DNA of 64,000 nucleotides from an uncultured Armatimonadetes bacterium (lineage in GTDB: Bacteria > Armatimonadota > Hebobacteria > Hebobacterales > Hebobacteraceae). Of the stretch, positions 1-64,000 are shown piece by piece. The translations under genes were made by a program, and so were the position numbers. The stretch is from positions 2,976,001 through 3,040,000 of the forward strand of contig OY970296.1 in the NCBI GenBank assembly GCA_963716175.1. The letters are read 5' to 3'. Every line of letters starts with the position of its first letter. Positions within the stretch are counted from its first letter, which is position 1. The notes under the pieces were generated by a model. The model was not told the DNA's origin. It saw only the letters and a list, made by a program, of their open reading frames with translations, and made no database searches.

Positions 1-790
1 GGTCCGCCCAGCCCTCGCCGATTACCTCGACCGCTGGGCGGGCTTTGCAGCGCACACGGCCGACCAGGTGATCACCTGCTCGCATCACTCCTGCCGGGAG
101 ATCAGCCGGGTCTATGGGATATCGCCACAGCGCATCACGGTGATCAATGAAGCGCCCGGCCCCCAGTTCCGCCCGGCAGACCGGTCGCACGCCGCATCCC
201 GAGTGCATGACAGGCTCGGGCTGGATGCGGGCTATGTCCTTTATGTCGGGGCGCTGGAACCGAAGAAGAACATCGACGGCCTCCTGGACGCTTTCGCCCA
301 GTTGCTGCGGAACGGGCGAGTCCCGCCGGGGATGACACTGGCCCTGGTGGGGGGTGAAGGGGGCATGCCTTATGATGTGGATCAGGCGGTGCGCTTGCGC
401 AGCCTCGGAGAATCCGTGAGAGCACTAGGTTACGTGGCAGATGAGGAGCTGCCTTTCCTCTACCGCGCGGCCGGCGTGTTCGTCTATCCCTCGTTCTACG
501 AGGGATTCGGGCTGCCTCCCCTGGAGGCGATGGCCTGCGGCACTCCGACTGTGGTCTCCAATGCCACCTCCCTTCCAGAAGTGGTCGGTGACGGAGCGCT
601 GCTGGCCGATCCCGAGCATCCGTCCGAAATCGCAGGAGCCATGGAGAAGGTACTGCTAGACCCGGCGTTTGCGTCGGCGCTATCGGCGCGAGGACGGGCG
701 CGGGCCGCTCAGTTCAGCTGGGAGGAAACTGCCCGGTCGACTCTGCAGGTCTATCAGCGCGCGGCCGGCGGCACGAAGGCAGCGGCCTGA
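1..790 (+). CDS. GT4 family glycosyltransferase (5' end lies outside the window)
   Basis: Frame is open from position 2 ([12 protein letters not shown]...). GT4 C-terminal motifs [11 protein letters not shown] and [19 protein letters not shown]. Confidence 0.9.
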
Positions 791-1965
791 TGCGCGTGCT
801 GATGCTATGCTCAGAGTACCCGCCGGCCAAGGTCTTTGGCCTGGGACGGGCAGTGCACGATCTGTCCCGTGCCCTTGCTGCGCGTGGAGACGATGTGCAC
901 GTCCTCACCAACAGCCTGGGGGGACGCGACCAGGACGTGGTTGTGGACGGAGTCCGCGTCCATCGCGTCAACTTCCCGAACCCACCTCGCCCGCCGGATG
1001 CCACCTCCTGCGTCATCCAATTCAACATCAGCCTGCTGGAGCGCGCTCAGGCGTTGCTGCCTTCGCTGGGGGATCTGGACCTGATCCATGCTCACGACTG
1101 GCTCGTCGCTCTCGCCGGGGTGTACCTGAGCGATCAGCTCCAGGTGCAGCTGGTAACTACCTTCCACGATACCGCCATGGGGAAGTACTTCGGCAACCTG
1201 AACCGGGAGCAGCAGTACATCTCGTTCTCGGAGCGCTGGCTGGCCGGCGCATCTAGCCGAGTGATCGCCTGCAGCAGCCACGTCAGAGATGAGCTCATCC
1301 AGCACTGCGGTACCCGGGCCTCCCAGATCGATGTCATCCCCTGCGGGGTGGACCCGGACCCGTTTGAGGTCACGGTGAACCTGTCGGCGTTCCGCACTGT
1401 GCTTGCCGGCCCCGAGGAGCGGATCATCCTCTATGTAGGTCGTCTGGACCCGGAGAAGGGAGTGGACGTGCTCGTGCGCGCCTTCGCTCTCCTGGGCGCC
1501 GAGGCCGGTGATCTCCGACTGGTGATCGCGGGAGAAGGGCAAAGGCTCCAGGAGTTGCAGCAGCTGGCCGAAGAGGTGGGACTGGAAGAGAAGGTGACAT
1601 TCCTGGGATACGTCAGCCATACGGCACTGGCAGCAGTCTACCGGGCTGCGGAACTGGTCGTGGTGCCCAGCCTTTATGAACCCTTTGGCATGGTAGCGCT
1701 GGAGGCGATGGCGGCGGGCCGTCCGGTGGTAGCGACGGAGATCGGAGGGCTGTCCGAGATCGTGGTTCTGGAGCGAACGGGGCTACTGGTGGCAGCCGGA
1801 GACGAACGGGCGCTGGCGGCAGGGATGGACCGAGTACTGCGGGAGCCTGGGCTGTCCGCAGCATTGGGCGCTGCTGGTCGAGAGCGCGCGTTGCGGGAGT
1901 ACTCGTGGCAGCATGTGGCCCAGCAGACCAGCCAGTGCTACTCACGGAGCGCGAGTTCCGCATAG
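790..1965 (+). CDS. GT4 family glycosyltransferase
   Basis: [47 protein letters not shown]. Start overlaps the upstream stop (TGATG). Confidence 0.93.
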   Translation: MRVLMLCSEYPPAKVFGLGRAVHDLSRALAARGDDVHVLTNSLGGRDQDVVVDGVRVHRVNFPNPPRPPDATSCVIQFNISLLERAQALLPSLGDLDLIHAHDWLVALAGVYLSDQLQVQLVTTFHDTAMGKYFGNLNREQQYISFSERWLAGASSRVIACSSHVRDELIQHCGTRASQIDVIPCGVDPDPFEVTVNLSAFRTVLAGPEERIILYVGRLDPEKGVDVLVRAFALLGAEAGDLRLVIAGEGQRLQELQQLAEEVGLEEKVTFLGYVSHTALAAVYRAAELVVVPSLYEPFGMVALEAMAAGRPVVATEIGGLSEIVVLERTGLLVAAGDERALAAGMDRVLREPGLSAALGAAGRERALREYSWQHVAQQTSQCYSRSASSA

Positions 1966-2023
1966 CGGCGGCGGTCCAGCCAGCGCGCCAGGAGAGCATG
2001 ACACGGGACGAGAAGGTGATAGC

Positions 2024-3148
2024 GTGCGGATAGCCATTGACGCCAGACTATTGGGGACTCGAGATACGGGGAGCGCAGTGTACACGCGCGCCCTGCTGCA
2101 GGCGCTGGCTGAACTGCCGGTCTCGCACGACTTCGCGCTCATCTGCAGCGCTGGCATCCAGGGTGCTTGGCACCCAGGTCGCCGGTTCGCCTGGCTGGAG
2201 ACTCCAGAGGCCACGCTCATGAACGAGCGGTGGGAACAACTAGACCTGCCCGCCCTGGCAGCCGAGGCCAGAGCGGAAGTCTACCTTTCCCTCACCGGGC
2301 TGCTGCCGGCCGTGCAGACGTGCCCCCAGGTGACGCTGATCCACGATGTCGGCGTAGAGGACGAACCTGGCTTCTACCCCACTCCTCTTTGGGAGTACCT
2401 CAGGAAATGGCTGCGCGCGGCCGCCGCTCAGGCCGACCGGGTGGTCACGGTCTCGCAGTTCGCGAAGGTTGGCATTGAGCGGGCATATGACGTCGACGCC
2501 GAACGAATCGACGTGGTCGCTCCCGCAGCAGAGCATCGGTTCCAGCCGGTACCAGATGGACAGGAGCGGAGACTAGTGTTGCTCCATTACGGCCTGGACG
2601 GGCCCTACGTTATCACAGTCGCCGCAGCGCAGCCGAACAAGAATCTCACCGCGGTGCTGGAGGCGTTCTGCTCGGCCGGTGGCACGGCAAGGACCGGCCA
2701 CCGGCTGGCACTAGTGGGAGGTGCAGGAGGCGCGGCGTCAGCCGTGCAAAGGGCCGTCCGCCAGCTGGGCCTGGAGGAGGCAGTTCGGTTCCTGGGGTAC
2801 GTACCGAGGGATCACCTCCCCATGCTCTACAGTGGTGCCAGCTGCTTCCTCTGGGGGTCCCTTTACGAAGGGTTCGGGCTGGCACCGCTGGAAGCGATGG
2901 CCTGCGGCACCCCCGTGGTTTCCTCCAACCGTACAGCAATGCCGGAGGTCCTGGGCGACGCCGCGCTGCTCGTTGACCCGGCCGATGCGGATGCGATGAG
3001 CTGCGCCCTCACTTCCGTGCTGTCTGACCAGTCGCTTCGGAACCAGCTGCGAGAGGCCGGGATAGCAAGGGCCCGCTGCTTCTCCTGGCAGAGGGCTGCA
3101 GAGCAGATGGTGGCCTGTCTAGAGCGGGCAGCGGCAGGGGGATCATGA
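2024..3148 (+). CDS. GT4 family glycosyltransferase
   Basis: GTG start (VRIAIDAR) after AAGGTG RBS; [17 protein letters not shown]. Confidence 0.9.
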   Translation: MRIAIDARLLGTRDTGSAVYTRALLQALAELPVSHDFALICSAGIQGAWHPGRRFAWLETPEATLMNERWEQLDLPALAAEARAEVYLSLTGLLPAVQTCPQVTLIHDVGVEDEPGFYPTPLWEYLRKWLRAAAAQADRVVTVSQFAKVGIERAYDVDAERIDVVAPAAEHRFQPVPDGQERRLVLLHYGLDGPYVITVAAAQPNKNLTAVLEAFCSAGGTARTGHRLALVGGAGGAASAVQRAVRQLGLEEAVRFLGYVPRDHLPMLYSGASCFLWGSLYEGFGLAPLEAMACGTPVVSSNRTAMPEVLGDAALLVDPADADAMSCALTSVLSDQSLRNQLREAGIARARCFSWQRAAEQMVACLERAAAGGS

Positions 3149-4401
3149 TGCGGAGCCGCGGCGGTGACGAGCGACTCAATTCCCAGACGACGGTAGCCGG
3201 ATCAGGGGATCGCCCCCTTCGCGTGCTCATGCTGGCGCCCAAGCCTGGCAGCGAGAGCGCGTTCGCCCTTGACTGGCATGTCCCTGGTCTGGCACGGGCG
3301 CTTTCAGCGCGTGGTTGCGAGGTGCATCTGGCCGGCGGCGGCCCACATACTGGCAAGCGTCTCGCGCAAGGGAGGGTTCGCCTCTACTCCGGGCAGCGGC
3401 GCCCACCATTTCGCGCTCCCGGCCCCATCTCGGACGCGCTGCAGGAGCAGGCCGGCCTGGTGGCAGCTGTGTTTCAGGCAGACGCGGATGTCGGTGCTTT
3501 CGATGTGCTGCATGCCCACGGCTGGGCCGGCGCCGCTGCCGCCCATGCCCTCAAGCGCGTGTCAGGATCGCCGCTAGTTTTCACCCTCCATCGGCTGGAG
3601 CATCTGGAACCGGACAGCCAGCAGCCGGAGGAACTCGCCTACATCCGGGAGGTCTACGCCTGGATCTGCCAGGAGGCGGAGCGGGTGATCTGCCTGTCTC
3701 GCTTCGTCATCGGGGAGGCTGCGCAGGCATACGGGCTGCCGTCCGACAAAGCACACCTGTGCCCAGTAGCGGTGGATGCAGAGGATTTGCAGACTGGTGC
3801 CGATATTGCCGCCTTCCGGGAGTTGTTCGGGGCCGGGCAGGGGAGGCTGATCACTTTCGCCGGTCGGCTCACCCGCGCTAAGGGCCCTCAGGTCCTCTTG
3901 GAGGCATTCCCGTACATACAGGCGGTCGTGCCTGATGTGAGAATGGCGATCTCTGGCGAAGGGCCTTTGGGTGCATGGCTTCTCCGGCGAGCCCAGGAGT
4001 TGGGTGTGGAGGCGGAGGTTACGTTCACCGGCTATCTGCGGGGCAAGGTGTTGGCGACGCTGCTGCGGTCAAGCGATGTTTTCGTTGCCCCAAGCCTCGT
4101 GGAGGCCTCAGGCCAGGCTGCGGCCGAGGCCATGAACTGTGGCACGGCAGTGGTGGCATCCGCCGGGGGCGGCCTGCGGGAGCTGATCGCTAACGAGGAA
4201 GATGGGCTGCTGGTTCCTCCAGACAACCCCAAAGCCCTGGCTGCCGGGGTGGTGAGGATGCTCTACGATGGTGATCTGCGCGGGAGGCTGTCAGCGAACG
4301 GCCGGCGACGCGTCATGGCCGGCCACTTGTGGCAGAGGGCGGTGGACGCCACCTTGCAGGCCTATGCCATTGCCCGAAAAGCGCGGTCGGATCTGCCCTG
4401 A
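3145..4401 (+). CDS. GT4 family glycosyltransferase
   Basis: LHAHGW, FAGRLTRAKG, PSLVEASGQAAAEAMNCG. Paralogous to 790..1965. Confidence 0.88.
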   Translation: MMRSRGGDERLNSQTTVAGSGDRPLRVLMLAPKPGSESAFALDWHVPGLARALSARGCEVHLAGGGPHTGKRLAQGRVRLYSGQRRPPFRAPGPISDALQEQAGLVAAVFQADADVGAFDVLHAHGWAGAAAAHALKRVSGSPLVFTLHRLEHLEPDSQQPEELAYIREVYAWICQEAERVICLSRFVIGEAAQAYGLPSDKAHLCPVAVDAEDLQTGADIAAFRELFGAGQGRLITFAGRLTRAKGPQVLLEAFPYIQAVVPDVRMAISGEGPLGAWLLRRAQELGVEAEVTFTGYLRGKVLATLLRSSDVFVAPSLVEASGQAAAEAMNCGTAVVASAGGGLRELIANEEDGLLVPPDNPKALAAGVVRMLYDGDLRGRLSANGRRRVMAGHLWQRAVDATLQAYAIARKARSDLP

Positions 4402-4413
4402 CGGAGCCAGGCA

Positions 4414-4788
4414 GTGTACAGTGACGTGATACAGGATCACTTCTTCAATCCCCGCAATGCCGGCGAGCTGGAGAACGCTGACGGCGTAGGTACGGAAGGC
4501 AGCCCGGGCTCTGGCAACTTCATGGTAGTTGCGGTGCGGGTGCGAGCCGGCCTGATCGAGGCCGCAAGGTTCCAGACCTATGGCTGTGCCGGCGCCATCG
4601 CGGCCGGCAGCTATCTCACCGAGTGGATCACCGGGCTGAGGGCAGAAGAGGCCGCTGCCATTACGCCCGGGGAGCTGGACAAGCAGCTGGGGGGTCTGCC
4701 TCTGGGAAAGGAACACTGCGCCGCCTTGGCGGTGGGCGCGCTGCGCCGAGCCCTTGAGAGCGTGGGGATAGGCCGCGGACCTGGGTAG
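4414..4788 (+). CDS. IscU/NifU N-terminal-like Fe-S scaffold protein (first Cys substituted)
   Basis: YSDVIQDHFFNPRNAG, ARFQTYGCAGAIA, LGGLP..KEHCA. The usual GNPxCGD reads GSPGSGN. Confidence 0.85.
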   Translation: MYSDVIQDHFFNPRNAGELENADGVGTEGSPGSGNFMVVAVRVRAGLIEAARFQTYGCAGAIAAGSYLTEWITGLRAEEAAAITPGELDKQLGGLPLGKEHCAALAVGALRRALESVGIGRGPG

Positions 4789-4826
4789 GCCGCACGCTGC
4801 TTGCCCCAGAGATTTGCCCCAGAGCC

Positions 4827-4857
4827 TTGACGAGGCAAGTGGTTTGTAGTATATACT
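4827..4857 (+). promoter_or_regulatory. possible sigma70-type promoter upstream of the Rhs locus
   Basis: TTGACG at 4827, then TATATA (17-nt spacer) or TATACT (19-nt spacer) in an AT-rich patch. Preceded by a direct repeat TTGCCCCAGAG x2 (4801, 4814). Confidence 0.45.
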
Positions 4858-5160
4858 CTGTGGGCGCGGTGCCAGCGTGATAGAGGCAAGCGTTTAGCCT
4901 GCTGTCACCGCGGCCTTGGGGGGGAATATGGGCTGGTCGGCTGAAACCGAACCGCGGGCCCGCGACTGGCGTCGTTCACCCCTGCGCGCTCCTTACTCTA
5001 CTGCCTCTCACAGTCGTGCCGCGGGCCAGCCTGCATGCATCCGTCCATCGATTCCCTGTCGAGGCTCAGCAGGCGCCGCGTGTTGGGCTGAATGTCCTCG
5101 CTATGCCCGCGACGCAGTTGGCGGGAGATGACGGATCGCGAGTGTTGATGAATTGGAGCG

Positions 5161-5433
5161 ATGACGATGGCCGAGAGGGCTGAGTGGCAGCATCTTGGGG
5201 ACGAGTCGCGGCCGGAGCGCCTGTGGTACCTGGCTTCCGAACTCGATGCTAGCCTGGAGGGGATGCAGCAGCGGCGCAAGCAGAAGCGGGCACGTTTGGA
5301 GCTGGCTGGCATGATCCTGGCGCAGGGTCAGGATGAAGACTGGACCAGATCCGAGCGAGACATCAGCGGTCCACCGGAGGCCTATCCCAAGGGGGTGTCA
5401 CCAGCGAGCGGCGCACTGCACACGGGAGCATGA
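5161..5433 (+). CDS. small hypothetical protein
   Basis: GGAG RBS before ATG. Stop is 4 nt before the Rhs start. No recognisable motif. Confidence 0.4.
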   Translation: MTMAERAEWQHLGDESRPERLWYLASELDASLEGMQQRRKQKRARLELAGMILAQGQDEDWTRSERDISGPPEAYPKGVSPASGALHTGA

Positions 5434-5437
5434 AAAG

Positions 5438-7255
5438 ATGGCAGACGAGCATGGAAGGCGCGAGTTGAAGGCTGAGGAGCCCGAAGGGAAGGGGCCGGTG
5501 CAGGCGGAGGGCGCATCCCCTATGCCCACCACGGAGGAGGGCCCACGTCCGCCGGAGGTGAATCGCGCAGGGGCACTGTCCCGGGCGGCGCTGCCTCTGG
5601 GCGCCGGCGTGTTCTTGGACCTCGCTACCGGCGGCCTCTCCCTGGACCCGGATATGTACCTGCCCAGCCGGGGCATGGATGTGGAGCTGCGCTTCTACTA
5701 CAACAGCGACGACCCCTACAACGTCAACTTCGGCTACGCTCGCACCATGTCTCTGAATCGGTTTCTGGAGATCGACACCCCTTCAGCTAACAAGGTGACT
5801 GTGCACCTGGGGACAGGTCGCCGGGATGTCTACTCGTTGACCAGCGGGATCTACAAGCCTGCGCCCGGAGCGTATGACACGCTCACGAAGACGGATAGCA
5901 CGTGGGGACTGCGGCGCGCCCGAGACCAGGTGTACTTCGCCTACGATGCCGCGGGACGGCTCTCGTACATCAAGGATCTCAATGGGAACACCCACACCAT
6001 CGCCCGTGATGGCAGCAACCGCATCAGCAGCCTGATGGACGGCGCGGGAAGGCTGGTCACTTTCACCTACGATGGCAACCGGCTGAACAAGGTGCTGGAC
6101 TGGGCTGGCCGCTACCAGTACTTCAGCTACGATGGCGCTGGCAACCTCACCAAGGTGATAGGCCCCACCCTGTGCGTCACCTCCTACGGCTATGACGGGA
6201 GCCACCGGCTGACCACCATCATCGACCCGGATGGATACGTGTTCACCTACGAGTATGATAGCAGCTCCGGCCGGGTGACGGGGTACGTTCGCCCGGGAGG
6301 GGAGCGCTCCGTCTTCACCTATCCGTCGACGGGGCTGACCGCCAAGATCGACGCCCTTGGGCAGGTCACCTATTACCACTATGATGCCAACCGCGATATC
6401 ACCTCGCTCACAGACGCCTCGGGGAACACTACCACTTACACCTACGGCACCTGGCGGGAACTGCAGAAGGTCAAGGACGCAGAGGGCCGGGTCACCACCT
6501 ACACCGTTGACATTGGCGTGGGCCGCGGTCTAGTGACTGCGGTTTTCGATCCCAGGGGAGGCATCACCTACTACGATTACAACAGCCAAAACCGCATGAC
6601 CAAGTGGACGGACCCTTTGCACCGGGTGACGACCTACCACTACGATGCCAGAGGCAATCTGGATTACGTTATCGACCGCACCGGCAGCATGACCACATAT
6701 ACCTACGACGGCTACGGCAATCGGACCTCCATGATTGATCCCTTCGGCCGCACTACCACCTATGATTACGACTCGAACGGCAACTTGATTGCGGTGGGCG
6801 ATCCCCTGCGGCATACCACCACCTTCGACTACGATCCGGCAGGGAACGTGAAGCTTCGGACCAATGCCCTCGGTAAGACTACCTACTACGAATACGATAA
6901 CATGGCCCGACTGACCAAGATTACCGATCCGGACAACAACATCACCCAGTACGCCTACGACGGGCGGGGCAATCGCACTCTGGAGGTGGATGCCAAGGGT
7001 AATCGGACCACCTACCAGTACGATGGCAACTCGCGGCTGGTGCAGATGATCGACGCCTTGGGCCAGACCACCACCTATGATTACGACCAAGAGGGCCGGC
7101 AGATCAGGATAGTGGATGCTGAGAACAATGCCACCTTCTTCGACTACGACGCTGTGGGCCGGCAGACGGGCATGAGGGACGAAGCGGATCGACGGGTGCG
7201 GCGTTCCTACAGCAAGACGGGTAACCTGCGGCGGCGGGTGGCGAGCCGCGGTTAG
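5438..7255 (+). CDS. Rhs/YD-repeat protein, N-terminal half of the shell (DUF6531-like start, no Rhs core or C-terminal tip)
   Basis: DLATGGLSL..DMYLPSRGMDVELRFYYNS..FGYA (DUF6531-like), then many YDxxGN/R repeats. Ends without a DPxG motif. Confidence 0.88.
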   Translation: MADEHGRRELKAEEPEGKGPVQAEGASPMPTTEEGPRPPEVNRAGALSRAALPLGAGVFLDLATGGLSLDPDMYLPSRGMDVELRFYYNSDDPYNVNFGYARTMSLNRFLEIDTPSANKVTVHLGTGRRDVYSLTSGIYKPAPGAYDTLTKTDSTWGLRRARDQVYFAYDAAGRLSYIKDLNGNTHTIARDGSNRISSLMDGAGRLVTFTYDGNRLNKVLDWAGRYQYFSYDGAGNLTKVIGPTLCVTSYGYDGSHRLTTIIDPDGYVFTYEYDSSSGRVTGYVRPGGERSVFTYPSTGLTAKIDALGQVTYYHYDANRDITSLTDASGNTTTYTYGTWRELQKVKDAEGRVTTYTVDIGVGRGLVTAVFDPRGGITYYDYNSQNRMTKWTDPLHRVTTYHYDARGNLDYVIDRTGSMTTYTYDGYGNRTSMIDPFGRTTTYDYDSNGNLIAVGDPLRHTTTFDYDPAGNVKLRTNALGKTTYYEYDNMARLTKITDPDNNITQYAYDGRGNRTLEVDAKGNRTTYQYDGNSRLVQMIDALGQTTTYDYDQEGRQIRIVDAENNATFFDYDAVGRQTGMRDEADRRVRRSYSKTGNLRRRVASRG

Positions 7256-7265
7256 GGGGCGATTC

Positions 7266-10200
7266 ATGGGAAGACATCAGATTGCCGGGCTGATCAGTGG
7301 AGTAGCGGAGAAAGCGGTGGAGGCTGGGGATCTGGTGAAGATCGCCGGGGGCGGGCTGCGCCACCTGCTGCGCAAGGGGGATGGGGAGGGGGTTTTGGTG
7401 TCCCGGCGGGACGGATTGGCCTGGGTGGAGCGGGAGACAGTCCAGCTGGAGCGGCAGACCGGGAGTGGGCGGAATCGCAAGTGGCAGGCGGTGGGCGGGC
7501 ACCGGGGGGCGCGGGCGGAAGGGGGCCGGTCGGTACGGGAGATGGGGGACGGTGCTGCTGACGCTGAGAGCTGGTACGAGAGCCGGCCGGAGGCGCCGCT
7601 GAAAGTGCGGTTTCGCATCACCGCGAAGCAGAAGGGGAGCTACCGGCTGCGCTGGAGCTTACAGGGGATGCGTGGTGAGGAGACGGCGGGGGCGCTGAGC
7701 AGTGGGCTGCGGTATGTGGATGGGGGGCAGGCGTTCGAGGTGGACTGGTCGGACGTGGTGCGGAAGCTGGGCGAGGTGGCCGTGGTGGAGCGGCCTTCCG
7801 GCGGAGGGGTGGAGGTAGTGTTCGGCCCATTCGCCCTGGAGGCGGGCGAACAGATAGAGCTAGACCCGACGCTGGTGGAGCAGGCGATCCAGCTCTTTCC
7901 GTATTCGCTGGAGGGTGTGCCGGCGAACGGCCGGCACCTGGCGCGCACCTCAGACGGGACGCTCTATGTGGTCTACACGAAGACGGTGACGCAAGATTCG
8001 GGATACGGGACTAAGGTCTACGTGGCCAAGTCCAGCGATGGGGGCCAGAACTGGGAGGGCGAGCATGTGGTGTCAGGCGGTGACCTGGGGCCCACGGATG
8101 GCGCCATTGCCTGCGACGGCGACGACAACCTGCATGTAGTGTACCAGGGATGGGATGGGTCAGTCGCTCAGATCTACTACACCGCCTCCTCGGATGGCGG
8201 CGCCAACTGGTCGAGCCCACAGAAAATCGCAAACTGGCCCACCTATGCCCAGGCGCGGCCGGCGGTCGCGGTGGACGGGAGTGACGGCCTACACGTGGTC
8301 TGGCATGGGCCTAGTAGCGACTTCCCCACCAAGGCTCAGATCTGGTACAGCAAGCTGGTCAGCGATTATTGGCAGACGCCGGAGCGGCTTTCAACCAGAG
8401 CTGGGATGAATAACTACGATCAGGCCTTTGCGGCCCTTGCCATTGATTCCAGCGACTACTTGCACGTGGTGTGGCTGGGGAAGGCCGACAACTATAGTAC
8501 GGTCGACCGCATCTGGTACAGCAAATACACCACCGTCTGGTCCCTGGATACTACTCCTGCCACTGATGGTTTCACCGCGGTCTACGAGAGCGGCTACTGG
8601 AAGAAGCGCTGCCCCAGCCTGGTGGTGGACGAGGACAGGAATGCGCACCTGGTATGGCACGGGCTGGCCGAGGAGTATAGCGCAGACGGCCAAGAGCAGA
8701 TCTGGTATCGTAAGCGTACCACTAGCTGGCAGGCTGCTAAGCCGCTCCGTATTCCGTGCTGGCCGGGTATGGTGGGGCTGTTCCCCAGCATTGGGATTGA
8801 CGGCCAGGGCAGGCTGCACGTGCTGTTCAACGGGGGGATGGGCGGAGACTCCAAGGTCTACCACAGCGAATATGACCAGGGGGAGTGGATCGTGCCGGTG
8901 GGGGAGACGGTGGAGGGGCAGGGGCGCCGGCCGACGGTGCGGTGGGCAGGGCATTGGCACAACGGGGACAACCTGGACTGGCTGTGGCTGGGTGGGATGA
9001 CCGTGGCGTACGGAGTTGGTGCCGACAATGAGGATGTCACTAGTGCCAATCGCAAGAGTCAGAGCTTCAAGGCGCCGGAGTCCCGTCCCATCTCCCTGAT
9101 CAGGCTGCTGCTGAAGAAGAACGCGGGCGGCGATCCCAACCGAACCGTAACGGTTGAGATGTACGATGCGGACGCGAATGGCAAGCCCACCGGCACGCTC
9201 AGGGCAAGCGCCACGGCTCCCCTCACGGGCGCCAGCTACACCGATACCGACTTCACTTTCGCGCCGAACGCATTCACGCTCACCGGTGGCAATTCCTACT
9301 GCATTGTGATCTATCCGGATGCTGGCACCATCCAGTGGCAAGTGGACGCTGGCGGGGGTTATGCCGACGGGGTTTTCTCCCACTACGATGCGGGAAGCTC
9401 TCAGTGGGTCGTCGACTCGCCGGCGAAAGACGCGCGCTTCTTCATGGTGCCCTATCTCGACCTGTGCTTCGACTTCGAGGAGATTGATGGTGCCTCTGAT
9501 TACCAGTACGACCCCCTGGGCGAGGTGACGGCGGAGACGGATGCGCTGGGGAACACCACCTACTACTACTACGACGCCAATGGCAACCTCACCGCGCAGG
9601 TGGACCCGCGAGGGAAGACGACCTCCTTCGACTACGACCCGGAGGGCCGGCTGACCAAGGTGACGGATCCCTTGCAGGCGGTGACCACCTATCACTACGA
9701 TCTGCTGGGCCGGCAGGACGGGATGGTGGACGCGGAAGGGGGGATCACCTCTTACTACTACGACGAGGCAGGCCAGCGCACCGCGGTAAGCGATCCGCGC
9801 CAGTATCTGACCTACTTCTATTACGACGCCGCTAACCAGCAGACCGCGGTGGAGGATCCCCAGCACCACTTCACCTACTTCGAATACACCAACCAGGGGC
9901 TGGTGAGGACGGTCCGGGACCCGCTGGGGTACACCACGACCTATGACTACGATCCGGTGGGCAACCGCACCGGGGTGACCGACCCCCGGGGCAACCGCAG
10001 CACCTATGTGTACGACAGCCTCAACCGGGTGACGGCGGAAGTGAATGCGCTGCTGCAGACCAGCAGCTACGAGTACGATAGGGCGGACAACCGCACCGGC
10101 CTGATTGATCCGCGGAGCAAGCGCACCACCTATGTCTACGATGAGGCGGGGCGGATGACCGCCGAGATCAGCCCCGTGTTGCAGACCACCAGCTATGATT

Positions 10201-13200
10201 ACGATGCGGAGAACCGGCAGATCCAGGTGGCCGACCCTCTCGGTAACATCGCGACCACCGTCTACTACCTCAACGGCTGGGTGTCGGTGCAGGTGGATCC
10301 GCTGGGTGTTCGCACCAGCTACGGGTATGACCCTGCCGGCCACCTGTGGGTAGTGCGGGACGCGCACGACGGGCGCACCACTTACAGCTACGATGACGCG
10401 GGAAGGATGACGGCCGTTACGAACGCGCTGCTGCAGACCACCAGCTACGACTACGACCGAGTGGGGCGGCGCATCGCCATCATTGATCCCAAGATGCAGC
10501 GCACTACCTTCGTGTATGACGCCGCGGGCCAGCTCACGGCTCAAGGCAATCCCCTGCACCAGACCACCAGCTATGAGTACGACGAGGCAGGGCGGCGCAC
10601 CGCGGTGGCGGACGCTCTGGGTAAGCGGACCACGTTTGTCTACGACGCCGGGGGGCGGATGACGGCGACGGTGAATCCGCTCTTGCAGACCACCAGCTAC
10701 GACTACGACGAGGCGGGCAATCGCACCGGGGTGCAGGACCCCAACACAAACCGGACCACCTTCGCCTACGATGCGCTGGGGCGGCTGACGGCGCAGGGCA
10801 ACGCGCTGCATCAGACCACGAGCTACGAGTACGATGAGGCGGGGCGGCGCACCGCGGTGGTGGACGCCAAGGGCCATCGCACCAGCTTTGGCTACGACGA
10901 CGCCGGGCAGCTGACCGCCCAGGGCAATGCGCTCCACCAGACGGTGAGCTACGACTACTATGAGAATGGCTGGCTGCGCAGCCGGCTGGATGCCAAGGGC
11001 CAGCGGACCACGTATGTCTACGACGAAGCGGGCCGGCAGACGCAGGTGCGGTATTCGGACAGCAGTCGGGTAACCTATACCTATGATGAGCTGGGGAACC
11101 GGACCCAGATGGAGGATGCGACCGGGGCCACGGCCTACAGCTATGACCTGCTCAACCGGCCGGTGTCGGTGATCTACTCCGGGAACAAGACCATCGCTTA
11201 CGATTACGACGAGCTGGGCAATCGCAAGACCATGACCGACAACGATGGCGATGTGACCACCTACTCCTATGACCCGGCGAACCGGATGGAGTGGCTGAAG
11301 AACCAGGCGAATGAGGTGAGCAGCTGGCTCTATGATGCGGTGGGCCGGCCGACGACCATGATCTACGGCAACGGCGCCTACGCCGAGACCGACTATGATG
11401 ACTCGGGGCGGCTCACCGCGGTGCGCAACCGCAAGTCGGATGGCACGGTGCTCTCGATCTTCACCTACACCTACGACAAGGCCGGCAACCGCACCCAGGT
11501 GGAGGAAGCCGACGGGAGCATTGTCACCTGGGTCTATGACGACGCTTACCAGCTCAAAGAGGAGGCGCGTGCAGGACAGAGCCCGTACATTCTGCAGTAC
11601 AGCTACGACGAGGTGGGCAACCGGCTGACCGAGTTCAACGGGGCGGTGACGGTCAGCTATACTTACGATGAGGGAGATGAGCTCACCCTGGAGGAGGACC
11701 TGTCGGGTTTCACCACCTACAGCTATGACCAGAATGGCAACCTGGAGATCGTGAACGAGGGAGGCGAGTTGACCACTTACTCCTGGGACCTGGAGAACCG
11801 GATGACCGAGGCGCAGTTGTCCGGGGGTGGGGTCAACACCATGAGCTACTACGGGGATGGGAAGCGGCGCAGCTACGGCGATGCGACCATGGTGCGCATC
11901 TTCCTGTGGGATGGGGAGAACATCGTGCGTCAGACCGATGCCGGTGGCAATACCGACCGCCACTACACCTTCAAGCCTGTAGGGTTTGGGGAGCTGATCT
12001 CGCAGGATGACAGCTTCCACCATTATGATGGGCTGGGCTCGACCGATCGCATCACGAATGCCAGCCAGGTGCAGCAGGTGCACTATCGCTACCGCGCGTT
12101 TGGGGAGCCGACCATCTTCTACGACACCGAGATTCCCACCCCGAACCGCTTTCTGTGGGGAGGCAAGCTGGGCTACTATCACCAGCCGGACCTGGGCAAC
12201 TTCTGGCTGCGGGCGCGGGAATATGACCCTCTCACCGGCCGCTTCCTGAGCCGGGATCCCGCAATGGCGGAAATCAACCGCTTCCGGTGGCCGGGCAATA
12301 ACCCGATCATGATCGTGGACCCGTCTGGGATGCAGGGCTGCTCGGGCCAGGGAGGGCAGGGCTGCGGCCAGCAGCGGCGAGGGGGAGAAGGCCTGCTGGT
12401 GGCGGCCACTGGTGGAGGCGGCGGTGGCACTGGCGGAGGCATGAGAGGTGGAGGTGGGACGGGCGGTGGAGCCACGGGAGGCGGCCAGGGCGGCATGGGG
12501 GGAGGCGGAGGTCGCTGGCGGTACGTGGCGGACTGCGGGGGCGGGTGGACCTGCGTATGTCTGGGACCCAGGCCAAGCGCCGGGCCGGGGGCTCCGGCGG
12601 GCCGGCGGATTGAGGTCTGGGCCGACCCGAAGAGCTGCGACTGCGAGAAGCCTGGCGACCCCTGCACCTGCCAGATGCACCGGCGCGCCTGGCAGGACAG
12701 CCAGTTGCTGGCAGACGGCCAGTGGGAGGTCGGGGGCGAGTGCCGGAAGGCCGGGGGTGCTGGTGGCGGGGGAGGCGGAGGCGCAGGAGGGGGTGGGGGT
12801 CAGGGCGGAGAGGGAAAGGACAAGGGTTATATACTGTTCTGGTGGGGATATCATGTGGCAATGCCTAGTCTCCTCCCGAAGATAAACAATGCCATCCAGC
12901 GGCTGCGCGCAGCCGGTTACAACGCTCAGTATATTGGCCACAGCCGGGAGCAGCTGCGAGCTGCGAATACCCACCCCAGGCTCGCGGGTCTGTGGGCTGG
13001 CTCCCACGGGGGCTGCCTGTCGGAGGCAAGGGGGGACGAGTGCTATCTTGAGCCTTCGCCCGTGGGCTCTCTGGCGTACTTCGTTACTGGACCCAGAGGC
13101 GGTCCCTACAAGAACGACTGGATGCCGGTTCACCCGAGCGCCAAACCTGTCTTCAAGGCCCTGTACGCCTACCACTGTCTGGGAGCGCGAGACCTGGCAG

Positions 13201-13361
13201 ATGTCCCAGCCATCCGCGAGTGGTATGCAACCCGTATAGGTGAGCCGGTCCAGAAGATCCACCTTTGTGACTTCTGGATCACGCCGCCGGGGGTTTCCCC
13301 AAACGGGAGCTGCTACGCGTACGAGGAGGGGGTTGAGCAGTTTGTGCGGGAGTTCATCTGA
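7266..13361 (+). CDS. Rhs protein: N-terminal non-Rhs domains (BNR/Asp-box beta-propeller and beta-sandwich), YD repeats, Rhs core, Gly/Cys-rich linker and C-terminal toxin domain
   Basis: Asp-boxes SSDGGQNW and SSDGGANW; YD repeats from ~9495; core RAREYDPLTGRFLSRDP and NPIMIVDPSG (~12300-12329). Confidence 0.9.
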   Translation: MGRHQIAGLISGVAEKAVEAGDLVKIAGGGLRHLLRKGDGEGVLVSRRDGLAWVERETVQLERQTGSGRNRKWQAVGGHRGARAEGGRSVREMGDGAADAESWYESRPEAPLKVRFRITAKQKGSYRLRWSLQGMRGEETAGALSSGLRYVDGGQAFEVDWSDVVRKLGEVAVVERPSGGGVEVVFGPFALEAGEQIELDPTLVEQAIQLFPYSLEGVPANGRHLARTSDGTLYVVYTKTVTQDSGYGTKVYVAKSSDGGQNWEGEHVVSGGDLGPTDGAIACDGDDNLHVVYQGWDGSVAQIYYTASSDGGANWSSPQKIANWPTYAQARPAVAVDGSDGLHVVWHGPSSDFPTKAQIWYSKLVSDYWQTPERLSTRAGMNNYDQAFAALAIDSSDYLHVVWLGKADNYSTVDRIWYSKYTTVWSLDTTPATDGFTAVYESGYWKKRCPSLVVDEDRNAHLVWHGLAEEYSADGQEQIWYRKRTTSWQAAKPLRIPCWPGMVGLFPSIGIDGQGRLHVLFNGGMGGDSKVYHSEYDQGEWIVPVGETVEGQGRRPTVRWAGHWHNGDNLDWLWLGGMTVAYGVGADNEDVTSANRKSQSFKAPESRPISLIRLLLKKNAGGDPNRTVTVEMYDADANGKPTGTLRASATAPLTGASYTDTDFTFAPNAFTLTGGNSYCIVIYPDAGTIQWQVDAGGGYADGVFSHYDAGSSQWVVDSPAKDARFFMVPYLDLCFDFEEIDGASDYQYDPLGEVTAETDALGNTTYYYYDANGNLTAQVDPRGKTTSFDYDPEGRLTKVTDPLQAVTTYHYDLLGRQDGMVDAEGGITSYYYDEAGQRTAVSDPRQYLTYFYYDAANQQTAVEDPQHHFTYFEYTNQGLVRTVRDPLGYTTTYDYDPVGNRTGVTDPRGNRSTYVYDSLNRVTAEVNALLQTSSYEYDRADNRTGLIDPRSKRTTYVYDEAGRMTAEISPVLQTTSYDYDAENRQIQVADPLGNIATTVYYLNGWVSVQVDPLGVRTSYGYDPAGHLWVVRDAHDGRTTYSYDDAGRMTAVTNALLQTTSYDYDRVGRRIAIIDPKMQRTTFVYDAAGQLTAQGNPLHQTTSYEYDEAGRRTAVADALGKRTTFVYDAGGRMTATVNPLLQTTSYDYDEAGNRTGVQDPNTNRTTFAYDALGRLTAQGNALHQTTSYEYDEAGRRTAVVDAKGHRTSFGYDDAGQLTAQGNALHQTVSYDYYENGWLRSRLDAKGQRTTYVYDEAGRQTQVRYSDSSRVTYTYDELGNRTQMEDATGATAYSYDLLNRPVSVIYSGNKTIAYDYDELGNRKTMTDNDGDVTTYSYDPANRMEWLKNQANEVSSWLYDAVGRPTTMIYGNGAYAETDYDDSGRLTAVRNRKSDGTVLSIFTYTYDKAGNRTQVEEADGSIVTWVYDDAYQLKEEARAGQSPYILQYSYDEVGNRLTEFNGAVTVSYTYDEGDELTLEEDLSGFTTYSYDQNGNLEIVNEGGELTTYSWDLENRMTEAQLSGGGVNTMSYYGDGKRRSYGDATMVRIFLWDGENIVRQTDAGGNTDRHYTFKPVGFGELISQDDSFHHYDGLGSTDRITNASQVQQVHYRYRAFGEPTIFYDTEIPTPNRFLWGGKLGYYHQPDLGNFWLRAREYDPLTGRFLSRDPAMAEINRFRWPGNNPIMIVDPSGMQGCSGQGGQGCGQQRRGGEGLLVAATGGGGGGTGGGMRGGGGTGGGATGGGQGGMGGGGGRWRYVADCGGGWTCVCLGPRPSAGPGAPAGRRIEVWADPKSCDCEKPGDPCTCQMHRRAWQDSQLLADGQWEVGGECRKAGGAGGGGGGGAGGGGGQGGEGKDKGYILFWWGYHVAMPSLLPKINNAIQRLRAAGYNAQYIGHSREQLRAANTHPRLAGLWAGSHGGCLSEARGDECYLEPSPVGSLAYFVTGPRGGPYKNDWMPVHPSAKPVFKALYAYHCLGARDLADVPAIREWYATRIGEPVQKIHLCDFWITPPGVSPNGSCYAYEEGVEQFVREFI
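10040..11030 (+). repeat. 126-bp periodic tandem repeats inside rhs
   Basis: CAGACCACCAGCTA(C/T)GA-like motif recurs at about 10055, 10181, 10433, 10559, 10685, 10811 and 10937, i.e. multiples of 126 nt. Confidence 0.75.
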
Positions 13362-13430
13362 CCACGGCTCTGCCATGCGCTGCCTTCAGCCGTGTACGGC
13401 CCGATGGTCTGAGTGAGAGGAGGCAGACAG

Positions 13431-14447
13431 GTGGGTAGGAAGACCTGGAGATCGGTGAGGCGCGCGCCCGTGCTCCCGGTGTGCGCCGTGTGTGTTGCGC
13501 TCCTCGTCGTGCTGGCGTCGTGCCAGAGCACCGAGAAGAAGGAGCGCGCGCGCTTAACCCATGCTGGCCTCGTCATCGGGATAGAGCTGGTGCGGGAGAA
13601 CGTTGATCTTGACAGCCTGTCGGGTCTCAACGCGAAGGCCTCCGTCCCCAAGGGGATCCTATCCGCTGAGTACGAGATCTTACAGGCGGTTCGGGGGCGC
13701 GAGTACGGCGCTGTTGTCGCGGAGCGGCGCAACGGACAACGGCCGGCAGTGGGGGTCTGGCTCTTTGATCCCACATGGCGACGCATCGGGCAGGTCAAGG
13801 GATTGCCGCTTGGCGAGCGCAACGGCAGTGTCTTGTTAGCATGGGATCGGGCTGGGCGCCGACTTGGTGTCCTGCTGTGGGTCCCTTCCGTGAGGGTGCC
13901 GAGCATGTCCGCGACGGTGTTGGGTCTCGTCGAGCTGCCACGCCTGGCGTTCACGCAGATCCTTATCCTAGATCGGGCTACCTGGCCCCAGATGGTTTGG
14001 GCGGGCAACACGATTCTCGTGTCGTGTAGCATCGACAATCAGAATCTGGTCCTGCGGGTCGACCCGGCCACCGGACACATGCAACGGCTGTATGCCGAAG
14101 ATAGACACCTTCCCCGGCTCAGTGCGATTCAGGATGTGAAGCTATCACCTGATGGCCGCTACCTCGCTTTCAGCGTACTGGATCTCACACCTAGAGGACC
14201 CGCCCAGATGGGCATTTATCTGCTGGATCTCGCAGCAGGCAAGCGGGTGCGGCTGACCTCCGAGGCAGGTGCCAGTTCCTATGTGCACAATGTCGTGCGC
14301 TGGGAGGATGACGCTCGGCTCTTGTTCGTCCGCAAGATAAACCCCAGTCGGTGGGACCTGTACCGTGCCGTGCTGGCGCTGCCGCGGGGCCATGATACTG
14401 CACTCAGGCCAGCCTTGCTCTTGGTTGTTCCCGGGCTTTCTGTGTGA
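13431..14447 (+). CDS. lipoprotein with TolB-like beta-propeller; candidate Rhs immunity protein
   Basis: AGGAGG RBS and GTG start; lipobox-like VVLAS-C; LSPDGRYLAF repeat; lies directly after the Rhs C-terminus. Confidence 0.7.
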   Translation: MGRKTWRSVRRAPVLPVCAVCVALLVVLASCQSTEKKERARLTHAGLVIGIELVRENVDLDSLSGLNAKASVPKGILSAEYEILQAVRGREYGAVVAERRNGQRPAVGVWLFDPTWRRIGQVKGLPLGERNGSVLLAWDRAGRRLGVLLWVPSVRVPSMSATVLGLVELPRLAFTQILILDRATWPQMVWAGNTILVSCSIDNQNLVLRVDPATGHMQRLYAEDRHLPRLSAIQDVKLSPDGRYLAFSVLDLTPRGPAQMGIYLLDLAAGKRVRLTSEAGASSYVHNVVRWEDDARLLFVRKINPSRWDLYRAVLALPRGHDTALRPALLLVVPGLSV

Positions 14448-14571
14448 GTTCCCCGCGGGGTGAGAGCGCAGAAAGAGGATGGGCCTGAAGTTCGCCGACG
14501 CAACGGTCAGGCAAGACGGGCTCGGCGCGGAGCGGACAGCCAGGGATCCTATGGCCCACGCTTGCCGCGGG

Positions 14572-14770
14572 AATGGCAACACGCAGATCATCAACGTCGC
14601 GGGTGGCTTGACCACCTACTCCTGGGATGTCGAGAACCGGATGACCCAGGCGTAGCTTTCCGGGGGTGGGATCAACACCATGAGCTACTACGGGGATGGG
14701 AAGCGGCGGCGCTATCACGACAGCGTTCAGGCCCGCATCTTCCTGTGGGAGGGGGAGAACATCGTCTGTT
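14572..14770 (+). pseudogene. orphan rhs core fragment
   Basis: DNA similar to ~11733-11930. Translates NGNTQIINVAGGLTTYSWDVENRMTQA*LSGGGINTMSYYGDGKRR..IFLWEGENIV with an internal TAG. Confidence 0.85.
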
Positions 14771-14806
14771 CATGCTTGAGGGGGCCTCGACGAGGCGAGC
14801 AGACCG

Positions 14807-16690
14807 ATGGCGACGACGTTATTGACCGGGTCTAGACCTGCGATCCGGAGGTGTCCGGTAGACCCGCGAGCCATTGTTCCGGAGGTGCTGCGGGCCGTCG
14901 GGACTAGGATGCCAGAGAGCTACGAGACGGCAATCGGGGAGGTGCTTCTGGAGACGAACTGGGACACGGTGCGCTGGTTCTTCGAGCAGCGTGCGGTGCG
15001 AGGCAAGGTGGCCCACGATTATCCGATCCTTGTCGACGTTAGGCGCGTCCCCTTACGGCAGGTGGAGGCGGTCCTGGCTCAGGGATACCGGGAGAGGTCT
15101 GCCTATCCGCGGACTGTCCAGGTACAGGATGCAGCCTTCGTTGTCTCTCGGAACAGCATCGTCGGGTTCATTCCGGAGACCACCCACGTCGGGGGCGTGC
15201 TTCTGGAGTGGCTCTGGTATGCGCTTCCGATCTGCTGCGCTCCAGAGGGCTGGCAAGCCATCCATGCATCTGTGATTGGAACGGAGCAGGGGGCCCTGCT
15301 CATCTGCGGGGGCAGCGGTTCTGGGAAGACTACGGTCGTGCTGCATCTGCTGGAGACCGAGAGGGGCTCTCTCTTTTCGGAAGACGTCGCGTTAGTCAAC
15401 GCCGATCGGAGTGTGGTGCGAGCCTGGGACCAGTCCCTCCACCTCCACCCGCATCAAGTTCCGGCCGGCTTCGATCCAGGGCTGACTCTGGACTTCACCG
15501 GTAAGATCCGCTGGATGGGCTATGATGCGGCGAGGGAAATCGAGCATCCCATCTGGCGGGTGCTCTTCCTCTCGGACGAGCCCACCTGGCTAGGCCACAG
15601 CGGCGATGGCTTCGATAGCGAGTGGGTCCCCAAGTGTAACGCTGACGATTTCCTGGCCTCTCAGGCGGAGTATCTCGGGTATCGTCCGGATCCAGCATCT
15701 GTCCCAACCCGTCGCCCCCCCAGAGTCTTGCTCGTCAACCGAGACCCTGCCCGTCCCCCCACCGCCTGGGACGGGGGAGACATGACGAACGTCTACGGCT
15801 ACCGGGATGGGCTGCGCAAGGCGGGGTTGATCGCCCACTTCCAGCCGAGCTGGATCCATCAGGTGGATGGTTGGGATCTGGTCCACATTTTCCACGCTCA
15901 GTTCTCTTGGATTCACGAGATGGTTGCTGCTCTCCCGGCGTGGACGCCGCTGGTGGTGACCCCGATTACCCACGGGTACCCGGAGGTGGAAGAGCTGGCG
16001 CCTGTGATTCCGCGGGCCGAGAAGGTCCTCTGCTATTCACAGACGGAAATTGACTTCTACCGGGAGCGTTTCCCTGAACTGGGCGACGCGCGGTTCGGAA
16101 TCTCGCCCCAGGGAGTGCCGGTTTCACTCTATGACTTCGCCGAAACCGTGGATCCAGAACGGCGCATCTTCGTGGCGGCTCGCTACACAATGACGAAGAA
16201 CCAGGCAGCTATACTCCGGGCCTGCATGCACCTCGATGTTCCAGTCACATTCGCCGGACCGGACAACGCGGCCGACTCGGCCCAGATCCTGGCCCGCCTG
16301 CATGAGATCGCGGGTGACTGGAAGGGTGCCACCTTCCTGCCGATGCTGCGGGGGGCGGATCTCTGGCGTGAGTACCGGCGGGCCTGGGTGCACGCGAATG
16401 CCTCTGGTTTCGAGCCTTTCGGTCTGAACTCGCTGGAGGCACTCGCCTCGGGATGCAACATCGTGCACACGAGCAGTGGCTGGGGAGTCGAGCAGTTCCG
16501 GAGCCACGGGAGCCTGTGCTCTCCTCACGACCTGGATTCCATCATCGGCGCACTGGAGACGGAGTTGAACAGGCCCAGGGGATGGCACCGCTGCCGCCCC
16601 CAGACCTGGGATGAAGCGTCTTTCGGACTGCTCACAATCTACCAGGAGGTACGAGATGACTGCCAACGTGTTCCAACGCAGCGAGCATGA
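14807..16690 (+). CDS. HPr-kinase-related P-loop kinase fused to a GT4 glycosyltransferase
   Basis: AIHASVI..ALLICGGSGSGKTT..FSEDVALV (HprK-related motifs). C-terminal half GGDM..WDLVHIFH..EPFGLNSLEALASG. Confidence 0.8.
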   Translation: MATTLLTGSRPAIRRCPVDPRAIVPEVLRAVGTRMPESYETAIGEVLLETNWDTVRWFFEQRAVRGKVAHDYPILVDVRRVPLRQVEAVLAQGYRERSAYPRTVQVQDAAFVVSRNSIVGFIPETTHVGGVLLEWLWYALPICCAPEGWQAIHASVIGTEQGALLICGGSGSGKTTVVLHLLETERGSLFSEDVALVNADRSVVRAWDQSLHLHPHQVPAGFDPGLTLDFTGKIRWMGYDAAREIEHPIWRVLFLSDEPTWLGHSGDGFDSEWVPKCNADDFLASQAEYLGYRPDPASVPTRRPPRVLLVNRDPARPPTAWDGGDMTNVYGYRDGLRKAGLIAHFQPSWIHQVDGWDLVHIFHAQFSWIHEMVAALPAWTPLVVTPITHGYPEVEELAPVIPRAEKVLCYSQTEIDFYRERFPELGDARFGISPQGVPVSLYDFAETVDPERRIFVAARYTMTKNQAAILRACMHLDVPVTFAGPDNAADSAQILARLHEIAGDWKGATFLPMLRGADLWREYRRAWVHANASGFEPFGLNSLEALASGCNIVHTSSGWGVEQFRSHGSLCSPHDLDSIIGALETELNRPRGWHRCRPQTWDEASFGLLTIYQEVRDDCQRVPTQRA

Positions 16691-17861
16691 GTTCCTGCGC
16701 GTGATGGCCCTGACTGGCGCCTCCTTCTCGTCACTGCTGCAAGCAGCAGAGCGAGTGGAGGACTGGACGTACGTAGAGCAAACGGCTGGCAAGCACCAGC
16801 TGCCGGGAGTGTTTCAGCACCGGCTAGCGACGATGCCAGAATGGTACACGCCCTCTGCCGATGTTAGGGAGTGGCTTGAGGAGAACGGGAGGATCTGGAA
16901 AGAGGCCGTAACTCCGATCCTCCAGGCTCTGGAGGAGGCGGGCGTGCCCTACGTCTTTCCGGGTACTCTGCCCACGTTCGGGCTTTATCAGGAAATGGAA
17001 GGGTGGCCGAAGTGGTCCGATGACCTGGACATCGCAGTTCCGTCCTCTCGCTATGAAGACACGGAGAGGGTGCTGGGCCTCGGGCTCTCTCCCTTCTCGC
17101 CGCGCGCTCCCTACCTGAGCACTGGGCCCGCGACCGATCATCCATTTCCCTATTTCGTGCAAGTGCTCACCTATCCCCGTTCGCACGATCTGGTCACGTC
17201 CGACGCATTCTACGGGGATGGCCTGATGTACGCGCGTATCCAGCACGTCGTGACGAGCGGCATTAGTATGCCCGTACCCCATGCCGAGGCGTGGTTGGTC
17301 ATGCACGCGGCCTGTCAGTACAGCGGGCTGCAATGGCCTGGGGCCCCTGTTCCGCTGGGGTTGTTTGCCCGTCTCTGCAACATCGCCTCTTCTGCTGCGA
17401 GCTTCGACTGGGCCGCGGTCGCGTCAGTGATCAGACACTTCGCCGAACTAAGCGAGCGGCGGATACAGTTGGGGCGCGACTCAGGGCTCGCGTTACCGCC
17501 GGAGGAGCAGCCCGAAGTGGTCCGGCGGACCTGTGTATCGCGGCAAGTCCCCTGGCTGCTGAGGCTGGCTGATCGGGTCTATTCGTTCGTGCCGGACGCA
17601 TTCTGGGAAGAACTCGGACCCACGGAGCCTCCCCTGGCTCTGGCCCTTGTCGGAGAAGACCACGGCCCCGCTCCGGGATGGGCTACCTATTGCGAATGGG
17701 CGGAGATACCGGACATCGAGCGATTGCTGTTCGAGCAGTACGACGAGACTGGCATAGAGAGACGCCTGGCCGCCGGAATCTGGAGGCCCTATGCAGAGAC
17801 CATCCGCCTGCCGATCAACGAGCCGGACTGGTATGAGACGCACCTTGTTCCGACGTCGTAG
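16656..17861 (+). CDS. putative nucleotidyltransferase (NTP_transf_5-like)
   Basis: AGGAGGT RBS; DW..V...A..HQLPG N-terminal motif; ALEEAGVPY and SDDLDIAV (DxD). Confidence 0.65.
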   Translation: MTANVFQRSEHEFLRVMALTGASFSSLLQAAERVEDWTYVEQTAGKHQLPGVFQHRLATMPEWYTPSADVREWLEENGRIWKEAVTPILQALEEAGVPYVFPGTLPTFGLYQEMEGWPKWSDDLDIAVPSSRYEDTERVLGLGLSPFSPRAPYLSTGPATDHPFPYFVQVLTYPRSHDLVTSDAFYGDGLMYARIQHVVTSGISMPVPHAEAWLVMHAACQYSGLQWPGAPVPLGLFARLCNIASSAASFDWAAVASVIRHFAELSERRIQLGRDSGLALPPEEQPEVVRRTCVSRQVPWLLRLADRVYSFVPDAFWEELGPTEPPLALALVGEDHGPAPGWATYCEWAEIPDIERLLFEQYDETGIERRLAAGIWRPYAETIRLPINEPDWYETHLVPTS

Positions 17862-17942
17862 GAGTCGAATCTACCTGGCTGGACGTGCCTCCGGAGGCTC
17901 TCTCGCCATGGCGGCCAGCGCGCTTGCCATAAGGCCTGGGCC

Positions 17943-20897
17943 ATGATAGCCGTCATCACTCCGTTCTCCGGGAGACACATGTGGTGGGAGTGGTGGATCC
18001 AGGGATTCGAGGCGCTCGAGTTCGACCGCAGTCAGCTCTGCGTGTTCTGGCTCAATGACTCAGGAGATCTGGAGTTCGGGCAAGTGCTCAGCTCTTACGT
18101 AGCTGAGCACCGCCAGGACTACCGCCGCTTCGAGTTACGTCCCGGGCCGCGTAGCGGGAGGACCGGAAACGAACGATTGGCGGCCAGCTACAGCGAACTG
18201 CGCAACGGGGTGCTCGAGAGCGGTGAGTCTTTCCTGTCTGTGCTAGCCTACGAAGATGACGTTGTCCCGCCGCCGGACGGCCTGCGTCTGCTCCACTCCT
18301 TCTCTGCCAGGAATCCCACGGCCTCCATGGTCGCCGGAGCCGTCTTCTACCACGATACACGAACCAAGCAGGCTTTTCCCCTCGCCTGGCGATTTGCCCA
18401 AGACTCGAACGAGGGGTCGCTTGCCCCGGTCCTCTACCAGATTCCCGAGGCTTACCAAGGGACGGAGGAGGTCGATGCTGTTGGGCTGGGCTTCACCTTG
18501 TTGCGGGATCCGGCCTTCCTTCGCACCTCCCTCTATCCCTCCGCGATGGGACTGAGCTTCGAGCAACTGCTGGGATGGGAGGTCCGGCAGCTTGGCGGGC
18601 GCGTGTTCTACCTGGGGAATATCCGCTGCTGGCATCATGAGCTAGCCGATGGGCAGCTCATCTCCTCCTTTCCGCAGCGACGCGCCGCACGCCAGCGCAT
18701 GCCCGCTCCGGAAACGAGCCCTCGCTTCGAGCGGCACATTGCGATCCTCACTCCGTTTTCCGGAAAGGTCGAAGCCCTCGAGGGCTACCTCGGGTGTCTC
18801 GACTCCCTAGACTGGGAACCGAGGAAGCTGCACCTGGTCTGGCTGGATAACTCCCGCGACCCCGCCTTCGGAGCGCAGCTGGAGGCGGCGCTCGAGGAGC
18901 GGAGGCAGCGTTTCGCCTCCGCGTGTCTGCTCCAAGAGCATCGGGTGGTCGGACCCAAGCACGCGCAGGTCGGCTTTCTCTACCGGAAGCTGCGCCGCCT
19001 CATCCCCGAGGGCGTGCCCTACGTCTTCTGCTGGGAGGACGACGTTCTCATTCCCTCCCGGGCTCTGCGAGTCTTGCAGGCAGAGCTGCAGGGGGAAGAG
19101 GATATCGGGGCGGTTTCCGGAGCGGTTCCCTACTACCGACCCGGACCTCCTGAGAGCGTCGAGGTGCTGTTGTGGCGCTACCAGAGCCTGGAACCCGCGC
19201 CACTGCCTGCCCCTGACGGCCCCTTACAGATCCAGGTATGGCAGGCCCCCTACCATTGCTTCGGCACCTCCGAGATCGATGGGTGCGGATTCGGGTGCAT
19301 GCTCACCCGCCGCCATCTCTTCGACGGAGCCAGCCTGCTCGCCAACCGCTGCGGGATCAACCATGATCAGGTGTACGGCTGGGAGCTGCGCCAAGACGGG
19401 TACCGGCTCCTGGGTGTGTGGCACCTCACGTGCGAGCACATCCAGGCGGACCAGGAGGGCCAGCCGCGGCGGGTGCCCATGCCGGTACCGCAGGTGGATG
19501 GGCTCCGGCGAGCGGGATCCTCCCTCTCGGCCTCCGCGATCCACCAGGAGTACCCGAACTTCCGGGTAGGCGAGGAGCCGGGCGAGGGCAAGTACCTGTT
19601 CCTGGTCGACGAGCACAGCCACCCTGGGGAAGACTACCTAGCTGGGGCGGTCGAAGCTCTGGAAGCGGACGATAACCTCTCCCACGCCTTTGGGATCGTG
19701 CTGCAGGGAGAGCGGCCCGTGAGCGTGCGAGACGGCACCTACCCGTGGCGAGGTCCGGCCTGCTCGGTGTTCCGGCGCAGCGCCCTTGAGGAGATTCCCA
19801 ACTGGGAACAGCTCCTGTGCTCCGAGGTCGAGGTGCTCACCGGCGAGTTGCTGAGGAACGGCTGGCGTTGCGAGCAGGTTCTGGAGGTTTGCCTCCGACA
19901 GGACGGGGAGTCGATCGCGCCTCGCGCCAAGCCGGCCCGGTACGTCGCCGAGTACCAGCGCAGGCAGGGGCGCCCCCTCTCGGTGCTCTTCCAGAACCGC
20001 CCTCGCACCTGGAGCGGAGGTGATATGATCCACATGGAGGGGCTCCAGGAGGCGCTGCGCGAGGAAGGGTTCACCGCCGACTTCCGCTCCCCGGGCTTCC
20101 GGGCGATCCAGGACTGGGATCTCGTGCATCTCATGCACATCGCCTTTCCCTGGTCCGCTGAGATCTCGCAACGCTGCATCGAGCTGGAGCATCCCTACGT
20201 GGTCTCGACGATTCTGCAAAGGGTAGACTCCCAGGCGGACCTTCATAGGGTCGGCGCCCATGCCTCCGCGATCATTGCCGCCTCCGAGGGCGAAAAGCAA
20301 GCGCTAGTCTCGTACTGGCCGGGATTCGAAGGTAGGATCGTGGTGATCCCCCTGGGCCTGCATCCCAGCTGGTTCGCCGCCCCGGCTGAGCCACTTGATC
20401 TGGGGGGGCGCTACGTGCTCTGCGCGGGGCGCTATGAGCCTCAGAAGCGCCAGCAGGCAGTGCTGGAGGCCTGTAGGCAGATCAACGCCAGGGTGGTCTT
20501 TGTCGGGGGCCCTGACACCGCCGGCTCCTGGGACTACTATGAGGACCTCGTCTCCCAGGGGTATGAGAAGGCGACATTCCTGAAGGAGGCGCCGCTCGGG
20601 GAGCTTCAGCGTCTCTTCTATGGCGCCCATGTCGTCTGTCACGCCTCGGAATATGAGAGCTTTGGTCTGACCGGGATCGAAGCGGCCGCCGCGGGAGCGA
20701 ACCTAGTAATGACCAATCGAACCCTCGCGATGGACCAGTTCGGGTGGGCGAGCTTCTGCGATCCCTTCTCGGTTGATTCAATAGCCACCAGCCTCGCCGA
20801 TGAACTCGAGGCGCCGCGGGCGCCCAAGCCGCGTCCGCTCTCCTGGCAGGAGGTAGCCCGGCGTACTATCCCCATCTACCTGTGGGCACTCGCCTGA
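17943..20897 (+). CDS. multidomain glycosyltransferase (two tandem GT-A domains, a degenerate GT-A domain, GT4)
   Basis: Duplicated IAVITPFSG / IAILTPFSG, YEDDV / WEDDV and GLGFTL / GFGCML. C-terminal GRYEPQKRQ and ESFGLTGIEAAAAG. Confidence 0.85.
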   Translation: MIAVITPFSGRHMWWEWWIQGFEALEFDRSQLCVFWLNDSGDLEFGQVLSSYVAEHRQDYRRFELRPGPRSGRTGNERLAASYSELRNGVLESGESFLSVLAYEDDVVPPPDGLRLLHSFSARNPTASMVAGAVFYHDTRTKQAFPLAWRFAQDSNEGSLAPVLYQIPEAYQGTEEVDAVGLGFTLLRDPAFLRTSLYPSAMGLSFEQLLGWEVRQLGGRVFYLGNIRCWHHELADGQLISSFPQRRAARQRMPAPETSPRFERHIAILTPFSGKVEALEGYLGCLDSLDWEPRKLHLVWLDNSRDPAFGAQLEAALEERRQRFASACLLQEHRVVGPKHAQVGFLYRKLRRLIPEGVPYVFCWEDDVLIPSRALRVLQAELQGEEDIGAVSGAVPYYRPGPPESVEVLLWRYQSLEPAPLPAPDGPLQIQVWQAPYHCFGTSEIDGCGFGCMLTRRHLFDGASLLANRCGINHDQVYGWELRQDGYRLLGVWHLTCEHIQADQEGQPRRVPMPVPQVDGLRRAGSSLSASAIHQEYPNFRVGEEPGEGKYLFLVDEHSHPGEDYLAGAVEALEADDNLSHAFGIVLQGERPVSVRDGTYPWRGPACSVFRRSALEEIPNWEQLLCSEVEVLTGELLRNGWRCEQVLEVCLRQDGESIAPRAKPARYVAEYQRRQGRPLSVLFQNRPRTWSGGDMIHMEGLQEALREEGFTADFRSPGFRAIQDWDLVHLMHIAFPWSAEISQRCIELEHPYVVSTILQRVDSQADLHRVGAHASAIIAASEGEKQALVSYWPGFEGRIVVIPLGLHPSWFAAPAEPLDLGGRYVLCAGRYEPQKRQQAVLEACRQINARVVFVGGPDTAGSWDYYEDLVSQGYEKATFLKEAPLGELQRLFYGAHVVCHASEYESFGLTGIEAAAAGANLVMTNRTLAMDQFGWASFCDPFSVDSIATSLADELEAPRAPKPRPLSWQEVARRTIPIYLWALA

Positions 20898-21587
20898 TGC
20901 AACCGCCGCGGATAGTCCAGATCGAGGTCTCCACGCGCTGCAACATCCGCTGTCGCTTCTGTGGTTCCATCCCCCATGCTACCCCAGGGCTGATGGAGTG
21001 GGCCCTCTTCGAGCGCTGCCTGGACTTCGTCTCGAGGGGATGTTGGGTCGAGCTCTACGGCAACGGAGAGCCACTGCTTCATCCACTGTTCGTCGAGATG
21101 ACCAAGGCCGTGGACAGAAGGGGAGGGCTACCTCGCACCTCGACAAACGGGATGCTCATGTCTTCCGAGAATGATCCGGCTCCTGGAGGCAGCCGGACTT
21201 CGGCGGACCATCTTCTCTATCTGCGGCGTCACAGAGGAGCTGCACGAGTACCTGCAGCCAGGTGTTGCCTCGGAGCAGGTATGGGGCAACTTCGCCGCCT
21301 GTGCGCGGAGCGGGATCGAGACCTGGGCGCTCTATGTACTCATGGGCTGCAATCTCGAGGAGCTTGGAGCGTTTATCCAGAGAGTGCACGACTCCGGAGG
21401 CCGATACGTTGTGATCGAGCAGATGTACGTCTCCGACGGTCATCCCCTTGCCGGCCAGCAGCTCCGGCACCACGGCGAAGCGGTGCGTCACTACCTGCCG
21501 CAGGCGCAAGTGCTGGCCGAATCCCTGGGAGTCACCGTCGAGCGGCGTTACGATGCGAGCCTGCTCCGGGCACGCGGGCCGCAGTGA
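20897..21587 (+). pseudogene. radical SAM domain, frameshifted near 21170
   Basis: CNIRCRFC, GNGEPLLHP, STNGML, then continues in another frame (MIRLLEAAGLRRTIFSICG...). Confidence 0.8.
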
Positions 21588-21630
21588 CCAGATAGCACGG
21601 TCAGGCCAACGTACAGGACAATAGCGAACC

Positions 21631-21861
21631 ATGACGAGTCCCCTGTGTTCGAAGCCATTCGCTGAGGTTTTCATTACCATCATGGGCGATGTCCATCCCT
21701 GCTGTTCGACGATTGTCCCGGTCGGCTCGCTCTGGCGCTCCTCAGCGCAGGAGATCTGGGAGAAGGGTTTCGAGGAACTGCGCTCCCAGATGCGTGGGCG
21801 AGAGCTCCCCGGCCGCTGCCGTCACTGCCTCATCCTCAGGCTAGGGCTGGAGGTACGTTAG
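21631..21861 (+). CDS. stand-alone SPASM/twitch domain
   Basis: CSKPF..ITIMGDVHPCC..VGSL..EIW..CRHC. Confidence 0.75.
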   Translation: MTSPLCSKPFAEVFITIMGDVHPCCSTIVPVGSLWRSSAQEIWEKGFEELRSQMRGRELPGRCRHCLILRLGLEVR

Positions 21862-21924
21862 CTACCCCTGCAGGTGTGTCTCTATGTCCGACGGCGACGG
21901 GACAAGGAACCGAGAGATGGCGAG

Positions 21925-22710
21925 ATGATCTACGACTGCATTCCCTTCTGGCGGGACCTGGATATGCTGGAGTTGCGCTTGAGGGAGTACGCGGGGGTGG
22001 TGGACCGCTTCGTCCTCGTTGAGTCAGAGACCACCCACGCCGGGAGCCCAAGCCCTGCCTATCTGCGGGAGAACATGCATCGGTTCGTCGACTTTGCGAG
22101 CCAGATTGTGTACGTGCCGCTGGAGCTGGACCGGGCGTCCACTCCCCCCGACCGGGAACGCAGCATGCAGGATGGCATCCTCGTAGGTCTGGAAGGGGCT
22201 CACCCGAAGGACGTGGTGATCCTCTCTGACCTCGACGAGTTCGCCCCACTCGAGGAGGTCATGCACTACCTCGATTTCCCCGGCTTTGTGCGCTTCCGCT
22301 GCTGCTGGCATATGTACTACCTGAACGGCCATGTCGGAGGCCGCGGGGTCGGACCAAGGATGTTTCGTCGGCGAGTCCTTGAGCAGTACCTGCCCTCCGT
22401 CGTTCGGTGCGCTGAGACGCTCCCAGGCATGCCGACGATCACCAGGGATTCGGGCGTGCACTTCTCCTTCACCGGCGGCCCTGAGCGGGCGATAGAGAAA
22501 CTGCATAACTACTCGCACAGAGACCTCTTCGACAAGTTCCCCTACAACGACCCGGAGCATATGGCCTGGGCGATCAAGGCCGGGCTGACCTTCATCGATG
22601 GCGCGGTGGTCCACTACCAGACCCGCCTGGATGAGCATTACCCACGGGTGCTGAGGGACAACCCCAGGCCCTGGGCCCACCTGCTTTACGGCTTCGGGAG
22701 CAACAAGTAG
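21925..22710 (+). CDS. GT17-like (MGAT3-like) glycosyltransferase
   Basis: MIYDCIPF..LDMLELRL..VDRFVLVESETTHAG, ILSDLDE, GVHFSF..EKLHNYSH. Confidence 0.85.
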   Translation: MIYDCIPFWRDLDMLELRLREYAGVVDRFVLVESETTHAGSPSPAYLRENMHRFVDFASQIVYVPLELDRASTPPDRERSMQDGILVGLEGAHPKDVVILSDLDEFAPLEEVMHYLDFPGFVRFRCCWHMYYLNGHVGGRGVGPRMFRRRVLEQYLPSVVRCAETLPGMPTITRDSGVHFSFTGGPERAIEKLHNYSHRDLFDKFPYNDPEHMAWAIKAGLTFIDGAVVHYQTRLDEHYPRVLRDNPRPWAHLLYGFGSNK

Positions 22711-22934
22711 AGCGCAGGACCAGAGATAGCAATGCGCCGCGATGCCCAGCATCTTGGACACTCCATCCCTCCACCCGCAGTTCTCGCGCTGGCTGAGGTG
22801 CACCAGCAGATGATCGGAGCCTGTCGGTTCCGTGGCAGGGGAGATGCTGGCATAGGCATCAGATGCAACATTTGGTCCCGTGGCCGCGATGTGGTACATC
22901 AGCCGAGCGTCGAAGAGCCAAGCCAGCGGGACAC

Positions 22935-23630
22935 TCACACGTTTTGGCGACGCTCAAGGCGGCAGATCGCCCTCCACCCCCGGAAGGGCGGGCCGGGCGG
23001 ATCACCAGGCCAGCTCCACGTCACCTCGCTCTCCGCTCGAAAACCGCAGCGCGCGAGCATCTCCAGTAGCTCCTCGCGCGAGTACAGACGTGCGGGCTCA
23101 ACACCGTGTGGGCAGTCAGAGCACACGAACGTATCGGTATCGGGCGAGTAGACGTACCTTCCTTCGAGCCTGTGCAGTATAGCGAACTGCTTCGTGTAGG
23201 TCTGGAACAGGAAGCGTCCATCCTTGCGCAGGGCAGAGGCGACCGAATCGAGGACGCGGCGGTTGTCCTCATGGGATTCGAAGCAGCCGAAGATCCTGTC
23301 TCGGAGCATCACCGCATCAAACGGACCCGCGGGCAGATCGCGCATGTCCGCGCAGACCCAGTCGACGACAACCTGACGCTCCTGCGCGAGCTCCTGTGCG
23401 ATCTCAAGTGCTCTCGAAGAGAAGTCAACACCCGTTACGCGGAACCCTCGACTCGCCAGCTCTATGGCCTCCAGGCCGCGGCCGCATGCGATGTCGAGGA
23501 TGCGCTCGCCGCTCCTGAGCTGTAGCCTTGAGATCAGGGCATCGGCCTTGCCGGCGATCAGGGACCAATCGACCGCAAAGCCCTCCTGCTTCATGCGGAG
23601 CCAGCTGGCGTCCCAGCGCTCTCGCTCCAT
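22935..23630 (-). CDS. class I SAM-dependent methyltransferase
   Basis: ILDIACGRG, VTGVDFS, ADMRDL. Confidence 0.88.
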   Translation of the reverse strand: MERERWDASWLRMKQEGFAVDWSLIAGKADALISRLQLRSGERILDIACGRGLEAIELASRGFRVTGVDFSSRALEIAQELAQERQVVVDWVCADMRDLPAGPFDAVMLRDRIFGCFESHEDNRRVLDSVASALRKDGRFLFQTYTKQFAILHRLEGRYVYSPDTDTFVCSDCPHGVEPARLYSREELLEMLARCGFRAESEVTWSWPGDPPGPPFRGWRAICRLERRQNV

Positions 23631-23688
23631 TGTTCTCTCCGTCCGTGCCCGACCGCGCAGTGTCCCGACCCTCCCTTCCGCTTCGGTG

Positions 23689-24630
23689 CTAGCCTCCAAG
23701 GTACCCAAGCCCTCGAAGTCGCCTCTCGACCTCGGTGATGTTGTTCCCCTCCCCGAGCGGAACGTAAGCGGCGATGATCTTGTGGAGTTGTGCGTTGCTC
23801 CGGATGCGAGGCGGAGCCGGCCCCGGGGTAGGCGGGATCACCGCAACGAGCACCTCGCGCGCGACCCCGGTCTGGTAGGGAGCCGACACGCCGTGGCCCC
23901 AGACGTCGTCTTCGCCGTGACTGTCGCCGTGGTCGGAGCAGACGATCAGGAGCGTCTCGCCATCCGCGAGAAGCTGCGGCCAGATCGCGGCGAGCTTGCG
24001 ATCCGTCTCGAGGCAGTACTGCTCGTAGCGGCTTCGCAGGTACTGCTTCGCCTTGTCGGGGATCGGGAGCCACCCGAGTTCGCTATCGATCACAGGGCAG
24101 AATCGCCCTTCCTCTATGTCAGCCAGGGCAGAAGCCTCCACTCCCACGACGCCGCTCGGAATGACCCGCCCCGGGAGATATGGCTCGTGCACCTCGAAGA
24201 GGTGGATGTATGCGAACCAGGGACGGCTCTGTTGAGAATGCCAGGCGAAGAACTGCTCCCAGACACCCTCCATCGAATAGGGTCCCCACCAGGAGCCGTC
24301 CGAACAGGACCAAACGTGCCCGAAGTCCCGGAACAGCCACATCGCCTCGTGGACCGCGAGCGTGGACTGACCGAGGAAGGCGGCGGTGGAGTGCGTCTGT
24401 CCGAGGCGGCTCGCCAGCGTCTGCATGCGCACCGTGTCTTCGGGGCCGTACATGAAGGCGAGGTCGTTTCCGAACATCATCGCCCCAACGCTCGGGAGCG
24501 TCGCCGCGATGATAGTGTCAACTCGCTCCTGCCGATGTCCGGTCACCAGCAGAGCCGAGAGGTGCGGCATCCGCGCCGGCGTCACATGATCGACGCGGAG
24601 GGCGTCCAGGCAGACGATGCAGATGTTCAT
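23689..24630 (-). CDS. sulfatase/alkaline-phosphatase superfamily hydrolase or transferase
   Basis: LDALRVDH, TLPS, HLFEVHEPY, SDHGDSHGE..GHG, C-terminal RLRGLGYL. Confidence 0.85.
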   Translation of the reverse strand: MNICIVCLDALRVDHVTPARMPHLSALLVTGHRQERVDTIIAATLPSVGAMMFGNDLAFMYGPEDTVRMQTLASRLGQTHSTAAFLGQSTLAVHEAMWLFRDFGHVWSCSDGSWWGPYSMEGVWEQFFAWHSQQSRPWFAYIHLFEVHEPYLPGRVIPSGVVGVEASALADIEEGRFCPVIDSELGWLPIPDKAKQYLRSRYEQYCLETDRKLAAIWPQLLADGETLLIVCSDHGDSHGEDDVWGHGVSAPYQTGVAREVLVAVIPPTPGPAPPRIRSNAQLHKIIAAYVPLGEGNNITEVERRLRGLGYLGG

Positions 24631-24717
24631 AGCGTAGTCTCCTCAGAGTCTGCCCAGAGTTTGAAACGTTCCGGTTCAGACCGACCGCCTGTCGAGTCAT
24701 GACCCGTCCCGCAGCGC

Positions 24718-25827
24718 TCACACGGTAATGGGGTTGCCGAGGAAACCATCCCCCCAGAACACGGGCTGGTATCCGCGATCTGTCACCCAGCGCAGCGAGC
24801 GGATCACACTGTCCTGCATGTGTGGTCTGTAACAGGGGAGCTCTCTGCGGAAGAAGTGCTCGTGGATGAGGAGTTCGATGAGTTCGCCGGTGTGCAGACT
24901 CGCGGCCTGCCGGTCGAGCCAGGGGTCTATCTCCTGGGGTCGAAACTCGTTCACTATCGCGTCGACAGTGATGAATATGAGGTCGGCCTCGGCGTCGTAA
25001 TAGTGGTCGCGAGTACTGGCGTGGTGCTTGACGGATTCGGCCAGATAGTATCCGGTAGTGCACTCGGCGGGTCCAGAGTGGAAGATCGCGACGAGGACAC
25101 GGATCCCGCGATCGTGGAGAGCGCGGCACGCGTCGGCCGGCGCCTCGGCGAAGTGAACCGTAGTGACCGGGCCCAGTGCCGACGCCCCTGCAAAGCGCTT
25201 GATCTCAGCTACCACGAGATCATAGTCATGCGCCATCCGCTCATAGGACGCGTTCCTATAGGGGCGACTCGGCTCACACTGCAGCGCGTGGAAGGATAGG
25301 CGCAGCCAGTCCGAGTTCGCCTCCCATTCATCCCGCCATTTGTCAGGCATCTGCCGGAGGGTGAAGTGCCCGAACATGGTCTGGTAGTAGATGTTCATAT
25401 GGATCTTCGCGCCATACTGTTCGTGCATCTGCCGCCAGAACTCGAGATACCAGTGGTCGAACAGCGAGCGGTAATCCTCTGGTCGTCTGCCCAGGTCCAT
25501 CAGGAAGAGGATGTTGTCGTCCACCGAGAGCCGGTACCTAGGCCGCGAGCCCTTGTCCCACAGCACGGTAACCGTATCCTCCGACTCTGCTCCGCTATGC
25601 CGGGCAACCGCGGCGATCTGGTTCTTGCGCTGGCGCAGAGGGACGGCGCATTTGAACGACCCCCCCTGGGCACAGGCCGGCACAGCGTTGACCGTGACGA
25701 GCGCGCCCTTTGGGGCAGTTCCCTCGACCTCGACCAGCAGTGAGTCAGCGGTCTCGTTGCCATCGTGGCGGTTCAGAATGTCACCATTCCAGGGATGGAT
25801 GATCTTGACTCTGTGGTCTCCGCTGAT
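24718..25827 (-). CDS. hypothetical protein with N-terminal Ig-like segment and polysaccharide-deacetylase-like domain; probable ATC start
   Basis: RLSVDD, SFHA and IHE motifs. The frame is open 48 codons upstream of the GTG at 25683, back to an ATC that lies 6 nt after AAAGGAG. Confidence 0.6.
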   Translation of the reverse strand: MSGDHRVKIIHPWNGDILNRHDGNETADSLLVEVEGTAPKGALVTVNAVPACAQGGSFKCAVPLRQRKNQIAAVARHSGAESEDTVTVLWDKGSRPRYRLSVDDNILFLMDLGRRPEDYRSLFDHWYLEFWRQMHEQYGAKIHMNIYYQTMFGHFTLRQMPDKWRDEWEANSDWLRLSFHALQCEPSRPYRNASYERMAHDYDLVVAEIKRFAGASALGPVTTVHFAEAPADACRALHDRGIRVLVAIFHSGPAECTTGYYLAESVKHHASTRDHYYDAEADLIFITVDAIVNEFRPQEIDPWLDRQAASLHTGELIELLIHEHFFRRELPCYRPHMQDSVIRSLRWVTDRGYQPVFWGDGFLGNPITV

Positions 25828-26083
25828 GGGATGCTCCTTTCAGGTACGGGACGTGCCTTCTTAGCACGGGCATTCCACACCGGGTTCCGAGGCAAGTCGC
25901 TGGCGACGTGGATGATCCTGTCGATGGGCCCAGAATCGGTTCTCGCCCTCGGCGCGGTAGAGGGGCTTGGGTATGCGCGTGGCTGTCACAGGCGATTCGA
26001 CAGGCACACATCGATCTACGACGGCGGAGAGCCCCTCCAGCCACAGTTCAGGAACGCGGAGCCCCTTCCAGAAGATGGACCCG

Positions 26084-27394
26084 TCATAGGTCACGTGGGC
26101 CCTCCGGACTCGACCTGGCAACGCTGCCAAGCGACGACATGGCCAGTGCAGTGCCCCGACGCACTGAGCGGAGCCAGGGGCTCAGCACCTCTCGATGCCC
26201 TGGCGCGGTGCGCGGAAGCACCCCGTCTAGCAGGTGCATCCACGCACGCGCGGTGCGGTCCCACGTCATCGTCTCGGCGAATGCTCTGCCTTTGCGTGAG
26301 TACTCCTGGCACAGGTCGCGATCGGCGTAGAGCCGCTCGAGTTTCCCGTTCAGATCGCCAACATCGGCCAGCGCGTACTCCGCGTTGTCCCAGTTCATGG
26401 TCAGCCAGTTGCGCACGGCGATGAGTTCGCCTCTCCCTTCCACAAGCTCGGTGACTGCCGAGCATGCTGTGGCAATCACGGGAACACCGGCGGCCATTGC
26501 CTCCAGGATGGGCAGGCCGAACGCCTCCCCCATGGTGGGCAGCGCCATCACGTCGAAGAGATTGTAGAAGATGTTCAGCGCACGAGAAGAGACCCCAAGC
26601 GGCCCTGCCAGCCGCCGCGTGAACGCTACCTGCTTCTCTACCTTATGCAGCTTCACCAAGTCCAACAGCCGCCAGGCAGGGCCATCCGGGTCCATGTGCA
26701 GATAGAGCACGGAGTCGGAATGACGCTCGGCGAAGACGGCGAAGGCCTTGATCAGGATGGGGATCTGTTTGCGAAAGGTGTTGAGAGCTACGCACCCGAT
26801 GACGAACTTGCCCTCAAGTCCGAGCGCCGCGCGCAGGGCGTCCCGATCAGGTCGCGGGTAGAAGGTCTCCGTATCTACCCCAAGAGGGATGAGCCGCACC
26901 GTCGCGCCTGACTGGGCCTCGTCAGAGCTGCCTTCGGCCAAAGCGGACTGGCACCACGCCGATGCGACCACGACTCGGTCCGTCCTGGACACCACCTCCT
27001 GCATCTTGGCGGACACCGGTGACGCCTCGAAGAAGGCATATGCGACCCGCGAGACAACCTCGCGCAAGGGCACCTCGCTCATGGTCTCAAGGGCGGAAAG
27101 CGGCCCGGAGGTCACGACCACATCGGGACCGAATTCCTGAATGACTTCGTTTGTGCGGACGCTCGACCACGGTTGGGACCCCGGGGCGAACATGGTGCGA
27201 TCGCCCGAACCGTCTAGGGGGGGCTGTACAGTCCACCCGAGCACGCCAACCTCGTATTGGCCGCTGGCGGCGAGGCGCTTCGTGATCTCGTCGGCGACAC
27301 GTCCCTGTCCGGTGTGCGAACGCGGACTTTCGCTTACCCACAGGACGCGCGGCGTGGACGTGTTGCCGCGACGTTCGGCGCGATCAGTTAGCAC
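26084..27394 (-). CDS. GT4 family glycosyltransferase
   Basis: VLWVSESPRSHTGQG, VALNTFRKQ, GEAFGLPILEAMAAG. Confidence 0.9.
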   Translation of the reverse strand: MLTDRAERRGNTSTPRVLWVSESPRSHTGQGRVADEITKRLAASGQYEVGVLGWTVQPPLDGSGDRTMFAPGSQPWSSVRTNEVIQEFGPDVVVTSGPLSALETMSEVPLREVVSRVAYAFFEASPVSAKMQEVVSRTDRVVVASAWCQSALAEGSSDEAQSGATVRLIPLGVDTETFYPRPDRDALRAALGLEGKFVIGCVALNTFRKQIPILIKAFAVFAERHSDSVLYLHMDPDGPAWRLLDLVKLHKVEKQVAFTRRLAGPLGVSSRALNIFYNLFDVMALPTMGEAFGLPILEAMAAGVPVIATACSAVTELVEGRGELIAVRNWLTMNWDNAEYALADVGDLNGKLERLYADRDLCQEYSRKGRAFAETMTWDRTARAWMHLLDGVLPRTAPGHREVLSPWLRSVRRGTALAMSSLGSVARSSPEGPRDL

Positions 27395-28269
27395 TGTCCC
27401 CTCCTCGGTCAGGCTATCCGTACCGACACCGGGTGTCCAACCTCACCACGGCGGGGCACCGGCTTGGCATCGGAGGCCCTGCCTGGCGGTAATGTGCATT
27501 CGTCCACGCCCTGCAAAGCTCCTCTCCGCAGAGGCATGTGCCTGGTATTCTCAGACGGTGCGCGGCCGGCTCAGGCATCACCGAGTGCCCAGGCATCCAT
27601 GGAGCGCATCAGCTTCCTGAAGCAGCTCAGGTGCTAACCGCCTGGCTTCAGGGAGCTGGTGCACACGGCCTTCCCTGGCTCCGCGTCATCCATCCCTTCC
27701 AGCAGGGCCCAGTTGAGGCTGAGCCACGCCTACAGAAGAACACCAGTCACAATGCTAGTCCCGTACGCGCGGCCTGCGCTTCGTAGGCCGGCAGCAACGG
27801 GATCATGGCCTCGGCCGGAACCGGCCGATGGCCCAGAGGTGGCCCTGCGGCTCCCCCACTGTAGCCGCGGGCGGATGGCCCGCTCAACTCCGTCGAGAGG
27901 ACTGGCCGGTGAACCCCAAGCGGGTGATGTGGGTCACGGGAGAGCCGGATCCGCCAAGATGCAGGACAACCGATGTCCTCGGACTCGCCTCCCCAGGGGA
28001 GGCACGCCACCCTCCCTGGCCGGCCGTGATCGCTGCTGCCCATCAGCGCGGCAGCCCCGACAAGCCCTCAGTCCCCTCTTACACCAGAGATTCCGCCTGC
28101 GGGTGAGGTTTCCTTCGCGCTCGCGCACCGAAGCATCTCGGAGCACGCAAAGTGTGAGCCAGATTGGCCGAGCTCCTTCCAGTGAGCTTTGAGAGCAGAC
28201 GGCAGGAGGTGTTGTGGGCGCTGTAGAGAAGGGGTGTTATATCAGTGCAGGGGGACTAGGGGGGGGACC

Positions 28270-29262
28270 GTGCTCGCCAACCGGACAAGGGCCGCAGCCG
28301 CTCCCACGGTGACGCTCGAGACCAAGTGCTGGGAGGGAGACTGGGAGCGGATCCTGAAGACAGACCATCTCCAGGTCCTGTGCGAGCGGAACTGCTACCC
28401 TTTCTCCTCCCGAATGCTCATGATCAACAACGTTACGGACCGCGGCGAGGTCTGCCGATGGGCACAGCGCGCGGTGGAGGATGGGCGGCTCACGGGATTC
28501 GCGGTGGCGGAGGAGCAGGCCGATGAGGCCCTGGGCTTCTTTGGGCTGACGAGGGAGGGATTGGGCAGGGGCTACGTATACTCCATTGCTGAACTGGTGG
28601 CCATCTACCTGTGCGAGTCCGACTACTTGCTGCATTTTGCCGGCGACTCGTTCCTTCCGATCAAGTGCGATTGGGTCGCTCGCGCGTTGGCGATGTTCGA
28701 GGCCGATGGGCGTGTGCGGGTGGCCAACCCGACTTGGACCGAACGCTATTGGGAGGCCAGACAGGAGGCTTTCGAGGAGACCCCGGACTGGTACTTTGGT
28801 TACGGGTTCTCCGACCAGTGTTATCTTGTCCGCGTCTCCGACTTCCGGGGCCGGATATACAACGAGCACCATCCCGCCTCCGCGCGCTATCCCGGGTACG
28901 GCGGCGAGCTCTTTGAGAAACGGGTCGACTCTTGGATGCGCAACCACGGCTATGTCCGGATAACGTTCAGGCATGGATCGTATATCCATGGGGAACCCCT
29001 CTACCCGCCGGGCAGCCGGGTCCACGCACCTCAGACGAGCGTGGCCAGTCCTGGCTGCGAAGAACGTGGTGAGAAGAGCAATAAAGCGGCACCTGGCCGT
29101 CAGTGGATGACCGGCCACCGACCAACGCGTTCCCCGACTCGGCCCCGCGGGTCGCGGTCGTGTACGATGACATTGTCCGCCCGGACACGACCGGTGGCTA
29201 CTGCTTCCGCGCCATGCAGCGCATCGCCGCGGCGACCCATCTGGGGCGGCAAGAGGCCTTGA
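28270..29262 (+). CDS. hypothetical GT-A-like protein; 3' end overlaps the next gene
   Basis: VTLETKCWEGDW, YLLHFAGD, FSDQCYL. The last ~90 aa look like low-quality read-through. Confidence 0.6.
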   Translation: MLANRTRAAAAPTVTLETKCWEGDWERILKTDHLQVLCERNCYPFSSRMLMINNVTDRGEVCRWAQRAVEDGRLTGFAVAEEQADEALGFFGLTREGLGRGYVYSIAELVAIYLCESDYLLHFAGDSFLPIKCDWVARALAMFEADGRVRVANPTWTERYWEARQEAFEETPDWYFGYGFSDQCYLVRVSDFRGRIYNEHHPASARYPGYGGELFEKRVDSWMRNHGYVRITFRHGSYIHGEPLYPPGSRVHAPQTSVASPGCEERGEKSNKAAPGRQWMTGHRPTRSPTRPRGSRSCTMTLSARTRPVATASAPCSASPRRPIWGGKRP

Positions 29263-32200
29263 TTTCCGGGCTGACCTTTGACTACCTCTTGCGGGTGGAC
29301 GACGATTTCGATTTCGGACTGCCTCCCGGTGCGCCCCCATCGGCCTTCTGGGTGATCGACACCCACACCAACTTCGACCGTCGGCTACAGCAGGCGCGGA
29401 GTTTCGACCTAGTCTTTGCGGCCCAGAAGGAGGGAGCGGAACGGCTTCGCCGAGAGGGCATCGAGAACTGCGAGTGGCTGCCTCTGGCATGCGATCCGGA
29501 GGTTCACCGCCGCCTGGATGTCGAGAAGGAACTCGACGTCGCATTTGTCGGTGGCATGCACCCGGGGCCGCGCCAGGAGCTGCTGTCCGCGGTGCAGCGG
29601 TGCTGTCCGAAGTCCTTTGTCGGCCAGGTCCGGCATACCGAGATGTGCCAAGTGTACAGCCGGGCAAGAATCGTCATAAACTGCTGTCTCAACAATGACC
29701 TGAACATGCGGGTGTTCGAGGCGCTGTCGTGCGGGGCGCTGCTGATCACGAATCGATTGGAGGGCAATGGGCAGGAAGAGCTGTTCAGCGATCGGGTACA
29801 CTTGGTCCAGTACGATACCATCGACGAGGCGCTCTCGCTGATCGACTACTACTTGAGGCACCCGGAAGAAGCGGAGCAGATCGCGGAGATGGGCCACCGA
29901 GAGGCGGTGGCGAAGCATACCTATCGGCACCGCATGGAGCGGGTGTTGGCGAGGATGTCGGCTTGGGCTCCGGAGCAGCTGTCGGGCGGGGCGAAGCGGG
30001 AGGGCGAGGCGCCGAAGGAGCTTGGGGCAGGACGGGATGTGAGGTACTTCCGCGGGACGGGCGTCCACCTTGGGGAACTGGTGCCCAGGAGTGCCCAGCG
30101 AGTGCTGGACGTGGGCTGTAGGGCAGGCGTATTCGGCGAGTCGCTGAAGCGCCGGCAGGGGTGCGAGGTGGTGGGGATCGAGCTTAACCGCTGGGCGGCG
30201 GAGGAGGCGCGGACAAGGCTCGACCTCGTGATGGAGGGGGACGCGGAGACGCTCGATATCGCTTCCCTAGGTTCCTTCGATGCCGTCGTGTGCGGGGACG
30301 TTCTGGAGCATCTACGGCAGCCGGAGGAGATGCTGCGGCGGATCCGCCAGGTGATGACCAAAGGCGGGGTGCTGGTTGCGAGCATTCCGAACACTCGTCA
30401 CATGGAGGTTCTGCAGCAACTCGCCGAGGGCAACTGGACTTACGAGCCGACCGGGCTGCTGGACAGAGATCACCTGCGTTTTTTCACGCGACGCAGCGCG
30501 GAGCAGATGTTTGAGGAGGCCGGCTACGAGGTGGTGGATGTCCAGGGAACACCTTCGCATGGCCATGCCGGCTGGGAGGGAGCGGGCCGCCCGAACCAGA
30601 TAAGGGCCGGCCGTTTGGTGCTGTCTGGGTTCGGGCCTGAGGAGTCCGAGGAGTTCTTCGTCGGCCAATGGCTGATCACGGCGCGCCCGTCCGAGCGCGT
30701 TGACTGGGGCCTGACGTCCATCATCATCCCTACTTGGAATCAGCTGGACTACACGCGGCTGTGCATCGAGAGCATCCGCAAGCACACGCGCCTCCCTCAC
30801 GAGATCATTGTGGTGGATAACGGATCGAGCGACGGCACGCCGGCTTGGCTCGAGTCGCTCTCGGACGTGCGTGTGATCGCGAATGCGACCAATCTCGGGT
30901 TCCCGAAGGCCTGCAACCAAGGATTGCAGGCCGCGATGGGGGCGAACCTTCTGCTTCTCAACAACGACACCGTGGTGACGCCGGGATGGCTGCGGCGCAT
31001 GCTGACCCATCTGCACGGCGCGCCCGAGGTGGGGATCGTAGGCCCACTCACGAACTACGCTGTTGGCGATCAGCAGATCGAGGTCGGCTACAAGAGCCTA
31101 CTTGAGCTGGACGGGTTCGCCTGGGATCTGGGGAGACGCAGGCGAGGCATGACGACCGCCACCGGCATGATCGTTGGCTTCTGTCTGCTCACCAAGCGCG
31201 AGGTGATCGGGCGCATCGGCCTGCTGGACGAGCAGTTTGGGATGGGCACGTTCGAGGACACGGACCTGTGCTACCGGGCGACCGCAGCTGGCTACCGTCT
31301 GCTGATATGCCAAGATGCGTTCGTGCATCACTTCGGCAGCCGGACCATGATCGGGAATCAGGTCCCCGGGGAGCAGCTGCTGGAGGAGAACCGCCTGCGA
31401 TTCGAGCGGAAGTGGGCGCTGAGTGCTCCCAAGCCAGACGTTGCGGCGGCGCCGCCGCAGCCGTCGGCGGGCCCCGCACCACCTGCCACCGAAGTGGTGG
31501 GTCGCGGGCACGGTAAGCGCCGGCGCAAAGCGAAGCGGCCACTGCCGGCTCCGGCCTCGCCCACCATCTCGTTGTGCATGATCGTGCGGGACGAGGAGGC
31601 GCACATCGCCGACTGCCTGAGGAGCGCAAAGCCCTATGTCGACGAGATGGTTGTGGTGGATACTGGGTCCAGGGACCGGACCCGGGAGATCGCGCGCTCG
31701 CTGGGGGCGAAAGTCTTCGACGCCCCCTGGGAGGACAGTTTCTCCGCCGCCCGGAACCGCTCACTCGCGCAAGCCACCGGAGAGTGGATCTTCTGGATGG
31801 ACGCGGACGATGTGTTGCCACCGGAGAGCGGGGAGCAATTGCACAGATGCGCGGCCGAGGCGCCCGAGCACGTGTTCGGGTTTATCGCACGGGTCCGCTG
31901 CCCAGCCGGGCGCAACGAGTATGGCGAGACTGTCGTCGACCACGTGAAGCTGTTCCGGAACCGGCCGGATCTCAGATTTGAGCTTCGTATCCATGAGCAG
32001 ATACTGCCCGCGATCCGCCGCGCCGGCGGGGAACTGGCCCGCGCCTCCCTGCAGGTGGTGCATGCTCACTACGATCACAGCCCGGAAGGGCAGGCGAAGA
32101 AGACCCAACGGGACCGCCGGCTGCTCGAACTCGACCTGCAGGAGAACCCCGCCCATCCGTTCGTGCATTTCAATGTGGGCATGACCGCGCTCCACGGGCG

Positions 32201-33089
32201 TGACTTCGATCGCGCCATTGCTCATCTGCGGCGCAGCATAGACCTTTCGGGGCCGCGGGAATCGCATGTTCGGAAGGCCTTCGCGCTGCTCGCCACCGCC
32301 TACCGGAGCAAGGCTGATGTGGAAGCCGCCCTGCGGGCCTGCCAAGAGGGCAGGCGCATCTACCCCGACGATCCTGAACTGGTGTTCAACGAAGGCATCT
32401 GTCACCAGATGGCCGGAAACCTGCAGCAGGCCGCGGCCGCGTTCCTCTCCATCCTGGAGCAGAGCGGCCGCTCGGACTACCTGGCCAGCATCGACGCGGG
32501 CGTTGGCTCGTATAAGGCCCGCCATAACCTGGCCGTGGTATACGACAAGCTAGGCCGGCTGCAGGAGGCCGAAGCCTGCTGGCAACAGGTGATCGATGAG
32601 CGGCCCGAATTCCTGCCAGCTTGGCTGGCGCTGGCAGAGCACCTAGCCGGTGCCAGTAGGGAAGACGATCTTACCCCTCTCGCGAGGCGAGCCCGCAGCA
32701 GCGGACGTACGCTAGCCGCGGACTTGGTCACTGGCCTGCACGCACTGCGTTGCCGAGACCTGTCGCTGGCTGAGCAGTGTTTCCGTCGGGCGGTCGAAAG
32801 CTCTCCAGACGTGGATTTCGGATTCCGTTTCCTCAGCCACGCGCTGCTGCAGCAGGGGGAGAGGGCAGAGGTGGAAGGTGTTCTCCGCCGCCTGATAGAG
32901 CTCGCCCCTGATGACGGGGAAGCCCACCACAATCTGGGCAGCCTGCTGATGGAACAGCGCCGCCTAGCGGAGGCCGCATCTGAACTCCGAAAAGCCATCG
33001 AGCTGCGGCCTGGCAACACCAGGTCGCAACACATGCTGGAAGAGGCGTCACGGCGGCTGAGTCAGGGGGTAGGTGTCGAGGGCCTGTAG
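29103..33089 (+). CDS. multidomain glycosyltransferase: CgeB-like GT, methyltransferase, GT2, GT2 and TPR repeats
   Basis: WLPLACDP, DLNMRVFEALSCG; VLDVGCRAG; SIIIPTWN, LLNNDT; ISLCMIVRDE, WMDADD; C-terminal TPRs. Confidence 0.92.
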   Translation: MDDRPPTNAFPDSAPRVAVVYDDIVRPDTTGGYCFRAMQRIAAATHLGRQEALISGLTFDYLLRVDDDFDFGLPPGAPPSAFWVIDTHTNFDRRLQQARSFDLVFAAQKEGAERLRREGIENCEWLPLACDPEVHRRLDVEKELDVAFVGGMHPGPRQELLSAVQRCCPKSFVGQVRHTEMCQVYSRARIVINCCLNNDLNMRVFEALSCGALLITNRLEGNGQEELFSDRVHLVQYDTIDEALSLIDYYLRHPEEAEQIAEMGHREAVAKHTYRHRMERVLARMSAWAPEQLSGGAKREGEAPKELGAGRDVRYFRGTGVHLGELVPRSAQRVLDVGCRAGVFGESLKRRQGCEVVGIELNRWAAEEARTRLDLVMEGDAETLDIASLGSFDAVVCGDVLEHLRQPEEMLRRIRQVMTKGGVLVASIPNTRHMEVLQQLAEGNWTYEPTGLLDRDHLRFFTRRSAEQMFEEAGYEVVDVQGTPSHGHAGWEGAGRPNQIRAGRLVLSGFGPEESEEFFVGQWLITARPSERVDWGLTSIIIPTWNQLDYTRLCIESIRKHTRLPHEIIVVDNGSSDGTPAWLESLSDVRVIANATNLGFPKACNQGLQAAMGANLLLLNNDTVVTPGWLRRMLTHLHGAPEVGIVGPLTNYAVGDQQIEVGYKSLLELDGFAWDLGRRRRGMTTATGMIVGFCLLTKREVIGRIGLLDEQFGMGTFEDTDLCYRATAAGYRLLICQDAFVHHFGSRTMIGNQVPGEQLLEENRLRFERKWALSAPKPDVAAAPPQPSAGPAPPATEVVGRGHGKRRRKAKRPLPAPASPTISLCMIVRDEEAHIADCLRSAKPYVDEMVVVDTGSRDRTREIARSLGAKVFDAPWEDSFSAARNRSLAQATGEWIFWMDADDVLPPESGEQLHRCAAEAPEHVFGFIARVRCPAGRNEYGETVVDHVKLFRNRPDLRFELRIHEQILPAIRRAGGELARASLQVVHAHYDHSPEGQAKKTQRDRRLLELDLQENPAHPFVHFNVGMTALHGRDFDRAIAHLRRSIDLSGPRESHVRKAFALLATAYRSKADVEAALRACQEGRRIYPDDPELVFNEGICHQMAGNLQQAAAAFLSILEQSGRSDYLASIDAGVGSYKARHNLAVVYDKLGRLQEAEACWQQVIDERPEFLPAWLALAEHLAGASREDDLTPLARRARSSGRTLAADLVTGLHALRCRDLSLAEQCFRRAVESSPDVDFGFRFLSHALLQQGERAEVEGVLRRLIELAPDDGEAHHNLGSLLMEQRRLAEAASELRKAIELRPGNTRSQHMLEEASRRLSQGVGVEGL

Positions 33090-33203
33090 CCCGCTACGTA
33101 GCACGAGAGGCCGAGGGGGCAGTGCAAAGATACAGAGACAGGAACGCCGGAGGCGTGACTAATCCCAGCCCCCCTTCTGTCCCACTTTCGCTGACGCTCT
33201 ACA

Positions 33204-33349
33204 ATGGCCGCTTTGCGCAACCTCGTGATTGGACTGTTCCGTCTCAGCGGCGTGCGCAACATCGCCGCGGCGCTGCGCACCTAGGCCTGGCACGCCCAAC
33301 GCGCCATCGCCCTCGTCACCGCCCCGCAGGAGATAACGCAGTGACCCTG
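33204..33349 (+). mobile_element. ISAs1-family transposase 3' remnant
   Basis: MAALRNLVIGLFRLSGVRNIAAALRT*AWHAQRAIALV matches the ISAs1 C-terminus. Ends near GACCCTG (IR-like). Confidence 0.65.
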
Positions 33350-33528
33350 CCAGACCGTAGCTTGGCCCTTGTCCCAGAAACGCTGAAGACGTACAATAAG
33401 GATGCGGGTGCGCCGACTGAGAGCTGGCAAGCCACCTTGCTCAGCGTTGCTGTCACGCCGCCTGCTCCCGATCACTATAGGGCGAGTGTGACCGGCCAGT
33501 TGATCGTCGGCGCGCCAAGAGGTGGGAA

Positions 33529-34011
33529 ATGGATGATCGGAAATCGCCAAGCCCGATGATCGTGGATCTGGGATGCGGCTCCGCCAAGCGCGGGAATGTC
33601 GGGATCGATCTCACGGCCGTTGGCACCAAGGCCGACATCATCTGCAACCTGGGATTTGAGCCGATCCCGCTGCCGGACAGCGTGGCCGACAGGGTCCTCG
33701 CCTATGACTTCCTGGAGCACATGCCATTCTGCGTCTGGGAGAACGGGAAGCGCCGAACGCCGGTAATAGATCTGTTCAATGAGGTCTGGCGCATTCTTAA
33801 GCCGGACGGGATTTTTGAATCTCTCACGCCCTGTTACCCGGCACGGGAATGCTACCAGGATCCCACGCATGTCAGCGTCTGGACCATGAAGACCATGTCC
33901 TACTTCTCGGATTTCATCGTGCCGCAGTATGGGATAAGAGCGCGATTTCGGGTCTTGCGCAACGAAGTCGAAGGTTCTCACCTGGCGAGTGAGCTGCAAG
34001 CAGTCAAGTAG
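33529..34011 (+). CDS. small class I SAM methyltransferase (type 11-like)
   Basis: IVDLGCG, DFLEH, NEVWRILKPDG, QDPTH. Confidence 0.85.
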   Translation: MDDRKSPSPMIVDLGCGSAKRGNVGIDLTAVGTKADIICNLGFEPIPLPDSVADRVLAYDFLEHMPFCVWENGKRRTPVIDLFNEVWRILKPDGIFESLTPCYPARECYQDPTHVSVWTMKTMSYFSDFIVPQYGIRARFRVLRNEVEGSHLASELQAVK

Positions 34012-34028
34012 CCCGGACGTGGCGCCAG

Positions 34029-34809
34029 ATGGATCCACCGGAGACAGGGAAGACGCCTGACTCGTTGCGGGCAGCGGTGGTTGCTGAGTACGCACCCGAG
34101 TGGCTTGCCTGTAAGGTGTTCAGGGACTGGTCCAGTGGGGCGGCCTTGGGGACGCCGGAGCGTTACGGGCGTATCTCAAAGCTGCGTCGAGCCCGCGTGA
34201 GCTCACTTGCCAAGGCCCTCTCCCAGTGGACGCAAGGACGCTACGGCGAAGCACAGGCTCGCGCGCTCATCGCAGCCTTCGCGGAAGTCTCTCTCCCTGC
34301 GCAGTTGGAAGAAGCCTACTCTCAGGTGATCTGGTCTCTCGTCTCCCAGATTCGCGGTCTGATCGCGGGGAAAGGGCAACTGCGCGCGCTCGTCGCGGCG
34401 GAGAGCGAATCCCTGCCCGCGGTGGCGGTGCTCCAGTCCGAATTCGGCTACGGCCCGGGAACAGCCGCCGTCATCGTTTCCGAGGTAGGTGACATGGCCG
34501 ACTTCCCCAGAGAAGCAGCCTTCGCTACCTACTGTGGGGTGACTCCGCTCAAACGCAGGTCTGGGGTCTCCCGCGGCGCTGCACGCCTCTCGCGCTTCAC
34601 TAACAAGCGGCTGCTGCGAGCGGTCACGCAGGCGGCGCTGACAGCTGCGACCCACCACGCAGAGTCCCGACTCTACTACCAGAAGAAGCTGGCCGGCCGA
34701 TCCGCGCACCAAGACGCTCGCCCTCATCGCGCTCGCGCGGCATCGTGCCCGGCGGCTCTACAAGGTACTGCGACGTGCGTCGTTACCGTCGGCGGAGGTC
34801 GCCGCGTAA
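34029..34809 (+). mobile_element. IS110-family transposase remnant (5'-truncated, frameshift near 34700)
   Basis: GYGPGTAAVIVSEVGD..F..AAFATYCGVTP..RSG, NKRLLRA. Alternate frame gives ALIALARHRARRLYKVL..*. Confidence 0.85.
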
Positions 34810-34814
34810 CGTGA

Positions 34815-35299
34815 GTGTACCTCGTCTTCTTCCTGGAGATCGGCACCCGTCGGATCATCCACTGGAACGCCTCTACCTCCCCGGACGAGGCCTGGGTGCA
34901 CCAACAGTTCCGGAACCTGTCCGTGGTGAACGACGGCCTGCCCAGGTATCTCATCCACGACCGGGACAGCAAGTACACCCGACATGCGGACTCCTTGCTA
35001 GAGGACACGGGCACCAAAGTGATCCGGTTGCCAGCAAGGTCTCCCAATCTAACGGCTATGCGGAACGCTGGATTCGCAGCCTACGGCAAGAGTGCTTGGA
35101 CCGGATCATTATCCTCAACGAAGCCCATCTACGCTGGGTGCTGGCTGAATACGTCCGCTACTACAACCAGCACCGGCCCCATCAATCGCTGCAGCATCTG
35201 CCGCCGGAGGCCCCGGACGCCTATCCGCGTGAGGGCAAGATCGTTGCCCGCCCGGTGCTCGGCGGCCTCATTAACGACTACTGCCGCCTCGCCGCCTGA
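34815..35299 (+). mobile_element. rve integrase-core transposase remnant (frameshifted)
   Basis: YLIHDRDSKY..PARSPNL, then after a frame change NGYAERWIRSLRQECLD..YYNQHRPHQSL..PVLGGLINDY. Confidence 0.85.
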
Positions 35300-35563
35300 C
35301 GGAGTCCGCAGTCCACTCCACCATCGGGGGCTGCTGCTGCGCGCCCGGCGTGGCCTTCTGACGCGCATCATGGCAGCCCTGGCCGACGCGCGAGCCATCC
35401 GAAACCTGACCAACCAACCACGCGATAGGGCAGGTCCCGCTCTGCACCTGCCGAAGAAACCCTCAGATCAGTTTCGGTACATTACGGGTGCCGAGGCTAG
35501 TGCCACATCACCAGCACGACGTGCATCGTGGCGCGTCATGTGAGGGTGCTCAGTGGAGCGGCG

Positions 35564-38500
35564 CTACTTGCTACCGTTCGCGGAGGATCGGCTCATACGA
35601 CGCTGCTGAAGCCTTGCGCACTCCTCTTGGATGAGCGCGACTTCTGAGCGCGATAGGCCAAGGCCCTCCCGGAGGACCAGCCCATCCAGCTCGCTCCACA
35701 CGTTGGGATGAGCGCCCGGTTTCCTCAGGGCTTTGTCAAGCCGCGCCAGCTTTGCACTGATCCGGTCTACTACTCTCTGCGGGAACTTCTCCAGGTTTGG
35801 AAGGATCGCAGCTCGCGCGTCACGTGGCTCCAGCTTGAGTAGCCCGCCGCCATAGCCGCGCCCAACAAGCTCCAGGCTAAGCCCAGTGAGCGAGGAGTAG
35901 AACGACGCCAGGTAGGGCTTGACGAGGTCGCGGTGCGTCGTGAAGGACACGTGATGCAGTGTGTTGGTACTGTTGACCTTGGCTTCGTTCATGGTCATGC
36001 GGCACCGCCTGCCCGACATGTAGGTCAGAAAAGCATCAGGGGACGGCGGGTACGGCACGGAGTACCAAGGCCATCGCGTACGGCACTTGTACCTAAGGTG
36101 GACCCCCATTCGGTGTCCCTCGTCCAGGTACCTAGCGAGTTCCTCGTCAGCAGCAATGTCTGCGTCAGGCGGAACTCGCAGCAGCAGGTGCTGTGCATCC
36201 GCTTTCCGCAGTCTCGCCAGGTCCTCGCGCGAGAAGACCGCTCCTGCCACGTGGCTGGCGCTGGTGAGGACGGGCTTCAGCCACCCTCTCCTGATGCCTC
36301 TGGCCCGCGCGGCGCTGGGCGCTAGCGTGTAGAACTTAACATCGCCCGTGACGAGCCCGATGCCCACATTCGCCACACTCGCAAAGGGCAGAGCAAGCCC
36401 GCGTTCGATCAGCGACTCAAGGAGATCAAGCACATCCTGGCTGGTGAGCAGCGCCGTCCATTTCGTCGCTTGCCATCCCTGGCGCGCCTCAGGTGCGGCC
36501 GACGCGCGCTCCAGTGATCCTGCAAGGTCATCTGCCCCGCGCACCTCTGTGCGTCTCATCCCAGCCGCATCGGACGCGCTGGCCAGTAGCAGCAGCACAT
36601 CCTGCTGTTTCTCGAATACTCGGCCCTCGAAGAGCACGAACGACAGGCTTCGAAAGCGTTTCCGCAGGAATCTGCGCACAGGTTCAGCATAGTCTGCGGT
36701 TAGCAGCTCTGTCGGCAGTACCATGGCGAGGCGGCCCTGGGGGCGGAGGAAAGCCGTGGCGTGCAGCAGGTATGGCGCCCATGAACTGGCACTCGGCGAG
36801 AGTCGTGCATCCGGCCCAAGAGTGGCATTAAGGACCTTGTTCGCCGCTTCAAGCGCACGGGCGCGATCCGCTCCTTTGAACCGGTGGGCACGGACATACG
36901 GTGGGTTACCCACAACTGCATCAATACCGTGCGAAGGCCCGACGTCGCCAGGGGATACTGAGAAGAAATCGTCGCGGACCATGTGGTTGGCCGGCAGGCG
37001 CTGCCGTCCTCTCCACAGCTCCGCGAACTGGCGCCAAGCCAGTGCGTCCATCTCAACGCCGTAGACGTGCTGCCCGATGGCGTCGCGGCCAGCACCCAAC
37101 GACGACAGCCTGTCACAAGCCTCACGCAGGAACTCTCCGTCACCAGATGCCGGGTCCAGAACGGCATCTGACCGGTTCCTCACCGCCCAGGAGACCAGGA
37201 ACCTAACTATGCCGGTAGGCGTGGCGACCGCGCCGCGGATCTTCGCCGCTGCGCTTGCGAACAGACTCTCTCCGTCTGACGCCATGCTGTCGGCGGGCGA
37301 CGTGCTAGGCAGGGCAGGTATGGAGACGGTGCGAAGCCGCGGTGCCACCGATGGCGGCACAAACACGTCGGCGAACGGCTCGTAGCGGCGACTCGCCTTG
37401 TAGCTCCTCGCAATGTCGTCCAGGGAGATGGAGCCAAAGAGATCGCGGGTGGGCGGCTGGGCGAACCGGAATGACTTGCGAATGGCGGAGTGGATGATCA
37501 CAAGCGCAGGAGGGACTCCCAGGTCGCGCGCGAGAATCTCTTCCAGATACCGGCTCTGCAGTTGAGCGGACTGGTGCCGAGCAACTCTCCCGGAGGACGC
37601 GTCGCCGTTGGCAACCGAGTTCCCCTCACCATGCTGAGAGGACTCGCGTCGGGGGCGACCGCCGGACAGCCGGGCCGTCAGCGACAGGTGAACTAGCGGC
37701 GCTGATTCACTGGCGGACACGAACAGAGTGCCTGTCTCGAGTTGATTCAGGATGTGGCGGGCCGTCTCATGTCCTGCGATGCGCCGGTAGACCTGTGTGT
37801 CGGTCATGCGCAGGAACACCTTGGTCGATCCCAGCCGCAAGGTCGGATCAGACTCACTGGGACTCGATACGTCCCCGGGCCCTGGGAAGGCTAGCTCCAA
37901 CGCGCGGGTTAGCATTGCCTCCGCCGCCATTCCGCGAGGTGAGTAGATAAAGCCCTCGTATATCCTGCGCTCAAGCTCAAAGAAGTCACGGACTAGCGCT
38001 TCCGTATCCGACCCGGCATCCAGCAGAAGGTTCGGGCCGACCTTGCGGAACGCTTGGGCGAGGGCCACCGGCTCGGGGTAGGGCAGGCCAACCGACCTTG
38101 CAGTGCGGGTGACTCCCTCGAGCGCGTCGACTGACAGAGTCCCGTTCACGAGCAGGTTGAGCACTGCCACCTCGTCGCCGGGTGGCATCAAGGCGGAGTC
38201 CGCTCTACCCGCCCGCGATGGCGCTAGCGCCCCCGCCAGAAGGTCCCTCGCCATCGCGATCTGCGACGCCAGCTCCGGCTGTCCTTCCGAGCGCATGTCC
38301 CTGGAGAACTCGGAGGCCAACCTCCGGGCATCGCCTTGGTGGAACCTGCCTAGGCGCTTCCGGAGGAAGACTTCGGCACCATGCGATAGCGCCGTATGGC
38401 CTATGTCATGTAGTAGTGAAGCCAGGACTATCAGGGTAATAGATCGATCGCTTAGGGCGAGGGCCTCCGCTATGGTCCGGCTCAGTTCGGCCACCGCGAG

Positions 38501-38680
38501 CGAGTGCTCGTATCGCGAGTATGAGCGCTGCAACTTGACGACGTACTCCATCGTGCCGAGGAGCCGGATATCTTTGAGGCGCTGCAGGTACCCGCGATCC
38601 AGCACCGGAGCCAGGCCCATTGCCCGCAGCCTGTTCTCGATGGCCTGCACCGAATCGAGTGGGTGCTGCTCTTCAGCCAT
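35564..38680 (-). CDS. HD-domain (SAMHD1-like) phosphohydrolase fused to an N6-adenine DNA methyltransferase with target-recognition domain
   Basis: LQRLKDIRLLG, SRYEHSL, LLHDIGH; VLDPASGDG, VVGNPPY, GRGYGGGLLKLEP. ATG at 38680 overlaps the upstream stop. Confidence 0.88.
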   Translation of the reverse strand: MAEEQHPLDSVQAIENRLRAMGLAPVLDRGYLQRLKDIRLLGTMEYVVKLQRSYSRYEHSLAVAELSRTIAEALALSDRSITLIVLASLLHDIGHTALSHGAEVFLRKRLGRFHQGDARRLASEFSRDMRSEGQPELASQIAMARDLLAGALAPSRAGRADSALMPPGDEVAVLNLLVNGTLSVDALEGVTRTARSVGLPYPEPVALAQAFRKVGPNLLLDAGSDTEALVRDFFELERRIYEGFIYSPRGMAAEAMLTRALELAFPGPGDVSSPSESDPTLRLGSTKVFLRMTDTQVYRRIAGHETARHILNQLETGTLFVSASESAPLVHLSLTARLSGGRPRRESSQHGEGNSVANGDASSGRVARHQSAQLQSRYLEEILARDLGVPPALVIIHSAIRKSFRFAQPPTRDLFGSISLDDIARSYKASRRYEPFADVFVPPSVAPRLRTVSIPALPSTSPADSMASDGESLFASAAAKIRGAVATPTGIVRFLVSWAVRNRSDAVLDPASGDGEFLREACDRLSSLGAGRDAIGQHVYGVEMDALAWRQFAELWRGRQRLPANHMVRDDFFSVSPGDVGPSHGIDAVVGNPPYVRAHRFKGADRARALEAANKVLNATLGPDARLSPSASSWAPYLLHATAFLRPQGRLAMVLPTELLTADYAEPVRRFLRKRFRSLSFVLFEGRVFEKQQDVLLLLASASDAAGMRRTEVRGADDLAGSLERASAAPEARQGWQATKWTALLTSQDVLDLLESLIERGLALPFASVANVGIGLVTGDVKFYTLAPSAARARGIRRGWLKPVLTSASHVAGAVFSREDLARLRKADAQHLLLRVPPDADIAADEELARYLDEGHRMGVHLRYKCRTRWPWYSVPYPPSPDAFLTYMSGRRCRMTMNEAKVNSTNTLHHVSFTTHRDLVKPYLASFYSSLTGLSLELVGRGYGGGLLKLEPRDARAAILPNLEKFPQRVVDRISAKLARLDKALRKPGAHPNVWSELDGLVLREGLGLSRSEVALIQEECARLQQRRMSRSSANGSK

Positions 38681-39953
38681 GGGGTGCTTCTGCCTCGCCG
38701 GATGGTGAGGGGGGCATTGCTTGGCCGACCTCAATGTATGCGCGGTGCTGCCACTCGACCCACCGCGTCGGTGCCACCGGATGGAACCCGCCAGGGCGCG
38801 ATTGGTCCGGCATCTCGATCTCCACACCAGGAAACCAGTTGAAGATGCTGAACTGAAAGGAATCGGCGAGCACTCTGTCCTTTAACCTCCTGGCGAATGC
38901 GATGGTCCGCGTCACGCTACCGTCAGTGTCAAACGGGAAGCCGACTATGAACCCGGCGGAGACGCTGATACCCGCATCCCGAAGCACCGCGAGGGCGTCC
39001 TCCGCCTGGCCCAAGTCAACGCGCTTATGTATGCGCTGGAGAATTTCGGGATCGCCCGACTCCAGCCCTACATAGACTCGGTGGCAGCCTGCCCGCGCCA
39101 TCTCGCGAGCAAGGTCGGCGTTGACTGCGTCAACTCGTGCGTTGCAGAACCACGTCACACTCCGCTGCAGCCCGCGGATGCCTTCACAAAGCCGAGCAGC
39201 ATATTCCCGGTCAGCCATGAAGTCGGGATCAACGAACGATAGTTCGCGGATTCCTCGGTCGCCCGTCAAGTACTCTACCTCAATCAGAACACTCTCGGCA
39301 GACCGCACGCGTCGGCGGCTACCGCTGATCGCCGGTACGCTGCAGAAGGCGCAGCGGTACGGACATCCCCGCTGGGCCTCGATGATAGTGACGGGCGTCT
39401 GGACGCAGTCTGGACTCCAGTAGTGTGAGAAGTCCGGAACCAAGTCCCATGCTGGCATCGGCACGCGCGAGAGTTCGGCCGCCTGTCTCCTCGGGTGCAC
39501 CTGATCCCCCCTGCAGAAGACGCCCGGGATACCCGACAGGCTGCCGCCCGATGACAGCCTCTTACACAGGTCTCGCATGATCGGCTCGCCGTCACCTACT
39601 GCCGCCATATCGAACTCTGCACTCTCGAGGGCGACATCCGGCGCCGCTGTTGGGAGCGGCCCTCCCACGATCACCGCCACGCTGTGTGCAGCCTTCGCAG
39701 CCGCGGCAAAGCGCCGGACCGGTGCGACGGTCAATGTTGACAGGGTCATTCCCACCAGGTCCGGCATCCAGCCGTCGAGACCGGCCAGAACTCCGTTGTC
39801 GTCAACTCCGCGCGCATCCGCATCAACAAGTCGCATGTCAGCGATATCTCTGATGCAGGCGGCAATGTAGAGCAGACCCAAAGGAGGCAGCCGGGTCTCA
39901 CACCTGGTGAAGCCGGCCTGCACGCCCTTCGGCTGGACCAACAGCACATTCAT
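38673..39953 (-). CDS. B12-binding radical SAM protein (class B methylase-like)
   Basis: PPLGLLYIAA, VIVGGPLPT, RGCPYRCAFC, VGLESG, FIVGFP. Confidence 0.9.
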   Translation of the reverse strand: MNVLLVQPKGVQAGFTRCETRLPPLGLLYIAACIRDIADMRLVDADARGVDDNGVLAGLDGWMPDLVGMTLSTLTVAPVRRFAAAAKAAHSVAVIVGGPLPTAAPDVALESAEFDMAAVGDGEPIMRDLCKRLSSGGSLSGIPGVFCRGDQVHPRRQAAELSRVPMPAWDLVPDFSHYWSPDCVQTPVTIIEAQRGCPYRCAFCSVPAISGSRRRVRSAESVLIEVEYLTGDRGIRELSFVDPDFMADREYAARLCEGIRGLQRSVTWFCNARVDAVNADLAREMARAGCHRVYVGLESGDPEILQRIHKRVDLGQAEDALAVLRDAGISVSAGFIVGFPFDTDGSVTRTIAFARRLKDRVLADSFQFSIFNWFPGVEIEMPDQSRPGGFHPVAPTRWVEWQHRAYIEVGQAMPPSPSGEAEAPHG

Positions 39954-40927
39954 GCCTTCCAGGTCCTCGCCATTATCGTGAACACAAGCGCCGCCGCGAA
40001 TATCGCACCGGGGATGTACAGCGTCTCAACGCCGCTCTTGCCTGAGAACACAGGAGTGACGTTGGAGAGGAGCCACACGGCCATGCCAATGAAAAGCCCT
40101 GACCCAAGCCACGATATCTGGAGCAAACGCCTGCGCGAAGAGCCGCGGCTCTCCTCGTACCTTTCCAGGACCCGCTTAATCTCGGCTGCGTCCGCCGGTG
40201 TGCGCGCGTTTGCGCGCAGAAAACTCATCATGTCCTCTGCCTGCCGATCGCGTTGACTCTGCACCTTCTCAGCCACTGCCTGTCGCACAGACGGGTCTTC
40301 GGCCTTCAGGCCGCTCTGACGCAGTATCCGCTGCACCTCTGAGTCGAGAGCGATCCGTGACGGCGTCATCTGTGACTCGAACAGATACCGAGAGTCATCT
40401 CGGTCCGGGTAGCCGACGGAGGCCGGTCTCGACAGCGCGACTATAATGAGCTGGCAGATGCTCATGTACGGCCGGATCGACACCGGGAAGCTGTTATGGT
40501 TCGCTAGCTGCAGCACCAGGTTACCGTCCTGTCCGGGGTTTATGAAGTCGTTAGCGAAATGCACCGACAGGCCGAGCCGGGCGAAGCTGCTACGAGCTAC
40601 GATCCGGCCTGCCACTGTCTTGGACAGTACGATACGCTCGAGGGTCGGCGCGAACAGCACCTCACCTGGCTCAAGGGTGACCTCTTCCCCGGAACTTGCT
40701 GGCGGCAGGGCTTCGAAGAGCGCTTGTGTCTGTGCCTCTGGTGCCGCCGCATCAGCCTTCCTGACGTCCTTCTTGTACCTGGTGAACCGGTTTCCGACGC
40801 GGATATCGACAGACGCGAAACGAATCTGCTTGTCCGGCTCGAATGGGTGATGCTGCGGGTCCGTGGAGATGATCTTCACATCGCCGGACGTGATGGCCGC
40901 CTTTATGTCTACGTCCGATAGGTACAT
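39950..40927 (-). CDS. dcd: dCTP deaminase-like protein with substituted catalytic residues and a C-terminal two-TM extension
   Basis: MYLSDVDI, ASVDIRVG, ARSSFARLGL, INPG..LVLQLAN, ICQL; two hydrophobic C-terminal helices; GGAGG RBS. Confidence 0.8.
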   Translation of the reverse strand: MYLSDVDIKAAITSGDVKIISTDPQHHPFEPDKQIRFASVDIRVGNRFTRYKKDVRKADAAAPEAQTQALFEALPPASSGEEVTLEPGEVLFAPTLERIVLSKTVAGRIVARSSFARLGLSVHFANDFINPGQDGNLVLQLANHNSFPVSIRPYMSICQLIIVALSRPASVGYPDRDDSRYLFESQMTPSRIALDSEVQRILRQSGLKAEDPSVRQAVAEKVQSQRDRQAEDMMSFLRANARTPADAAEIKRVLERYEESRGSSRRRLLQISWLGSGLFIGMAVWLLSNVTPVFSGKSGVETLYIPGAIFAAALVFTIMARTWKA

Positions 40928-41856
40928 GTCACCCCTCCATTACGCGGCATTGTTCTCTCATTCGGCTCATCGTGAAATGTTACCTGCGGCTACGCCCTTG
41001 TGCGGCTCGCGCACGGATGGCTGGGAGAGAACACATGTGCGCAGGGGGCCTCGGCCATAGCACGGTAGAGAAACCTATACCCGTGCTTTCTCGCGGGGAA
41101 CGCGGCTCAGAGAGGCTACAGCGGCGACGGCCAATGGCCGCCGCCGCTGTCTCTTGCATCGCTCGGGCCTAGCCACCAACGCAGGCGTACGCCCCTGTTA
41201 GCTCCTCCTTCGGCACTGGGATCGAAAAGGACAGGAGCATCGGTAGCCCGTCAGGAATGTAGTCCCGTTTTCCCCGGTGTTTCTGCACCGCATACCGCGA
41301 ACATGGTCCCCCCGATTACTATCGGCTTCACGATACCGGGTTTCGGCATGTTCGAGACGTGGCGGCGGCGGCGCATCCGGACATGACCCGCGGAAAGAAG
41401 CCATAGCTGCGTTTCGTGCCTGCTGTAGCGGTTAGTCCCCCGTGGAACCGCCATAGCCTTGCCTTGACCAGCTTTCCCGGTCTATCGTGGGCAACGCCAT
41501 CTTGCTGGGGGATGAACCCACGTGGAAGGCGCTGGGACCTCGATCTGCTTGGTAATGAAGGCGGTGCTGCTCAGTGTAGGTGTCGGGCGCTTGCAGGACC
41601 GCTAGCGTTAGATCTGTGACTCCCTGGGCTGCCTCCTCTGGCTGATCAGGCGACGAGTTTGCCTGTCAAGGCCCTGTAGGGCCGGCGCGAGAGAGCAGGA
41701 GACCTGTCTGTACACGTCGAGCGTGAACGGACTGCGCTCACGAGATGACGAACCTGGTGGCCGACACACAGTTTCTGGGGAAACGGCTGTTTGTCGCGTC
41801 ATAACATTGGGTATGGCGCCAGCCCAGGGCGGGGGGGAGCGCCGAGCGCGTCTACC

Positions 41857-44800
41857 CTAGCCGATCGGCAGTTCCTGGTCGCCCCGCCGACCCCTTCGCC
41901 GCCTGACCGGTTGCTTAGCAGCATGACCCAGGAGGTCCCATACAAGCTCGTCGATCCCGACACGCTCGGAGGTGAGGATGCGTCTGACCTCCGAACGCTG
42001 ACGTCCTATGTCGCCTTGCGTGATCTGCGGGGCCAGCGCGGCGACTGCTCGGTGGCATTCCTTGCTCAGCGTCGCGAGCCTTTCGTGGGTCGCGTTGGCC
42101 GCATCGTAGCGGGGAATAGGGAGCACCTCGAACGGGAGCCGTGTTATGTCACGTTCGCCCCATTGTCCACTTGTTTGGTACGGCTTTATCGCCTGGTTCA
42201 CAGCACTGGAGTTTAGCAGTGAGCAGAGGTAGTGCGCCTCATCTTCGTCCTTCGTCTCGTAGTAGTAGGTGACCATGTCCGCCGCAAATCCGTTCACGCG
42301 CAGTCCGCCAGCATCCAGCGCCCTGTTGGCGTTCACGACGCATGCCGTGAGGTGGGTGCCGGACTTGTTGTACAGAAGCTTATAGCGCCCCTTGAGAACC
42401 TGGCAGGTGAGGGTATGCTGGTAGTCGAGGCGATTGTAGATCGTCCTCTCCGTAGTCGTTTTCTTGTTGTCAGCCCAAGCGGCTTCTGTCTTCGCTAGCC
42501 ACTCGGCCAGGGCCGGGTACCCCGCGGAAAGGGCGGCCTCTCGAGTAAGGAGGCCCATGTTCGTGCCTCTCCTTATGGGCTGCAGCGGGAGGACGACCAG
42601 GTCCAAGGTGAGGTGACCGAACGGCAGCAGATGCTTCCCGAGGAGAGTCGCGTAGAGGAAATCCGCCTCCACCGGGCCCTCGAAGCGCATGTCCCTCCAG
42701 GGCGTCTTGGCGTCCTTCTGAATGTCTGGGGTGGTCTCCACGTATGGTCGTTCCGGGCTAACTGTTCCCCACTCGTCTCTAGCGGCCGGCCGAACAAACC
42801 AGAAGCAACGCGGGAATATCGAGGCGCCTGCCCTGAGCGAACTCCAGTAATGGCTTGCTGCCGTCTGTGGGAGGGGCGAGTAGCTCTCCTGATCCATTCG
42901 AAGGATCGGTCTAGCGAGATCCCATACCAGGTTCCTTGCTGGCAGGCTGCCGGTGGCCCTGAGCATCGGGATGTTGGCGGCAAGCGTCTTGCCTTTCGTC
43001 CGCACAAGCAGGCACGCGGGGACGTTGAACAGAGGGGCGATGCCCTCGAGGTCCACCCCGCGTGTGAAGCCGAGGCGCTGGAAGGTGAGGTGTTGTTTGG
43101 CGCCGGTCAGCGTGCTCTTGGGCATGACGAACGCGAGGGTACCTTTCGGGCCCACGTATCTTCCGAAGGAGAACTCGTAGAAAAGCGTAGAGGTGTCCAT
43201 CACCGTGAACAGCTTCACATCTGACTTATCGAGCAAGCCATGCCGGAAGACAAGCTTCTTGACCTGCGCCTGGTACCGGGCGTCCTGGATGTAACGGTAG
43301 GCCAGCCATGGTGGGTTTCCGACGACGAAGTTGAACCGCCTGTTGGAGAGGTAGATGGGGCGGTAGGCGTTGCGGAGGATGAAACCCCAGACAGTGTCCC
43401 GGTTCTGCCGAACAAGCCGGATCATCAGCTTGAGGTTATCCTGCCAGAGGGCAAGCCCCATGGAATCGCCATGGCGCCACTTCCTCGCCACGTACTCGCG
43501 GAATCCGGGTGTCAAGACTCGTTCGCCCTCGGGCCTGCGTGCGTAATCGCACATCGTGTCAATGACGTCGTCAAGAAGGATGGGCGACTTGGCCATGCTG
43601 GCTGGTATATGAAAGTACTGCTCGACTTCTTCTCTGCGGCGCCCAGTGAAGCGCTCCTCGGTACCGACAAGGATCCTGATGGGCGCGCTACCTTGGCGGC
43701 TCTCCTCCTGCAACAAAGCGTCCGCCATGTAGACGGGGATGGTGATGTTCCCCTTGTGCTGCTTCAGGTCGGGAGCAAGCGCGAGGGCGTAGTTGACCCG
43801 GGAAATCGTGACAGCGAGGGGATGGACGTCCACCCCCATGATGTTCCTCTGGGCGTAGGTCGCAAGAAGCGTGCCGCGCCTGCGAGCCCGCCGCGCTTGT
43901 CGAATAGCCACGAAGAGGAAAGTGCCCGATCCACAGGCGGGGTCCAAGACACTGCCCTTGCCTTTGTAGCCCGCCTCGGTTAAGGTCAGTTCGGCCAGCC
44001 AGTCAGGGGTGTAGAACTCGCCAAGGTCGTGTCGAGTCTCGGGGTCCACTAGACCCTGGTATAGCTCCTTGAGGAGGTCCTCGTTGATCTTGGCCGGGCT
44101 GTAGATGTACAGGTGTTGGAGCATGCCGTTGAGCAACTGGACGGCGTCGTTTCTCACGGCATCGCTCAGCACCCACGCGAAGAAGTCTTCTTCGGCAAGG
44201 TTGAGCAACCCGTTGCGCCGGAACACCTCGCCGTCAACGATCTCCGTGAGGGACCGAGCGCCTCGCGGATGGCGTTTGAACAGGGCCAGGTAGGCCAGCA
44301 CCTTGGCGAGGAGGGAGAGGTAGGTGTGCCGGATGAACAAGTCCTGAGTCCCAACCTCACGGCTGCCGTAGACCTTAGCCAAGAGGCTGTTCCATTCGGC
44401 GAACTTTACCTGGGTAGTCCCATCCTCCTTGAGGTGCTCCAACATGCCAAGCAGGCTGGCGGAGGCGGCTGAGAAGACGGCGCTGTCCGCGCCGAACCTC
44501 CTTAGAACATCGGCGGAGGTGGGCGCGAGGTTCTTTTGCGAGAATAGGAAACTGTCAAACCAGAGGAGAGCTGCGTCCGGAGCGTCAGCTTCGAGGCGCT
44601 GCAGATCAACAGGCTGCCCGACCGGCCGCAGGGTGTCTTCGTGCAGCGCGTATACCTCGAACGTGATTCCATCGGTGATGATGCCGAAGCCGTGTTTCGG
44701 CACCTGAGGTGATCTCAGGTACTTGCTGAGTTCACGCTTGCCTGTATCCCTCTCGGCCTCGAGATCACGCTTGAACTCGAAGACAAGATCGCGATAGAGC

Positions 44801-45000
44801 GCGTCGATCCTGCCACGCAGCTTAAGGGCCTCGACGCCCCTCTCGATGCTGATTTCTTCTGGCTCTATACCAAAGGCACGTTCGATGAACCCAAGGAACA
44901 GATGCCGACGGTAGTCGTGAGCCTGTCTATCCTTCCGCGCTCTTTCGGCGACTCGGACGTACTTCCCCAGTTCCTCAAAGAAGCGGTCGCGTCTCGCCAC
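41857..45000 (-). CDS. type IIG restriction-modification enzyme (fused endonuclease, N6-adenine methyltransferase and TRD)
   Basis: GRIDAL..VFEFKR (PD-(D/E)xK), LGEFYTP, LDPACGSGTF, VVGNPPW. Confidence 0.88.
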   Translation of the reverse strand: MARRDRFFEELGKYVRVAERARKDRQAHDYRRHLFLGFIERAFGIEPEEISIERGVEALKLRGRIDALYRDLVFEFKRDLEAERDTGKRELSKYLRSPQVPKHGFGIITDGITFEVYALHEDTLRPVGQPVDLQRLEADAPDAALLWFDSFLFSQKNLAPTSADVLRRFGADSAVFSAASASLLGMLEHLKEDGTTQVKFAEWNSLLAKVYGSREVGTQDLFIRHTYLSLLAKVLAYLALFKRHPRGARSLTEIVDGEVFRRNGLLNLAEEDFFAWVLSDAVRNDAVQLLNGMLQHLYIYSPAKINEDLLKELYQGLVDPETRHDLGEFYTPDWLAELTLTEAGYKGKGSVLDPACGSGTFLFVAIRQARRARRRGTLLATYAQRNIMGVDVHPLAVTISRVNYALALAPDLKQHKGNITIPVYMADALLQEESRQGSAPIRILVGTEERFTGRRREEVEQYFHIPASMAKSPILLDDVIDTMCDYARRPEGERVLTPGFREYVARKWRHGDSMGLALWQDNLKLMIRLVRQNRDTVWGFILRNAYRPIYLSNRRFNFVVGNPPWLAYRYIQDARYQAQVKKLVFRHGLLDKSDVKLFTVMDTSTLFYEFSFGRYVGPKGTLAFVMPKSTLTGAKQHLTFQRLGFTRGVDLEGIAPLFNVPACLLVRTKGKTLAANIPMLRATGSLPARNLVWDLARPILRMDQESYSPLPQTAASHYWSSLRAGASIFPRCFWFVRPAARDEWGTVSPERPYVETTPDIQKDAKTPWRDMRFEGPVEADFLYATLLGKHLLPFGHLTLDLVVLPLQPIRRGTNMGLLTREAALSAGYPALAEWLAKTEAAWADNKKTTTERTIYNRLDYQHTLTCQVLKGRYKLLYNKSGTHLTACVVNANRALDAGGLRVNGFAADMVTYYYETKDEDEAHYLCSLLNSSAVNQAIKPYQTSGQWGERDITRLPFEVLPIPRYDAANATHERLATLSKECHRAVAALAPQITQGDIGRQRSEVRRILTSERVGIDELVWDLLGHAAKQPVRRRRGRRGDQELPIG

Positions 45001-45702
45001 TGCGCTCCCCTCGTATGCGGAGGATACGTTGCGGTATTCACCATGGAAGGCGGTTTCGCCTGCCGCCCGTCCAGGGAATCGCCCCCTGTGCCCGGCCCAA
45101 TCCGTGGTTCGTTTGCGGAGTGAGGCGCATTAGTGGCCCCACCCCTGGCGGGCGTAGGGAGGATGGTAGGCCCGGGGTACGGTCGGGCCCAGTAACGCGC
45201 TCCGTGCGCCTGGGAACGGGTCTCGCCCCTTACGCGGGTTGCGGTTCTTACAGAAGCATCCACTTCCCCACTGACGAGCTACTTATCGAGATCGCTATCG
45301 GCATGGGCCACCAGCTGTTGGAGATCAGGTTCGTCCGATGCCGCGGCCGCAGCGCTCAGCAAATGGGCGACTATGGGCGGCAGCCATCGGGTGAGGCGTG
45401 TCTGCCCATCAGTCGCCGCCGGATCTTCATTGGGCTTGGGTTAGGTGGCGAGGTGGGCATGAGACTGGGGGAGGGAAGGCTCTTGCCCCTGATGCTGGCT
45501 GCCCGGGTTCCTTGGGCGCCAGAGTGGCACTGTGGGTCGCGATCACTCCTTCTGGGCCAACAAAGTCGCGGGCCGGGCGAAGGCATACCACATCACTCCG
45601 CCGACCGCTCTGGGCATTCGAGCGCTGCTGACTAGGGCATGGCGCGGGGCATTCCAGTCTGATGGCGGGGCTGTTCGTGAGGGCTAGGCCTCCGGGTACG
45701 CG

Positions 45703-47895
45703 TCAAGAGCGCCACTGGAGGTACGAGATGATGCCGGCGGCTACTGTGGCGATGCCCATGATCCAGAACCAGATTCGGACGAATCCCAACGGGAGGGCGA
45801 GCGCTAGCCCGCATGCAAGGGCTCCGCCCACCTCATAGAGGCTCTTCGCCCATCGTGGCCAGTGAACCCACGGAAGCAGCAGGTAGCCAATGAGAATACC
45901 ACACGATATGGCTAACCATCCTGCCCATTTGGCAACGCCGAGTGTCCTGGCCAGCCTAAGCTCCGCACTCCTGGCGCGGTCCGCCTCTTTCGTTTCGCCA
46001 CTCTGCGCTTCGGTGAGCATCGTCTCTAGACTCACCTTCTCCGTTGCCAGATCTTCCTGCATTGCCTCCGCTGCCTGCCTTCGCTGGCGCTCATGGGCCA
46101 ACTCGCCTTCGAGTTCCTGTAAGTGCAGATCTCTGACTCTCGTCTGCCCCTTGAGCCGGAGGTACTCCTGCTCCGCCAGTTCCTGGGCCCGTTTCGCGGC
46201 CCATGTCTGCTGCTGCAGTAGACTCAGAGAGCGCGCAATTGCTGCGTCTACCTGGTGATCACGCGCATCTTCAGACGCAGGCGCCCGAAGGCTAGCTGCG
46301 AGGCGCTCATCAACCATCGTGAGAACGGCGGCCTGTGCGGCGACCGCCTCATCTATTCCTGCTTCGATCGCATAGCGGTCGATGCGAGCACAGACGCGTT
46401 GCGCAGCCTCCGACGGAAGGCGAGCGATCGTCCCGATGAAGGGGCAAGCAACCAACTGGGCGAAAGCCCTATCGTAGTCGGCGGTCCTGGGGAGCGCCCA
46501 TCGCGTCATCTGCATGCAGTGGTCCGGATGGATACAGAATGGGATCTCGTTGCCGTCTTCTCGCCGTCGAATCCAATCATACCGTCTGAGTTTCCCGTCA
46601 CATGTTACGAACCATGCGCGAGCTCGCGCAAAGGATGTGGTGTCCCCGCGGAGTCTGAGGATGAGCAGTCGGTGGAATGCATCGTGGGTGATGATCTCGC
46701 CGTGCACGCCCGGGTCGCGTGCCGCCAGGAGCACAGCGCCTTCCTCCTGGGGAAGCGAAGGTGTGGCCATCGCGTCATCGTGCGGGTTATCGTCGACCAT
46801 TACGCCGAGTTGAGGAAGCAGCGCGTCGACGTTCCGAGCTCTGGCTGCAAACTCATCGACGCTGACCCCCGTACGCGCGTACTCGTCATAGTAGAGGCTG
46901 ACGAAGTCTTGCTCCGATGAGGCCCTGGCGGCAAGAGCGGCGAGTGTGCGTGACGCAATAGGATGCGCCCTGATCCGCTCAATGTTCGCCCGCAGCGATG
47001 TCCGCAACTCCTTGAGCGTTCTCTGCGAGACAAGGAGCTTGCCCCCAATCTGTCTGATAACATCTGCGAGCGTCCGGATCTGGAAGAAGTGCTGGGGGCC
47101 CTGCAGGTTGAGCAGACGGTACAGGACGTTCGTGTCAAGGTAGAAGAGGGTGCCCTGGAAAACGCCCCTGACGAGAGATGAGCACTTCGGATCAATGTGA
47201 GCAGTATGTACGATGCAGGCGTTGTCGAGTAAGCGGGTCAAGTAAAGGGCACGGTCACCTTCGGCGTCCAGCCAGAATGCCGTGAGTGTCTCGCGCCGCA
47301 TGCCCATCAGGTGCTGATCCACCGGCGGCAGGGAAGAGAAGATGCCTTCGATCGTTGGTGCCAGCTTCCCTTCGCTCGGCGGCGGCCCCGCGCCTAGCAG
47401 CGCCTGGGTCTGGGCACCGTAGCGGAGTAGCACTTGCCGGTTGAACGCCTGCTGGTCAGTGAGGAGTCGAGACAGTTCCTGGTCAGTGAGCGACGGGTAC
47501 TGCTCCTGCAGGTGGATGTGCCAGGCATCCATGACACGTCCCTCGAGTCGGTCCGCTTCTTCGATTGCCTGCTCGAGAGCACGTCGGTGCTCGGGGGTCA
47601 GGTTGTACTTCGGATCTCGGCGCCCTGAGTGGCTAATGCGCCGTCCTCGCCGCTTGCTGACTGACCTCAGAACGTGGCGGATCTCTGCAGGCTCAAATCG
47701 CAGTCCGAAGTCCGCCTCGATCGCCGAAGAGATCTCGCTTGGGCTGTAGGACTCATCGCTAGGGAGGCTCCAGAGAGCCCTCTCCACGAACCCCATTGTG
47801 ATCTGGTCAGCAAGTGGTGTTCCGGGCTCGAACGCCCCGATGTGGAGAAGCCTGCGAATAGCTTCATAGCGAGCAGGTCCGCCTAAGGCTGTCAT
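45703..47895 (-). CDS. PIN-domain protein with C-terminal coiled coil and TM helices (defence-island-like)
   Basis: FYLDTNVLY, HDAFH, FVTCD; coiled-coil stretch then hydrophobic helices at the C-terminus. Confidence 0.7.
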   Translation of the reverse strand: MTALGGPARYEAIRRLLHIGAFEPGTPLADQITMGFVERALWSLPSDESYSPSEISSAIEADFGLRFEPAEIRHVLRSVSKRRGRRISHSGRRDPKYNLTPEHRRALEQAIEEADRLEGRVMDAWHIHLQEQYPSLTDQELSRLLTDQQAFNRQVLLRYGAQTQALLGAGPPPSEGKLAPTIEGIFSSLPPVDQHLMGMRRETLTAFWLDAEGDRALYLTRLLDNACIVHTAHIDPKCSSLVRGVFQGTLFYLDTNVLYRLLNLQGPQHFFQIRTLADVIRQIGGKLLVSQRTLKELRTSLRANIERIRAHPIASRTLAALAARASSEQDFVSLYYDEYARTGVSVDEFAARARNVDALLPQLGVMVDDNPHDDAMATPSLPQEEGAVLLAARDPGVHGEIITHDAFHRLLILRLRGDTTSFARARAWFVTCDGKLRRYDWIRRREDGNEIPFCIHPDHCMQMTRWALPRTADYDRAFAQLVACPFIGTIARLPSEAAQRVCARIDRYAIEAGIDEAVAAQAAVLTMVDERLAASLRAPASEDARDHQVDAAIARSLSLLQQQTWAAKRAQELAEQEYLRLKGQTRVRDLHLQELEGELAHERQRRQAAEAMQEDLATEKVSLETMLTEAQSGETKEADRARSAELRLARTLGVAKWAGWLAISCGILIGYLLLPWVHWPRWAKSLYEVGGALACGLALALPLGFVRIWFWIMGIATVAAGIISYLQWRS

Positions 47896-48228
47896 CCAGG
47901 ATCCCTCTTCCCGGGCTGAGTCTGTTGTGCAGTGACAGCTTCGGCATCGCGCTGGACGGAACCGCGCTATACCGTGCGGTGCCTGAATAGGGCCATCTAC
48001 CTTAATACGCTATTCGACGGCAGCACCGGTCCTTCCTTCACTCCTGGCCTTGTTGACCAGAGGTCCGGGAGGACATCTGCTCATCCCTGCACGGCGAGGT
48101 GCAATACCCGCCCGGCATTGCGTGGAGCGTCGCGGGCCCAGGCGGCACATAAGCGCCGTTCTGTCCCAAGCGCTGCCGCAGTACGTTCGTGTATCGACGC
48201 CGGGCCAGTTCTCGCTACCGGCTGCCAC

Positions 48229-48690
48229 TTAGGATGCCGGTTCCCCGCCGCCCGTGCGGATGTAGGTGCGCATTGCCTCTATCTCCGCGCTGAAGCCCCA
48301 TTCTGCCGCCATACGATCCGCCTCCTGCTCGCACGACTCATCGTCGATCCTGTGGTTGCACACGACGTGGGCGAACTCGTGGGCCACGATCCCCACTCTC
48401 ATCTCCTCCGAATAGCAGGGGAGGCGCGGGTCAAGCCAGATCGCGCGGCTCAGCGCGGCCGGACGTTCCAGTACCTTCGTGCAACTCCGGCCGGGGCAGG
48501 AGACCCATGATACGAGGCAGGTGTCGATCAGCTTATGCGCCTCATCCCTTGGCATCTTGCTGAGGACCTTCACGCACGCTCTGCACACCGACTCGTATTC
48601 CTGTGTGTACTGCGCCGACTGGGTCACGGGGCTGGTGCCGTCCGAGACATACACCCGCGGCGGGTACAGCGTGAACATGGAGAACTGCAT
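48229..48690 (-). CDS. small HExxH zincin-like protein (ImmA/IrrE-like)
   Basis: AGGAG RBS; GIVAHEFAHV..CEQEADRMAAEWGF. Confidence 0.65.
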   Translation of the reverse strand: MQFSMFTLYPPRVYVSDGTSPVTQSAQYTQEYESVCRACVKVLSKMPRDEAHKLIDTCLVSWVSCPGRSCTKVLERPAALSRAIWLDPRLPCYSEEMRVGIVAHEFAHVVCNHRIDDESCEQEADRMAAEWGFSAEIEAMRTYIRTGGGEPAS

Positions 48691-49097
48691 TACCACTCCT
48701 ATTGGCCGTGAAGCAGCGGGGCCACCCGGAGGTCCCCCCTCATGTGCGGTTCCTTCGCATGCCCGACGCCCCTGAGCCTGAGACCCCAGGGCGAGAAGTC
48801 GCGATCTGGCCTCCGGGCATCCCACTCACACGCCGGTGGTGAAGACCCTCTCGAAGTTCCCTGCAAGAGTCATCCGAACCTCCCCCGGCGCTATCTGCTA
48901 CCCGACGATTTGAGTATCTGGGAAGACGCGACGGTTGATGCTCGGCCATCTTCAGTGACGCCGCTCGCCATCTCGGCCTTGGGTGGGCCGCTTTGTGGGT
49001 GGTGACCGGCGGTACAATCGGCTTCGGGCGGCTCAGGAGTGCCGCTATGGGCCTAGCGCTGTCGGTCTTGCGCTCAGGTTGCCGGTAGTCGTATCAG

Positions 49098-52000
49098 CTA
49101 CATCGGCAACTGAAACGCCCTCGCGATGTACACCGCCATCTGGTCGCGGGTGACGGGGTCGGCCGGTTTGTAGGTGCCATCCTCATACCCCTTCACCACG
49201 TTGTGGTCCACGCAGGCCTTGATCGCTACACCTGACCAGTAGCCGGCCGGCACATCCGGGAAGAGCTGCGGGGCGGTGTTGAGGGCGTCGCTGAGCGTGA
49301 CCCATCCCTTGGCGCGGGCGATGAACACCGCCATCTGGCCCCGGTCCACCACCAGCGTGGGCTGGTAGTGAGTGGCGTCATAGCCCTGCACCACACCCTG
49401 GGCCACCGCATACTCGACGTACTTGTAGGCCCACTGATCAGTGGGGACGTCATCGGGGAAGCTGGCGGTGGCCGGACCTGTGGGCACGTTGGCATCGCCC
49501 CCGGCTAGAGCGCGGCTTACGTAAACCGCCATCTGGTCGCGACTGACCGGCTCGGTGGGCTTGTAAGTGCCATCGGAGTAGCCCTGCACGATGCCGGCGT
49601 CAACCAGCGAAGCAATAGCCGATTCGGCCCAGAAACCGGCTGGGACGTCAGTGAACTGGGGTGGGAGCACAAGGTCAACTGTGGTGGTCTGCCCCGCGGT
49701 AATCACCACACCGGTCTGAGTGGCAGCGCCGTGCCCATGCGCAGTCGCCTTGACGGTCGTCCCCGTGGTCTCGGCGACGTCAATGGTGAAGGTCCCATTG
49801 GCATCGGCCGCGGTGTATAGATTCCCGCCGATCCAGATATCGGCGTAAGGAATGGGACCGCCGGTGGTAGCATCGGTCACAGCACCACTGACGGTGCCGA
49901 AGCTGCGTATGTGAGGCTCCCACATGCGGATAGCCCCCACGGAATCGCTTCCCGCCTGACTGGCAGTGACTACGAAACGCCCGTTGGCGCTCATGTCAGG
50001 AGGATCCCCACCTATTCCCCCTTCGACGAAGGCGTTATAGAGCACGACGCTCCCGATGCCCGTACGGTCTCGGACCACGATGTACCCGGTCCCGCCTCCA
50101 TACGTCCCTGGCACTACGTAGTAAAACGCGACCATCTGGCCATCCGCGCTCACCGCGACCGGGTAGGACGGATGGTACAGGCTGTATGGGGTTGCCGGCG
50201 CGTCGCCGGGCATCAGGCTGGCGAACTCCGTGGTCCCGGCCACCCGGTCACGCAGGTAGACATTACCATGACCGATGGGGCTGAAGTACGTATTGTAGAT
50301 GGGGACCAGATCATTGGCGTCAGAGCAAAAGGCCACGAAACGACCATCATGGCTCATCATCGCCACGCCGGACCAGTTGTCAGGCGCGACGATTTGCTGC
50401 GAACCGTCCTCGGCGAGGCTTACGCGTTCAGTTGTCGCTGTGGTCAGGTCGTGGAGGAAGGTGTCGATGATCCCGTTGGTGTCCCCTGCTACCAGGTTCG
50501 TCGCGGCCGATGAGAAGGCTACATAGCGGCCGTCGGCACTGATGCAGGGATCCGTTGATGGGCCGTCGGCCTGGGCCCCGTTGCTGGCCACGCTGACGCG
50601 CACTGTGCGTTTGGTCAGGAGATTGTGCACGAACACATCCGTCTGCCCGTTGGTGTCGTCCGGGACCAGGTTCGTGGCATCAGAACTGAAGCAGACATAG
50701 CGGCCGTTGGCGCTGATCGTGCCGTGGGCAATGCTATCCGCCGGCGTGCCGTCACTGGCAGCGCTGGCCAAGGTTAGGCTGGACGTCTCGCGGTCGTACA
50801 CGTAGGTCTGCCAGACTCCGGGCGGCACGTCAGGAGGCAGGACCACCGGTGAGTACGCCACATACCGCCCGTTAGCGCTGACTGAGGCGGCGGAGCCGCC
50901 GATGGCCTGAGAACCGTCCTCCGTCTTGCTGATCAGTTCGATCTGCCCAGTCGATCGGTCCAGGAGGAAGACGTTTCCCGTCTGCCCCGGTGGCAGCGGG
51001 ACCAAGTCTGTGGCGCTGGAGGCGAAGACAACATAGCGCCCGTCCGGGGTGATCACGGGGCTGTAGGAGTTCCCGTTCGGGAAAGTATTCCCGCTCATGG
51101 AGTGCACGATGATCTCCGGGTGCACGGCCCAATCCGATATAGTCCAGGGCTGCAGCGGGAAGTCAATCCCTGAGGTCGTCTGCTGATCCACGACCTCGAC
51201 GTTCGAGACTTCACCAGCGTCATAGCCTCGCATCACGGCGGTGATGGTCCAGGTCCCCGGCCAGGCGGCAAGGGCATACGTGCCGTCAGCGGCACTTATG
51301 GTCTCACCCTGGCCGCCATAGACGGTAACGCCCCCGAGCGGCTGAAGGGTGACGGCATCTCGGACGGTTCCCGTGACCGTGCCCCTGGCGATCTGGAGTG
51401 CGAAATCCACTGTCGTGGCTGCGCCCGACACCACCACGACGCTGTCCATCGTCAATGATCCGAAACCGGCGCCGCTGGCAGTCACGGAGTAGGTGCCTTC
51501 CGGCACGACCGGCAGCAGATAGCCTCCGCTGCCATCTGTGATCGCCCTCAGGTAGCTATAGGTGACTGACCCGCCAATGACGGGGTTGCCGCTGCCGGCG
51601 TCAGTGACTGTCCCTTGGATCAAGCCGATGCCCTGCGCGACATCGCGCACCTCAATCTGCTGGTTGGCGGCCACCCCGTTCTCGGTGACGATGTGATGGT
51701 TGGGGAAGACCACTTGCACCGCCACCGTAGTGGCGGTGCCGAGGCCGAACTGGCCTATGGGCTCATTCTGGCCCATGAACCCCGACCCCCCGTCAACCAT
51801 GCGCGTGAGGGTACGACCCGGGGGGAAGGAGAGGTCGTTGTCCAGATTCACCAGGATGCGGGCACCCAGCGCGTCCCGCACCGGACTGCCGTCGGTGGCG
51901 TCGCCGGTGGCGCTGGTGAGGGCGCGCACCCGCAGCCAGTGCCCATCGCCAGGCGAACCGAGGTTGTGGTAGAGCAGGGATGTGTCGCTGTCGGAGGCGC

Positions 52001-53117
52001 CGAGGAGATCCATGCTGCCGTCCCGGTCGAAGTCGGCCCAGCAGATAGCCGTGTAGTTCCGACCCGCGCTCACTCCCTCTGCGAGGCTCAGGTCCGTGAA
52101 CGTGCCGTCTCCATTGTTGTGAAAGAGGAAGGGCGCGATGCTGCCGCTGGCGGGACCGACGATGAGATCCAGAAATCCGTCGTTGTCGTAGTCGGCCCAG
52201 GCGGTGCCGCGCGTGGGCATGCTGACTGCTGACATCCCTACGAGGTCCAGCACAGAATCGAAGTGGCCGCCGGTGTTCATGCAGAAGACCGATTCCTCCG
52301 TCCGTCCATTGCCGATGAAAACGTCCAGCCAGCCGTCATTGTTGTAGTCTCCCCAGGCGACGCCGGTGCTGTCGTGTCCGGGGAAGCTGCCCGAGGAGAA
52401 CGTACCGTCTCCCTTGTTCGTGAAGAGATAGGCGTTCGTCTGCTTGGCTGGATCGAAGATGCTTCTCTGCCGCGTCATCGCCACATCCAAGAAGCCGTCA
52501 TTGTTGTAGTCGGCCCAAGCGCACCCCATGCCGTCCATGGGACTGCCCATCCCCGCCGCAGCCGTGACGTTCGAGAATGTGCCATCGCGGTTGTTGTGAT
52601 ACAGGACAGAGGGGCCGTAGTCGTTGTAGGAAACGAAGAGGTCGAGCCAGTTGTCCCCGTCGAAGTCGCCCCAGCTCGCCCCTCGACCGAAGAAGGCGCC
52701 GGTCATCGGTGCGAAACCAGCGGTTGCTCCCACATCCGTGAAATGGTCGCCGTCATTCCGGTACAGGTGCGGAGTGTGGGAGCCGCCGATGATGATGAGA
52801 TCCAGCCTGCCATCGTTGTTGTAGTCACCCCAGGCGCATCCCCATTCGTCATATGAGACCGTGTCAAGTCCCTTGGCAGCGGTGACGTCCGTGAAGGTCC
52901 CATTGCCGTTATTGTGCAGCAGCACACATGGGCCGGTCCCGCCGATATAGAGGTCAGGGTAGCCGTCGTTGTCATAGTCGCCCCAGGCCGCGCCCATGGC
53001 CGCCGGAATGTTCAGAGTGGTACCTAGGTCGGCAAAACGACCGGCGGACGCGCGACCCGAAAGGAGAAGACCGCCCAACAGCAGCACAACGGAGAGCCCC
53101 AGAGTCCGAGATGCCAT
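49098..53117 (-). CDS. secreted surface protein: FG-GAP/CRTAC1-like repeats, ASPIC/UnbV, carboxypeptidase-regulatory-like, TolB-like propeller, SLH domains
   Basis: Signal peptide; WGDYDNDGYPDL repeats; DALGARI..GGSGF..QFGLG; ISADGRYVAF; C-terminal VTRDQMAVYIAR SLH repeats. Confidence 0.92.
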   Translation of the reverse strand: MASRTLGLSVVLLLGGLLLSGRASAGRFADLGTTLNIPAAMGAAWGDYDNDGYPDLYIGGTGPCVLLHNNGNGTFTDVTAAKGLDTVSYDEWGCAWGDYNNDGRLDLIIIGGSHTPHLYRNDGDHFTDVGATAGFAPMTGAFFGRGASWGDFDGDNWLDLFVSYNDYGPSVLYHNNRDGTFSNVTAAAGMGSPMDGMGCAWADYNNDGFLDVAMTRQRSIFDPAKQTNAYLFTNKGDGTFSSGSFPGHDSTGVAWGDYNNDGWLDVFIGNGRTEESVFCMNTGGHFDSVLDLVGMSAVSMPTRGTAWADYDNDGFLDLIVGPASGSIAPFLFHNNGDGTFTDLSLAEGVSAGRNYTAICWADFDRDGSMDLLGASDSDTSLLYHNLGSPGDGHWLRVRALTSATGDATDGSPVRDALGARILVNLDNDLSFPPGRTLTRMVDGGSGFMGQNEPIGQFGLGTATTVAVQVVFPNHHIVTENGVAANQQIEVRDVAQGIGLIQGTVTDAGSGNPVIGGSVTYSYLRAITDGSGGYLLPVVPEGTYSVTASGAGFGSLTMDSVVVVSGAATTVDFALQIARGTVTGTVRDAVTLQPLGGVTVYGGQGETISAADGTYALAAWPGTWTITAVMRGYDAGEVSNVEVVDQQTTSGIDFPLQPWTISDWAVHPEIIVHSMSGNTFPNGNSYSPVITPDGRYVVFASSATDLVPLPPGQTGNVFLLDRSTGQIELISKTEDGSQAIGGSAASVSANGRYVAYSPVVLPPDVPPGVWQTYVYDRETSSLTLASAASDGTPADSIAHGTISANGRYVCFSSDATNLVPDDTNGQTDVFVHNLLTKRTVRVSVASNGAQADGPSTDPCISADGRYVAFSSAATNLVAGDTNGIIDTFLHDLTTATTERVSLAEDGSQQIVAPDNWSGVAMMSHDGRFVAFCSDANDLVPIYNTYFSPIGHGNVYLRDRVAGTTEFASLMPGDAPATPYSLYHPSYPVAVSADGQMVAFYYVVPGTYGGGTGYIVVRDRTGIGSVVLYNAFVEGGIGGDPPDMSANGRFVVTASQAGSDSVGAIRMWEPHIRSFGTVSGAVTDATTGGPIPYADIWIGGNLYTAADANGTFTIDVAETTGTTVKATAHGHGAATQTGVVITAGQTTTVDLVLPPQFTDVPAGFWAESAIASLVDAGIVQGYSDGTYKPTEPVSRDQMAVYVSRALAGGDANVPTGPATASFPDDVPTDQWAYKYVEYAVAQGVVQGYDATHYQPTLVVDRGQMAVFIARAKGWVTLSDALNTAPQLFPDVPAGYWSGVAIKACVDHNVVKGYEDGTYKPADPVTRDQMAVYIARAFQLPM

Positions 53118-53193
53118 CGCACATTCCCCCTAGTACAGCAGTACCGGGCCCCCTCGAAAGTGACGATGGCCAGAACTAGCGGCCCGTGGTCCG

Positions 53194-53222
53194 ATTGTAC
53201 CTCGGCCCCGGGCTCAATGCAA
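53194..53222 (-). promoter_or_regulatory. sigma70-type promoter
   Basis: TTGCAT-N17-TACAAT on the minus strand, upstream of 53117. Confidence 0.65.
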
Positions 53223-53294
53223 CCGCCCAGCCCGCCCTTGCGCCTCGCTGAGACAGGCTGAAGGCTACACTACTCGCCATCTACCCGCAACCGC

Positions 53295-55901
53295 TCACAC
53301 CGGCAACTCGAACGCTCTCGCGATATACACCGCCATCTGGTCGCGAGTCACGGGATTGGTAGGCTGGTAGGTGCCGTTGTCATATCCCTTGACCACGTCG
53401 TGATCCACGCAGGCCTTGATCGCCACGCCCGACCAGTAGCCGGCCGGCACATCTGGGAAGAGCTGCGGGGCGGTGTTGAGGGCGTCGCTGAGCTTGACCC
53501 ATCCCTTCGCCCGGGCGATGAACACCGCCATCTGACCGCGATCCACCACCAGCGTGGGCTCGTAGTGAGTGGCGTCATACCCCTGTACCACGCCCTGGGC
53601 CACCGCGTACTCGACATACTTGTAGGCCCAGAAATCAGTAGGGACATCATCGGGGAAGCTGGCGGTGGCCGGCCCTGTGGGCACGTTGGCATCACCCCCG
53701 GCCAGAGCGCGGGAGATGTAGACCGCCATCTGGTCGCGGGTGACCGCCACTTCAGGATGGTAGGTGCCATCGGGATAGCCTAGCGCGATGCTGGCGTTAG
53801 ACACGGCCTCGATGGCGCCGAAGGCCCAGAACTGATACCCCGCGTCCGTGAACTTGTCCTCCGCAAGCGCCGCCGCCACATCCTTCACTACGATTGTCTG
53901 GTTCACGGCGATGTCGTAGTGAATGACCACCGTGCCGTCCGGGAAGCGCACCCGCACCGCCACTGGCCCATCAGTAGGGATGCCGAACTGCGCCACCTGC
54001 TCGCTCTCAGCGCAGAAGCCGGACCCGCCGTCGATGAGCCGAGTCAGGGTGTGGCCAGGCGGGAAACTGGCGTCGTTGTCCACGTTCAACTCGACCCGTG
54101 CGCCGATGGCGTCACGCGTGGGTTTGCTGGTGTCAGTGGTATCACCGGCGGCACTGGTGATAGCGCGCAGCCGCAGCCAGTTGTCGCTAGTGCCGATGTT
54201 GTGGAAGAGCCAAGATGGCGTATCGTAGAGCGCTTGTACCACATCCACGCGACCGTCAAGATTAACGTCGGCCCACGCAACCCCGCCGCTGGCGCCCTGG
54301 TGATCAACGTCGAGGCCCGACCCGGCCACCATGTTCGTGAATGTGCCATTACCGTTGTTGTGGTAGAGAAACGGCTGCTGACCAAAGTTGCCAACGAACA
54401 GGTCAAGGTAACCGTCGTTATCGTAATCAGCCCAGGCCGCGCCCTGCGCGTTGTAGGCGTCGCCTGCCATGCCGGCAACGTTGGCGACGTCAGTGAACGT
54501 GCCATTGTGGTCGTTGTGGAAGAGCCAGTCGGGCGCTGATTCGCCGCTCGTGAAATAGCAGTCAAGCCAGCCGTCGTTATCGTAGTCTCCCCAGATCGCG
54601 CTTAGTGTGTTCACCGGAATGGTTACTCCGGCCTGAGCACTCACATCGGTGTAGGTTCCGTCACCGTTGTTATGAAAAAGCATGGCTGGTTTGTACATGC
54701 GAGCGAGAAGCAGATCGGGGTGGCCATCGTTGTCGTAGTCGCCCCAGGCGGCCGATTGGACGGCATCAGCTCCCCCCAGACCGGCAGCTGCAGCAATATC
54801 GGTGAAGGTGCCATCACCATTGTTCCGCAGCAGATAGGCGTTCCCGAAAATGTTGCACACAAAAGCATCCAGCAGGCCGTCGCCGTTGAAGTCGCACCAC
54901 GACACGCTGCTGCCGGCATTGAACGCCACATGCAGGCCGGCATCGGCGCCGAGCTCCACGAACTGAGACGGATCGCGACGGAATAGCCACGGGTAGGCAT
55001 CGCCACCAACCAGGACATCAAGGAGGCCGTCGTTGTTGTAGTCGCCCCACGCAACCCCAGAGTCTGGCGCGGGTGCAGTGGGGAGTTTCAGCGTTTGGCT
55101 CACGTCAGCGAATGTGAGATCATGGCCATTGCGAAAGAGCATTGGTCCGTGTTGGGGATGGGAAGTCCCCTGATCGTAGCCCCCAAAGAACAAGTCCGGG
55201 TACCCGCCGCTGTCATAGTCACCCCAGCCAACACCAACCGAGTTTGGGAGGTTAAGCCCGGTGACTTGCTCGAACTGCGGCCCTGCCTTGACTGGCAGTT
55301 GCGCCAGCGAGAAGTCTTGCGTCGCGGTCTGCCCCGACACCACCGCCACACCCGTCGCGCTCCCCCACTTGTGGCCTCCGGCGGCCGCGCCGACGCGATA
55401 GCCCGTGCCCACAGGGACGTTGGCGAGGGTATAGCTGCCATCGACACTAGTGGTCGCGCTCAGCGCGCCGCAGGTGACATGCGCCCACTGGATGGGCAAG
55501 CCGCTGGCCCCGTCCGTGACCCGGCCCACGATAGAGCCAAAGGCGGTCGGCGACAGCGAGAAGTCCACCGTGCTGATCTCGCCCTCGACCACCGCGACGG
55601 TGCTGGCCGAAGACGGGGTGTGATCCGGAGCGCTGGCGGCAACCGTGTAGCTCCCGATGCCCAGGTCTGAGAACCCGTACCGGCCCCTGGCATCCGTGGT
55701 TGCGGTGAGGCTGCCACAGGACATAGCTGCCCCGCCGATGGGCAGTCGGGTAGCCGAATCCGACACCACCCCTGCGATGGCGCCAGTGGGGGTTACCGCC
55801 AGGGCCAGCTTCAGCGCGGCACCGTCGGCCTGGCAGGCCACTGCGAAGAGAGAAATGAGAAACGCCAGCACGATAGCAGGGACAGCCGTTCTTCGGGCCA
55901 T
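53295..55901 (-). CDS. secreted surface protein: carboxypeptidase-regulatory-like, FG-GAP repeats, ASPIC/UnbV, SLH domains
   Basis: Signal peptide MARRTAVPAIVLAFL; WGDYDNDG repeats; SLH tail nearly identical to that of the neighbouring paralogue. Confidence 0.92.
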   Translation of the reverse strand: MARRTAVPAIVLAFLISLFAVACQADGAALKLALAVTPTGAIAGVVSDSATRLPIGGAAMSCGSLTATTDARGRYGFSDLGIGSYTVAASAPDHTPSSASTVAVVEGEISTVDFSLSPTAFGSIVGRVTDGASGLPIQWAHVTCGALSATTSVDGSYTLANVPVGTGYRVGAAAGGHKWGSATGVAVVSGQTATQDFSLAQLPVKAGPQFEQVTGLNLPNSVGVGWGDYDSGGYPDLFFGGYDQGTSHPQHGPMLFRNGHDLTFADVSQTLKLPTAPAPDSGVAWGDYNNDGLLDVLVGGDAYPWLFRRDPSQFVELGADAGLHVAFNAGSSVSWCDFNGDGLLDAFVCNIFGNAYLLRNNGDGTFTDIAAAAGLGGADAVQSAAWGDYDNDGHPDLLLARMYKPAMLFHNNGDGTYTDVSAQAGVTIPVNTLSAIWGDYDNDGWLDCYFTSGESAPDWLFHNDHNGTFTDVANVAGMAGDAYNAQGAAWADYDNDGYLDLFVGNFGQQPFLYHNNGNGTFTNMVAGSGLDVDHQGASGGVAWADVNLDGRVDVVQALYDTPSWLFHNIGTSDNWLRLRAITSAAGDTTDTSKPTRDAIGARVELNVDNDASFPPGHTLTRLIDGGSGFCAESEQVAQFGIPTDGPVAVRVRFPDGTVVIHYDIAVNQTIVVKDVAAALAEDKFTDAGYQFWAFGAIEAVSNASIALGYPDGTYHPEVAVTRDQMAVYISRALAGGDANVPTGPATASFPDDVPTDFWAYKYVEYAVAQGVVQGYDATHYEPTLVVDRGQMAVFIARAKGWVKLSDALNTAPQLFPDVPAGYWSGVAIKACVDHDVVKGYDNGTYQPTNPVTRDQMAVYIARAFELPV

Positions 55902-55956
55902 CGCACACCCCCCTGATGCAGCAATACCGGACCCCCTCGAAGCGGCCCGTGGCGAC

Positions 55957-55985
55957 AGTATAGCGCGGCGCCAGGTGTAGGACAA
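55957..55985 (-). promoter_or_regulatory. sigma70-type promoter
   Basis: TTGTCC-N17-TATACT on the minus strand, upstream of 55901. Confidence 0.65.
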
Positions 55986-56105
55986 GCCGAGTCAGGTCGG
56001 GGAAGAAGCTGCCCAGCCCTACGCCCGCACAGGATGCGCAGCCGCTTGTGCCAGAGGCCGTCAGCCGTCTGTGAGACCTCTTCGAGTGGGGACAGAGGTG
56101 CCGTT

Positions 56106-56158
56106 CTCGCGCCACAAACCTCGTATATTGGAATGAGAAAGGGTTTGTCGGCTGCGAG
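56106..56158. repeat. imperfect inverted repeat with AT-rich centre, downstream of the recombinases
   Basis: CTCGC-GCC-ACAAACC ... GGTTTGT-CGGC-T-GCGAG. Confidence 0.5.
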
Positions 56159-56169
56159 TGGTCCCGAGG

Positions 56170-57093
56170 CTAGCCTGGCTGATCGCCTGCCGGCCCGAGC
56201 ATCCCCTCCAGCTTCTCGACGGCGGCCAGCTTGGTGCGCACATCCGAGTGCAGGTATCTCGCCGTCGTCCCGATGTCCGCGTGCCCCAGCAGCTCCTGCA
56301 CCGTGCGGATGTCGGCGCCCGAGCGGATGAGGTGGGTGGCAAAGGTATGGCGGAGTTTGTGGGGGGTAATGCCTTTGCCCGCGAGCCCGGCTTTGCCGAG
56401 CGTGCGCGCCAGCATCCGGCTGATGGCTCTGCCGGAGATGGGCTGGCCGAACTGGCTCACAAAGAGCCGGTGGCTGTCCGTCCTCTTGCGCTGGCGCAGG
56501 TACTGCTCGATGGCCGCAACGGCCTGCTCTGCCAGAGGCACCACTCTCTCCTTCGCCCCTTTGCCGTGTACCAGCAGTTGCCGGTTCTCCAGGTCCAGAT
56601 CCTCCAGGCTGATCTGGGCGATCTCGCTGCGCCGCATGCCCGTGGAGAGCAGCAGCACCACCAAGCACTTGTGCCAGGGCCGCTGGGCTGCCTGCAGGAG
56701 TCGCTGGGCATCTGCTTCCGTGAGCGTCACGGGCACCTGCTGTTCCAGTCTGGGCAGAGGCAGCCTGCGGGCGGGATTGCCCGAGACATGGCCCATGTCC
56801 TGGAGGAAGCCAAAGAAGGAGGACAACACCCAGAGCTTCCGTCTCACCGTCAGGGGTGCTCGATCTGCCAGGCTCACCGCGAACTGCATCACCTGCTGGC
56901 GCGTGATCTGATCGGGAGGGGGCGGCTGACCCAGGCGCTGGGAGAGGAACTCCGAGAAGGCCCGCAGGTCGCGGCGGTACGCCTTGACGGAGATGGGAGC
57001 GCAGCTGCGATAGCCCCTCAGGTACTCCAGGAACATCGCCACCGCCTCCTCGAAGGAGAGCGTGCCGGCCTCGGCGTCGTGGGTAGCGGTCAC
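56170..57093 (-). CDS. XerC/D-like tyrosine recombinase (copy 2)
   Basis: GTG start overlapping the upstream stop; TGMRRSE, GKGAKER, HKLRHTFAT, LLGH, TTARY. Confidence 0.92.
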   Translation of the reverse strand: MTATHDAEAGTLSFEEAVAMFLEYLRGYRSCAPISVKAYRRDLRAFSEFLSQRLGQPPPPDQITRQQVMQFAVSLADRAPLTVRRKLWVLSSFFGFLQDMGHVSGNPARRLPLPRLEQQVPVTLTEADAQRLLQAAQRPWHKCLVVLLLSTGMRRSEIAQISLEDLDLENRQLLVHGKGAKERVVPLAEQAVAAIEQYLRQRKRTDSHRLFVSQFGQPISGRAISRMLARTLGKAGLAGKGITPHKLRHTFATHLIRSGADIRTVQELLGHADIGTTARYLHSDVRTKLAAVEKLEGMLGPAGDQPG

Positions 57094-58055
57094 GGCTGTG
57101 CTCCCTCCTCTCTCTGCGGAACACTCTCCCCGAGCAGACCCGTCAGCCTTCCTACTGCCGCCAGCTTCGTGCGCACATCCGAGTGCAGGTACCGCGCCGT
57201 CGTCCCCAGATCGGCATGGCCCAGGAGCTCCTGCACGGTGCGCACATCCACGCCCTTGTGGATGAGCTGGGTAGCGAAGGTGTGGCGCAGCTTGTGAGGG
57301 GTAATCCCCTGGCCCGCCAGCCCCGCCTTCTCCAGCACCTGGTCCAGCATGGCGTTGACCACGTGGCCTCGGATGGGCTGTCCACGGGAGTTCACAAAGA
57401 GCCGCCGGCTCTGGGTGCGGGGCCGGTGGGGCAGGTACTGCTGGATGGCCGCCACGGCCTGACGGGTGAGGGGGACGATCCGCTGCTTGGCTCCCTTCCC
57501 GTGCACCAGCAGTTGCCGGTTGGTCAGGTCCACCTCCTCCAGGCTGATCAGCACCGCCTCGCTTCTGCGCAGGCCCGTCGCCAGCAGCAGCATGATGAGG
57601 CACCGATGCCAGGGCAGTTCGGCCGCCGCCAGCAGTTGCTGCGCCTGCTCCTCTGAGAGCGTCACCGGGATGTGCTGCTCCAGCTTCGGGAGGGGTAGTC
57701 TCTTGGCGGGATTGCCCTGGACATAGCCCATATCCTGAAGGAAGCCGAAGAAGGAGGAGAGACAGGCCAGCTTGCTGCGCACCGTGATCGGGGACCAGTG
57801 CGACAAGGAGACCGCGTACTGAATCACCAGCTGGCGGGTGATCGCAGCCGGAGCTGGCAGCGGCCCGGGTTGCGAGGAGAGGAACTGCTGGAAGTTGCGC
57901 AGGGTCGTGGCGTAGGCTCGGACAGAGGCAGGAGCGCAGCTGCGGTAGCTCCGCAGGTACTCCAGGAACATCGGCACCGCCTGCTCCAAGGGGAGCTCGT
58001 CCCCGGTGGAGGGCGGTGCGGCACGGGCCGCTTCGGCCTGGGCGAGAGTGGTCAT
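57090..58055 (-). CDS. XerC/D-like tyrosine recombinase (copy 1)
   Basis: GAGGAGG RBS; TGLRRSE, GKGAKQR, HKLRHTFAT, LLGH, TTARY. Confidence 0.92.
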   Translation of the reverse strand: MTTLAQAEAARAAPPSTGDELPLEQAVPMFLEYLRSYRSCAPASVRAYATTLRNFQQFLSSQPGPLPAPAAITRQLVIQYAVSLSHWSPITVRSKLACLSSFFGFLQDMGYVQGNPAKRLPLPKLEQHIPVTLSEEQAQQLLAAAELPWHRCLIMLLLATGLRRSEAVLISLEEVDLTNRQLLVHGKGAKQRIVPLTRQAVAAIQQYLPHRPRTQSRRLFVNSRGQPIRGHVVNAMLDQVLEKAGLAGQGITPHKLRHTFATQLIHKGVDVRTVQELLGHADLGTTARYLHSDVRTKLAAVGRLTGLLGESVPQREEGAQP

Positions 58056-58216
58056 GCACGCCTCCTCTGGTGGATGGTTGCGGCATGACATGAATCACTT
58101 CAAGCGGCGAACAAGTCCAGGCCTTTGTGCAAGTATTCTGTGGGGTGGGCCCTAGTGCGGGTATTTCGTATCCCCTCGATTTCGGGCCAGGATGGCTCTA
58201 GGAGCCACGAGAAGAG

Positions 58217-58610
58217 TGGAGTGGGCCGATAAGCCGAGTTTTGGCGCGACATTCGCCCGATACGTCAGGTTATGTCGCGAGCGTCCATCTATCTAGGGCT
58301 GCGATCGCTCGCAGCCTCAAGCGGCCAACCCGGGGCTGATGCGGCGTCGGGCCAACGCTGGTCCCCAACCGGGGACTCGCCCCCTATTTGGCCTTGCTCC
58401 GGGCGGGGTTTGGCCAGCCGGTGTGTCTCCACGCCGCTGGTGCGCTCTTACCGCACCATTTCACCCTTGCCCAGCTCGCGCCGGGCGGTATGTTTCTGTG
58501 CCACTTTCCGTCGGGTCGCCCCGCCTGGGCGTTACCCAGCGCCCTGCCCTGTGGAGCTCGGACTTTCCTCGTTCCGCCATCGGCGAACCGCGGACGCTTG
58601 GCCCACTCCA
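58217..58610 (-). ncRNA. rnpB: RNase P RNA (bacterial type A)
   Basis: GAGGAAAGTCCGAGCTCCACAGGGCAGGG, ACAGAAA, GGGTGAAATGGTGCGGTAAGAGCGCACC, AAACCCC..GAGCAAGGCCAAATAGG, TAGATAGATG, AAAACTCGGCTTA; P1 GGAGTGGGCC pairs with GGCCCACTCC. Confidence 0.97.
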
Positions 58611-59078
58611 TCTCCATTCTACCACATGCTCGGCGTCTCCGCGCCAACCGGCCGCACTGTCCTCGCCAGAGCATGTCTCACTTCCCGGAGCAGGTGCCAC
58701 GCGCCTCGGATGTGACCGTCTATGGCTGCCCAGGCGGCCTAGCACAGTTGATGCAGGGTATGCGGGGCGTGATTCTCACAGCGGCCACGGAACCGATGCA
58801 GGTGGAGATGTAAGGCCGTTGTCATCCGCGCGCGACATGAATGCTGGCCCGCGTACACCCCGCGCGGACTGATCCCGCCGTCACCACGGGCGAATCATGC
58901 CGGTGGCATTGACCGCGAGTTCCGGCCTGCACATTTCGGTCGACCGGGATGCGAAGGCGGCTAGACTTCTTCACCCATCGAAACTGGTTGATTCCACGAT
59001 CTGCTGAAAGCCGCTGAACAAGTCCGGGTGTGCCCCTCACCCGGCAGCAAGCTGTTTTCGTCGGCAAACATGACAGTC

Positions 59079-59175
59079 AATCGGTAGGCTGAGTTCTGGC
59101 GCGAACGTCCTGCCCTGTGGACCTCGGACTTTCCTCAGCCGCCTCTCGGCGACCGCGGACGCCTGGCCCACTCCA
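59079..59175 (-). repeat. internally deleted rnpB-derived copy 1 (mini-rnpB)
   Basis: TGGAGTGGGCCAGGCGTCC..GAGGAAAGTCCGAGGTCCACAGGGCAGG joined directly to ACGTTCGCGCCAGAACTCAGCCTA. Confidence 0.9.
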
Positions 59176-59282
59176 TCTGCATACCACCATGATGCTCGGC
59201 ATGGTCGCGCTGACCAGCCGCACGACCCTTGTTAACATGAGTCTCCCCCGCCCTGGAGCAGGATACGGGTACACAACGTACC

Positions 59283-59311
59283 TTGACAGGTCATGTCGAT
59301 ATGACTATCAT
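59283..59311 (+). promoter_or_regulatory. TA operon promoter with a palindromic operator in the spacer
   Basis: TTGACA-N17-TATCAT; spacer holds the near-palindrome GTCATGTCGATATGAC (59290-59305). Confidence 0.8.
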
Positions 59312-59340
59312 GGTCTCGTAGGGGAAAGGCAAGGAGCGCC

Positions 59341-59631
59341 ATGAGAACCGCAGCCATCTCCCGTCTGAAGGCCAAGCTTAGCGAGCACATCGCGTGGGTC
59401 AAGCGCGGGGAGGAGGTCCTGGTGACCGAACGCGGGAAGCCGGTCGCGCGCATCGTGCCGGTGGCCCCGGGGACAGCGGGTGACGACCGAATGCCGGGGC
59501 TGATCGCTCGAGGCATCGTGCGATTGGGGAAGAAGCAGCTCCGCAAGGCGCTCTCGGATTTGCCCGTCTGCAGGGTGCCGAAAGGAGCAGTGCTGCGCGC
59601 TCTGGACGACGAAAGGCAGGACCGAGCATGA
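59341..59631 (+). CDS. vapB: Phd/YefM-family antitoxin
   Basis: ISRLKAKLSEHIAWVKRGEEVLVTERGKPVARIVP; AAGGAG RBS. Confidence 0.92.
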   Translation: MRTAAISRLKAKLSEHIAWVKRGEEVLVTERGKPVARIVPVAPGTAGDDRMPGLIARGIVRLGKKQLRKALSDLPVCRVPKGAVLRALDDERQDRA

Positions 59632-60059
59632 GGTGGTGGGATACCTCAGCCCTGTTGTCTCTGTTGCTGCAACAGGAGACGACTGACGAGCTCAAGGCGC
59701 TGCTCGCGTCAGACGACACTCTCGTAGTGTGGTGGGGCACAAAGGTGGAGGCAGTCTCTGCCGTGTCCCGGCTGCAGCGCGATGGCTATACTGAGTCCCG
59801 CGTCAGCGCTCGCCTGTTCAAGCACCTAGATGGCCTGCTGTCAGCGGCCTACGAAGTGCAGCCGCTGGAAGAGGTCCGCGCCACGGCCTGCCGAGCGCTT
59901 CGCGTCCATGAACTGCGCGCCGCGGACGCGCTGCAGTTAGCAGCAGCCCTCGTTTGGGCAGAGCACCATCCCACAGGATTAGGCTTCGTGTGCCTGGACC
60001 GCAGGCTTCGCGAGGCAGCCACGCGCGAGGGATTTGAGGTACTGCCCGAATCGTCGTGA
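59628..60059 (+). CDS. vapC: PIN-domain VapC toxin
   Basis: WWDTSAL, LRAADALQLAAA, FVCLDRRLREAA..EGF; ATGA overlap with the antitoxin. Confidence 0.92.
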   Translation: MRWWDTSALLSLLLQQETTDELKALLASDDTLVVWWGTKVEAVSAVSRLQRDGYTESRVSARLFKHLDGLLSAAYEVQPLEEVRATACRALRVHELRAADALQLAAALVWAEHHPTGLGFVCLDRRLREAATREGFEVLPESS

Positions 60060-60124
60060 GCGCACTGCCGCGGGTGGAAGTGAACGCCAACGTAGACAGC
60101 CGGTCTCTCGTCGCTTAGTCGCTG

Positions 60125-60223
60125 AATCGGTAGGCCGAGTTTCGTCGCGAGCGCCCTGCCCTGTGGAGCTCGGACTCTCCTCGGCTGCCACAAGCGGCGA
60201 CTGCGGACGCTTGGCCCACTCCA
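60125..60223 (-). repeat. internally deleted rnpB-derived copy 2 (mini-rnpB)
   Basis: TGGAGTGGGCCAAGCGTCC..GAGGAGAGTCCGAGCTCCACAGGGCAGGGCGCTCGCGACGAAACTCGGCCTACCGATT. Confidence 0.9.
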
Positions 60224-60509
60224 TTGGGATTGCAGCACATTCCGAGCGCGCGGTCCTCCGCTAACCCGCTGCCAATGGGCCCGTCGCACTCCAGGCGGTG
60301 CCGAAGCACCTACCGGCGATTATGGAACTCAAGTGCATCTGGGGAGACTGGGAGGTTCTCCACTGCCGGGCTCGGCGCCGTCTGACACCCGGAATGTGCT
60401 CCTGTGTGACAGTGGGGGCAGGCACTTGGCCGACGGCAGCGAATCTGCGCGGCAGCGCAATGAAGCTGGGTTTCGTGCGGTTGCGGGTCTCCGGCTGGGA
60501 GGGCCTCCG

Positions 60510-63500
60510 GTGAGCCTGCGCAGGATCGGCGACTACACGATCACCCGAGAGCTGGGACGCGGGGGCATGGGGACGGTCTACCAAGCGCTCTCAGCAGAGG
60601 GCGCAACGGTGGCCGTCAAGACGGTGGTCTGGCCCGACACCGTAGACCCGCGAGCCCGATGGAATGCGATAGAACGCTTTCAGCGCGAGGCGCGTGCGGC
60701 CCGCTCGCTCAGCCATCCCAACATCTGCCAGGTGCTCGACTTCGGCGCGGACGAGAACAGCCTTTTCCTCGTGATGGAGTTCCTGGATGGGGACACTGTC
60801 CGCCAGCTGATTGACTTGGCGGGGAAGATCGAGCTGGGGCGCGCGGTTCAGATCATGCACGCCGTAGGCGAGGCACTTGCGCATGCGCACGGCAAGGGGA
60901 TCATCCACCGGGATATCAAGCCAGGGAACATCATCGTCCTGCGCAACGGCCAGGTGAAGCTGACCGACTTCGGCCTGGCCTTCGTCGTCCACGAGACGCG
61001 CGTCACCGGAACGGGCGAAACCATGGGCACGCTGTTCTACCTGCCTCCTGAGCAAGTGCGGGGAGACAGAGTTGATGCGCGCTCGGACATATTCTCACTG
61101 GGTGCCACCTTCTACGAGATGGCGACCGGCGCCCCTCCCTTCCAGGCCGGGAGCCCCGCCGCGGTGATGCACCAGATCCTGACCAGGGATCCGCCGCCGG
61201 CGAAGGAGCTGCCCGAGAGTGCTTGCCGTATCCTCGAGAAGTGTCTCCGGAAGGATCCGCGGGAGCGATTCCAGAGTGCACGGGAGATGGTCGAGTCCTT
61301 GCGCGTGTTGGAGGGAGACGCCGCCCTCGTCGCCACGGCGGTGTTGCCCAAGGTAGAGTCGAAGGCGGCGGGCCGCCGCTGGCGAGGTCCGCTGCAACTG
61401 CTCCGGGCACTGAGAGGGTGGCGTGCCGTAGCGGCGGCCGCAGCCGTGCTGGCCGTTGGCGCCATAGCGCTGTTTAGAGCTGAGACCAGATCCCGCGGTC
61501 GGCCAATGACTGCCGCGGTCTCAGCTACAGAGCCCGGAGTGGTTGCCAGATTCCCTCCCAGCCTGAGGCCGCTCCGGCGAGGGCTGGTCGCCACCTATCT
61601 ATACGGTGGCGCGGGCCGCGTAGGGGGCATTGCGGTGCGAGCAGATGGCACTGTCCTCGTGACGGTTGGATCCGGCGACTCAGTTCCCCCTGGAGTATAC
61701 GTGGCTCGGGAGGGCGATGGCTGCGACCCAGGCGACGCCTACACAGAGCCGGGGAAGCCCTTTGTCGAGCCGATGGGTATTGCGGTTGGTCCGGATGGCC
61801 GGGTCCTGGTGGCCGACAGGGGGGCCTCGACCGTGTGGATGATCGCCGCGCCCGGCGCTCGTGCACAGGTGCTGACTCAGAGCATCCCCAGCCCTTGTGA
61901 TGTGTTGATTGCGCCTCCTGGTTTCCACGGTCCCAACGTGGACCCGGGAGACCTGCTGGTCTGCGCCAGCCGTTCTGCCCAGCCAGAGCGGTTCGGGCTG
62001 TACGTCGTGGACCGGAAGACCTCGGGCGTTCACCCTCTCGCCGGGCCTCCCGAACTCCAGGACGGGCTGCTTTACGCGGCGTTCGGGCCTGACGGCACCC
62101 TCTACGCCGTCGAAGACGACAGCAGCCAGGACGGCTACACCATCGTGACCATATCTCCCGAGGGCCGCTGCACCCGGATCGTTGGCAACCTGTGGCAGGA
62201 CTTCACCCCCTTCCCGCACACCGGACCCATCGCCGTACAGCCGGTGACGGGTCAGGTGTTCTTTGCCTACCACTCGACCATCTACCGCCTCGCGGCTGAC
62301 CGCGGGACGCCTGAAAAGTACGCCGTCGGGGGCCTGGAGATCACAGCTCTCGAGTTCAGCCCCGATGGCTCTGCTCTTCTTGCCAGCGATGCAAATGCCC
62401 GTGTCGTGGCGAAGATCGGGCCCTATCCGGTTGAAGGCAAACTGCTCGTGGCCGGCTGGTCTCAGACCACCCCCAAGAGAGAGGAGCCGGGGAGCGAGGA
62501 GTTCTGTTACGTGCTGGAGGGGCGGTCGGACAAGAAGGTCGTGGTCCCTGTTCGGCCGGGAGGCGATCTGTCACCTCTAGGCGCCGAGGTGGTCTATGAG
62601 TCCGAGAACGACTACCCCGGTGACAAGCCCTGGCGAAAGCGCTGCCACATCCTGAGGACCGATCTCGGCGGCCACAAGAAGGCCAATCTGACTGAGTCCA
62701 TAGGCGTGCGGGCGATCAACTGCTGTCCGCTGTGGTCACCGGACGGGTACAAGATCTCCTTCCTTCACTGTGATCCGGTCGAGGGTGTCAAGCCTTGTGA
62801 GACAGGCCTGGAAATATGGGTGATGAACGCTGATGGCACGGCACCACGGCGAGTGGCCCGGCCTGATGCCACAGCAGGGTTGGGGTCGCAGTCATTCCCG
62901 GAACGCTGGTGGTCGGTCAACGGGGACCGTGTCATCTACCGGTACGGCCACCAGGGTCAGGTCGTGAGCGTTGACCTGGACGGGACGGGCCGACAGATGC
63001 TGCCGATCTTCTCCGGCAACTTCTCGCCGGATGGATCGAGGATCGTGGACGAACGAACCAAGCCAGACGTCGTGAATGGAGAGCCGGGAGTATGGCGCCA
63101 GCTCTCCCTCACCGATGCCGATGGTGCCCACCCGCGGGTTCTACTTCAGCACTTCGTGAGCGACTCCGATGTGGCGAAGAACCTGCACGTGGCCAACGTT
63201 GACCTGCAGAACCCACGGTGGGCCAATGACGTCCGGGAGTGGGTCGGCCCGAAACGGGTCAAGTGGTCGCCCGATGGCAAACGCGTGGCCTTCCTGGCGG
63301 CGCTGCCCTTCGAGCCAGCCGGCAATACCTACTACTTCCAGGTCGAAGCCTGGATCTACGATCTCGCGACCGGCATCCTCGTCAGGCTCACAGACAACAC
63401 GGACGCAGAGAACAGCCTCAGCTGGCGTGGTCCCAACACCCATCCTGACCGCCCGCGAGTGACCGTTGGCAATACCACTGTGGCCTTCGCCGAAGTCACG

Positions 63501-63809
63501 AAGGCGGGCCTGACGACTGTGACCCAGGATGGCCATCCGCCGGCAGAGCCCGGCGGGTACCGCTTCTGCGGCGACTACTACCACATGAAGACCACCGCGC
63601 GATACCGCGGACCGGTCAAGATAGCTATGGCATATGCGGACAAGGACGTACCAGGTGGCGATGAGCGTGCCCTCGCCATCCTCCGCTACTCTGAGGGAAG
63701 CGGGAAGTGGGAGGACATCACTACCTCACGCGATACCAAGGCCAACGTCGTCACCGGGCAGGTTGACTCGATCGAGACTGGTCCCCCTCCTCGCGGGGGC
63801 CCACCGTGA
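60510..63809 (+). CDS. Hanks-type Ser/Thr protein kinase with TM helix and extracellular NHL/TolB-like beta-propellers
   Basis: LGRGGMGTVY, VAVK, HRDIKPGN, DFG, YLPPEQ; TM AVAAAAAVLAVGAIAL; WSPDG repeats; GGGAGG RBS before GTG. Confidence 0.93.
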   Translation: MSLRRIGDYTITRELGRGGMGTVYQALSAEGATVAVKTVVWPDTVDPRARWNAIERFQREARAARSLSHPNICQVLDFGADENSLFLVMEFLDGDTVRQLIDLAGKIELGRAVQIMHAVGEALAHAHGKGIIHRDIKPGNIIVLRNGQVKLTDFGLAFVVHETRVTGTGETMGTLFYLPPEQVRGDRVDARSDIFSLGATFYEMATGAPPFQAGSPAAVMHQILTRDPPPAKELPESACRILEKCLRKDPRERFQSAREMVESLRVLEGDAALVATAVLPKVESKAAGRRWRGPLQLLRALRGWRAVAAAAAVLAVGAIALFRAETRSRGRPMTAAVSATEPGVVARFPPSLRPLRRGLVATYLYGGAGRVGGIAVRADGTVLVTVGSGDSVPPGVYVAREGDGCDPGDAYTEPGKPFVEPMGIAVGPDGRVLVADRGASTVWMIAAPGARAQVLTQSIPSPCDVLIAPPGFHGPNVDPGDLLVCASRSAQPERFGLYVVDRKTSGVHPLAGPPELQDGLLYAAFGPDGTLYAVEDDSSQDGYTIVTISPEGRCTRIVGNLWQDFTPFPHTGPIAVQPVTGQVFFAYHSTIYRLAADRGTPEKYAVGGLEITALEFSPDGSALLASDANARVVAKIGPYPVEGKLLVAGWSQTTPKREEPGSEEFCYVLEGRSDKKVVVPVRPGGDLSPLGAEVVYESENDYPGDKPWRKRCHILRTDLGGHKKANLTESIGVRAINCCPLWSPDGYKISFLHCDPVEGVKPCETGLEIWVMNADGTAPRRVARPDATAGLGSQSFPERWWSVNGDRVIYRYGHQGQVVSVDLDGTGRQMLPIFSGNFSPDGSRIVDERTKPDVVNGEPGVWRQLSLTDADGAHPRVLLQHFVSDSDVAKNLHVANVDLQNPRWANDVREWVGPKRVKWSPDGKRVAFLAALPFEPAGNTYYFQVEAWIYDLATGILVRLTDNTDAENSLSWRGPNTHPDRPRVTVGNTTVAFAEVTKAGLTTVTQDGHPPAEPGGYRFCGDYYHMKTTARYRGPVKIAMAYADKDVPGGDERALAILRYSEGSGKWEDITTSRDTKANVVTGQVDSIETGPPPRGGPP

Positions 63810-64000
63810 GGCTCGCCGCAAACGGCAAGGTAGGTCGCGTTCAGGGGTTCGGCGGCCTATGCCGCCAGTTGGCCCCGGCAAAAGGCGCGCTACCCCATCA
63901 TTAGGCGAGGATCTCCCTCAACCGCCGCGCTGTACAATGAGCCCAGGGCCCGTGAGGCGGACAGCCCTGGAGAAGCACCGTCGCCAGCCCGTGGTAGACC

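Follow-up and report, generated by a model that had tools for sequence, protein, structure and literature searches.

Three minus-strand genes lie in a row, with overlapping stop and start codons, in the 64,000-nucleotide stretch of DNA that was analysed (hereafter the window). This layout had been proposed in an earlier sequence-only reading and was confirmed both from the open reading frames (ORFs) and by direct reading of the junctions. The first gene (P0001, 39950-40927, 325 aa) encodes a Dcd-fold protein with two transmembrane (TM) helices, here termed Dcd-2TM; the second (P0002, 38673-39953, 426 aa) encodes a radical SAM (rSAM) enzyme; and the third (P0124, 1038 aa) encodes an HD-MTase fusion, whose frame is open from 35564 to 38827 and whose start is the ATG at 38680. 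The rSAM start overlaps the Dcd stop in an ATGA at 39950-39953, while the HD-MTase ATG shares an 8-nt overlap with the rSAM stop (ATGGCTGA, 38673-38680). Alignment of orthologues disfavoured an upstream GTG and upheld the ATG at 38680, which had previously been assumed. Upstream of the operon is a non-coding spacer of 929 nt (40928..41856), the presumed promoter region, which held no ORF of at least 80 aa and no riboswitch (the sole Rfam match at E ≤ 1 was at chance level); a sigma-70-like site was looked for there and none was found. A GGAGG lies 6-7 nt 5' of the Dcd-2TM ATG.

Beyond this spacer is a minus-strand gene for a type IIG (MmeI-like) restriction-modification (R-M) enzyme (41857..45000; PADLOC REase_MTase_IIG, 1.8e-86; Pfam MmeI_N, N6_Mtase and Eco57I), which we treat as context only, outside the cassette. 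Directly downstream of the operon are plus-strand IS remnants (34029..35299), made up of an IS110 C-terminal domain only (34029-34814; PF02371, 2.1e-19) and an rve_3 integrase-core fragment (34745-35299; PF13683, 2.5e-15). The earlier description of these flanks held for the IS remnants, the type IIG enzyme and the TM-like segments of a 'PIN-TM' gene (45703-47895), which has hydrophobic segments at its C terminus, but not for the PIN domain itself, whose match is weak and below threshold (E 0.0057; 17.7 bits, with the cut-off at 23.6).

Domain architecture of the three proteins

P0001 comprises a Dcd domain (residues 1-193; Pfam DCD, 6e-34), a helical linker (residues ~195-265) and two TM helices placed by hydropathy, TM1 (residues 268-286, nt 40070-40126) and TM2 (residues 302-320, nt 39968-40024). 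Since it exceeds the cut-off of the TIGR02274 equivalog (131.8 versus 92.8 bits), annotation pipelines would call it a dCTP deaminase. It has the fold and nucleotide-binding motif of dCTP deaminase (Dcd) and of the anti-phage dCTP deaminases, and it aligns to E. coli Dcd (1xs1, E 1.7e-22), but in its active-site stretch (FINPGQDGNLVLQ, 40508..40540, minus strand, aligned to E. coli IDPGWSGCIVLE) N130 and Q140 take the places of the catalytic Asp and Glu. The same replacements recur across the long, TM-bearing Dcd family (Asn in 12 of 13 members, Gln in 11 of 13), in which the RSSxARLG nucleotide-binding motif is still present, whereas ordinary short Dcds keep the acids (Asp in 45 of 47, Glu in 46 of 47). 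Because both catalytic acids are lost, P0001 is probably a nucleotide binder rather than a deaminase, and the earlier suggestion that it acts as a sensor gains support from this alignment pattern.

P0001 further differs from Dcd enzymes in its 130-aa extension with the two TM helices, and from anti-phage dCTP deaminases in that it had zero matches to PADLOC 2.0 models. In CBASS, Pycsar and type III CRISPR, ligand-gated TM effectors (such as Cap15-type and Csx23-type proteins) carry a few TM helices after a nucleotide-binding domain that lies in the cytoplasm. P0001 follows the same logic of binder plus TM segment, although its sensor fold is Dcd/dUTPase-like and the cassette has no cyclase. 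In the literature, we did not find a Dcd/dUTPase-like fold described as a defence sensor.

The rSAM enzyme P0002 (38673..39953) carries an N-terminal B12-binding-type Rossmann domain (Pfam B12-binding, 5.8e-14; Radical_SAM, 7.5e-26), and the three cysteines of its CxxxCxxC motif (C197, C201 and C204; nt 39342-39365) are invariant across 11 orthologues. Its nearest solved relative by both sequence (top PDB match 6fd2, E 1e-33) and fold (Foldseek with the predicted structure, pLDDT 78; TM 0.70, 27% identity) is AprD4, a 1,2-diol dehydratase that has the same two-domain layout and whose substrate is an aminoglycoside, but P0002 falls well under the AprD4 family cut-off (128 versus 500 bits). The initial expectation that this B12 rSAM enzyme methylates unactivated atoms is, therefore, unsafe, as AprD4 is no methylase. 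OxsB, a protein of four domains and 744 aa, is a more distant match (sequence E 1.3e-8; fold TMq 0.65), the structural relatives include the protein-side-chain methylase MgmA, and the core of P0002 weakly matched PDC-M51A in PADLOC 2.0.

Residues 1-345 of P0124 (37646..38680) form a SAMHD1/EF1143-like HD phosphohydrolase module (Pfam HD, 1.9e-9), followed by an HD-associated helical/beta region and linker (residues 346-470, 37271..37645) delimited from the secondary structure of the model; HD_assoc_2 was detected in related HD-MTase fusions. All nine HD motif residues (R56, H59, H91-D92, H95, H100, E103, H114 and D185) are invariant across 31 sequences, and the HDxGHxxxSH-type motif is invariant as well. 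The module matched 2hek, 9mr6 and SAMHD1 among PDB sequences, and its predicted structure (pLDDT 88.8, pTM 0.90) retrieved BT4208, SAMHD1, 2hek and EF1143 with Foldseek (E ~1e-9 to 5e-10, TM 0.5-0.57), with no nuclease-type HD among the fold matches listed. It thus has the H...HD...D metal site, the HDxGHxxxSH signature and the whole-module fold in common with dNTP triphosphohydrolases of the SAMHD1/EF1143/Dgt type, including anti-phage dGTPases, but it lies far under the curated dGTPase cut-offs (30 versus 393 bits; PADLOC 2.0 gave a weak dGTPase match, 2.8e-8) and is fused to a DNA methyltransferase (MTase) and a target-recognition domain (TRD).

The remainder of P0124 consists of a gamma-class N6-adenine DNA MTase domain (36467..37270; Pfam N6_Mtase 1.6e-11, Eco57I 7e-8) and a TRD of the M.Eco57I C-terminal type with a C-terminal helix (35564..36466, stop codon included; Pfam M_Eco57I_C, 4.5e-11). 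The MTase half matches M.TaqI and M.BseCI, and the protein matches PADLOC MTase_II (7.4e-102); key residues of motif I (VLDPASGDGEFL; D509/P510/G513) and of motif IV (NPPY, residues 592-595, nt 36896-36907; N592/P593/P594) are invariant across 15 sequences. The TRD module is also found in stand-alone MTases of 550-600 aa in the phylum (31-33% identity), which adjoin a ~237-aa Pfam-less ORF, like ordinary type II R-M pairs, and an HD module of the P0124 type is fused to a B12-type rSAM domain in the representative P0228. A single chain that runs from an effector at the N terminus through a gamma-class N6A MTase to a TRD at the C terminus is the layout of type IIG/IIL R-M enzymes of the MmeI and Eco57I type, a likeness that extends to the Eco57I, N6_Mtase and M_Eco57I_C matches and to the R-M island setting. 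Unlike those enzymes, however, P0124 has no PD-(D/E)xK or other nuclease and has an obligate rSAM partner; its N-terminal 470 aa, a SAMHD1-like HD phosphohydrolase by sequence and fold, occupy the place of the nuclease.

Gene linkage and distribution

The rSAM has 13 orthologues at 52-58% identity, after which identity drops to 35% or less. HD-MTase lies directly downstream of rSAM in all four fetched loci that were counted for adjacency (L009, L030, L031 and L043; rSAM identity at least 39%). Moreover, five of the six close HD-MTases are on contigs equal in nucleotide size to the contig of a close rSAM, from which we infer three further contigs that carry both genes. Including these and the window, the adjacency recurs on at least eight contigs, and since these are independent, the arrangement goes beyond chance. 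The conserved, obligate core of the cassette is rSAM followed by HD-MTase, with Dcd-2TM as an accessory gene. Dcd-2TM lies upstream of the pair in the window, while in L009 another Dcd-fold protein with two TM helices, at 22% identity, is encoded on the downstream side of the fusion gene, indicating that the architecture was recruited twice. A third combination with the core is suggested by a Dcd-2TM gene on a 7464-nt contig, the same size as that of rSAM P0010. No Dcd-2TM gene adjoins the pair in L030, and the short flank upstream of the pair in L043 (~800 nt) revealed none. Co-occurrence of the three genes, a check named in the sequence-only reading, accordingly stands for the rSAM/HD-MTase pair but is not obligate for Dcd-2TM.

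Some relatives occur outside this arrangement. The viral contig L145 carries a relative from the wider Dcd-TM family by itself, so the Dcd-TM protein may act independently of rSAM/HD-MTase and its link with them may be loose. For eight HD-MTases that are more distant (34-39% identity), contig size matched none of the 120 listed rSAMs, so the fusion may also work without rSAM. Within the phylum, none of 10 stand-alone HD relatives had a P0002-like rSAM within ~6 kb.

The cassette is rare, mobile and horizontally acquired. A survey of 400 other genomes from the phylum did not recover it, and the closest rSAM among 40 relatives shares 34% identity. No copy of the HD-MTase fusion was found on viral contigs, and plasmids yielded nothing comparable: the HD region gave a single partial HD match, and the Dcd gene gave housekeeping dcd only. 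A defence role is favoured by the type IIG R-M gene and IS remnants near the cassette in the window and by its neighbours in L009, a Gp49/HTH toxin-antitoxin-like pair and a weak Cas4-like ORF; the defence context is nonetheless thin, with a flagellar FliP gene adjoining the pair in L030. As had been anticipated, a PADLOC 2.0 search of the three proteins returned no named system, with only generic MTase_II/dGTPase matches for the fusion.

Possible functions of the cassette

We put the probability that the cassette is a methylation-gated, nucleotide-directed anti-phage system at roughly 0.45, a little short of even. Its core would be an rSAM enzyme translationally coupled to a single-chain effector-MTase-TRD protein, type IIG-like in layout, with a SAMHD1-like HD (d)NTP phosphohydrolase instead of a nuclease. 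The MTase/TRD half would methylate adenine at a specific host sequence and read out the methylation state of DNA; if that DNA is unmethylated, as invading DNA would be, rSAM and the HD module would act on (deoxy)nucleotides, leading either to nucleotide depletion or to an aberrant nucleotide, as with viperins and OxsB/OxsA. The accessory Dcd-fold protein may be a trimeric pyrimidine-nucleotide binder, in which the appearance or disappearance of the ligand would be passed to the two TM helices to produce a membrane effect. The sequence-only reading, in which rSAM and HD would make or turn over a modified nucleotide whose sensing by the Dcd-fold protein would trigger abortive infection, is thereby supported in part.

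There are precedents for such chemistry. The Cbl-dependent rSAM OxsB needs OxsA, described as an HD-domain phosphohydrolase, to produce an antiviral nucleoside from dATP (PMC13331322), and Ophion is presented as a validated three-gene defence with a viperin-like rSAM, a PHP phosphoesterase and a PRTase nucleotide enzyme (bioRxiv 10.1101/2025.09.30.679545). OxsB/OxsA, viperin-type modifiers and Ophion resemble the proposed cassette in combining rSAM and phosphoesterase activities on nucleotides with an antiviral outcome, but all are without an MTase/TRD and a Dcd-fold TM protein.

An unlikely alternative is that P0124 is a type IIG-like restriction enzyme with the HD module as its nuclease, that the rSAM is a maturase modifying the fusion or installing a cofactor, and that Dcd-2TM travels in the same island as a self-sufficient one-gene module for abortive infection or exclusion. 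The type IIG order of effector, MTase and TRD, an operon with no separate nuclease and the distant HD-MTase subgroup with no linked rSAM among those listed are consistent with this reading, but the motif and fold point to triphosphohydrolases of the SAMHD1/EF1143 kind. MgmA lends some plausibility to a maturase. The solitary Dcd-TM relative on the viral contig and the L030 pair without a Dcd gene fit an independent Dcd-2TM, whereas the ATGA overlap couples Dcd-2TM to rSAM, and the same pair has been joined, at different positions, by two Dcd-fold 2TM proteins that look unrelated, which argues against mere co-travel.

Distinctly improbable, in our view, is the option already raised in the sequence-only reading, a DNA hypermodification or epigenetic system in which an unusual (deoxy)pyrimidine nucleotide would be made or processed, or a base modified within DNA, by rSAM, HD and the Dcd-like protein, and the MTase/TRD would target this mark or complement it. 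Every part of the cassette touches nucleotides or DNA, sequence-specific action on DNA is implied by an MTase that carries a TRD, and radical SAM enzymes participate in base hypermodification pathways. Yet a membrane-anchored Dcd-like protein without the catalytic Asp/Glu is a poor fit for a biosynthetic enzyme, glycosyltransferase, kinase, transglycosylase and polymerase-type partners are not conserved in the loci seen, and the cassette was not found on viral contigs, where such pathways are common. The OxsB/OxsA precedent, the OxsB matches of P0002 and the existence of the HD-rSAM fusion P0228 could also suit biosynthesis of an oxetanocin-kind nucleoside analogue with self-resistance, in which rSAM and HD would turn a dNTP into a toxic nucleoside for export while Dcd-2TM and the MTase protect the producer. 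We consider this very doubtful: the nearest rSAM relative is AprD4 rather than OxsB, transporter and tailoring genes are not conserved in the loci seen, the island context is one of R-M and IS elements, and the HD is a 470-aa SAMHD1-like module, in contrast to the small OxsA, fused to an MTase/TRD that has no role in biosynthesis. Chance juxtaposition of unrelated genes with no joint function, in an island rich in junk, would agree with the IS remnants and further island genes in the vicinity and with the great rarity of the family but is scarcely credible, being contradicted by the conserved linkage, the stop/start overlaps and the retention of all catalytic motifs across orthologues of 34-58% identity.

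On the methylation-gated, nucleotide-directed reading, the cassette appears to be an undescribed defence akin to restriction-modification, working via nucleotides and not by DNA cutting.

Gene arrangement and predicted enzymes

Read directly, the open reading frames and junctions of the cassette (window 35564-40927, minus strand) agree with the three overlapping minus-strand genes described in the sequence-only reading: a Dcd-fold protein with two C-terminal transmembrane (TM) helices (Dcd-2TM, 39950-40927), a radical SAM protein (rSAM, 38673-39953) and a fusion of an HD phosphohydrolase, an N6A DNA methylase and a TRD (HD-MTase, frame 35564-38827). The TGA of the first gene overlaps the ATG of the second in an ATGA at 39950-39953, and the rSAM TGA overlaps a further ATG within ATGGCTGA at 38673-38680. 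Since the alignment of orthologues to the third protein (P0124) starts exactly at this latter ATG, we take that protein to be 1038 aa long, the length originally assumed. The domains first proposed were likewise recovered in Pfam, NCBIfam and PADLOC scans. The flanks broadly agree with the original account: immediately downstream are fragments of an IS110 C-terminus and of an rve_3 domain, and a type IIG enzyme lies upstream, but the PIN label given to a TM protein there is backed by a sub-threshold match only (E 0.0057). This 730-aa protein (45703-47895, minus strand) adjoins the type IIG gene, carries several C-terminal hydrophobic segments (residues 659-726) and is without a PADLOC match; it may be another defence gene of the island.

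We found no cobalamin riboswitch or other Rfam element upstream of the cassette, no promoter-like site or convincing terminator at it, and no meaningful repeats flanking it; neither the operon nor the 929-nt spacer upstream of it encodes a nuclease. Elsewhere in the window are a 1328-aa multidomain protein at the island border (29103-33089, plus strand; glycosyltransferase family 1-like and family 2, a methyltransferase domain and TPR repeats), two large tandem surface proteins with FG-GAP, CarboxypepD_reg and SLH domains (49098-53117 and 53295-55985, minus strand), and a bacterial class A RNase P RNA (58214-58609, minus strand; 282.9 bits).

The rSAM gene encodes B12-binding and Radical_SAM domains (Pfam; PF04055 at 7.5e-26). 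It shares with class B radical SAM enzymes an N-terminal Rossmann B12-binding domain (PF02310, 52.4 bits against a cut-off of 32.1), a TIM-barrel core supported by fold matches, and the CxxxCxxC motif, whose cysteines (C197, C201 and C204) are invariant. These features mark it as a B12-domain radical SAM enzyme, one that may use cobalamin. It scores far below the cut-off of all curated family models; its closest solved relative is the 1,2-diol dehydratase AprD4 (1e-33 by sequence, fold TM 0.70), followed by MgmA, TsrM, OxsB, CysS and TokK. The methylation of unactivated atoms first associated with this gene should not be assumed, given that its nearest relative is a dehydratase; from its kinship with AprD4, the enzyme could conceivably attack a sugar diol in the manner of a dehydratase.

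The N-terminal half of the fusion carries the H...HD...D metal ligands and an HDxGHxxxSH signature that aligns with SAMHD1-type proteins, including 2hek and 9mr6. Nine residues (R56, H59, H91, D92, H95, H100, E103, H114 and D185) do not vary across 31 sequences. The structure model, predicted with confidence (pLDDT 88.8), matched BT4208, fungal and human SAMHD1, Aquifex O67745 (2hek) and EF1143 in Foldseek (E 5e-10 to 3e-9, TM 0.49-0.57). The module thus shares metal ligands, signature and core fold with the SAMHD1/Dgt superfamily, although it falls short of the curated dGTPase families (best NCBIfam model 30.1 bits, cut-off 393). Alignment and model together identify it as a SAMHD1-family phosphohydrolase of predicted activity rather than a nuclease of the Cas3 type. 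Most closely related to it are ~400-aa proteins that stand alone and fusions in which HD is joined to a P-loop (AAA_28) domain; in P0176, P0181 and P0182 (585-608 aa) the AAA_28 domain, which is NadR-kinase-like, lies N-terminal to the same HD family. Anti-phage dCTP deaminases have a kinase-plus-nucleotide-enzyme layout.

In a single representative, P0228 (911 aa), the HD module is fused with a radical SAM domain of B12 type that has a CxxxxCxxC-like motif. This one Rosetta-stone protein hints that HD and rSAM may act together outside the MTase context. An rSAM gene neighboured the stand-alone HD relatives in none of the 10 loci fetched from the phylum, and a predicted complex of the HD module with rSAM scored 0.00, a result counted neither for nor against binding.

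Within the remainder of the fusion (Pfam: N6_Mtase, Eco57I and the M.Eco57I C-terminal TRD, M_Eco57I_C, after the HD domain), motif I (DPxxGxG) and motif IV (NPPY) are invariant. This MTase/TRD half shows 31-33% identity to MTases of 550-600 aa that occur on their own; these were matched in 40 of 400 other phylum genomes. In at least five of the eight such loci fetched, the stand-alone MTase is followed by a ~237-aa ORF without a Pfam match, an arrangement with the usual look of a type II restriction-modification (R-M) pair. Because the pairs are inserted beside differing housekeeping genes in the phylum genomes, they resemble a type II R-M family that is as yet uncharacterised.

A membrane-bearing Dcd family without the catalytic residues

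Dcd-2TM has the DCD fold (PF22769 at 6e-34) and, in a hydropathy scan, two C-terminal hydrophobic segments (residues 268-286 and 302-320). It scores 131.8 bits against the TIGR02274 dCTP-deaminase equivalog cut-off of 92.8, so annotation pipelines will mis-annotate it as a dCTP deaminase. Aligned to E. coli Dcd, it shares the nucleotide-binding RSSxARLG motif, but Asn130 replaces the Asp of the IDPG motif and Gln140 replaces Glu138, which we take to be the catalytic residue; in the same alignment, the engineered PDB variant 2v9x departs from wild type at the Glu138 position.

These replacements recur in a broader family of TM-tailed Dcd proteins of some 290-350 aa. Among 13 long-form proteins, Asn and Gln occupy the two catalytic positions in 12 and 11, respectively, whereas 47 ordinary short Dcds (14 from phylum genomes and 33 from viral contigs) have Asp in 45 and Glu in 46 at the same columns. 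We therefore interpret the long TM-bearing family as conserved, putative pseudo-deaminases, which most likely still bind a pyrimidine nucleotide. The only other deviant among the short Dcds examined is a Dcd-like protein on a viral contig (L157, match 8001-8501), with Asn and Leu at the two positions.

A housekeeping Dcd was considered and rejected for Dcd-2TM, whose catalytic residues are gone and which was found in none of 400 other phylum genomes, 14 of them from the same family. The genome's only other DCD-type match is weaker and partial (C1:835472-835720, E 5e-13). None of the 14 genomes from the organism's family contained a Dcd match at E <= 1e-35, so this lineage may be without a canonical Dcd. 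Viral contigs yielded one long-form Dcd among 34 mostly ordinary phage Dcds: a 334-aa predicted pseudo-deaminase with the TM tail (L145:3381-4385, plus strand), which stands alone beside genes that by eye are terminase large subunit-like and ParB-type DNA methylase-like, and which is possibly a prophage-borne exclusion gene.

Linkage, rarity and mobility

One test of the original proposal was whether the genes co-occur elsewhere, and for two of them they do: an HD-MTase frame directly follows rSAM in all four related loci fetched (L009, L030, L031 and L043). The rSAM orthologues form a tight group of 13 proteins at 52-58% identity, beyond which identity falls to 35% or less (best 120 of 447 matches). 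The fusion is very rare. A search of 5.8 billion clusters with a word index found 14 proteins besides this one, six at 44-46% and eight at 34-39% identity; when the HD module alone was run against 1.84 billion representatives in an exhaustive HMMER search, 1436 matches passed E <= 1e-3 and only 12 passed E <= 1e-30, and fusions of about 970-1000 aa account for six of the 150 matches listed. Five of the six close fusions lie on contigs of the same size as that of a close rSAM (162332, 9445, 6345, 11073 and 29379; two of these are L009 and L030), with linkage for P0125, P0128, P0129, P0130-P0138 and P0141 being judged from equal contig sizes, not from neighbourhoods. The pair is thus seen or inferred on at least eight contigs, the window included, and we consider it very likely that rSAM and HD-MTase constitute a functional, undescribed unit. 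The eight distant fusions may be without rSAM; none lies on a contig of the same size as that of any rSAM among the best 120 matches. An apparent HD-MTase proximity in one further genome (G068), with a fucosidase gene in between, was judged coincidental.

Dcd-2TM is accessory but recurrent. Its close homologues are four proteins at 48-63% identity on short contigs, one of which (7464 nt) is the same size as the contig of an rSAM orthologue (P0010). In L009 the gene after the fusion encodes a Dcd-fold protein with two C-terminal hydrophobic helices that is 22% identical to Dcd-2TM and differently placed relative to the pair. No Dcd-2TM-type gene flanks the pair in L030, and none was detected in ~800 nt upstream in L043. 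Dcd-2TM is not obligatory for the pair, and it may work alone.

The cassette is horizontally mobile. Related cassettes occur on both bacterial-labelled (L030) and archaeal-labelled contigs (L009, from a Bathyarchaeia-labelled MAG). In the 400 other phylum genomes sampled there was no match covering the HD half of the fusion and none to the TM-bearing part of Dcd-2TM, and the best rSAM match in 40 relatives was 34% identical. No HD-MTase was found on viral contigs, and no full-length HD module or Dcd-2TM on plasmids. The defence context of the related loci is limited: L009 has a Gp49/HTH pair and an ORF weakly resembling Cas4, but in L030 the neighbour is FliP.

Proposed mechanism and relation to known systems

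The sequence-only reading expected no named defence system here, and no PADLOC-DB 2.0 system tested (pVip, dCTP deaminase, dGTPase, BREX and MADS) matches the cassette. Dcd-2TM had no PADLOC-DB 2.0 match, rSAM matched only PDC-M51A (1.7e-11, over the core), and the fusion matched generic MTase_II, mad2 (6.4e-20) and dGTPase (2.8e-8), with 38 bits against a cut-off of 720 for NCBIfam MAD2. We found no description of this gene combination in the literature, leaving aside supplementary candidate lists; a related cassette might be among the >500 candidate systems in the Ophion paper or the members of PADLOC PDC-M51.

Several known arrangements resemble parts of the cassette. OxsA is a small HD phosphohydrolase. 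OxsB is a radical SAM enzyme of four domains that has its own OxsA-type HD phosphohydrolase, whereas the HD of the cassette is a 470-aa SAMHD1-like module, and OxsB is only a distant match to the cassette rSAM (E 1.3e-8, TMt 0.40). OxsB requires OxsA nearby to convert dATP to oxetanocin (PMC13331322). Ophion is a validated three-gene defence of rSAM, PHP and PRTase, for which viperin-like chemistry is invoked (bioRxiv 10.1101/2025.09.30.679545). In topology the fusion corresponds to a type IIG R-M enzyme, with which it shares N6A MTase motifs I and IV and a TRD in one chain; however, it is without an endonuclease domain (no nuclease family match), and a dNTPase-type module, SAMHD1-like by sequence and fold, stands in the nuclease's place.

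From this topology and the lack of a nuclease we propose a methylation-gated system with nucleotide chemistry as its predicted output, to which we assign a probability of roughly 0.45. The MTase and TRD would mark self DNA and detect unmethylated sites; the HD module and the coupled radical SAM enzyme would deplete or transform a (deoxy)nucleotide; and the pseudo-Dcd would read a pyrimidine nucleotide, as product or pool state, and act at the membrane. OxsB/OxsA and Ophion provide precedents for this scheme. The cassette would then be a previously undescribed variant of methylase-linked defence with non-nuclease effectors, its defensive role being predicted, with a real, though unproven, possibility that it belongs to a wholly new category. 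An unlikely, more far-reaching version envisages a new immunity class that pairs an R-M-like sensor with a chemical output: on encountering foreign DNA, the SAMHD1-like hydrolase and radical SAM enzyme would convert a (deoxy)nucleotide to a non-canonical one, which would both poison replication and act as ligand of a trimeric pseudo-dCTP-deaminase able to open or perturb the membrane. Were that so, R-M, viperin-like and second-messenger logics would be united and the Dcd fold would be a new sensor domain.

If the methylation-gated system is real, it would, as far as our searches reach, be the first to link a sequence-specific DNA methylase module with an effector of the dNTP-hydrolase type and with a radical SAM enzyme in place of a nuclease, extending restriction-modification logic to nucleotide chemistry. 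The B12-domain rSAM, with its probable nucleotide substrate, would join a short list (viperins and OxsB/AlsB), and radical SAM enzymes acting on nucleotides may yield new antiviral nucleoside analogues. A membrane-anchored family of Dcd look-alikes without catalytic residues, which pipelines will label 'dCTP deaminase', would also have been identified; correcting that annotation is useful even should the defence hypothesis fail. A family this rare carries little ecological weight, and its value is conceptual and enzymological.

Follow-up and report, generated by a model that had tools for sequence, protein, structure and literature searches.

The window analysed here, a continuous stretch of 64,000 nucleotides, encodes a homologue of dCTP deaminase (Dcd) in which the catalytic residues are lost, the binding residues are retained and a membrane tail is added, with family-wide conservation among related proteins. 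We read the protein, tentatively and with a probability of about 0.4, as a nucleotide sensor that can no longer deaminate and is coupled to an effector in the membrane. The family probably senses a nucleotide at the membrane, and it perhaps has a role in phage defence. All coordinates are window positions, and the Dcd-like gene and the two genes downstream of it lie on the minus strand. The Dcd-like gene and its parts are:

39950..40927, minus strand: the Dcd-like gene (open reading frame), 325 residues, with a Dcd fold followed by a helical linker and, at the C-terminal end, two membrane helices; PF22769 (DCD) match of 6.3e-34 over residues 3-162, TIGR02274 (dCTP_deam) score of 131.8 bits, above the cut-off of 92.8.
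40932..40938, minus strand: a Shine-Dalgarno-like GGAGGGG, 5-11 nt 5' of the Dcd-like ATG, read from the sequence.
40358..40927, minus strand: residues 1-190, which make up the Dcd-like domain (dUTPase fold) including the C-terminal lid; supported by phmmer to 1xs1, Foldseek and AF2.
40571..40594, minus strand: the intact phosphate/base-binding motif RSSFARLG, residues 112-119, aligned to E. coli R110-G117.
40538..40540, minus strand: the N130 codon; N130 falls opposite D128 of E. coli Dcd in the 1xs1 alignment.
40508..40510, minus strand: the Q140 codon; Q140 falls opposite E138, the catalytic residue of E. coli Dcd, in the same alignment.
40130..40354, minus strand: the helical linker, residues 192-266, without a Pfam match, covered by AF2 helices 192-205, 212-240 and 247-294.
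40070..40126, minus strand: predicted membrane helix 1, residues 268-286, Kyte-Doolittle 1.61, inside AF2 helix 247-294.
39968..40024, minus strand: predicted membrane helix 2, residues 302-320, Kyte-Doolittle 1.95, inside AF2 helix 301-324.

The Pfam and NCBIfam matches, together with the upstream GGAGGGG, identify a real gene, not a chance frame. The AF2 model of the protein, computed from an 80-row alignment, has a mean pLDDT of 90.4, with values of 94-98 over most of the Dcd-like domain, and consists of a Dcd beta-fold (residues 1-165) followed by four helices (192-205, 212-240, 247-294 and 301-324). In Foldseek superpositions with M. tuberculosis DCD-DUT and E. coli Dcd, this model reached target TM scores of 0.86-0.88. 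The hydrophobic segments were called with a 19-residue Kyte-Doolittle window at a threshold of at least 1.6; with the AF2 helices, they bear out the helical linker and two hydrophobic helices of the original prediction. An RRR precedes the first segment and an R..K follows the second, charged flanks by which both ends of the membrane hairpin, and the Dcd domain with them, should face the cytoplasm. A Pfam scan of the tail (residues 192-325) at E ≤1 yielded only noise. No SLATT domain was matched in that scan or in the whole protein at E ≤0.01, and none of the PADLOC 2.0 families matches the protein at E ≤0.01. A complex prediction that took the tail (residues 192-325) in triplicate, with an 80-row alignment, returned no answer (score 0.00).

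The case against catalysis starts from the alignment to E. coli Dcd. When searched against PDB chains with phmmer, the protein matched 1xs1 with an E value of 1.7e-22 and 33% identity (query 5-193, chain 5-191), which places N130 under D128, Q140 under E138, and S113, S114, R117 and H123 under S111, S112, R115 and H121. The corresponding motifs read ARSSFARLGLSV, FINPGQDG and LVLQLANH. This alignment confirms the two substitutions, D128 to N and E138 to Q, that the original prediction had proposed, and also the intact RSSxARLGL motif that it had described. R112, S113, S114 and R117 and the lid tyrosines Y173 and Y181 are all present; the conserved aspartate of (I/V)DPG, E. coli D128, is absent, with N130 in its place. 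E138 is the catalytic glutamate of E. coli Dcd. In DCD-DUT enzymes the Asp activates water for hydrolysis of the alpha-phosphate alongside the catalytic Glu, and both of these positions are replaced here, by N130 and Q140. E138/E145 substitutions abolish deamination in the E. coli and M. jannaschii enzymes, and PDB titles among the Foldseek matches record that E138/E145-type variants of these enzymes were made. As judged by alignment, the Dcd-like protein lacks the residues needed for catalysis and keeps the binding pocket.

The protein is not a one-off; it belongs to a sizeable family without an earlier description. The family comprises 541 clusters at 50% identity that score ≤1e-30, and more than 100 of its best 150 members are full-length tailed forms. 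A literature search, judged on titles and the starts of abstracts and with subscription journals and supplements outside its scope, found no description of tailed pseudo-Dcd proteins. Without exception, the 115 homologues that have at least 300 residues carry N in place of the Asp, and the Glu position in the same proteins is Q in 82, E in 11, T in 7, P in 4, M in 4, I in 3, V in 2, A in 1 and R in 1. The same division appears when 158 pseudo-family rows are set against 58 canonical rows: N in 158/158 against D in 58/58 at the first position, and Q in 113, E in 18, T in 10 and other residues in the rest against E in 58/58 at the second. It also appears in genome loci, where all 21 long forms have N (with Q 17, E 2, I 1 and L 1 at the Glu position) and 58 of 59 short canonical Dcd proteins keep both D and E. 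A tree built from 164 domains places the canonical D/E rows to one side of a single branch, which has a support of 86, and the D/N state requires one change on it.

The pocket has been treated differently. Conservation of Q34, S39, D41, R43, E97, R112, S113, R117, N143, Q159, Y173 and Y181 in the 158 family rows is similar to that in the 58 canonical rows; R117, for example, is found in 156/158 and S113 in 147/158 family rows. Family-specific acidic residues also appear near the pocket, where a canonical G has become D (98/158) and a canonical Q has become D/E (142/158), and there is a further family-specific T>P change. The loss of the catalytic acids claimed in the original prediction is strengthened by the Asn fixed in all long homologues, the unconserved Glu position and the kept pocket residues, and on this pattern the D>N change and the Glu replacement appear to be selected, not products of decay. 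The association of E>Q with a membrane tail is not strict. Glu is kept in 11 of the 115 long members, some of them with two membrane helices, and it is D>N that correlates strictly with the tail. Those 11 members could still be able to deaminate.

One or two membrane helices are predicted in the tails of 77 of the 115 long members and none in the other 38. These 38 have soluble helical tails in which no effector can be recognised, and to speak of an 'effector' may be wrong in their case. An ESM Atlas search with one such soluble tail, that of P0098, gave only scores too low to use (≤0.79). In relative P0155 the membrane tail is replaced by a PNP_UDP_1 domain (4.3e-15) that matches the PADLOC CBASS model 'Effector PN-superfamily' at 1.5e-13, and 1 of 150 family members has an EAD11 'effector-associated domain', this member not being among the 7 candidates scanned. 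These two relatives lend indirect support to a modular tail, as in sensor-effector proteins, and to the same extent to the layout of sensor plus effector that was originally claimed; the lack of a PADLOC match for the protein itself counts against that layout. The apparent Dcd-DUF1653 fusion P0119 was set aside: an arginine-rich stretch replaces its membrane helices, and it is likely a frameshift read-through.

A sensor coupled to a membrane effector might work as follows. The cytoplasm-facing Dcd-fold domain, presumably trimeric, would still bind a pyrimidine (deoxy)nucleoside triphosphate or a related nucleotide and would neither deaminate nor hydrolyse it. The helical linker would join this domain to the two-helix membrane hairpin, so that occupancy of the three interface pockets could be relayed through the linker to the hairpins; these may in turn disturb the membrane or pass on a signal at it. 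The likeliest setting would be a response to phage infection.

The Dcd-like gene is followed by two genes and preceded by a third:

38673..39953, minus strand: a radical SAM gene with a B12-binding domain, 426 residues, its ATG overlapping the Dcd-like stop codon (ATGA); Radical_SAM 7.5e-26, B12-binding 5.8e-14.
35564..38680, minus strand: a gene whose 1038-residue product joins a SAMHD1-type HD domain to an N6 DNA methyltransferase of the Eco57I type, C-terminal domain included, the ATG of the gene overlapping the radical SAM stop codon by 8 nt; HD 1.9e-9, N6_Mtase 1.6e-11, M_Eco57I_C 4.5e-11.
41857..45000, minus strand: a type IIG-like restriction-methyltransferase gene, 1047 residues, counted here as an upstream neighbour, across a 929-nt gap, and not as an operon member; PADLOC REase_MTase_IIG 1.8e-86, with N6_Mtase, Eco57I and weak MmeI_N matches.

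The Dcd-like, radical SAM and HD-methyltransferase genes are, from their reading frames, translationally coupled; this operon context was missing from the original prediction. The best PDB matches of the radical SAM protein are AprD4 (6fd2, 9.9e-34) and OxsB (5ul2, 1.3e-8), and its NCBIfam score of 128 is far below the AprD4 cut-off of 500. The HD-methyltransferase, for which an identical 1038-residue product is already on record, matches PADLOC MTase_II at 7.4e-102, and its HD part has PDB matches to 2hek (9.4e-10) and SAMHD1 (2e-5). The two downstream genes form an undescribed conserved module. The pair is found on five contigs of 162332, 9445, 6345, 11073 and 29379 nt, none of which is among the contigs of the Dcd-like homologues found, and a search of the literature for radical SAM, SAMHD1, defence island and methyltransferase modules gave nothing relevant by title. 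A Dcd-like orthologue (P0003, 56% identity) and a radical SAM orthologue (P0172, 58%) share one ENA contig of 7464 nt; this co-location, like that on the five pair-bearing contigs, is deduced only from equal contig sizes and sources. An Rfam scan of the 929-nt upstream gap showed only a sub-threshold rpsB match (18.4 bits against 40). A promoter/terminator scan found no promoter-like site and one terminator-like site, inside the HD-methyltransferase gene, which is below the shuffled mean.

Such tight coupling admits a reading in which the Dcd-like protein is not an autonomous effector but a dedicated subunit of the operon's nucleotide chemistry, one whose task would be to bind, present or sense a compound that the radical SAM and HD-methyltransferase proteins take as substrate or release as product. 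It could serve, for instance, as the receptor for a modified deoxynucleotide of their making, or as their membrane tether. The two stop/start overlaps, the contig shared by the orthologues and the (deoxy)nucleotide-handling folds of all three proteins favour it, as does the precedent of OxsB, a B12-radical-SAM protein that works with the HD phosphohydrolase OxsA on deoxynucleotides (PMC9204698). Several neighbours of related genes point the same way: a 2OG oxygenase at loci L026 and L027, dNK at L027, a radical SAM protein at L112, NDK/CYTH/HD at L098, and HAD and guanylate kinase at L104. However, the pair recurs on its five contigs without any Dcd-like match, a B12-radical-SAM neighbour occurs in 0 of 21 genome loci of the wider family, and the shared contig is a matter of matching sizes. 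We consider this reading unlikely. A bolder proposal, and a long shot, makes the dead Dcd domain a receptor whose ligand is a modified deoxynucleotide, produced by the radical SAM protein and the HD domain with its sequence-reading DNA methyltransferase. This would be a new immune pathway, in which foreign DNA, once recognised, would set off radical chemistry on a dNTP, and the product or the ensuing dNTP imbalance would open the membrane effector.

The wider setting suggests an accessory, island-like gene, given its patchy distribution, the IS110 and type IIG-like neighbours and the defence genes in some related loci. The IS110 transposase is found 750 nt past the operon. At related loci, the gene is flanked by hsdM and hsdS (L021) or adjoins IetA/IetS (L022), HEPN/MNT (L093), a type II methyltransferase (L094) or an OLD/AriA-like ATPase (L032), and a clear defence gene is nearby in only about 5-8 of 34 loci. 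As a control, the 133 neighbours of 20 canonical Dcd loci gave generic matches only; since these control loci are mostly from related haloarchaea, enrichment of defence genes is not established. In viral contigs, 5 loci matched the protein, each only in part (residues 81-195). A tblastn search of 46 plasmid and 48 phage records found canonical-length Dcd only, with nothing covering at least 80% of the query. Among sequencing runs, no RNA run is listed as carrying the sequence, and three DNA runs of one study contain 0.05-0.23 of the sampled sequence words.

The same loci bear on a second alternative, that the protein is a non-immune membrane-anchored nucleotide binder, which buffers or reports pyrimidine dNTP levels or regulates a membrane process and merely sits in a variable region. 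About three quarters of the related loci have no recognisable defence gene within about 2.6-3.5 kb, and many of the neighbours are ordinary metabolic genes; the 38 long members without membrane helices likewise have no effector-like tail. Against this, the gene is patchy and rare, with no full-length match among 40 relatives and no orthologue of the coupled radical SAM protein (E ≤1e-60) in 400 other genomes of the phylum; transposases or recombinases adjoin it in the window and in seven other loci (L018, L027, L029, L096, L099, L104 and L120); and the PNP and EAD11 fusions exist. We regard a non-immune role as quite unlikely.

The commonest partner of the family is DUF1653, which abuts or overlaps the pseudo-Dcd gene in 10 of 34 loci from Planctomycetota, Solirubrobacterales, Treponema and metagenomes. 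On this basis the family could supply the toxic component, and DUF1653 its partner, in a toxin-antitoxin-like pair of genes; the window copy would then have lost or replaced its DUF1653. This appears improbable: DUF1653 was not found in this genome (in a search also negative in all 14 control genomes) or seen in the window protein's own clade, the sole 'fusion' P0119 looks like a read-through, and DUF1653 has a solved structure, 3be3, without a known function. Most improbable is that the protein is still an enzyme, with altered chemistry via N130/Q140 or with a Glu supplied by another Dcd-fold subunit in a mixed trimer, for although its NCBIfam score exceeds the dCTP deaminase cut-off and new acidic residues lie near the pocket, nothing catalytic can depend on a Glu position that tolerates nine different residues, including P, M, I, V and A, substitution of E138/E145 abolishes deamination, the operon holds no second Dcd-fold gene, and the only other dUTPase-fold gene in the genome, a classical Dut, lies about 2.2 Mb away.

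If the protein is indeed a nucleotide sensor at the membrane, the trimeric dUTPase/Dcd fold would be added to the few enzyme folds that have been repurposed as nucleotide receptors. Phages heavily rewire deoxynucleotides (dUTP, hydroxymethyl-dCTP), and the Dcd fold would be a natural deoxynucleotide sensor. With 541 clusters the family is large enough for study. Its members at present carry the annotation 'dCTP deaminase', so a metabolic reconstruction that takes them for Dcd is probably in error. The radical SAM and HD-methyltransferase pair is of interest in its own right as an undescribed conserved module.

Among known systems, E. coli Dcd (1xs1) and the DCD-DUT enzymes of M. tuberculosis (2qxx) and M. 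jannaschii (1ogh) share with the window protein their fold, sequence homology, the RSSxARLG motif and the C-terminal lid tyrosines. Unlike them, it has Asn and Gln in place of the Asp and the catalytic Glu, its family shows the T>P, Q>D/E and G>D pocket changes, it adds a 135-residue helical and membrane tail, and its gene is accessory, not shared with relatives. The defensive dCTP deaminase of dNTP-depletion systems is of the zinc-dependent dCMP-deaminase type, whereas the window protein matches Dcd/dUTPase-fold families only, with no zinc-binding cytidine/dCMP deaminase domain and no PADLOC match.

In overall layout the closest likeness is to the CBASS Cap15-type, Pycsar PycTM and SLATT-domain proteins, which combine a cytoplasmic nucleotide-binding domain with one or two membrane helices and reside in variable, defence-rich regions. 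Their sensors are SAVED, cNMP-binding or beta-barrel domains, whereas that of the window protein has the Dcd/dUTPase fold, and its membrane helices are C-terminal, behind a long helical linker. The window protein also has no Pfam SLATT or PADLOC match and no nearby cyclase. A cyclase (CD-NTase or pyrimidine cyclase), TIR or other signal-making enzyme is encoded neither in the operon nor by the larger ORFs of the window, and most related loci have none either; the absence of a signal generator from the operon tells against the kinship with CBASS and Pycsar drawn in the original prediction.

For the downstream genes only, OxsB/OxsA and AprD4 offer a parallel, in that a B12-domain radical SAM protein is encoded beside an HD phosphohydrolase as in the window (PMC9204698); the window HD domain, however, is SAMHD1-type and fused to a DNA methyltransferase, and OxsA is absent from its PDB matches at E ≤0.1. 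Finally, PNP-type nucleosidase effectors operate in CBASS, Detocs and similar systems (bioRxiv 10.1101/2023.01.24.525353). Relative P0155 has such a domain behind a dead Dcd domain where the window protein has its membrane hairpin, so the Dcd-like domain occupies the usual position of the sensor.

The gene under study is preceded by GGAGGGG 5-11 nt 5' of its ATG and heads a three-gene operon on the minus strand.

Features of the window around the pseudo-Dcd gene
34029-34814, plus strand: IS110 transposase, just past the operon
35564-38680, minus strand: HD-methyltransferase gene
38673-39953, minus strand: radical SAM gene
39950-40927, minus strand: pseudo-Dcd gene, 325 aa
41857-45000, minus strand: type IIG-like restriction-methyltransferase gene, 1047 aa (PADLOC REase_MTase_IIG, 1.8e-86; weak MmeI_N match)

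Residues 3-162 of the pseudo-Dcd protein match Pfam DCD (PF22769, 6.3e-34), with weaker matches to dUTPase and DCD_N, and the protein scores 131.8 bits against NCBIfam TIGR02274 'dCTP deaminase' (cut-off 92.8), so that routine annotation would read dCTP deaminase. Among all PDB chains searched with phmmer, the top one is E. coli Dcd (1xs1; E 1.7e-22, query 5-193, chain 5-191). In this alignment N130 lies under D128, the counterpart of the dUTPase aspartate, and Q140 under E138, the catalytic base. S113, S114, R117 and H123 stand under S111, S112, R115 and H121, and the lid residues Y173 and R180-Y181 under Y171 and K178-Y179. PDB titles show that E138A, E138D and E145Q/A variants have been produced and their crystals grown with nucleotides. 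The protein clears the NCBIfam cut-off but lacks the catalytic residues that define Dcd membership: it is a Dcd fold with both acidic residues replaced and the binding framework kept.

In an AF2 model predicted from a family alignment of 80 rows (mean pLDDT 90.4), the Dcd beta-fold extends as far as about residue 165 and is followed by the lid region and four helices (residues 192-205, 212-240, 247-294 and 301-324). In Foldseek, residues 1-195 superpose at target TM scores of 0.86-0.88 on both M. tuberculosis DCD-DUT and E. coli Dcd. A Kyte-Doolittle scan finds two membrane-length hydrophobic segments (268-286 and 302-320); basic residues at both outer ends predict a cytoplasmic Dcd domain. 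Pfam, its SLATT families included, has nothing that matches the tail. The original prediction, a dCTP deaminase homologue without its catalytic acids and with two transmembrane helices, described the protein correctly throughout.

The protein belongs to a sizeable family scattered across the phylogeny. Close homologues from a word-indexed search number only four (324-327 aa, 48-63% identity), each with Asn and Gln at the two positions. A profile search across 1.84 billion cluster representatives yielded 541 matches at 1e-30 or better, the best 150 of which are mostly 320-370 aa and cover the whole profile. We aligned these 150 with the word-indexed matches (164 proteins). The Asp position is Asn in all 115 aligned proteins of at least 300 aa; at the Glu position the same proteins have Q (82), E (11), T (7), P (4), M (4), I (3), V (2), A (1) or R (1). 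All three D/E proteins of canonical length in the alignment keep both acids. A second survey, of 80 loci in species-representative genomes, found long forms (321-364 aa) at 21 loci, all with Asn (Q 17, E 2, I 1, L 1) and 19 with at least one tail membrane helix, and short forms (175-240 aa) at 59, of which 58 have D+E and one (L044) N+E. The helical and membrane tail is conserved. A tree of 164 Dcd domains was built with FastTree from 142 rows of the family and 22 canonical ones, the latter taken from every third short locus. All canonical rows fall to the same side of one branch (support 86), and the tree requires one change in the D/N character and eight in the E character. What goes strictly with the tail in the sequences compared is thus D>N; Gln is the commonest state at the Glu position, but other states occur, Glu among them.

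The binding framework, Q34, S39, D41, R43, E97, R112, S113, R117, N143, Q159, Y173 and Y181, is as conserved as in true Dcd. Besides D>N and E>Q, conserved pocket changes that set the family apart from canonical Dcd occur at window residues 127 (G>D, 98/158 rows), 138 (T>P, 138/158) and 184 (Q>D/E, 142/158). In all, two acids are lost and two gained close by; residue 138 of the window protein itself is V. With the ligand contacts kept, the Asn fixed and the catalytic position drifting to P, M, I, V or A, the pocket fits a binding site rather than an active site. The substitutions in the family are selected.

Tail architecture is modular. The hydropathy rule used above predicts two tail helices in 42 of the 115 long members, one in 35 and none in 38; the members without any are a group about 340-375 aa long, with a soluble, helical, acidic tail and no Pfam match. 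A Pfam scan of 150 members found DCD in all, and PNP_UDP_1, EAD11 ('effector-associated domain 11') and DUF1653 in one member each. In P0155, an N/Q homologue of 551 aa, a dead Dcd domain is followed by a helical linker and a PNP_UDP_1 nucleosidase domain that also matches the PADLOC CBASS 'Effector PN-superfamily' model (1.5e-13). The DUF1653-bearing member, P0119, has an arginine-rich stretch at the expected site of the membrane helices, and we regard this apparent Dcd-DUF1653 fusion as frameshift read-through. Sensor-effector proteins of conflict systems are usually built in this way, with a dead enzyme domain ahead of swappable membrane, nucleosidase or adaptor modules.

The source genome is a single 4.56-Mb contig with just one further dUTPase-fold gene, which carries classical Dut motifs and reaches 43 bits. 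A full-length match to pseudo-Dcd is absent from 40 of 40 relatives, the best match in 14 same-family genomes reaching only E 8.7e-5, which marks the gene as accessory and not as the lineage's source of dUMP. The type IIG-like gene lies 929 nt upstream, which leaves the pseudo-Dcd gene flanked by two large DNA methyltransferase genes. Next to it, 45015-48510 holds three ORFs (206, 730 and 192 aa) with no Pfam or PADLOC match except a weak PIN match (0.0057) in the 730-aa protein. A 642-aa tyrosine recombinase (56170-58098, minus strand) lies about 15 kb off, past two large SLH/FG-GAP surface proteins; with this and the IS110 transposase, the operon may lie in a mobile or variable island. Elsewhere in the window, two adjoining RHS-repeat proteins (640 and 2031 aa; 5333-13361, plus strand) sit inside a long run of glycosyltransferase genes.

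Neighbouring genes were scanned at 34 long-form loci, of which 21 are from genomes (112 ORFs within about 2.6 kb) and 13 from metagenomes (62 ORFs within about 3.5 kb); the ORFs with no obviously housekeeping Pfam match (65/112 and 17/62) were passed to PADLOC.

Genes beside long-form relatives (L numbers are homologue loci)
L013, L014, L016-L019, L078, L094, L101, L120: DUF1653 protein, 90-217 aa
L021: type I hsdM and hsdS flanking the pseudo-Dcd gene, GajB-like helicase; clear PADLOC matches
L022: IetA and IetS, DUF1016/PDC-S02 protein; clear PADLOC match
L094: type II methyltransferase, 1.4e-106; clear PADLOC match
L093: MNT/PDC-S09 protein beside a HEPN protein; clear PADLOC match
L032: OLD/AriA-like ATPase; clear PADLOC match
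L026, 6594-7718 (Micromonosporaceae MAG): 2OG-Fe(II) oxygenase directly upstream
L027, 6325-7783 (Winogradskyella): 2OG-Fe(II) oxygenase directly upstream, deoxynucleoside kinase
L098: NDK, CYTH and HD proteins
L104, 8001-10924: HAD hydrolase overlapping the end of the pseudo-Dcd gene (PADLOC 'Hydrolase' PDLC03008, 6.6e-26), then a 174-aa protein and guanylate kinase
L112: radical SAM protein

The single recurrent partner is DUF1653, which abuts or overlaps the pseudo-Dcd gene at 10 of the 34 loci, in several phyla; it has a solved structure (3be3) without an assigned function. A search of the source genome found no DUF1653, and the same search was also negative in control genomes. Enzymes of nucleotide metabolism or of radical or oxidative chemistry adjoin the pseudo-Dcd gene at L026, L027, L098, L104 and L112. 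In the Blastocatellia MAG of L021 (6147-11916), the pseudo-Dcd gene between hsdM and hsdS is N/E, and the helicase that follows is of UvrD type. Weaker or generic PADLOC matches occur at L025, L028, L078 and L104, and transposase or recombinase genes adjoin the pseudo-Dcd gene at L018, L027, L029, L096, L099, L104 and L120. For a rough comparison we took 20 of the 39 canonical Dcd loci that have complete flanks; their neighbours, all 133 of them scanned, yielded nothing beyond generic matches (a small methyltransferase as 'mad2', an ABC ATPase, TnpB as Cas12f, and PDC-M51B); because these loci are mostly from related haloarchaea, defence genes near pseudo-Dcd loci are a tendency, not an enrichment.

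Our preferred reading, held tentatively at a probability of roughly 0.4, is that the pseudo-Dcd protein is a nucleotide sensor coupled to a membrane effector. The Dcd domain would, by its fold, form a trimer. It would also bind a pyrimidine (d)NTP or an analogue; PDB titles show that a single site in Dcd enzymes takes dCTP, dUTP and dTTP. Binding would be transmitted to the membrane hairpins, with a putative role in phage defence. We found no description of the family in the searchable literature (outside subscription journals and supplements) and no model for the protein in PADLOC 2.0, and plasmid and phage collections yielded Dcd relatives of canonical length only. We file it as a putative nucleotide-sensor and effector protein with a sensor fold new to that role.

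The pseudo-Dcd gene is translationally coupled to its two downstream partners: its stop overlaps the start of the radical SAM gene (ATGA, minus strand), whose own stop overlaps the HD-methyltransferase start by 8 nt. The 426-aa radical SAM protein has a B12-binding domain and the CxxxCxxC motif, and its best PDB matches are AprD4 (9.9e-34) and OxsB (1.3e-8). The 1038-aa protein joins a SAMHD1-type HD domain, with intact H...HD motifs and matches to 2hek (9.4e-10) and SAMHD1 (2e-5), to an N6 methyltransferase of the Eco57I type that includes the C-terminal domain. Each has about 13-14 orthologues (34-58% identity). Five orthologue pairs come from the same source and equally long contigs, so that the two genes appear to recur together on at least five other contigs, as a conserved and undescribed two-gene module. 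No Dcd-like match from the word-indexed search lies on these five contigs, and no radical SAM orthologue was found among 400 other genomes of the phylum. A Dcd-like orthologue (P0003) and a radical SAM orthologue (P0172) are both listed on ENA contigs 7464 nt long and, judged by this equal size, are probably co-located. That the pseudo-Dcd role is dedicated to the adjoining radical SAM and HD chemistry is, in our estimate, an unlikely alternative to the sensor-effector reading; the remaining probability is shared by a nucleotide-binding role outside immunity, a toxin-like module linked to DUF1653, and enzyme activity that is residual or heteromeric. Although the homology of the radical SAM protein to OxsB is weak and OxsA has no match, the placing of a B12-radical-SAM protein beside an HD protein recalls OxsB and OxsA of oxetanocin A biosynthesis (PMC9204698).

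Follow-up and report, generated by a model that had tools for sequence, protein, structure and literature searches.

Mini-rnpB copies on either side of a vapBC pair as probable attL-type relics of serial insertions at the rnpB gene of an Armatimonadota bacterium

The elements of CTX-phi and TLC arrays insert at dif with Xer recombinases, newcomers adjoin the one functional site, and dead hybrids remain. Tyrosine-integrase islands and prophages also occupy tRNA or tmRNA genes (Islander-type; PMC4383910): an integrase gene sits beside a structured-RNA gene, the crossover takes place within the 3' end of that gene, copies of its 3' fragment in direct repeat delimit the islands, and tandem stacking occurs. 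A second arrangement is that of dusA-specific integrases (PMC4482086), whose islands rebuild the 5' end of the gene they enter; it is the upstream portion of that gene that becomes displaced, so promoter and 5' part have to come with the element. As for rnpB, the passages of the Bcheck paper that deal with pseudogenes concern eukaryotes, and searches of a literature of limited extent turned up nothing on rnpB serving as an attachment site or occurring as a pseudogene in bacteria.

Here, we analyzed the surroundings of rnpB in a window of 64,000 nucleotides, the whole stretch of DNA under study, together with the 4.56-Mb genome to which it belongs. Coordinates are those of the window, and negative values lie beyond its start, downstream of rnpB. 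The features are as follows:

56170..57096, minus strand: int2, tyrosine recombinase of 308 aa in tandem with int1 (Pfam Phage_integrase 1e-48 and Phage_int_SAM_1)
57090..58055, minus strand: int1, tyrosine recombinase of 321 aa, Xer-like build (Pfam Phage_integrase 5e-44 and Phage_int_SAM_1)
58100..58213, minus strand: spacer between rnpB and the recombinase genes (BLAST, 96.4% identity at -14337 and 98.5% at -132497)
58214..58609, minus strand: rnpB, functional class-A RNase P RNA gene (Rfam RF00010, 282.9 bits, E 4.7e-92, model 1-367)
58218..58238, minus strand: recombination core O (CTCGGCT) and rnpB 3' end R1 (TATCGGCCCACTCC) (whole-genome regular expression and BLAST)
58250..58279, minus strand: segment CGCGACATAACCTGACGTATCGGGCGAATG within the real rnpB, resembling a degenerate core and tail (an insertion in cmscan; lines up with the junctions in the other copies)
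59074..59174, minus strand: mini-rnpB copy 1, core mutated (CTCAGCC), tail TACCGATTGACTG (R2) (Rfam, alignment, BLAST, core search)
59175..59223, minus strand: degenerate rnpB promoter region 5' of copy 1 (BLAST homology to 58610-58657)
59283..59311, plus strand: vapBC promoter-like site (TTGACA, 17 nt, TATCAT; 11/12 matches)
59341..59631, plus strand: vapB-type antitoxin gene, Phd/YefM family (Pfam PF02604, E 9e-8)
59628..60059, plus strand: vapC-type PIN-domain toxin gene of the toxin-antitoxin pair (Pfam PF01850, E 2e-6)
60120..60222, minus strand: mini-rnpB copy 2, built like copy 1, core CTCGGCC, tail TACCGATTCAGCG (alignment, BLAST, core search)

The two mini-rnpB copies derive from class-A RNase P RNA (RF00010) and lie upstream of the real gene, one on each side of the vapBC pair. 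BLAST and alignment bear out this arrangement of direct repeats, which the original prediction had described; its positions were about right, with the 5' ends placed by sequence at 59174 and 60222. In the whole genome, copy 1 matches these three sites only (both minis and rnpB). Copy 2 is 84% identical to copy 1 over 100 nt (E 1e-22) and 88% identical to rnpB over 76 nt (E 3e-18), and copy 1 matches the rnpB 5' part together with 48 nt upstream (82.5% over 120 nt, E 4e-23). The roughly 50 nt of upstream sequence said to be shared by copy 1 and rnpB are present but not limited to copy 1: this promoter-region homology is common to all three copies, as is their orientation.

In the alignment, the 5' segment of each mini comprises the P1 5' strand, the P2 5' strand, P3, GAGGAAAGUCC and CCACAGGGCAGG, and is fused straight to a 3' segment of GGACGYU, CGCG and AACUCRGC, with about 290 nt absent. 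P3 is retained in the minis, as is a single strand of each of P1, P2 and P4 and, in addition, the 3' strand of both P2 and P4. Nothing is left of the specificity domain, of P15-P18 or of the P1 3' strand, the last being present in the real, downstream-most rnpB only, and neither mini has the structural set of RF00010 (specificity domain P7-P14, helices P15-P18, and P1 and P4 with both strands). Homology to rnpB ends in both within the core CTCGGCT and gives way to the tail motif TAnCGrTyGACTG (R2), which occupies the place of the P1 3' strand; the tail CCTACCGATT is common to both. Universally conserved P4 bases are altered, to GAGGAGAGUCC in copy 2 and CUCAGCC in copy 1. The fusion, the missing stretch, the common tail, the lost P1 3' strand and the mismatched P4 had been predicted and were recovered by alignment, and folding reproduced the GAGA-tetraloop P3 hairpin of copy 1. 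In an unrelated metagenomic rnpB (L089), the true P1 3' strand, ...GGTCGACTGCGACG, pairs with CGTCGCAGTCG at the 5' end.

An Rfam scan matched copy 1 at 59069-59174 on the minus strand with 20.2 bits (E 0.0057), cmscan leaving out 167 and 81 model positions, and reported no RF00010 match for copy 2 at E<=1. Neither mini reaches the gathering score of 100 bits that marks members of RF00010. The -10 box of copy 1 aligns as GGTATG with TAGAAT in rnpB, and a sigma-70-like scan of 58000-60400 called no promoter-like site on the minus strand; the vapBC site is the sole one in that interval. We regard the minis as probably decayed pseudogene relics of attL type rather than genes. More specifically, copy 1 is read as a putative decayed attL-type remnant of an rnpB that formerly adjoined vapBC, and copy 2 as a putative older remnant of the same type. 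Between them, the small antitoxin gene overlaps the PIN toxin gene by 4 nt, as in type II VapBC pairs, and VapC is 71% identical to a PIN protein beside rnpB in the related genome G008.

In this genome, rnpB is an integration hotspot. The tandem genes int1 and int2 lie directly downstream of it, starting about 160 nt past its end, and the nearest named relatives of the recombinases come from Armatimonadota MAGs. The 21-nt unit of core and 3' end occurs four times in the genome, always on the same strand: once in the real rnpB and at three sites downstream of the window (-14219..-14199, -98909..-98889 and -132387..-132367, minus strand; regular expression and BLAST). Three further copies of the final 25 nt of rnpB lie 72-190 kb downstream, with one or more recombinase genes after each; these paralogues share 61-86% identity. 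At -14.3 kb and -132.5 kb the 25 nt are repeated along with the 115-nt spacer, and at -98.9 kb the core stands alone. Each downstream core repeat is preceded by a non-rnpB arm that ends in ..AATCGCGAC and carries short direct repeats. Direct repeats of the core are found at the element ends, and the minis hold the core with one or two changes. The downstream side of this rnpB fits Islander-type islands fully. As a separate observation, inverted core-like sites near -178 kb are left over, and the downstream array can be reconstructed only in part.

The upstream side compares differently. The target here is rnpB, and the minis are displaced 5' parts of nearly the whole gene, lacking its 3' end, whereas Islander-type islands displace 3' fragments and restore the 3' end. 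The minis would fit the 5'-restoring variant of an att junction. They share with dusA islands (PMC4482086) that the upstream part of the gene is displaced. However, dusA is a protein gene, and here only about 20 nt separate the crossover from the 3' end of a ribozyme gene of about 400 nt, so an element would need to carry practically all of rnpB, and what it displaces is a pseudogene that is almost complete.

Integron arrays resemble this locus in having a recombinase beside the primary site, units split by repeated sites, content that varies between relatives, and a toxin-antitoxin pair as one unit. In contrast to integrons, the repeats here are derived from rnpB and are not attC hairpins, two Xer-like recombinases stand in place of IntI, the cargo genes mostly point against the array direction and have their own promoter, and growth would proceed by replacing an essential gene copy. 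The combination of IntI-type integrase, attI, attC hairpins and promoterless cassettes was not found at this locus, where the recombinases show a generic Phage_integrase and SAM_1 build. The elements at dif would be alike in their Xer-like recombinases, in arrivals beside a single functional site and in the dead hybrid sites left behind, but at this locus the inserted DNA would itself encode the recombinases, and their site is within rnpB instead of dif.

Uniqueness to this genome was one of the conditions named against the original prediction, and the repeats are not unique: at least six further genomes of the family and 24 of 45 metagenome loci show the same break in the core and the R2 tail. 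A search for core plus R2 with at most one mismatch in 16 genomes of the order returned 14 matches in nine genomes (six with a reversed-pattern control), and 7 or 8 of the 14 stand at the end of rnpB-like sequence. Two further copies with diverged tails were found by Rfam (G002:C101 and G001). The copies form a series, from full-length R2-tailed bodies in G011 (253.6 bits), G007 (256.7 bits) and G005, through partly deleted copies in G013, G014 (two), G002 and G001, to a stump of about 40 nt in G008. Among the 45 metagenome loci that match core plus R2, the 24 with rnpB homology include seven complete bodies, and arrays of two to three copies, some of them full-length, stand on three contigs. 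In the metagenome locus L107, the body is preserved from at least position 74 to 371 before a tail of the copy-1 type (87.5% over 72 nt).

The order in G008 is stump, vapBC, real rnpB and integrase, with a full rnpB at the position of copy 1, next to the orthologous vapBC. By this gene order, the present genome looks like the G008 state plus one more insertion that would have split the rnpB beside vapBC. In G006 there is no integrase within about 1.5 kb of rnpB and there are no extra copies. Orthologues of the flanks in G006, G011 and G002 (site looks empty) lie far from this locus in the present genome. A point against inserted DNA is that the stretches between copies contain no classic mobility genes and at times housekeeping-type genes (hemA in G014, redox genes in G005). 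When genome contigs were searched with the integrase, the matches were mainly generic Xer homologues (31-40%), and the three closest (53-56%) had no rnpB within the retrieved flanks.

The junctions within the minis point to how the bodies may have shrunk. The two had been called identical; they fall in the same region but read CAGG-ACGTT in copy 1 and CAGG-GCGCT in copy 2, the crossover of copy 1 lying a few nucleotides earlier. In G011_dn- and L077-type rnpB, the longest direct repeat is CGCTCGC, at positions 69 and 325, and deletion between these 7-nt repeats in G011/L077-type rnpB yields exactly the copy 2 junction, GGG-CGCTCGC-GAC. Since the longest direct repeat in related rnpB genes is where the deletion lies, the loss common to both minis probably reflects recurrent slippage, which would explain the similar junctions better than a common origin.

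We consider it likely that the minis are attL-type relics of serial insertions at the rnpB core. The core CTCGGCT, within the last 25 nt of rnpB, would be used by the tyrosine recombinases encoded just downstream, and an insertion there would sever the resident rnpB body from its P1 3' strand. The severed body would stay upstream, joined to the foreign tail R2 in an attL-type junction, while a complete rnpB with a proper 3' end would then stand downstream, beside the recombinase genes. On the simplest account, the incoming unit would bring its own promoter and rnpB body, as a 5'-restoring, target-replacing cassette or island. Stranded bodies would decay, both by loss of about 290 nt through slippage between short direct repeats (GG[G/A]CGCT[CGC]) and by mutations in the promoter, P4 and core. 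From oldest to newest, the array would run copy 2, vapBC, copy 1, 460 nt and real rnpB, and ordinary 3'-restoring islands would accumulate on the other side of the same core. We observed the anatomy itself, a break point and tail shared among the copies, the recombinases with their core repeats, the family series from full-length body to stump and the G008 intermediate; the direction of events, the arrival of rnpB with incoming DNA and the agency of the local recombinases are inferred. Of the three readings first offered for the repeats, the last, scars of repeated integration, is supported.

The R2 of copy 1 (CGATTGACTG) is a 10/10 inverted repeat of the arm at the -98.9 kb site, and for copy 2, R2 agrees with the arm of the -132 kb site in 9/10 positions. 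This symmetry, which fits core-type binding sites and a nested order, is strong in this genome only and reaches about 6-7/10 by eye in G011 and genus g11. Within the real rnpB, the segment CGCGACATAACCTGACGTATCGGGCGAATG is followed by a second CGCGCC-AAAA-core, and it is possibly the scar of a third event, tolerated now as a P19-like hairpin. Pairing three 'attL' with three 'attR' sites holds only if this insertion is indeed a scar. Counting against serial insertion, an unrearranged attP (non-rnpB arm, core, R2) or a circular cassette was found in none of 31 genomes of the class and on no viral contig; among 15 loci from a second scan of viral contigs, 14 were unrelated and one (L211) consisted of arm, core and R1 only.

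More tentatively, rnpB in this family may be the docking site of a two-sided mobile system, with islands on one side and, on the other, cassettes of cargo plus a complete rnpB. Each insertion would swap in the incoming rnpB and strand the old one, a serial horizontal replacement by paired Xer-like recombinases, and the R2 tail, perhaps with the island arm, might itself go back to both P1 strands of some foreign rnpB, a possibility for which the P1 pairing in L089 is of interest. We regard this wider scheme as possible but doubtful. Descent of the R2 tail from a native chromosomal flank was rejected: a FAD oxidoreductase gene follows an R2 copy in both G014 and L098, and the proteins are just 25% identical.

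Alternatively, the locus could be a working integron-like cassette platform, in which int1 and int2 excise and insert the units bounded by cores in direct repeat, for instance the one made up of R2 tail, vapBC, promoter and copy 1, and the minis are the recombination sites. The minis do carry the core, in direct orientation on either side of vapBC with recombinase genes adjacent, and metagenome contigs hold arrays of full-length copies. Content between copies is variable: in G011 and G005, two species of one genus, the inter-copy stretch of about 6 kb shares the rnpB parts only, being otherwise completely different, and the present genome likewise differs from L107. Core mismatches should hinder strand exchange by tyrosine recombinases, however, and the core of copy 1 is mutated (CTCAGCC against CTCGGCT) and that of copy 2 is one base off the real one. 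Excision through the core of the real gene would leave a mini body, non-functional, as the only rnpB, the recombinases are of plain Xer-like build, and, as weaker evidence, no joint from 59.09 kb to 60.13 kb occurs among the contigs of three DNA runs, in which rare forms are dropped. With the core of copy 1 mutated and excision at the real gene expected to leave a non-functional rnpB, the array in this genome looks frozen. The att-like array of the original prediction is right in its layout, with vapBC as one unit, and a platform still at work here is unlikely.

Another alternative, in part from the original prediction, is that selection maintains the minis as functional small RNAs, for example as decoys for RnpA, as RNAs related to VapC or as regulators. 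Copy 1 does retain a stable P3 hairpin, and its predicted fold surpasses those of shuffled sequences (z -2.5); contigs of an RNA run cover 59031-59204, which may reflect transcription of copy 1 or cross-matches from community rnpB genes. Copy 2, by contrast, has another predicted fold with z -1.6, longer versions give z -0.4 and -0.7, and RNA contigs are absent from it in this single run, which holds mostly community rnpB core. The altered P4 bases, the degraded -10 boxes with no promoter called and an Rfam score far under the threshold all speak against such a function, as does the fact that relatives show every degree of deletion and no one conserved form. A 5'-fragment locus common to G013 and G014, distinct from the minis, carries one compensatory change in a hairpin; it can be counted in favor of small RNAs, which we nevertheless judge very unlikely here.

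Plain tandem duplication of the rnpB region with random decay, and no site-specific recombination, would account for the promoter-region homology and the orientation common to the three copies. Yet the copies in the other genomes and in the 24 metagenome loci stop within the same few core bases and carry the same tail motif, this break is found precisely where the core that recurs at island ends has its edge, and BLAST finds no duplication of the inter-copy flanks, making this account extremely improbable. Retro-copying of RNase P RNA was rejected outright, as the copies hold untranscribed promoter sequence and lack the RNA 3' end. Repeats of this kind do break short-read assemblies, and several relatives have a fragmented rnpB, but an assembly artefact is next to negligible here, since the genome is a single contig and independent contigs of three public metagenome runs from three studies (X2 records 13, 14 and 15; X1 record 8, from what may be the source sample; X3 records 29 and 30) bridge each mini and its unique flanks. 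A joint from 58411 to 59101, seen on one contig each in X2 and X3 with sides of 31 nt, probably stems from the rnpB of other organisms.

The attL-type reading bears on annotation as well as on the biology of the group. The minis themselves are ordinary and should be annotated as pseudogene debris instead of small RNAs or additional genes for RNase P, while the rnpB-replacing insertion system behind them appears to be undescribed in the literature searched. An essential ribozyme gene would here serve as an attachment site, and with the crossover so near the 3' end, an insertion would leave nearly all of the gene stranded. Several relatives have their rnpB in pieces on many contigs, and for G001, where it is missing, a search for protein-only RNase P (PF08745) returned C-terminal partial matches only, inside proteins of about 400 aa in all five genomes tested. 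Serial insertion, if true, would account for the fragmented or 'missing' rnpB in many MAGs of the group. Full-length copies that lack only the P1 3' strand provide a natural series on the dispensability of P1. If the proposal holds, rnpB would be one more of the few structured-RNA genes that integrases exploit, and in this lineage it would have been repeatedly replaced by horizontally moving copies, which bears on its use as a phylogenetic marker.

The original prediction of two mini-rnpB copies upstream of the real rnpB, flanking a toxin-antitoxin pair, was confirmed by Rfam, BLAST and alignment.

Features at the rnpB locus
58214-58609, minus strand: full class-A RNase P RNA gene (rnpB), Rfam, 282.9 bits
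59069-59174, minus strand: mini copy 1, weak Rfam match over the whole model, 20.2 bits, E 0.0057
57090-58055, minus strand: int1, tyrosine recombinase, Phage_integrase and SAM-like N-domain, Xer-like build
56170-57096, minus strand: int2, tyrosine recombinase, Phage_integrase and SAM-like N-domain, Xer-like build

Copy 2 (60120-60222, minus strand) fell below the Rfam reporting level. With 58100-60400 as BLAST query against the complete single-contig genome of 4.56 Mb, copy 2 aligned with copy 1 (84% over 100 nt, E 1e-22) and with rnpB (88% over 76 nt), and copy 1 with the 5' part of rnpB plus 48 nt upstream (82.5% over 120 nt); no further mini copies were found in this genome. The alignment bore out the described anatomy: the 5' ~70 nt of rnpB are fused to the 3' strands of P2 and P4, both minis have lost about 290 nt, and both share a tail and lack the P1 3' strand. 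Furthermore, each mini and its unique flanks are bridged by metagenome contigs of three public runs from three studies, one possibly the source sample, so the arrangement is supported and not an assembly artefact.

The Phd/YefM-PIN (VapBC-type) pair between the minis lies on the opposite strand and owns the sole sigma-70-like promoter of the region; a Ser/Thr kinase gene lies upstream of copy 2. Directly downstream of rnpB, int1 and int2 stand in tandem (56170-58055, minus strand), two paralogous genes and not a single integrase, while the relatives G011 and G008 have one recombinase gene at the equivalent position. The closest named relatives of int1 come from MAGs labelled Armatimonadota and Candidatus Hebobacteria (53-56% identity). 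The first island cargo after these genes is two very large FG-GAP/CarboxypepD_reg/SLH surface proteins of 1339 and 896 aa (49098-55985, minus strand); in G011, a Thoeris ThsB-like TIR protein gene immediately follows the rnpB-linked integrase (L026 4367-4993).

rnpB is an integration hotspot, with islands stacked at its 3' end in a textbook array downstream. More specifically, BLAST found the final 25 nt of rnpB, together with the 115-nt spacer that separates it from int1, repeated at -14337 (96%) and -132497 (98.5%), and the rnpB 3' end without the spacer at -98928 (negative coordinates lie outside the window). All three repeats are on the strand of rnpB and have recombinase paralogues behind them (86%, 85% and 61% identity). 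Each is laid out as a non-rnpB arm with short direct repeats, ending AATCGCGAC, then CTCGGCT, then TATCGGCCCACTCC. We label the rnpB body L1, the island arm L2, CTCGGCT O and the true rnpB 3' end R1. Such stacking at the 3' terminus is the usual pattern for islands at structured-RNA genes. A tandem recombinase pair is also found behind two of the three repeats. Two more arm-core-like sites, in inverted orientation at about -178622 and -178069 (plus strand), read CAGTCAATCGCGGC-CTCGGCT-TGCGGGCC.. and ..CAATCGCGAC-GTCCGCT-TACCGGCCGACC.., a hint of an inversion or of another element family.

The minis track rnpB as far as O and then diverge (TACCGATTGACTG / TACCGATTCAGCG) into a tail motif, TAnCGrTyGACTG (R2); they therefore end in L1-O-R2 junctions, and by sequence their break is not random but coincides with the recombination core. 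Within the real rnpB, an insertion of ~30 nt (58250-58279, minus strand) resembles a degenerate second copy of its own 3' region with an R2-like tail and, with the next bases, is predicted to form an 8-bp hairpin (CGCGACAU...AUGUCGCG) at the P19 position; that it may be a third, collapsed junction is only a reading.

Among 16 genomes of the order, Rfam returned two full-length rnpB copies in G011 and sub-threshold short "whole-model" matches in G013, G014 (two, 1.7 kb apart), G002 and G001. The upstream G011 copy (253.6 bits) is complete save that R1 gives way to TATCGGTGGACTG, and the downstream copy carries R1, then an integrase; full bodies with R2 also occur in G007 (256.7 bits) and G005. 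The O+R2 pattern, allowing at most one mismatch, had 14 matches in 9 of the 16 genomes (reversed control, 6), 7 or 8 of which terminate rnpB-like sequence. A further 45 JGI metagenome-contig loci match AACTCGGC plus R2; an HMM built from six real rnpB genes detected rnpB homology in 24, seven being complete bodies, and three metagenome contigs carry arrays of two or three copies. At least one match is another lineage's normal rnpB (L089 1443-1840, minus strand), whose 3' end fits the motif because its genuine P1 is CGTCGCAGTCG...CGACTGCGACG, a possible clue to the origin of the R2 tail; the remaining non-rnpB matches look like chance. After R2, several loci (L087, L090/L110, L094/L098, L105, L106) often have a short palindrome with it, such as GACTGCTA-TGA-TAGCAGT, and some then have TAGTGGGCCGA, resembling the rnpB 5' start.

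The minis had been said to share one deletion junction. The microhomology window is indeed the same, but the junctions are not identical: in the alignment, copy 1 retains the 3'-type base (CAGG-ACGTT) and copy 2 the 5'-type (CAGG-GCGCT), so the two deletions were probably independent. In rnpB of the downstream G011 and L077 types, the longest direct repeat is CGCTCGC (positions 69 and 325), and deletion between its copies gives exactly GGG-CGCTCGC-GAC, the copy-2 junction. Slippage within one microhomology window probably produced each mini deletion separately.

Relatives' rnpB copies span every degree of deletion. In G008 a stump of ~40 nt (GGACGCCCGCGGCAGAACTC..GGGTTGAC) comes first; next are vapBC, its PIN protein sharing 71% identity with the window VapC, and the real, R1-bearing rnpB, and last a small ORF, putatively hicB-like as read from its sequence, and an integrase. 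The window runs copy 2, vapBC, copy 1, 460 nt, real rnpB, int1/int2; copy 1 therefore occupies the position of G008's working rnpB, and the window is the G008 state plus one further split of the vapBC-side rnpB. In L107, a metagenomic close relative, at least body positions 74-371 are kept before a copy-1-type tail (87.5% over 72 nt), followed by a vapC-like gene.

Several other copies were also observed. Two R2-tailed remnants on one strand (L028 3001-3149 and 4766-4902, G014:C58) flank hemA (glutamyl-tRNA reductase), a housekeeping-type gene as inter-copy cargo. The single-contig genome G001 has two mini-like copies only (L032 3001-3164, L033 3001-3207), with no full-length rnpB found (best 17 bits) and no protein-only RNase P (PF08745) evident; the missing rnpB could be an assembly gap or have a stranger cause. 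An orthologous locus in G013 and G014 (L025 1438-1558, G013:C404; L039 ~3010-3200, G014:C83) carries the rnpB 5' ~58 nt fused to two hairpins, one stem with a compensatory double change (GGGACCC/GGGTCCC vs GGGAACC/GGTTCCC). In G007, the tmRNA gene, a well-known island target in its own right, has an rnpB 5' half (model 1-222; L009 1341-1564, G007:C393) ~900 nt downstream of it. G010 holds two copies of a divergent rnpB-5'-like fragment with different P3 and common upstream sequence (L041, L042; G010:C79, C51).

Conservative site-specific recombination yields L1-O-R2 only from a partner bearing O-R2, and in the own genome, G011 and G008 the stranded copy is separated from the recombinase genes by a complete rnpB (L1-O-R1). 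Taken together, the simplest account would be that the inserted DNA carries a promoter and the rnpB body along, a step towards which we lean slightly. Such DNA could be a small cassette (R2 - cargo - promoter - body) or the left end of a composite island (R2 ... rnpB - int ... L2), forms that one and the same recombination would interconvert. Inter-copy content wholly unlike between G011 and G005 (two species of one genus) fits this account, as do G006, which has no extra copy and whose rnpB lacks an integrase within ~1.5 kb, and the symmetry between R2 and the arms. The R2 of copy 1 and the -98.9 kb arm are inverted repeats of each other at all 10 nt, and the R2 of copy 2 matches the -132 kb arm at 9/10, which paired core-type binding sites and a nested event order would lead one to expect; other genera show this symmetry less strongly. 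Among 31 class genomes and viral contigs, neither a free attP nor a circle turned up.

The minis are probably decayed attL-type relics, old rnpB bodies joined to the R2 tail. Of the three origins first proposed, scars of repeated integration agree with the L1-O-R2 ends at the recombination core and the recombinases adjoining rnpB. A cassette array at rnpB holds in spirit, with a likeness to integrons in layout only, but probably not as a still-active array: the mini cores carry one or two changes against the real core, and the array in this genome therefore looks frozen. A small-RNA role is unsupported, given altered conserved P4 bases in both minis, degraded -10 boxes with no promoter-like site called on their strand, the full range of deletion forms among relatives, differing predicted folds (z -2.5 against shuffles for copy 1, somewhat better because of P3; -1.6 for copy 2), and RNA-run contigs that fell on the community rnpB core, ambiguously on 59031-59204, and never on copy 2.

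On its upstream side the locus looks like 5'-restoring integration of the dusA kind. Unlike at dusA, recombination takes place ~20 nt short of the end in a ribozyme gene of ~400 nt. What is displaced is therefore a pseudogene of nearly full length, and a whole rnpB would have to arrive with the inserted DNA. A literature search of partial coverage turned up neither an account of rnpB serving as an attachment site nor one of rnpB pseudogene arrays in bacteria. The minis themselves are ordinary; the system that generates them is an unusual form of island integration and merits attention.
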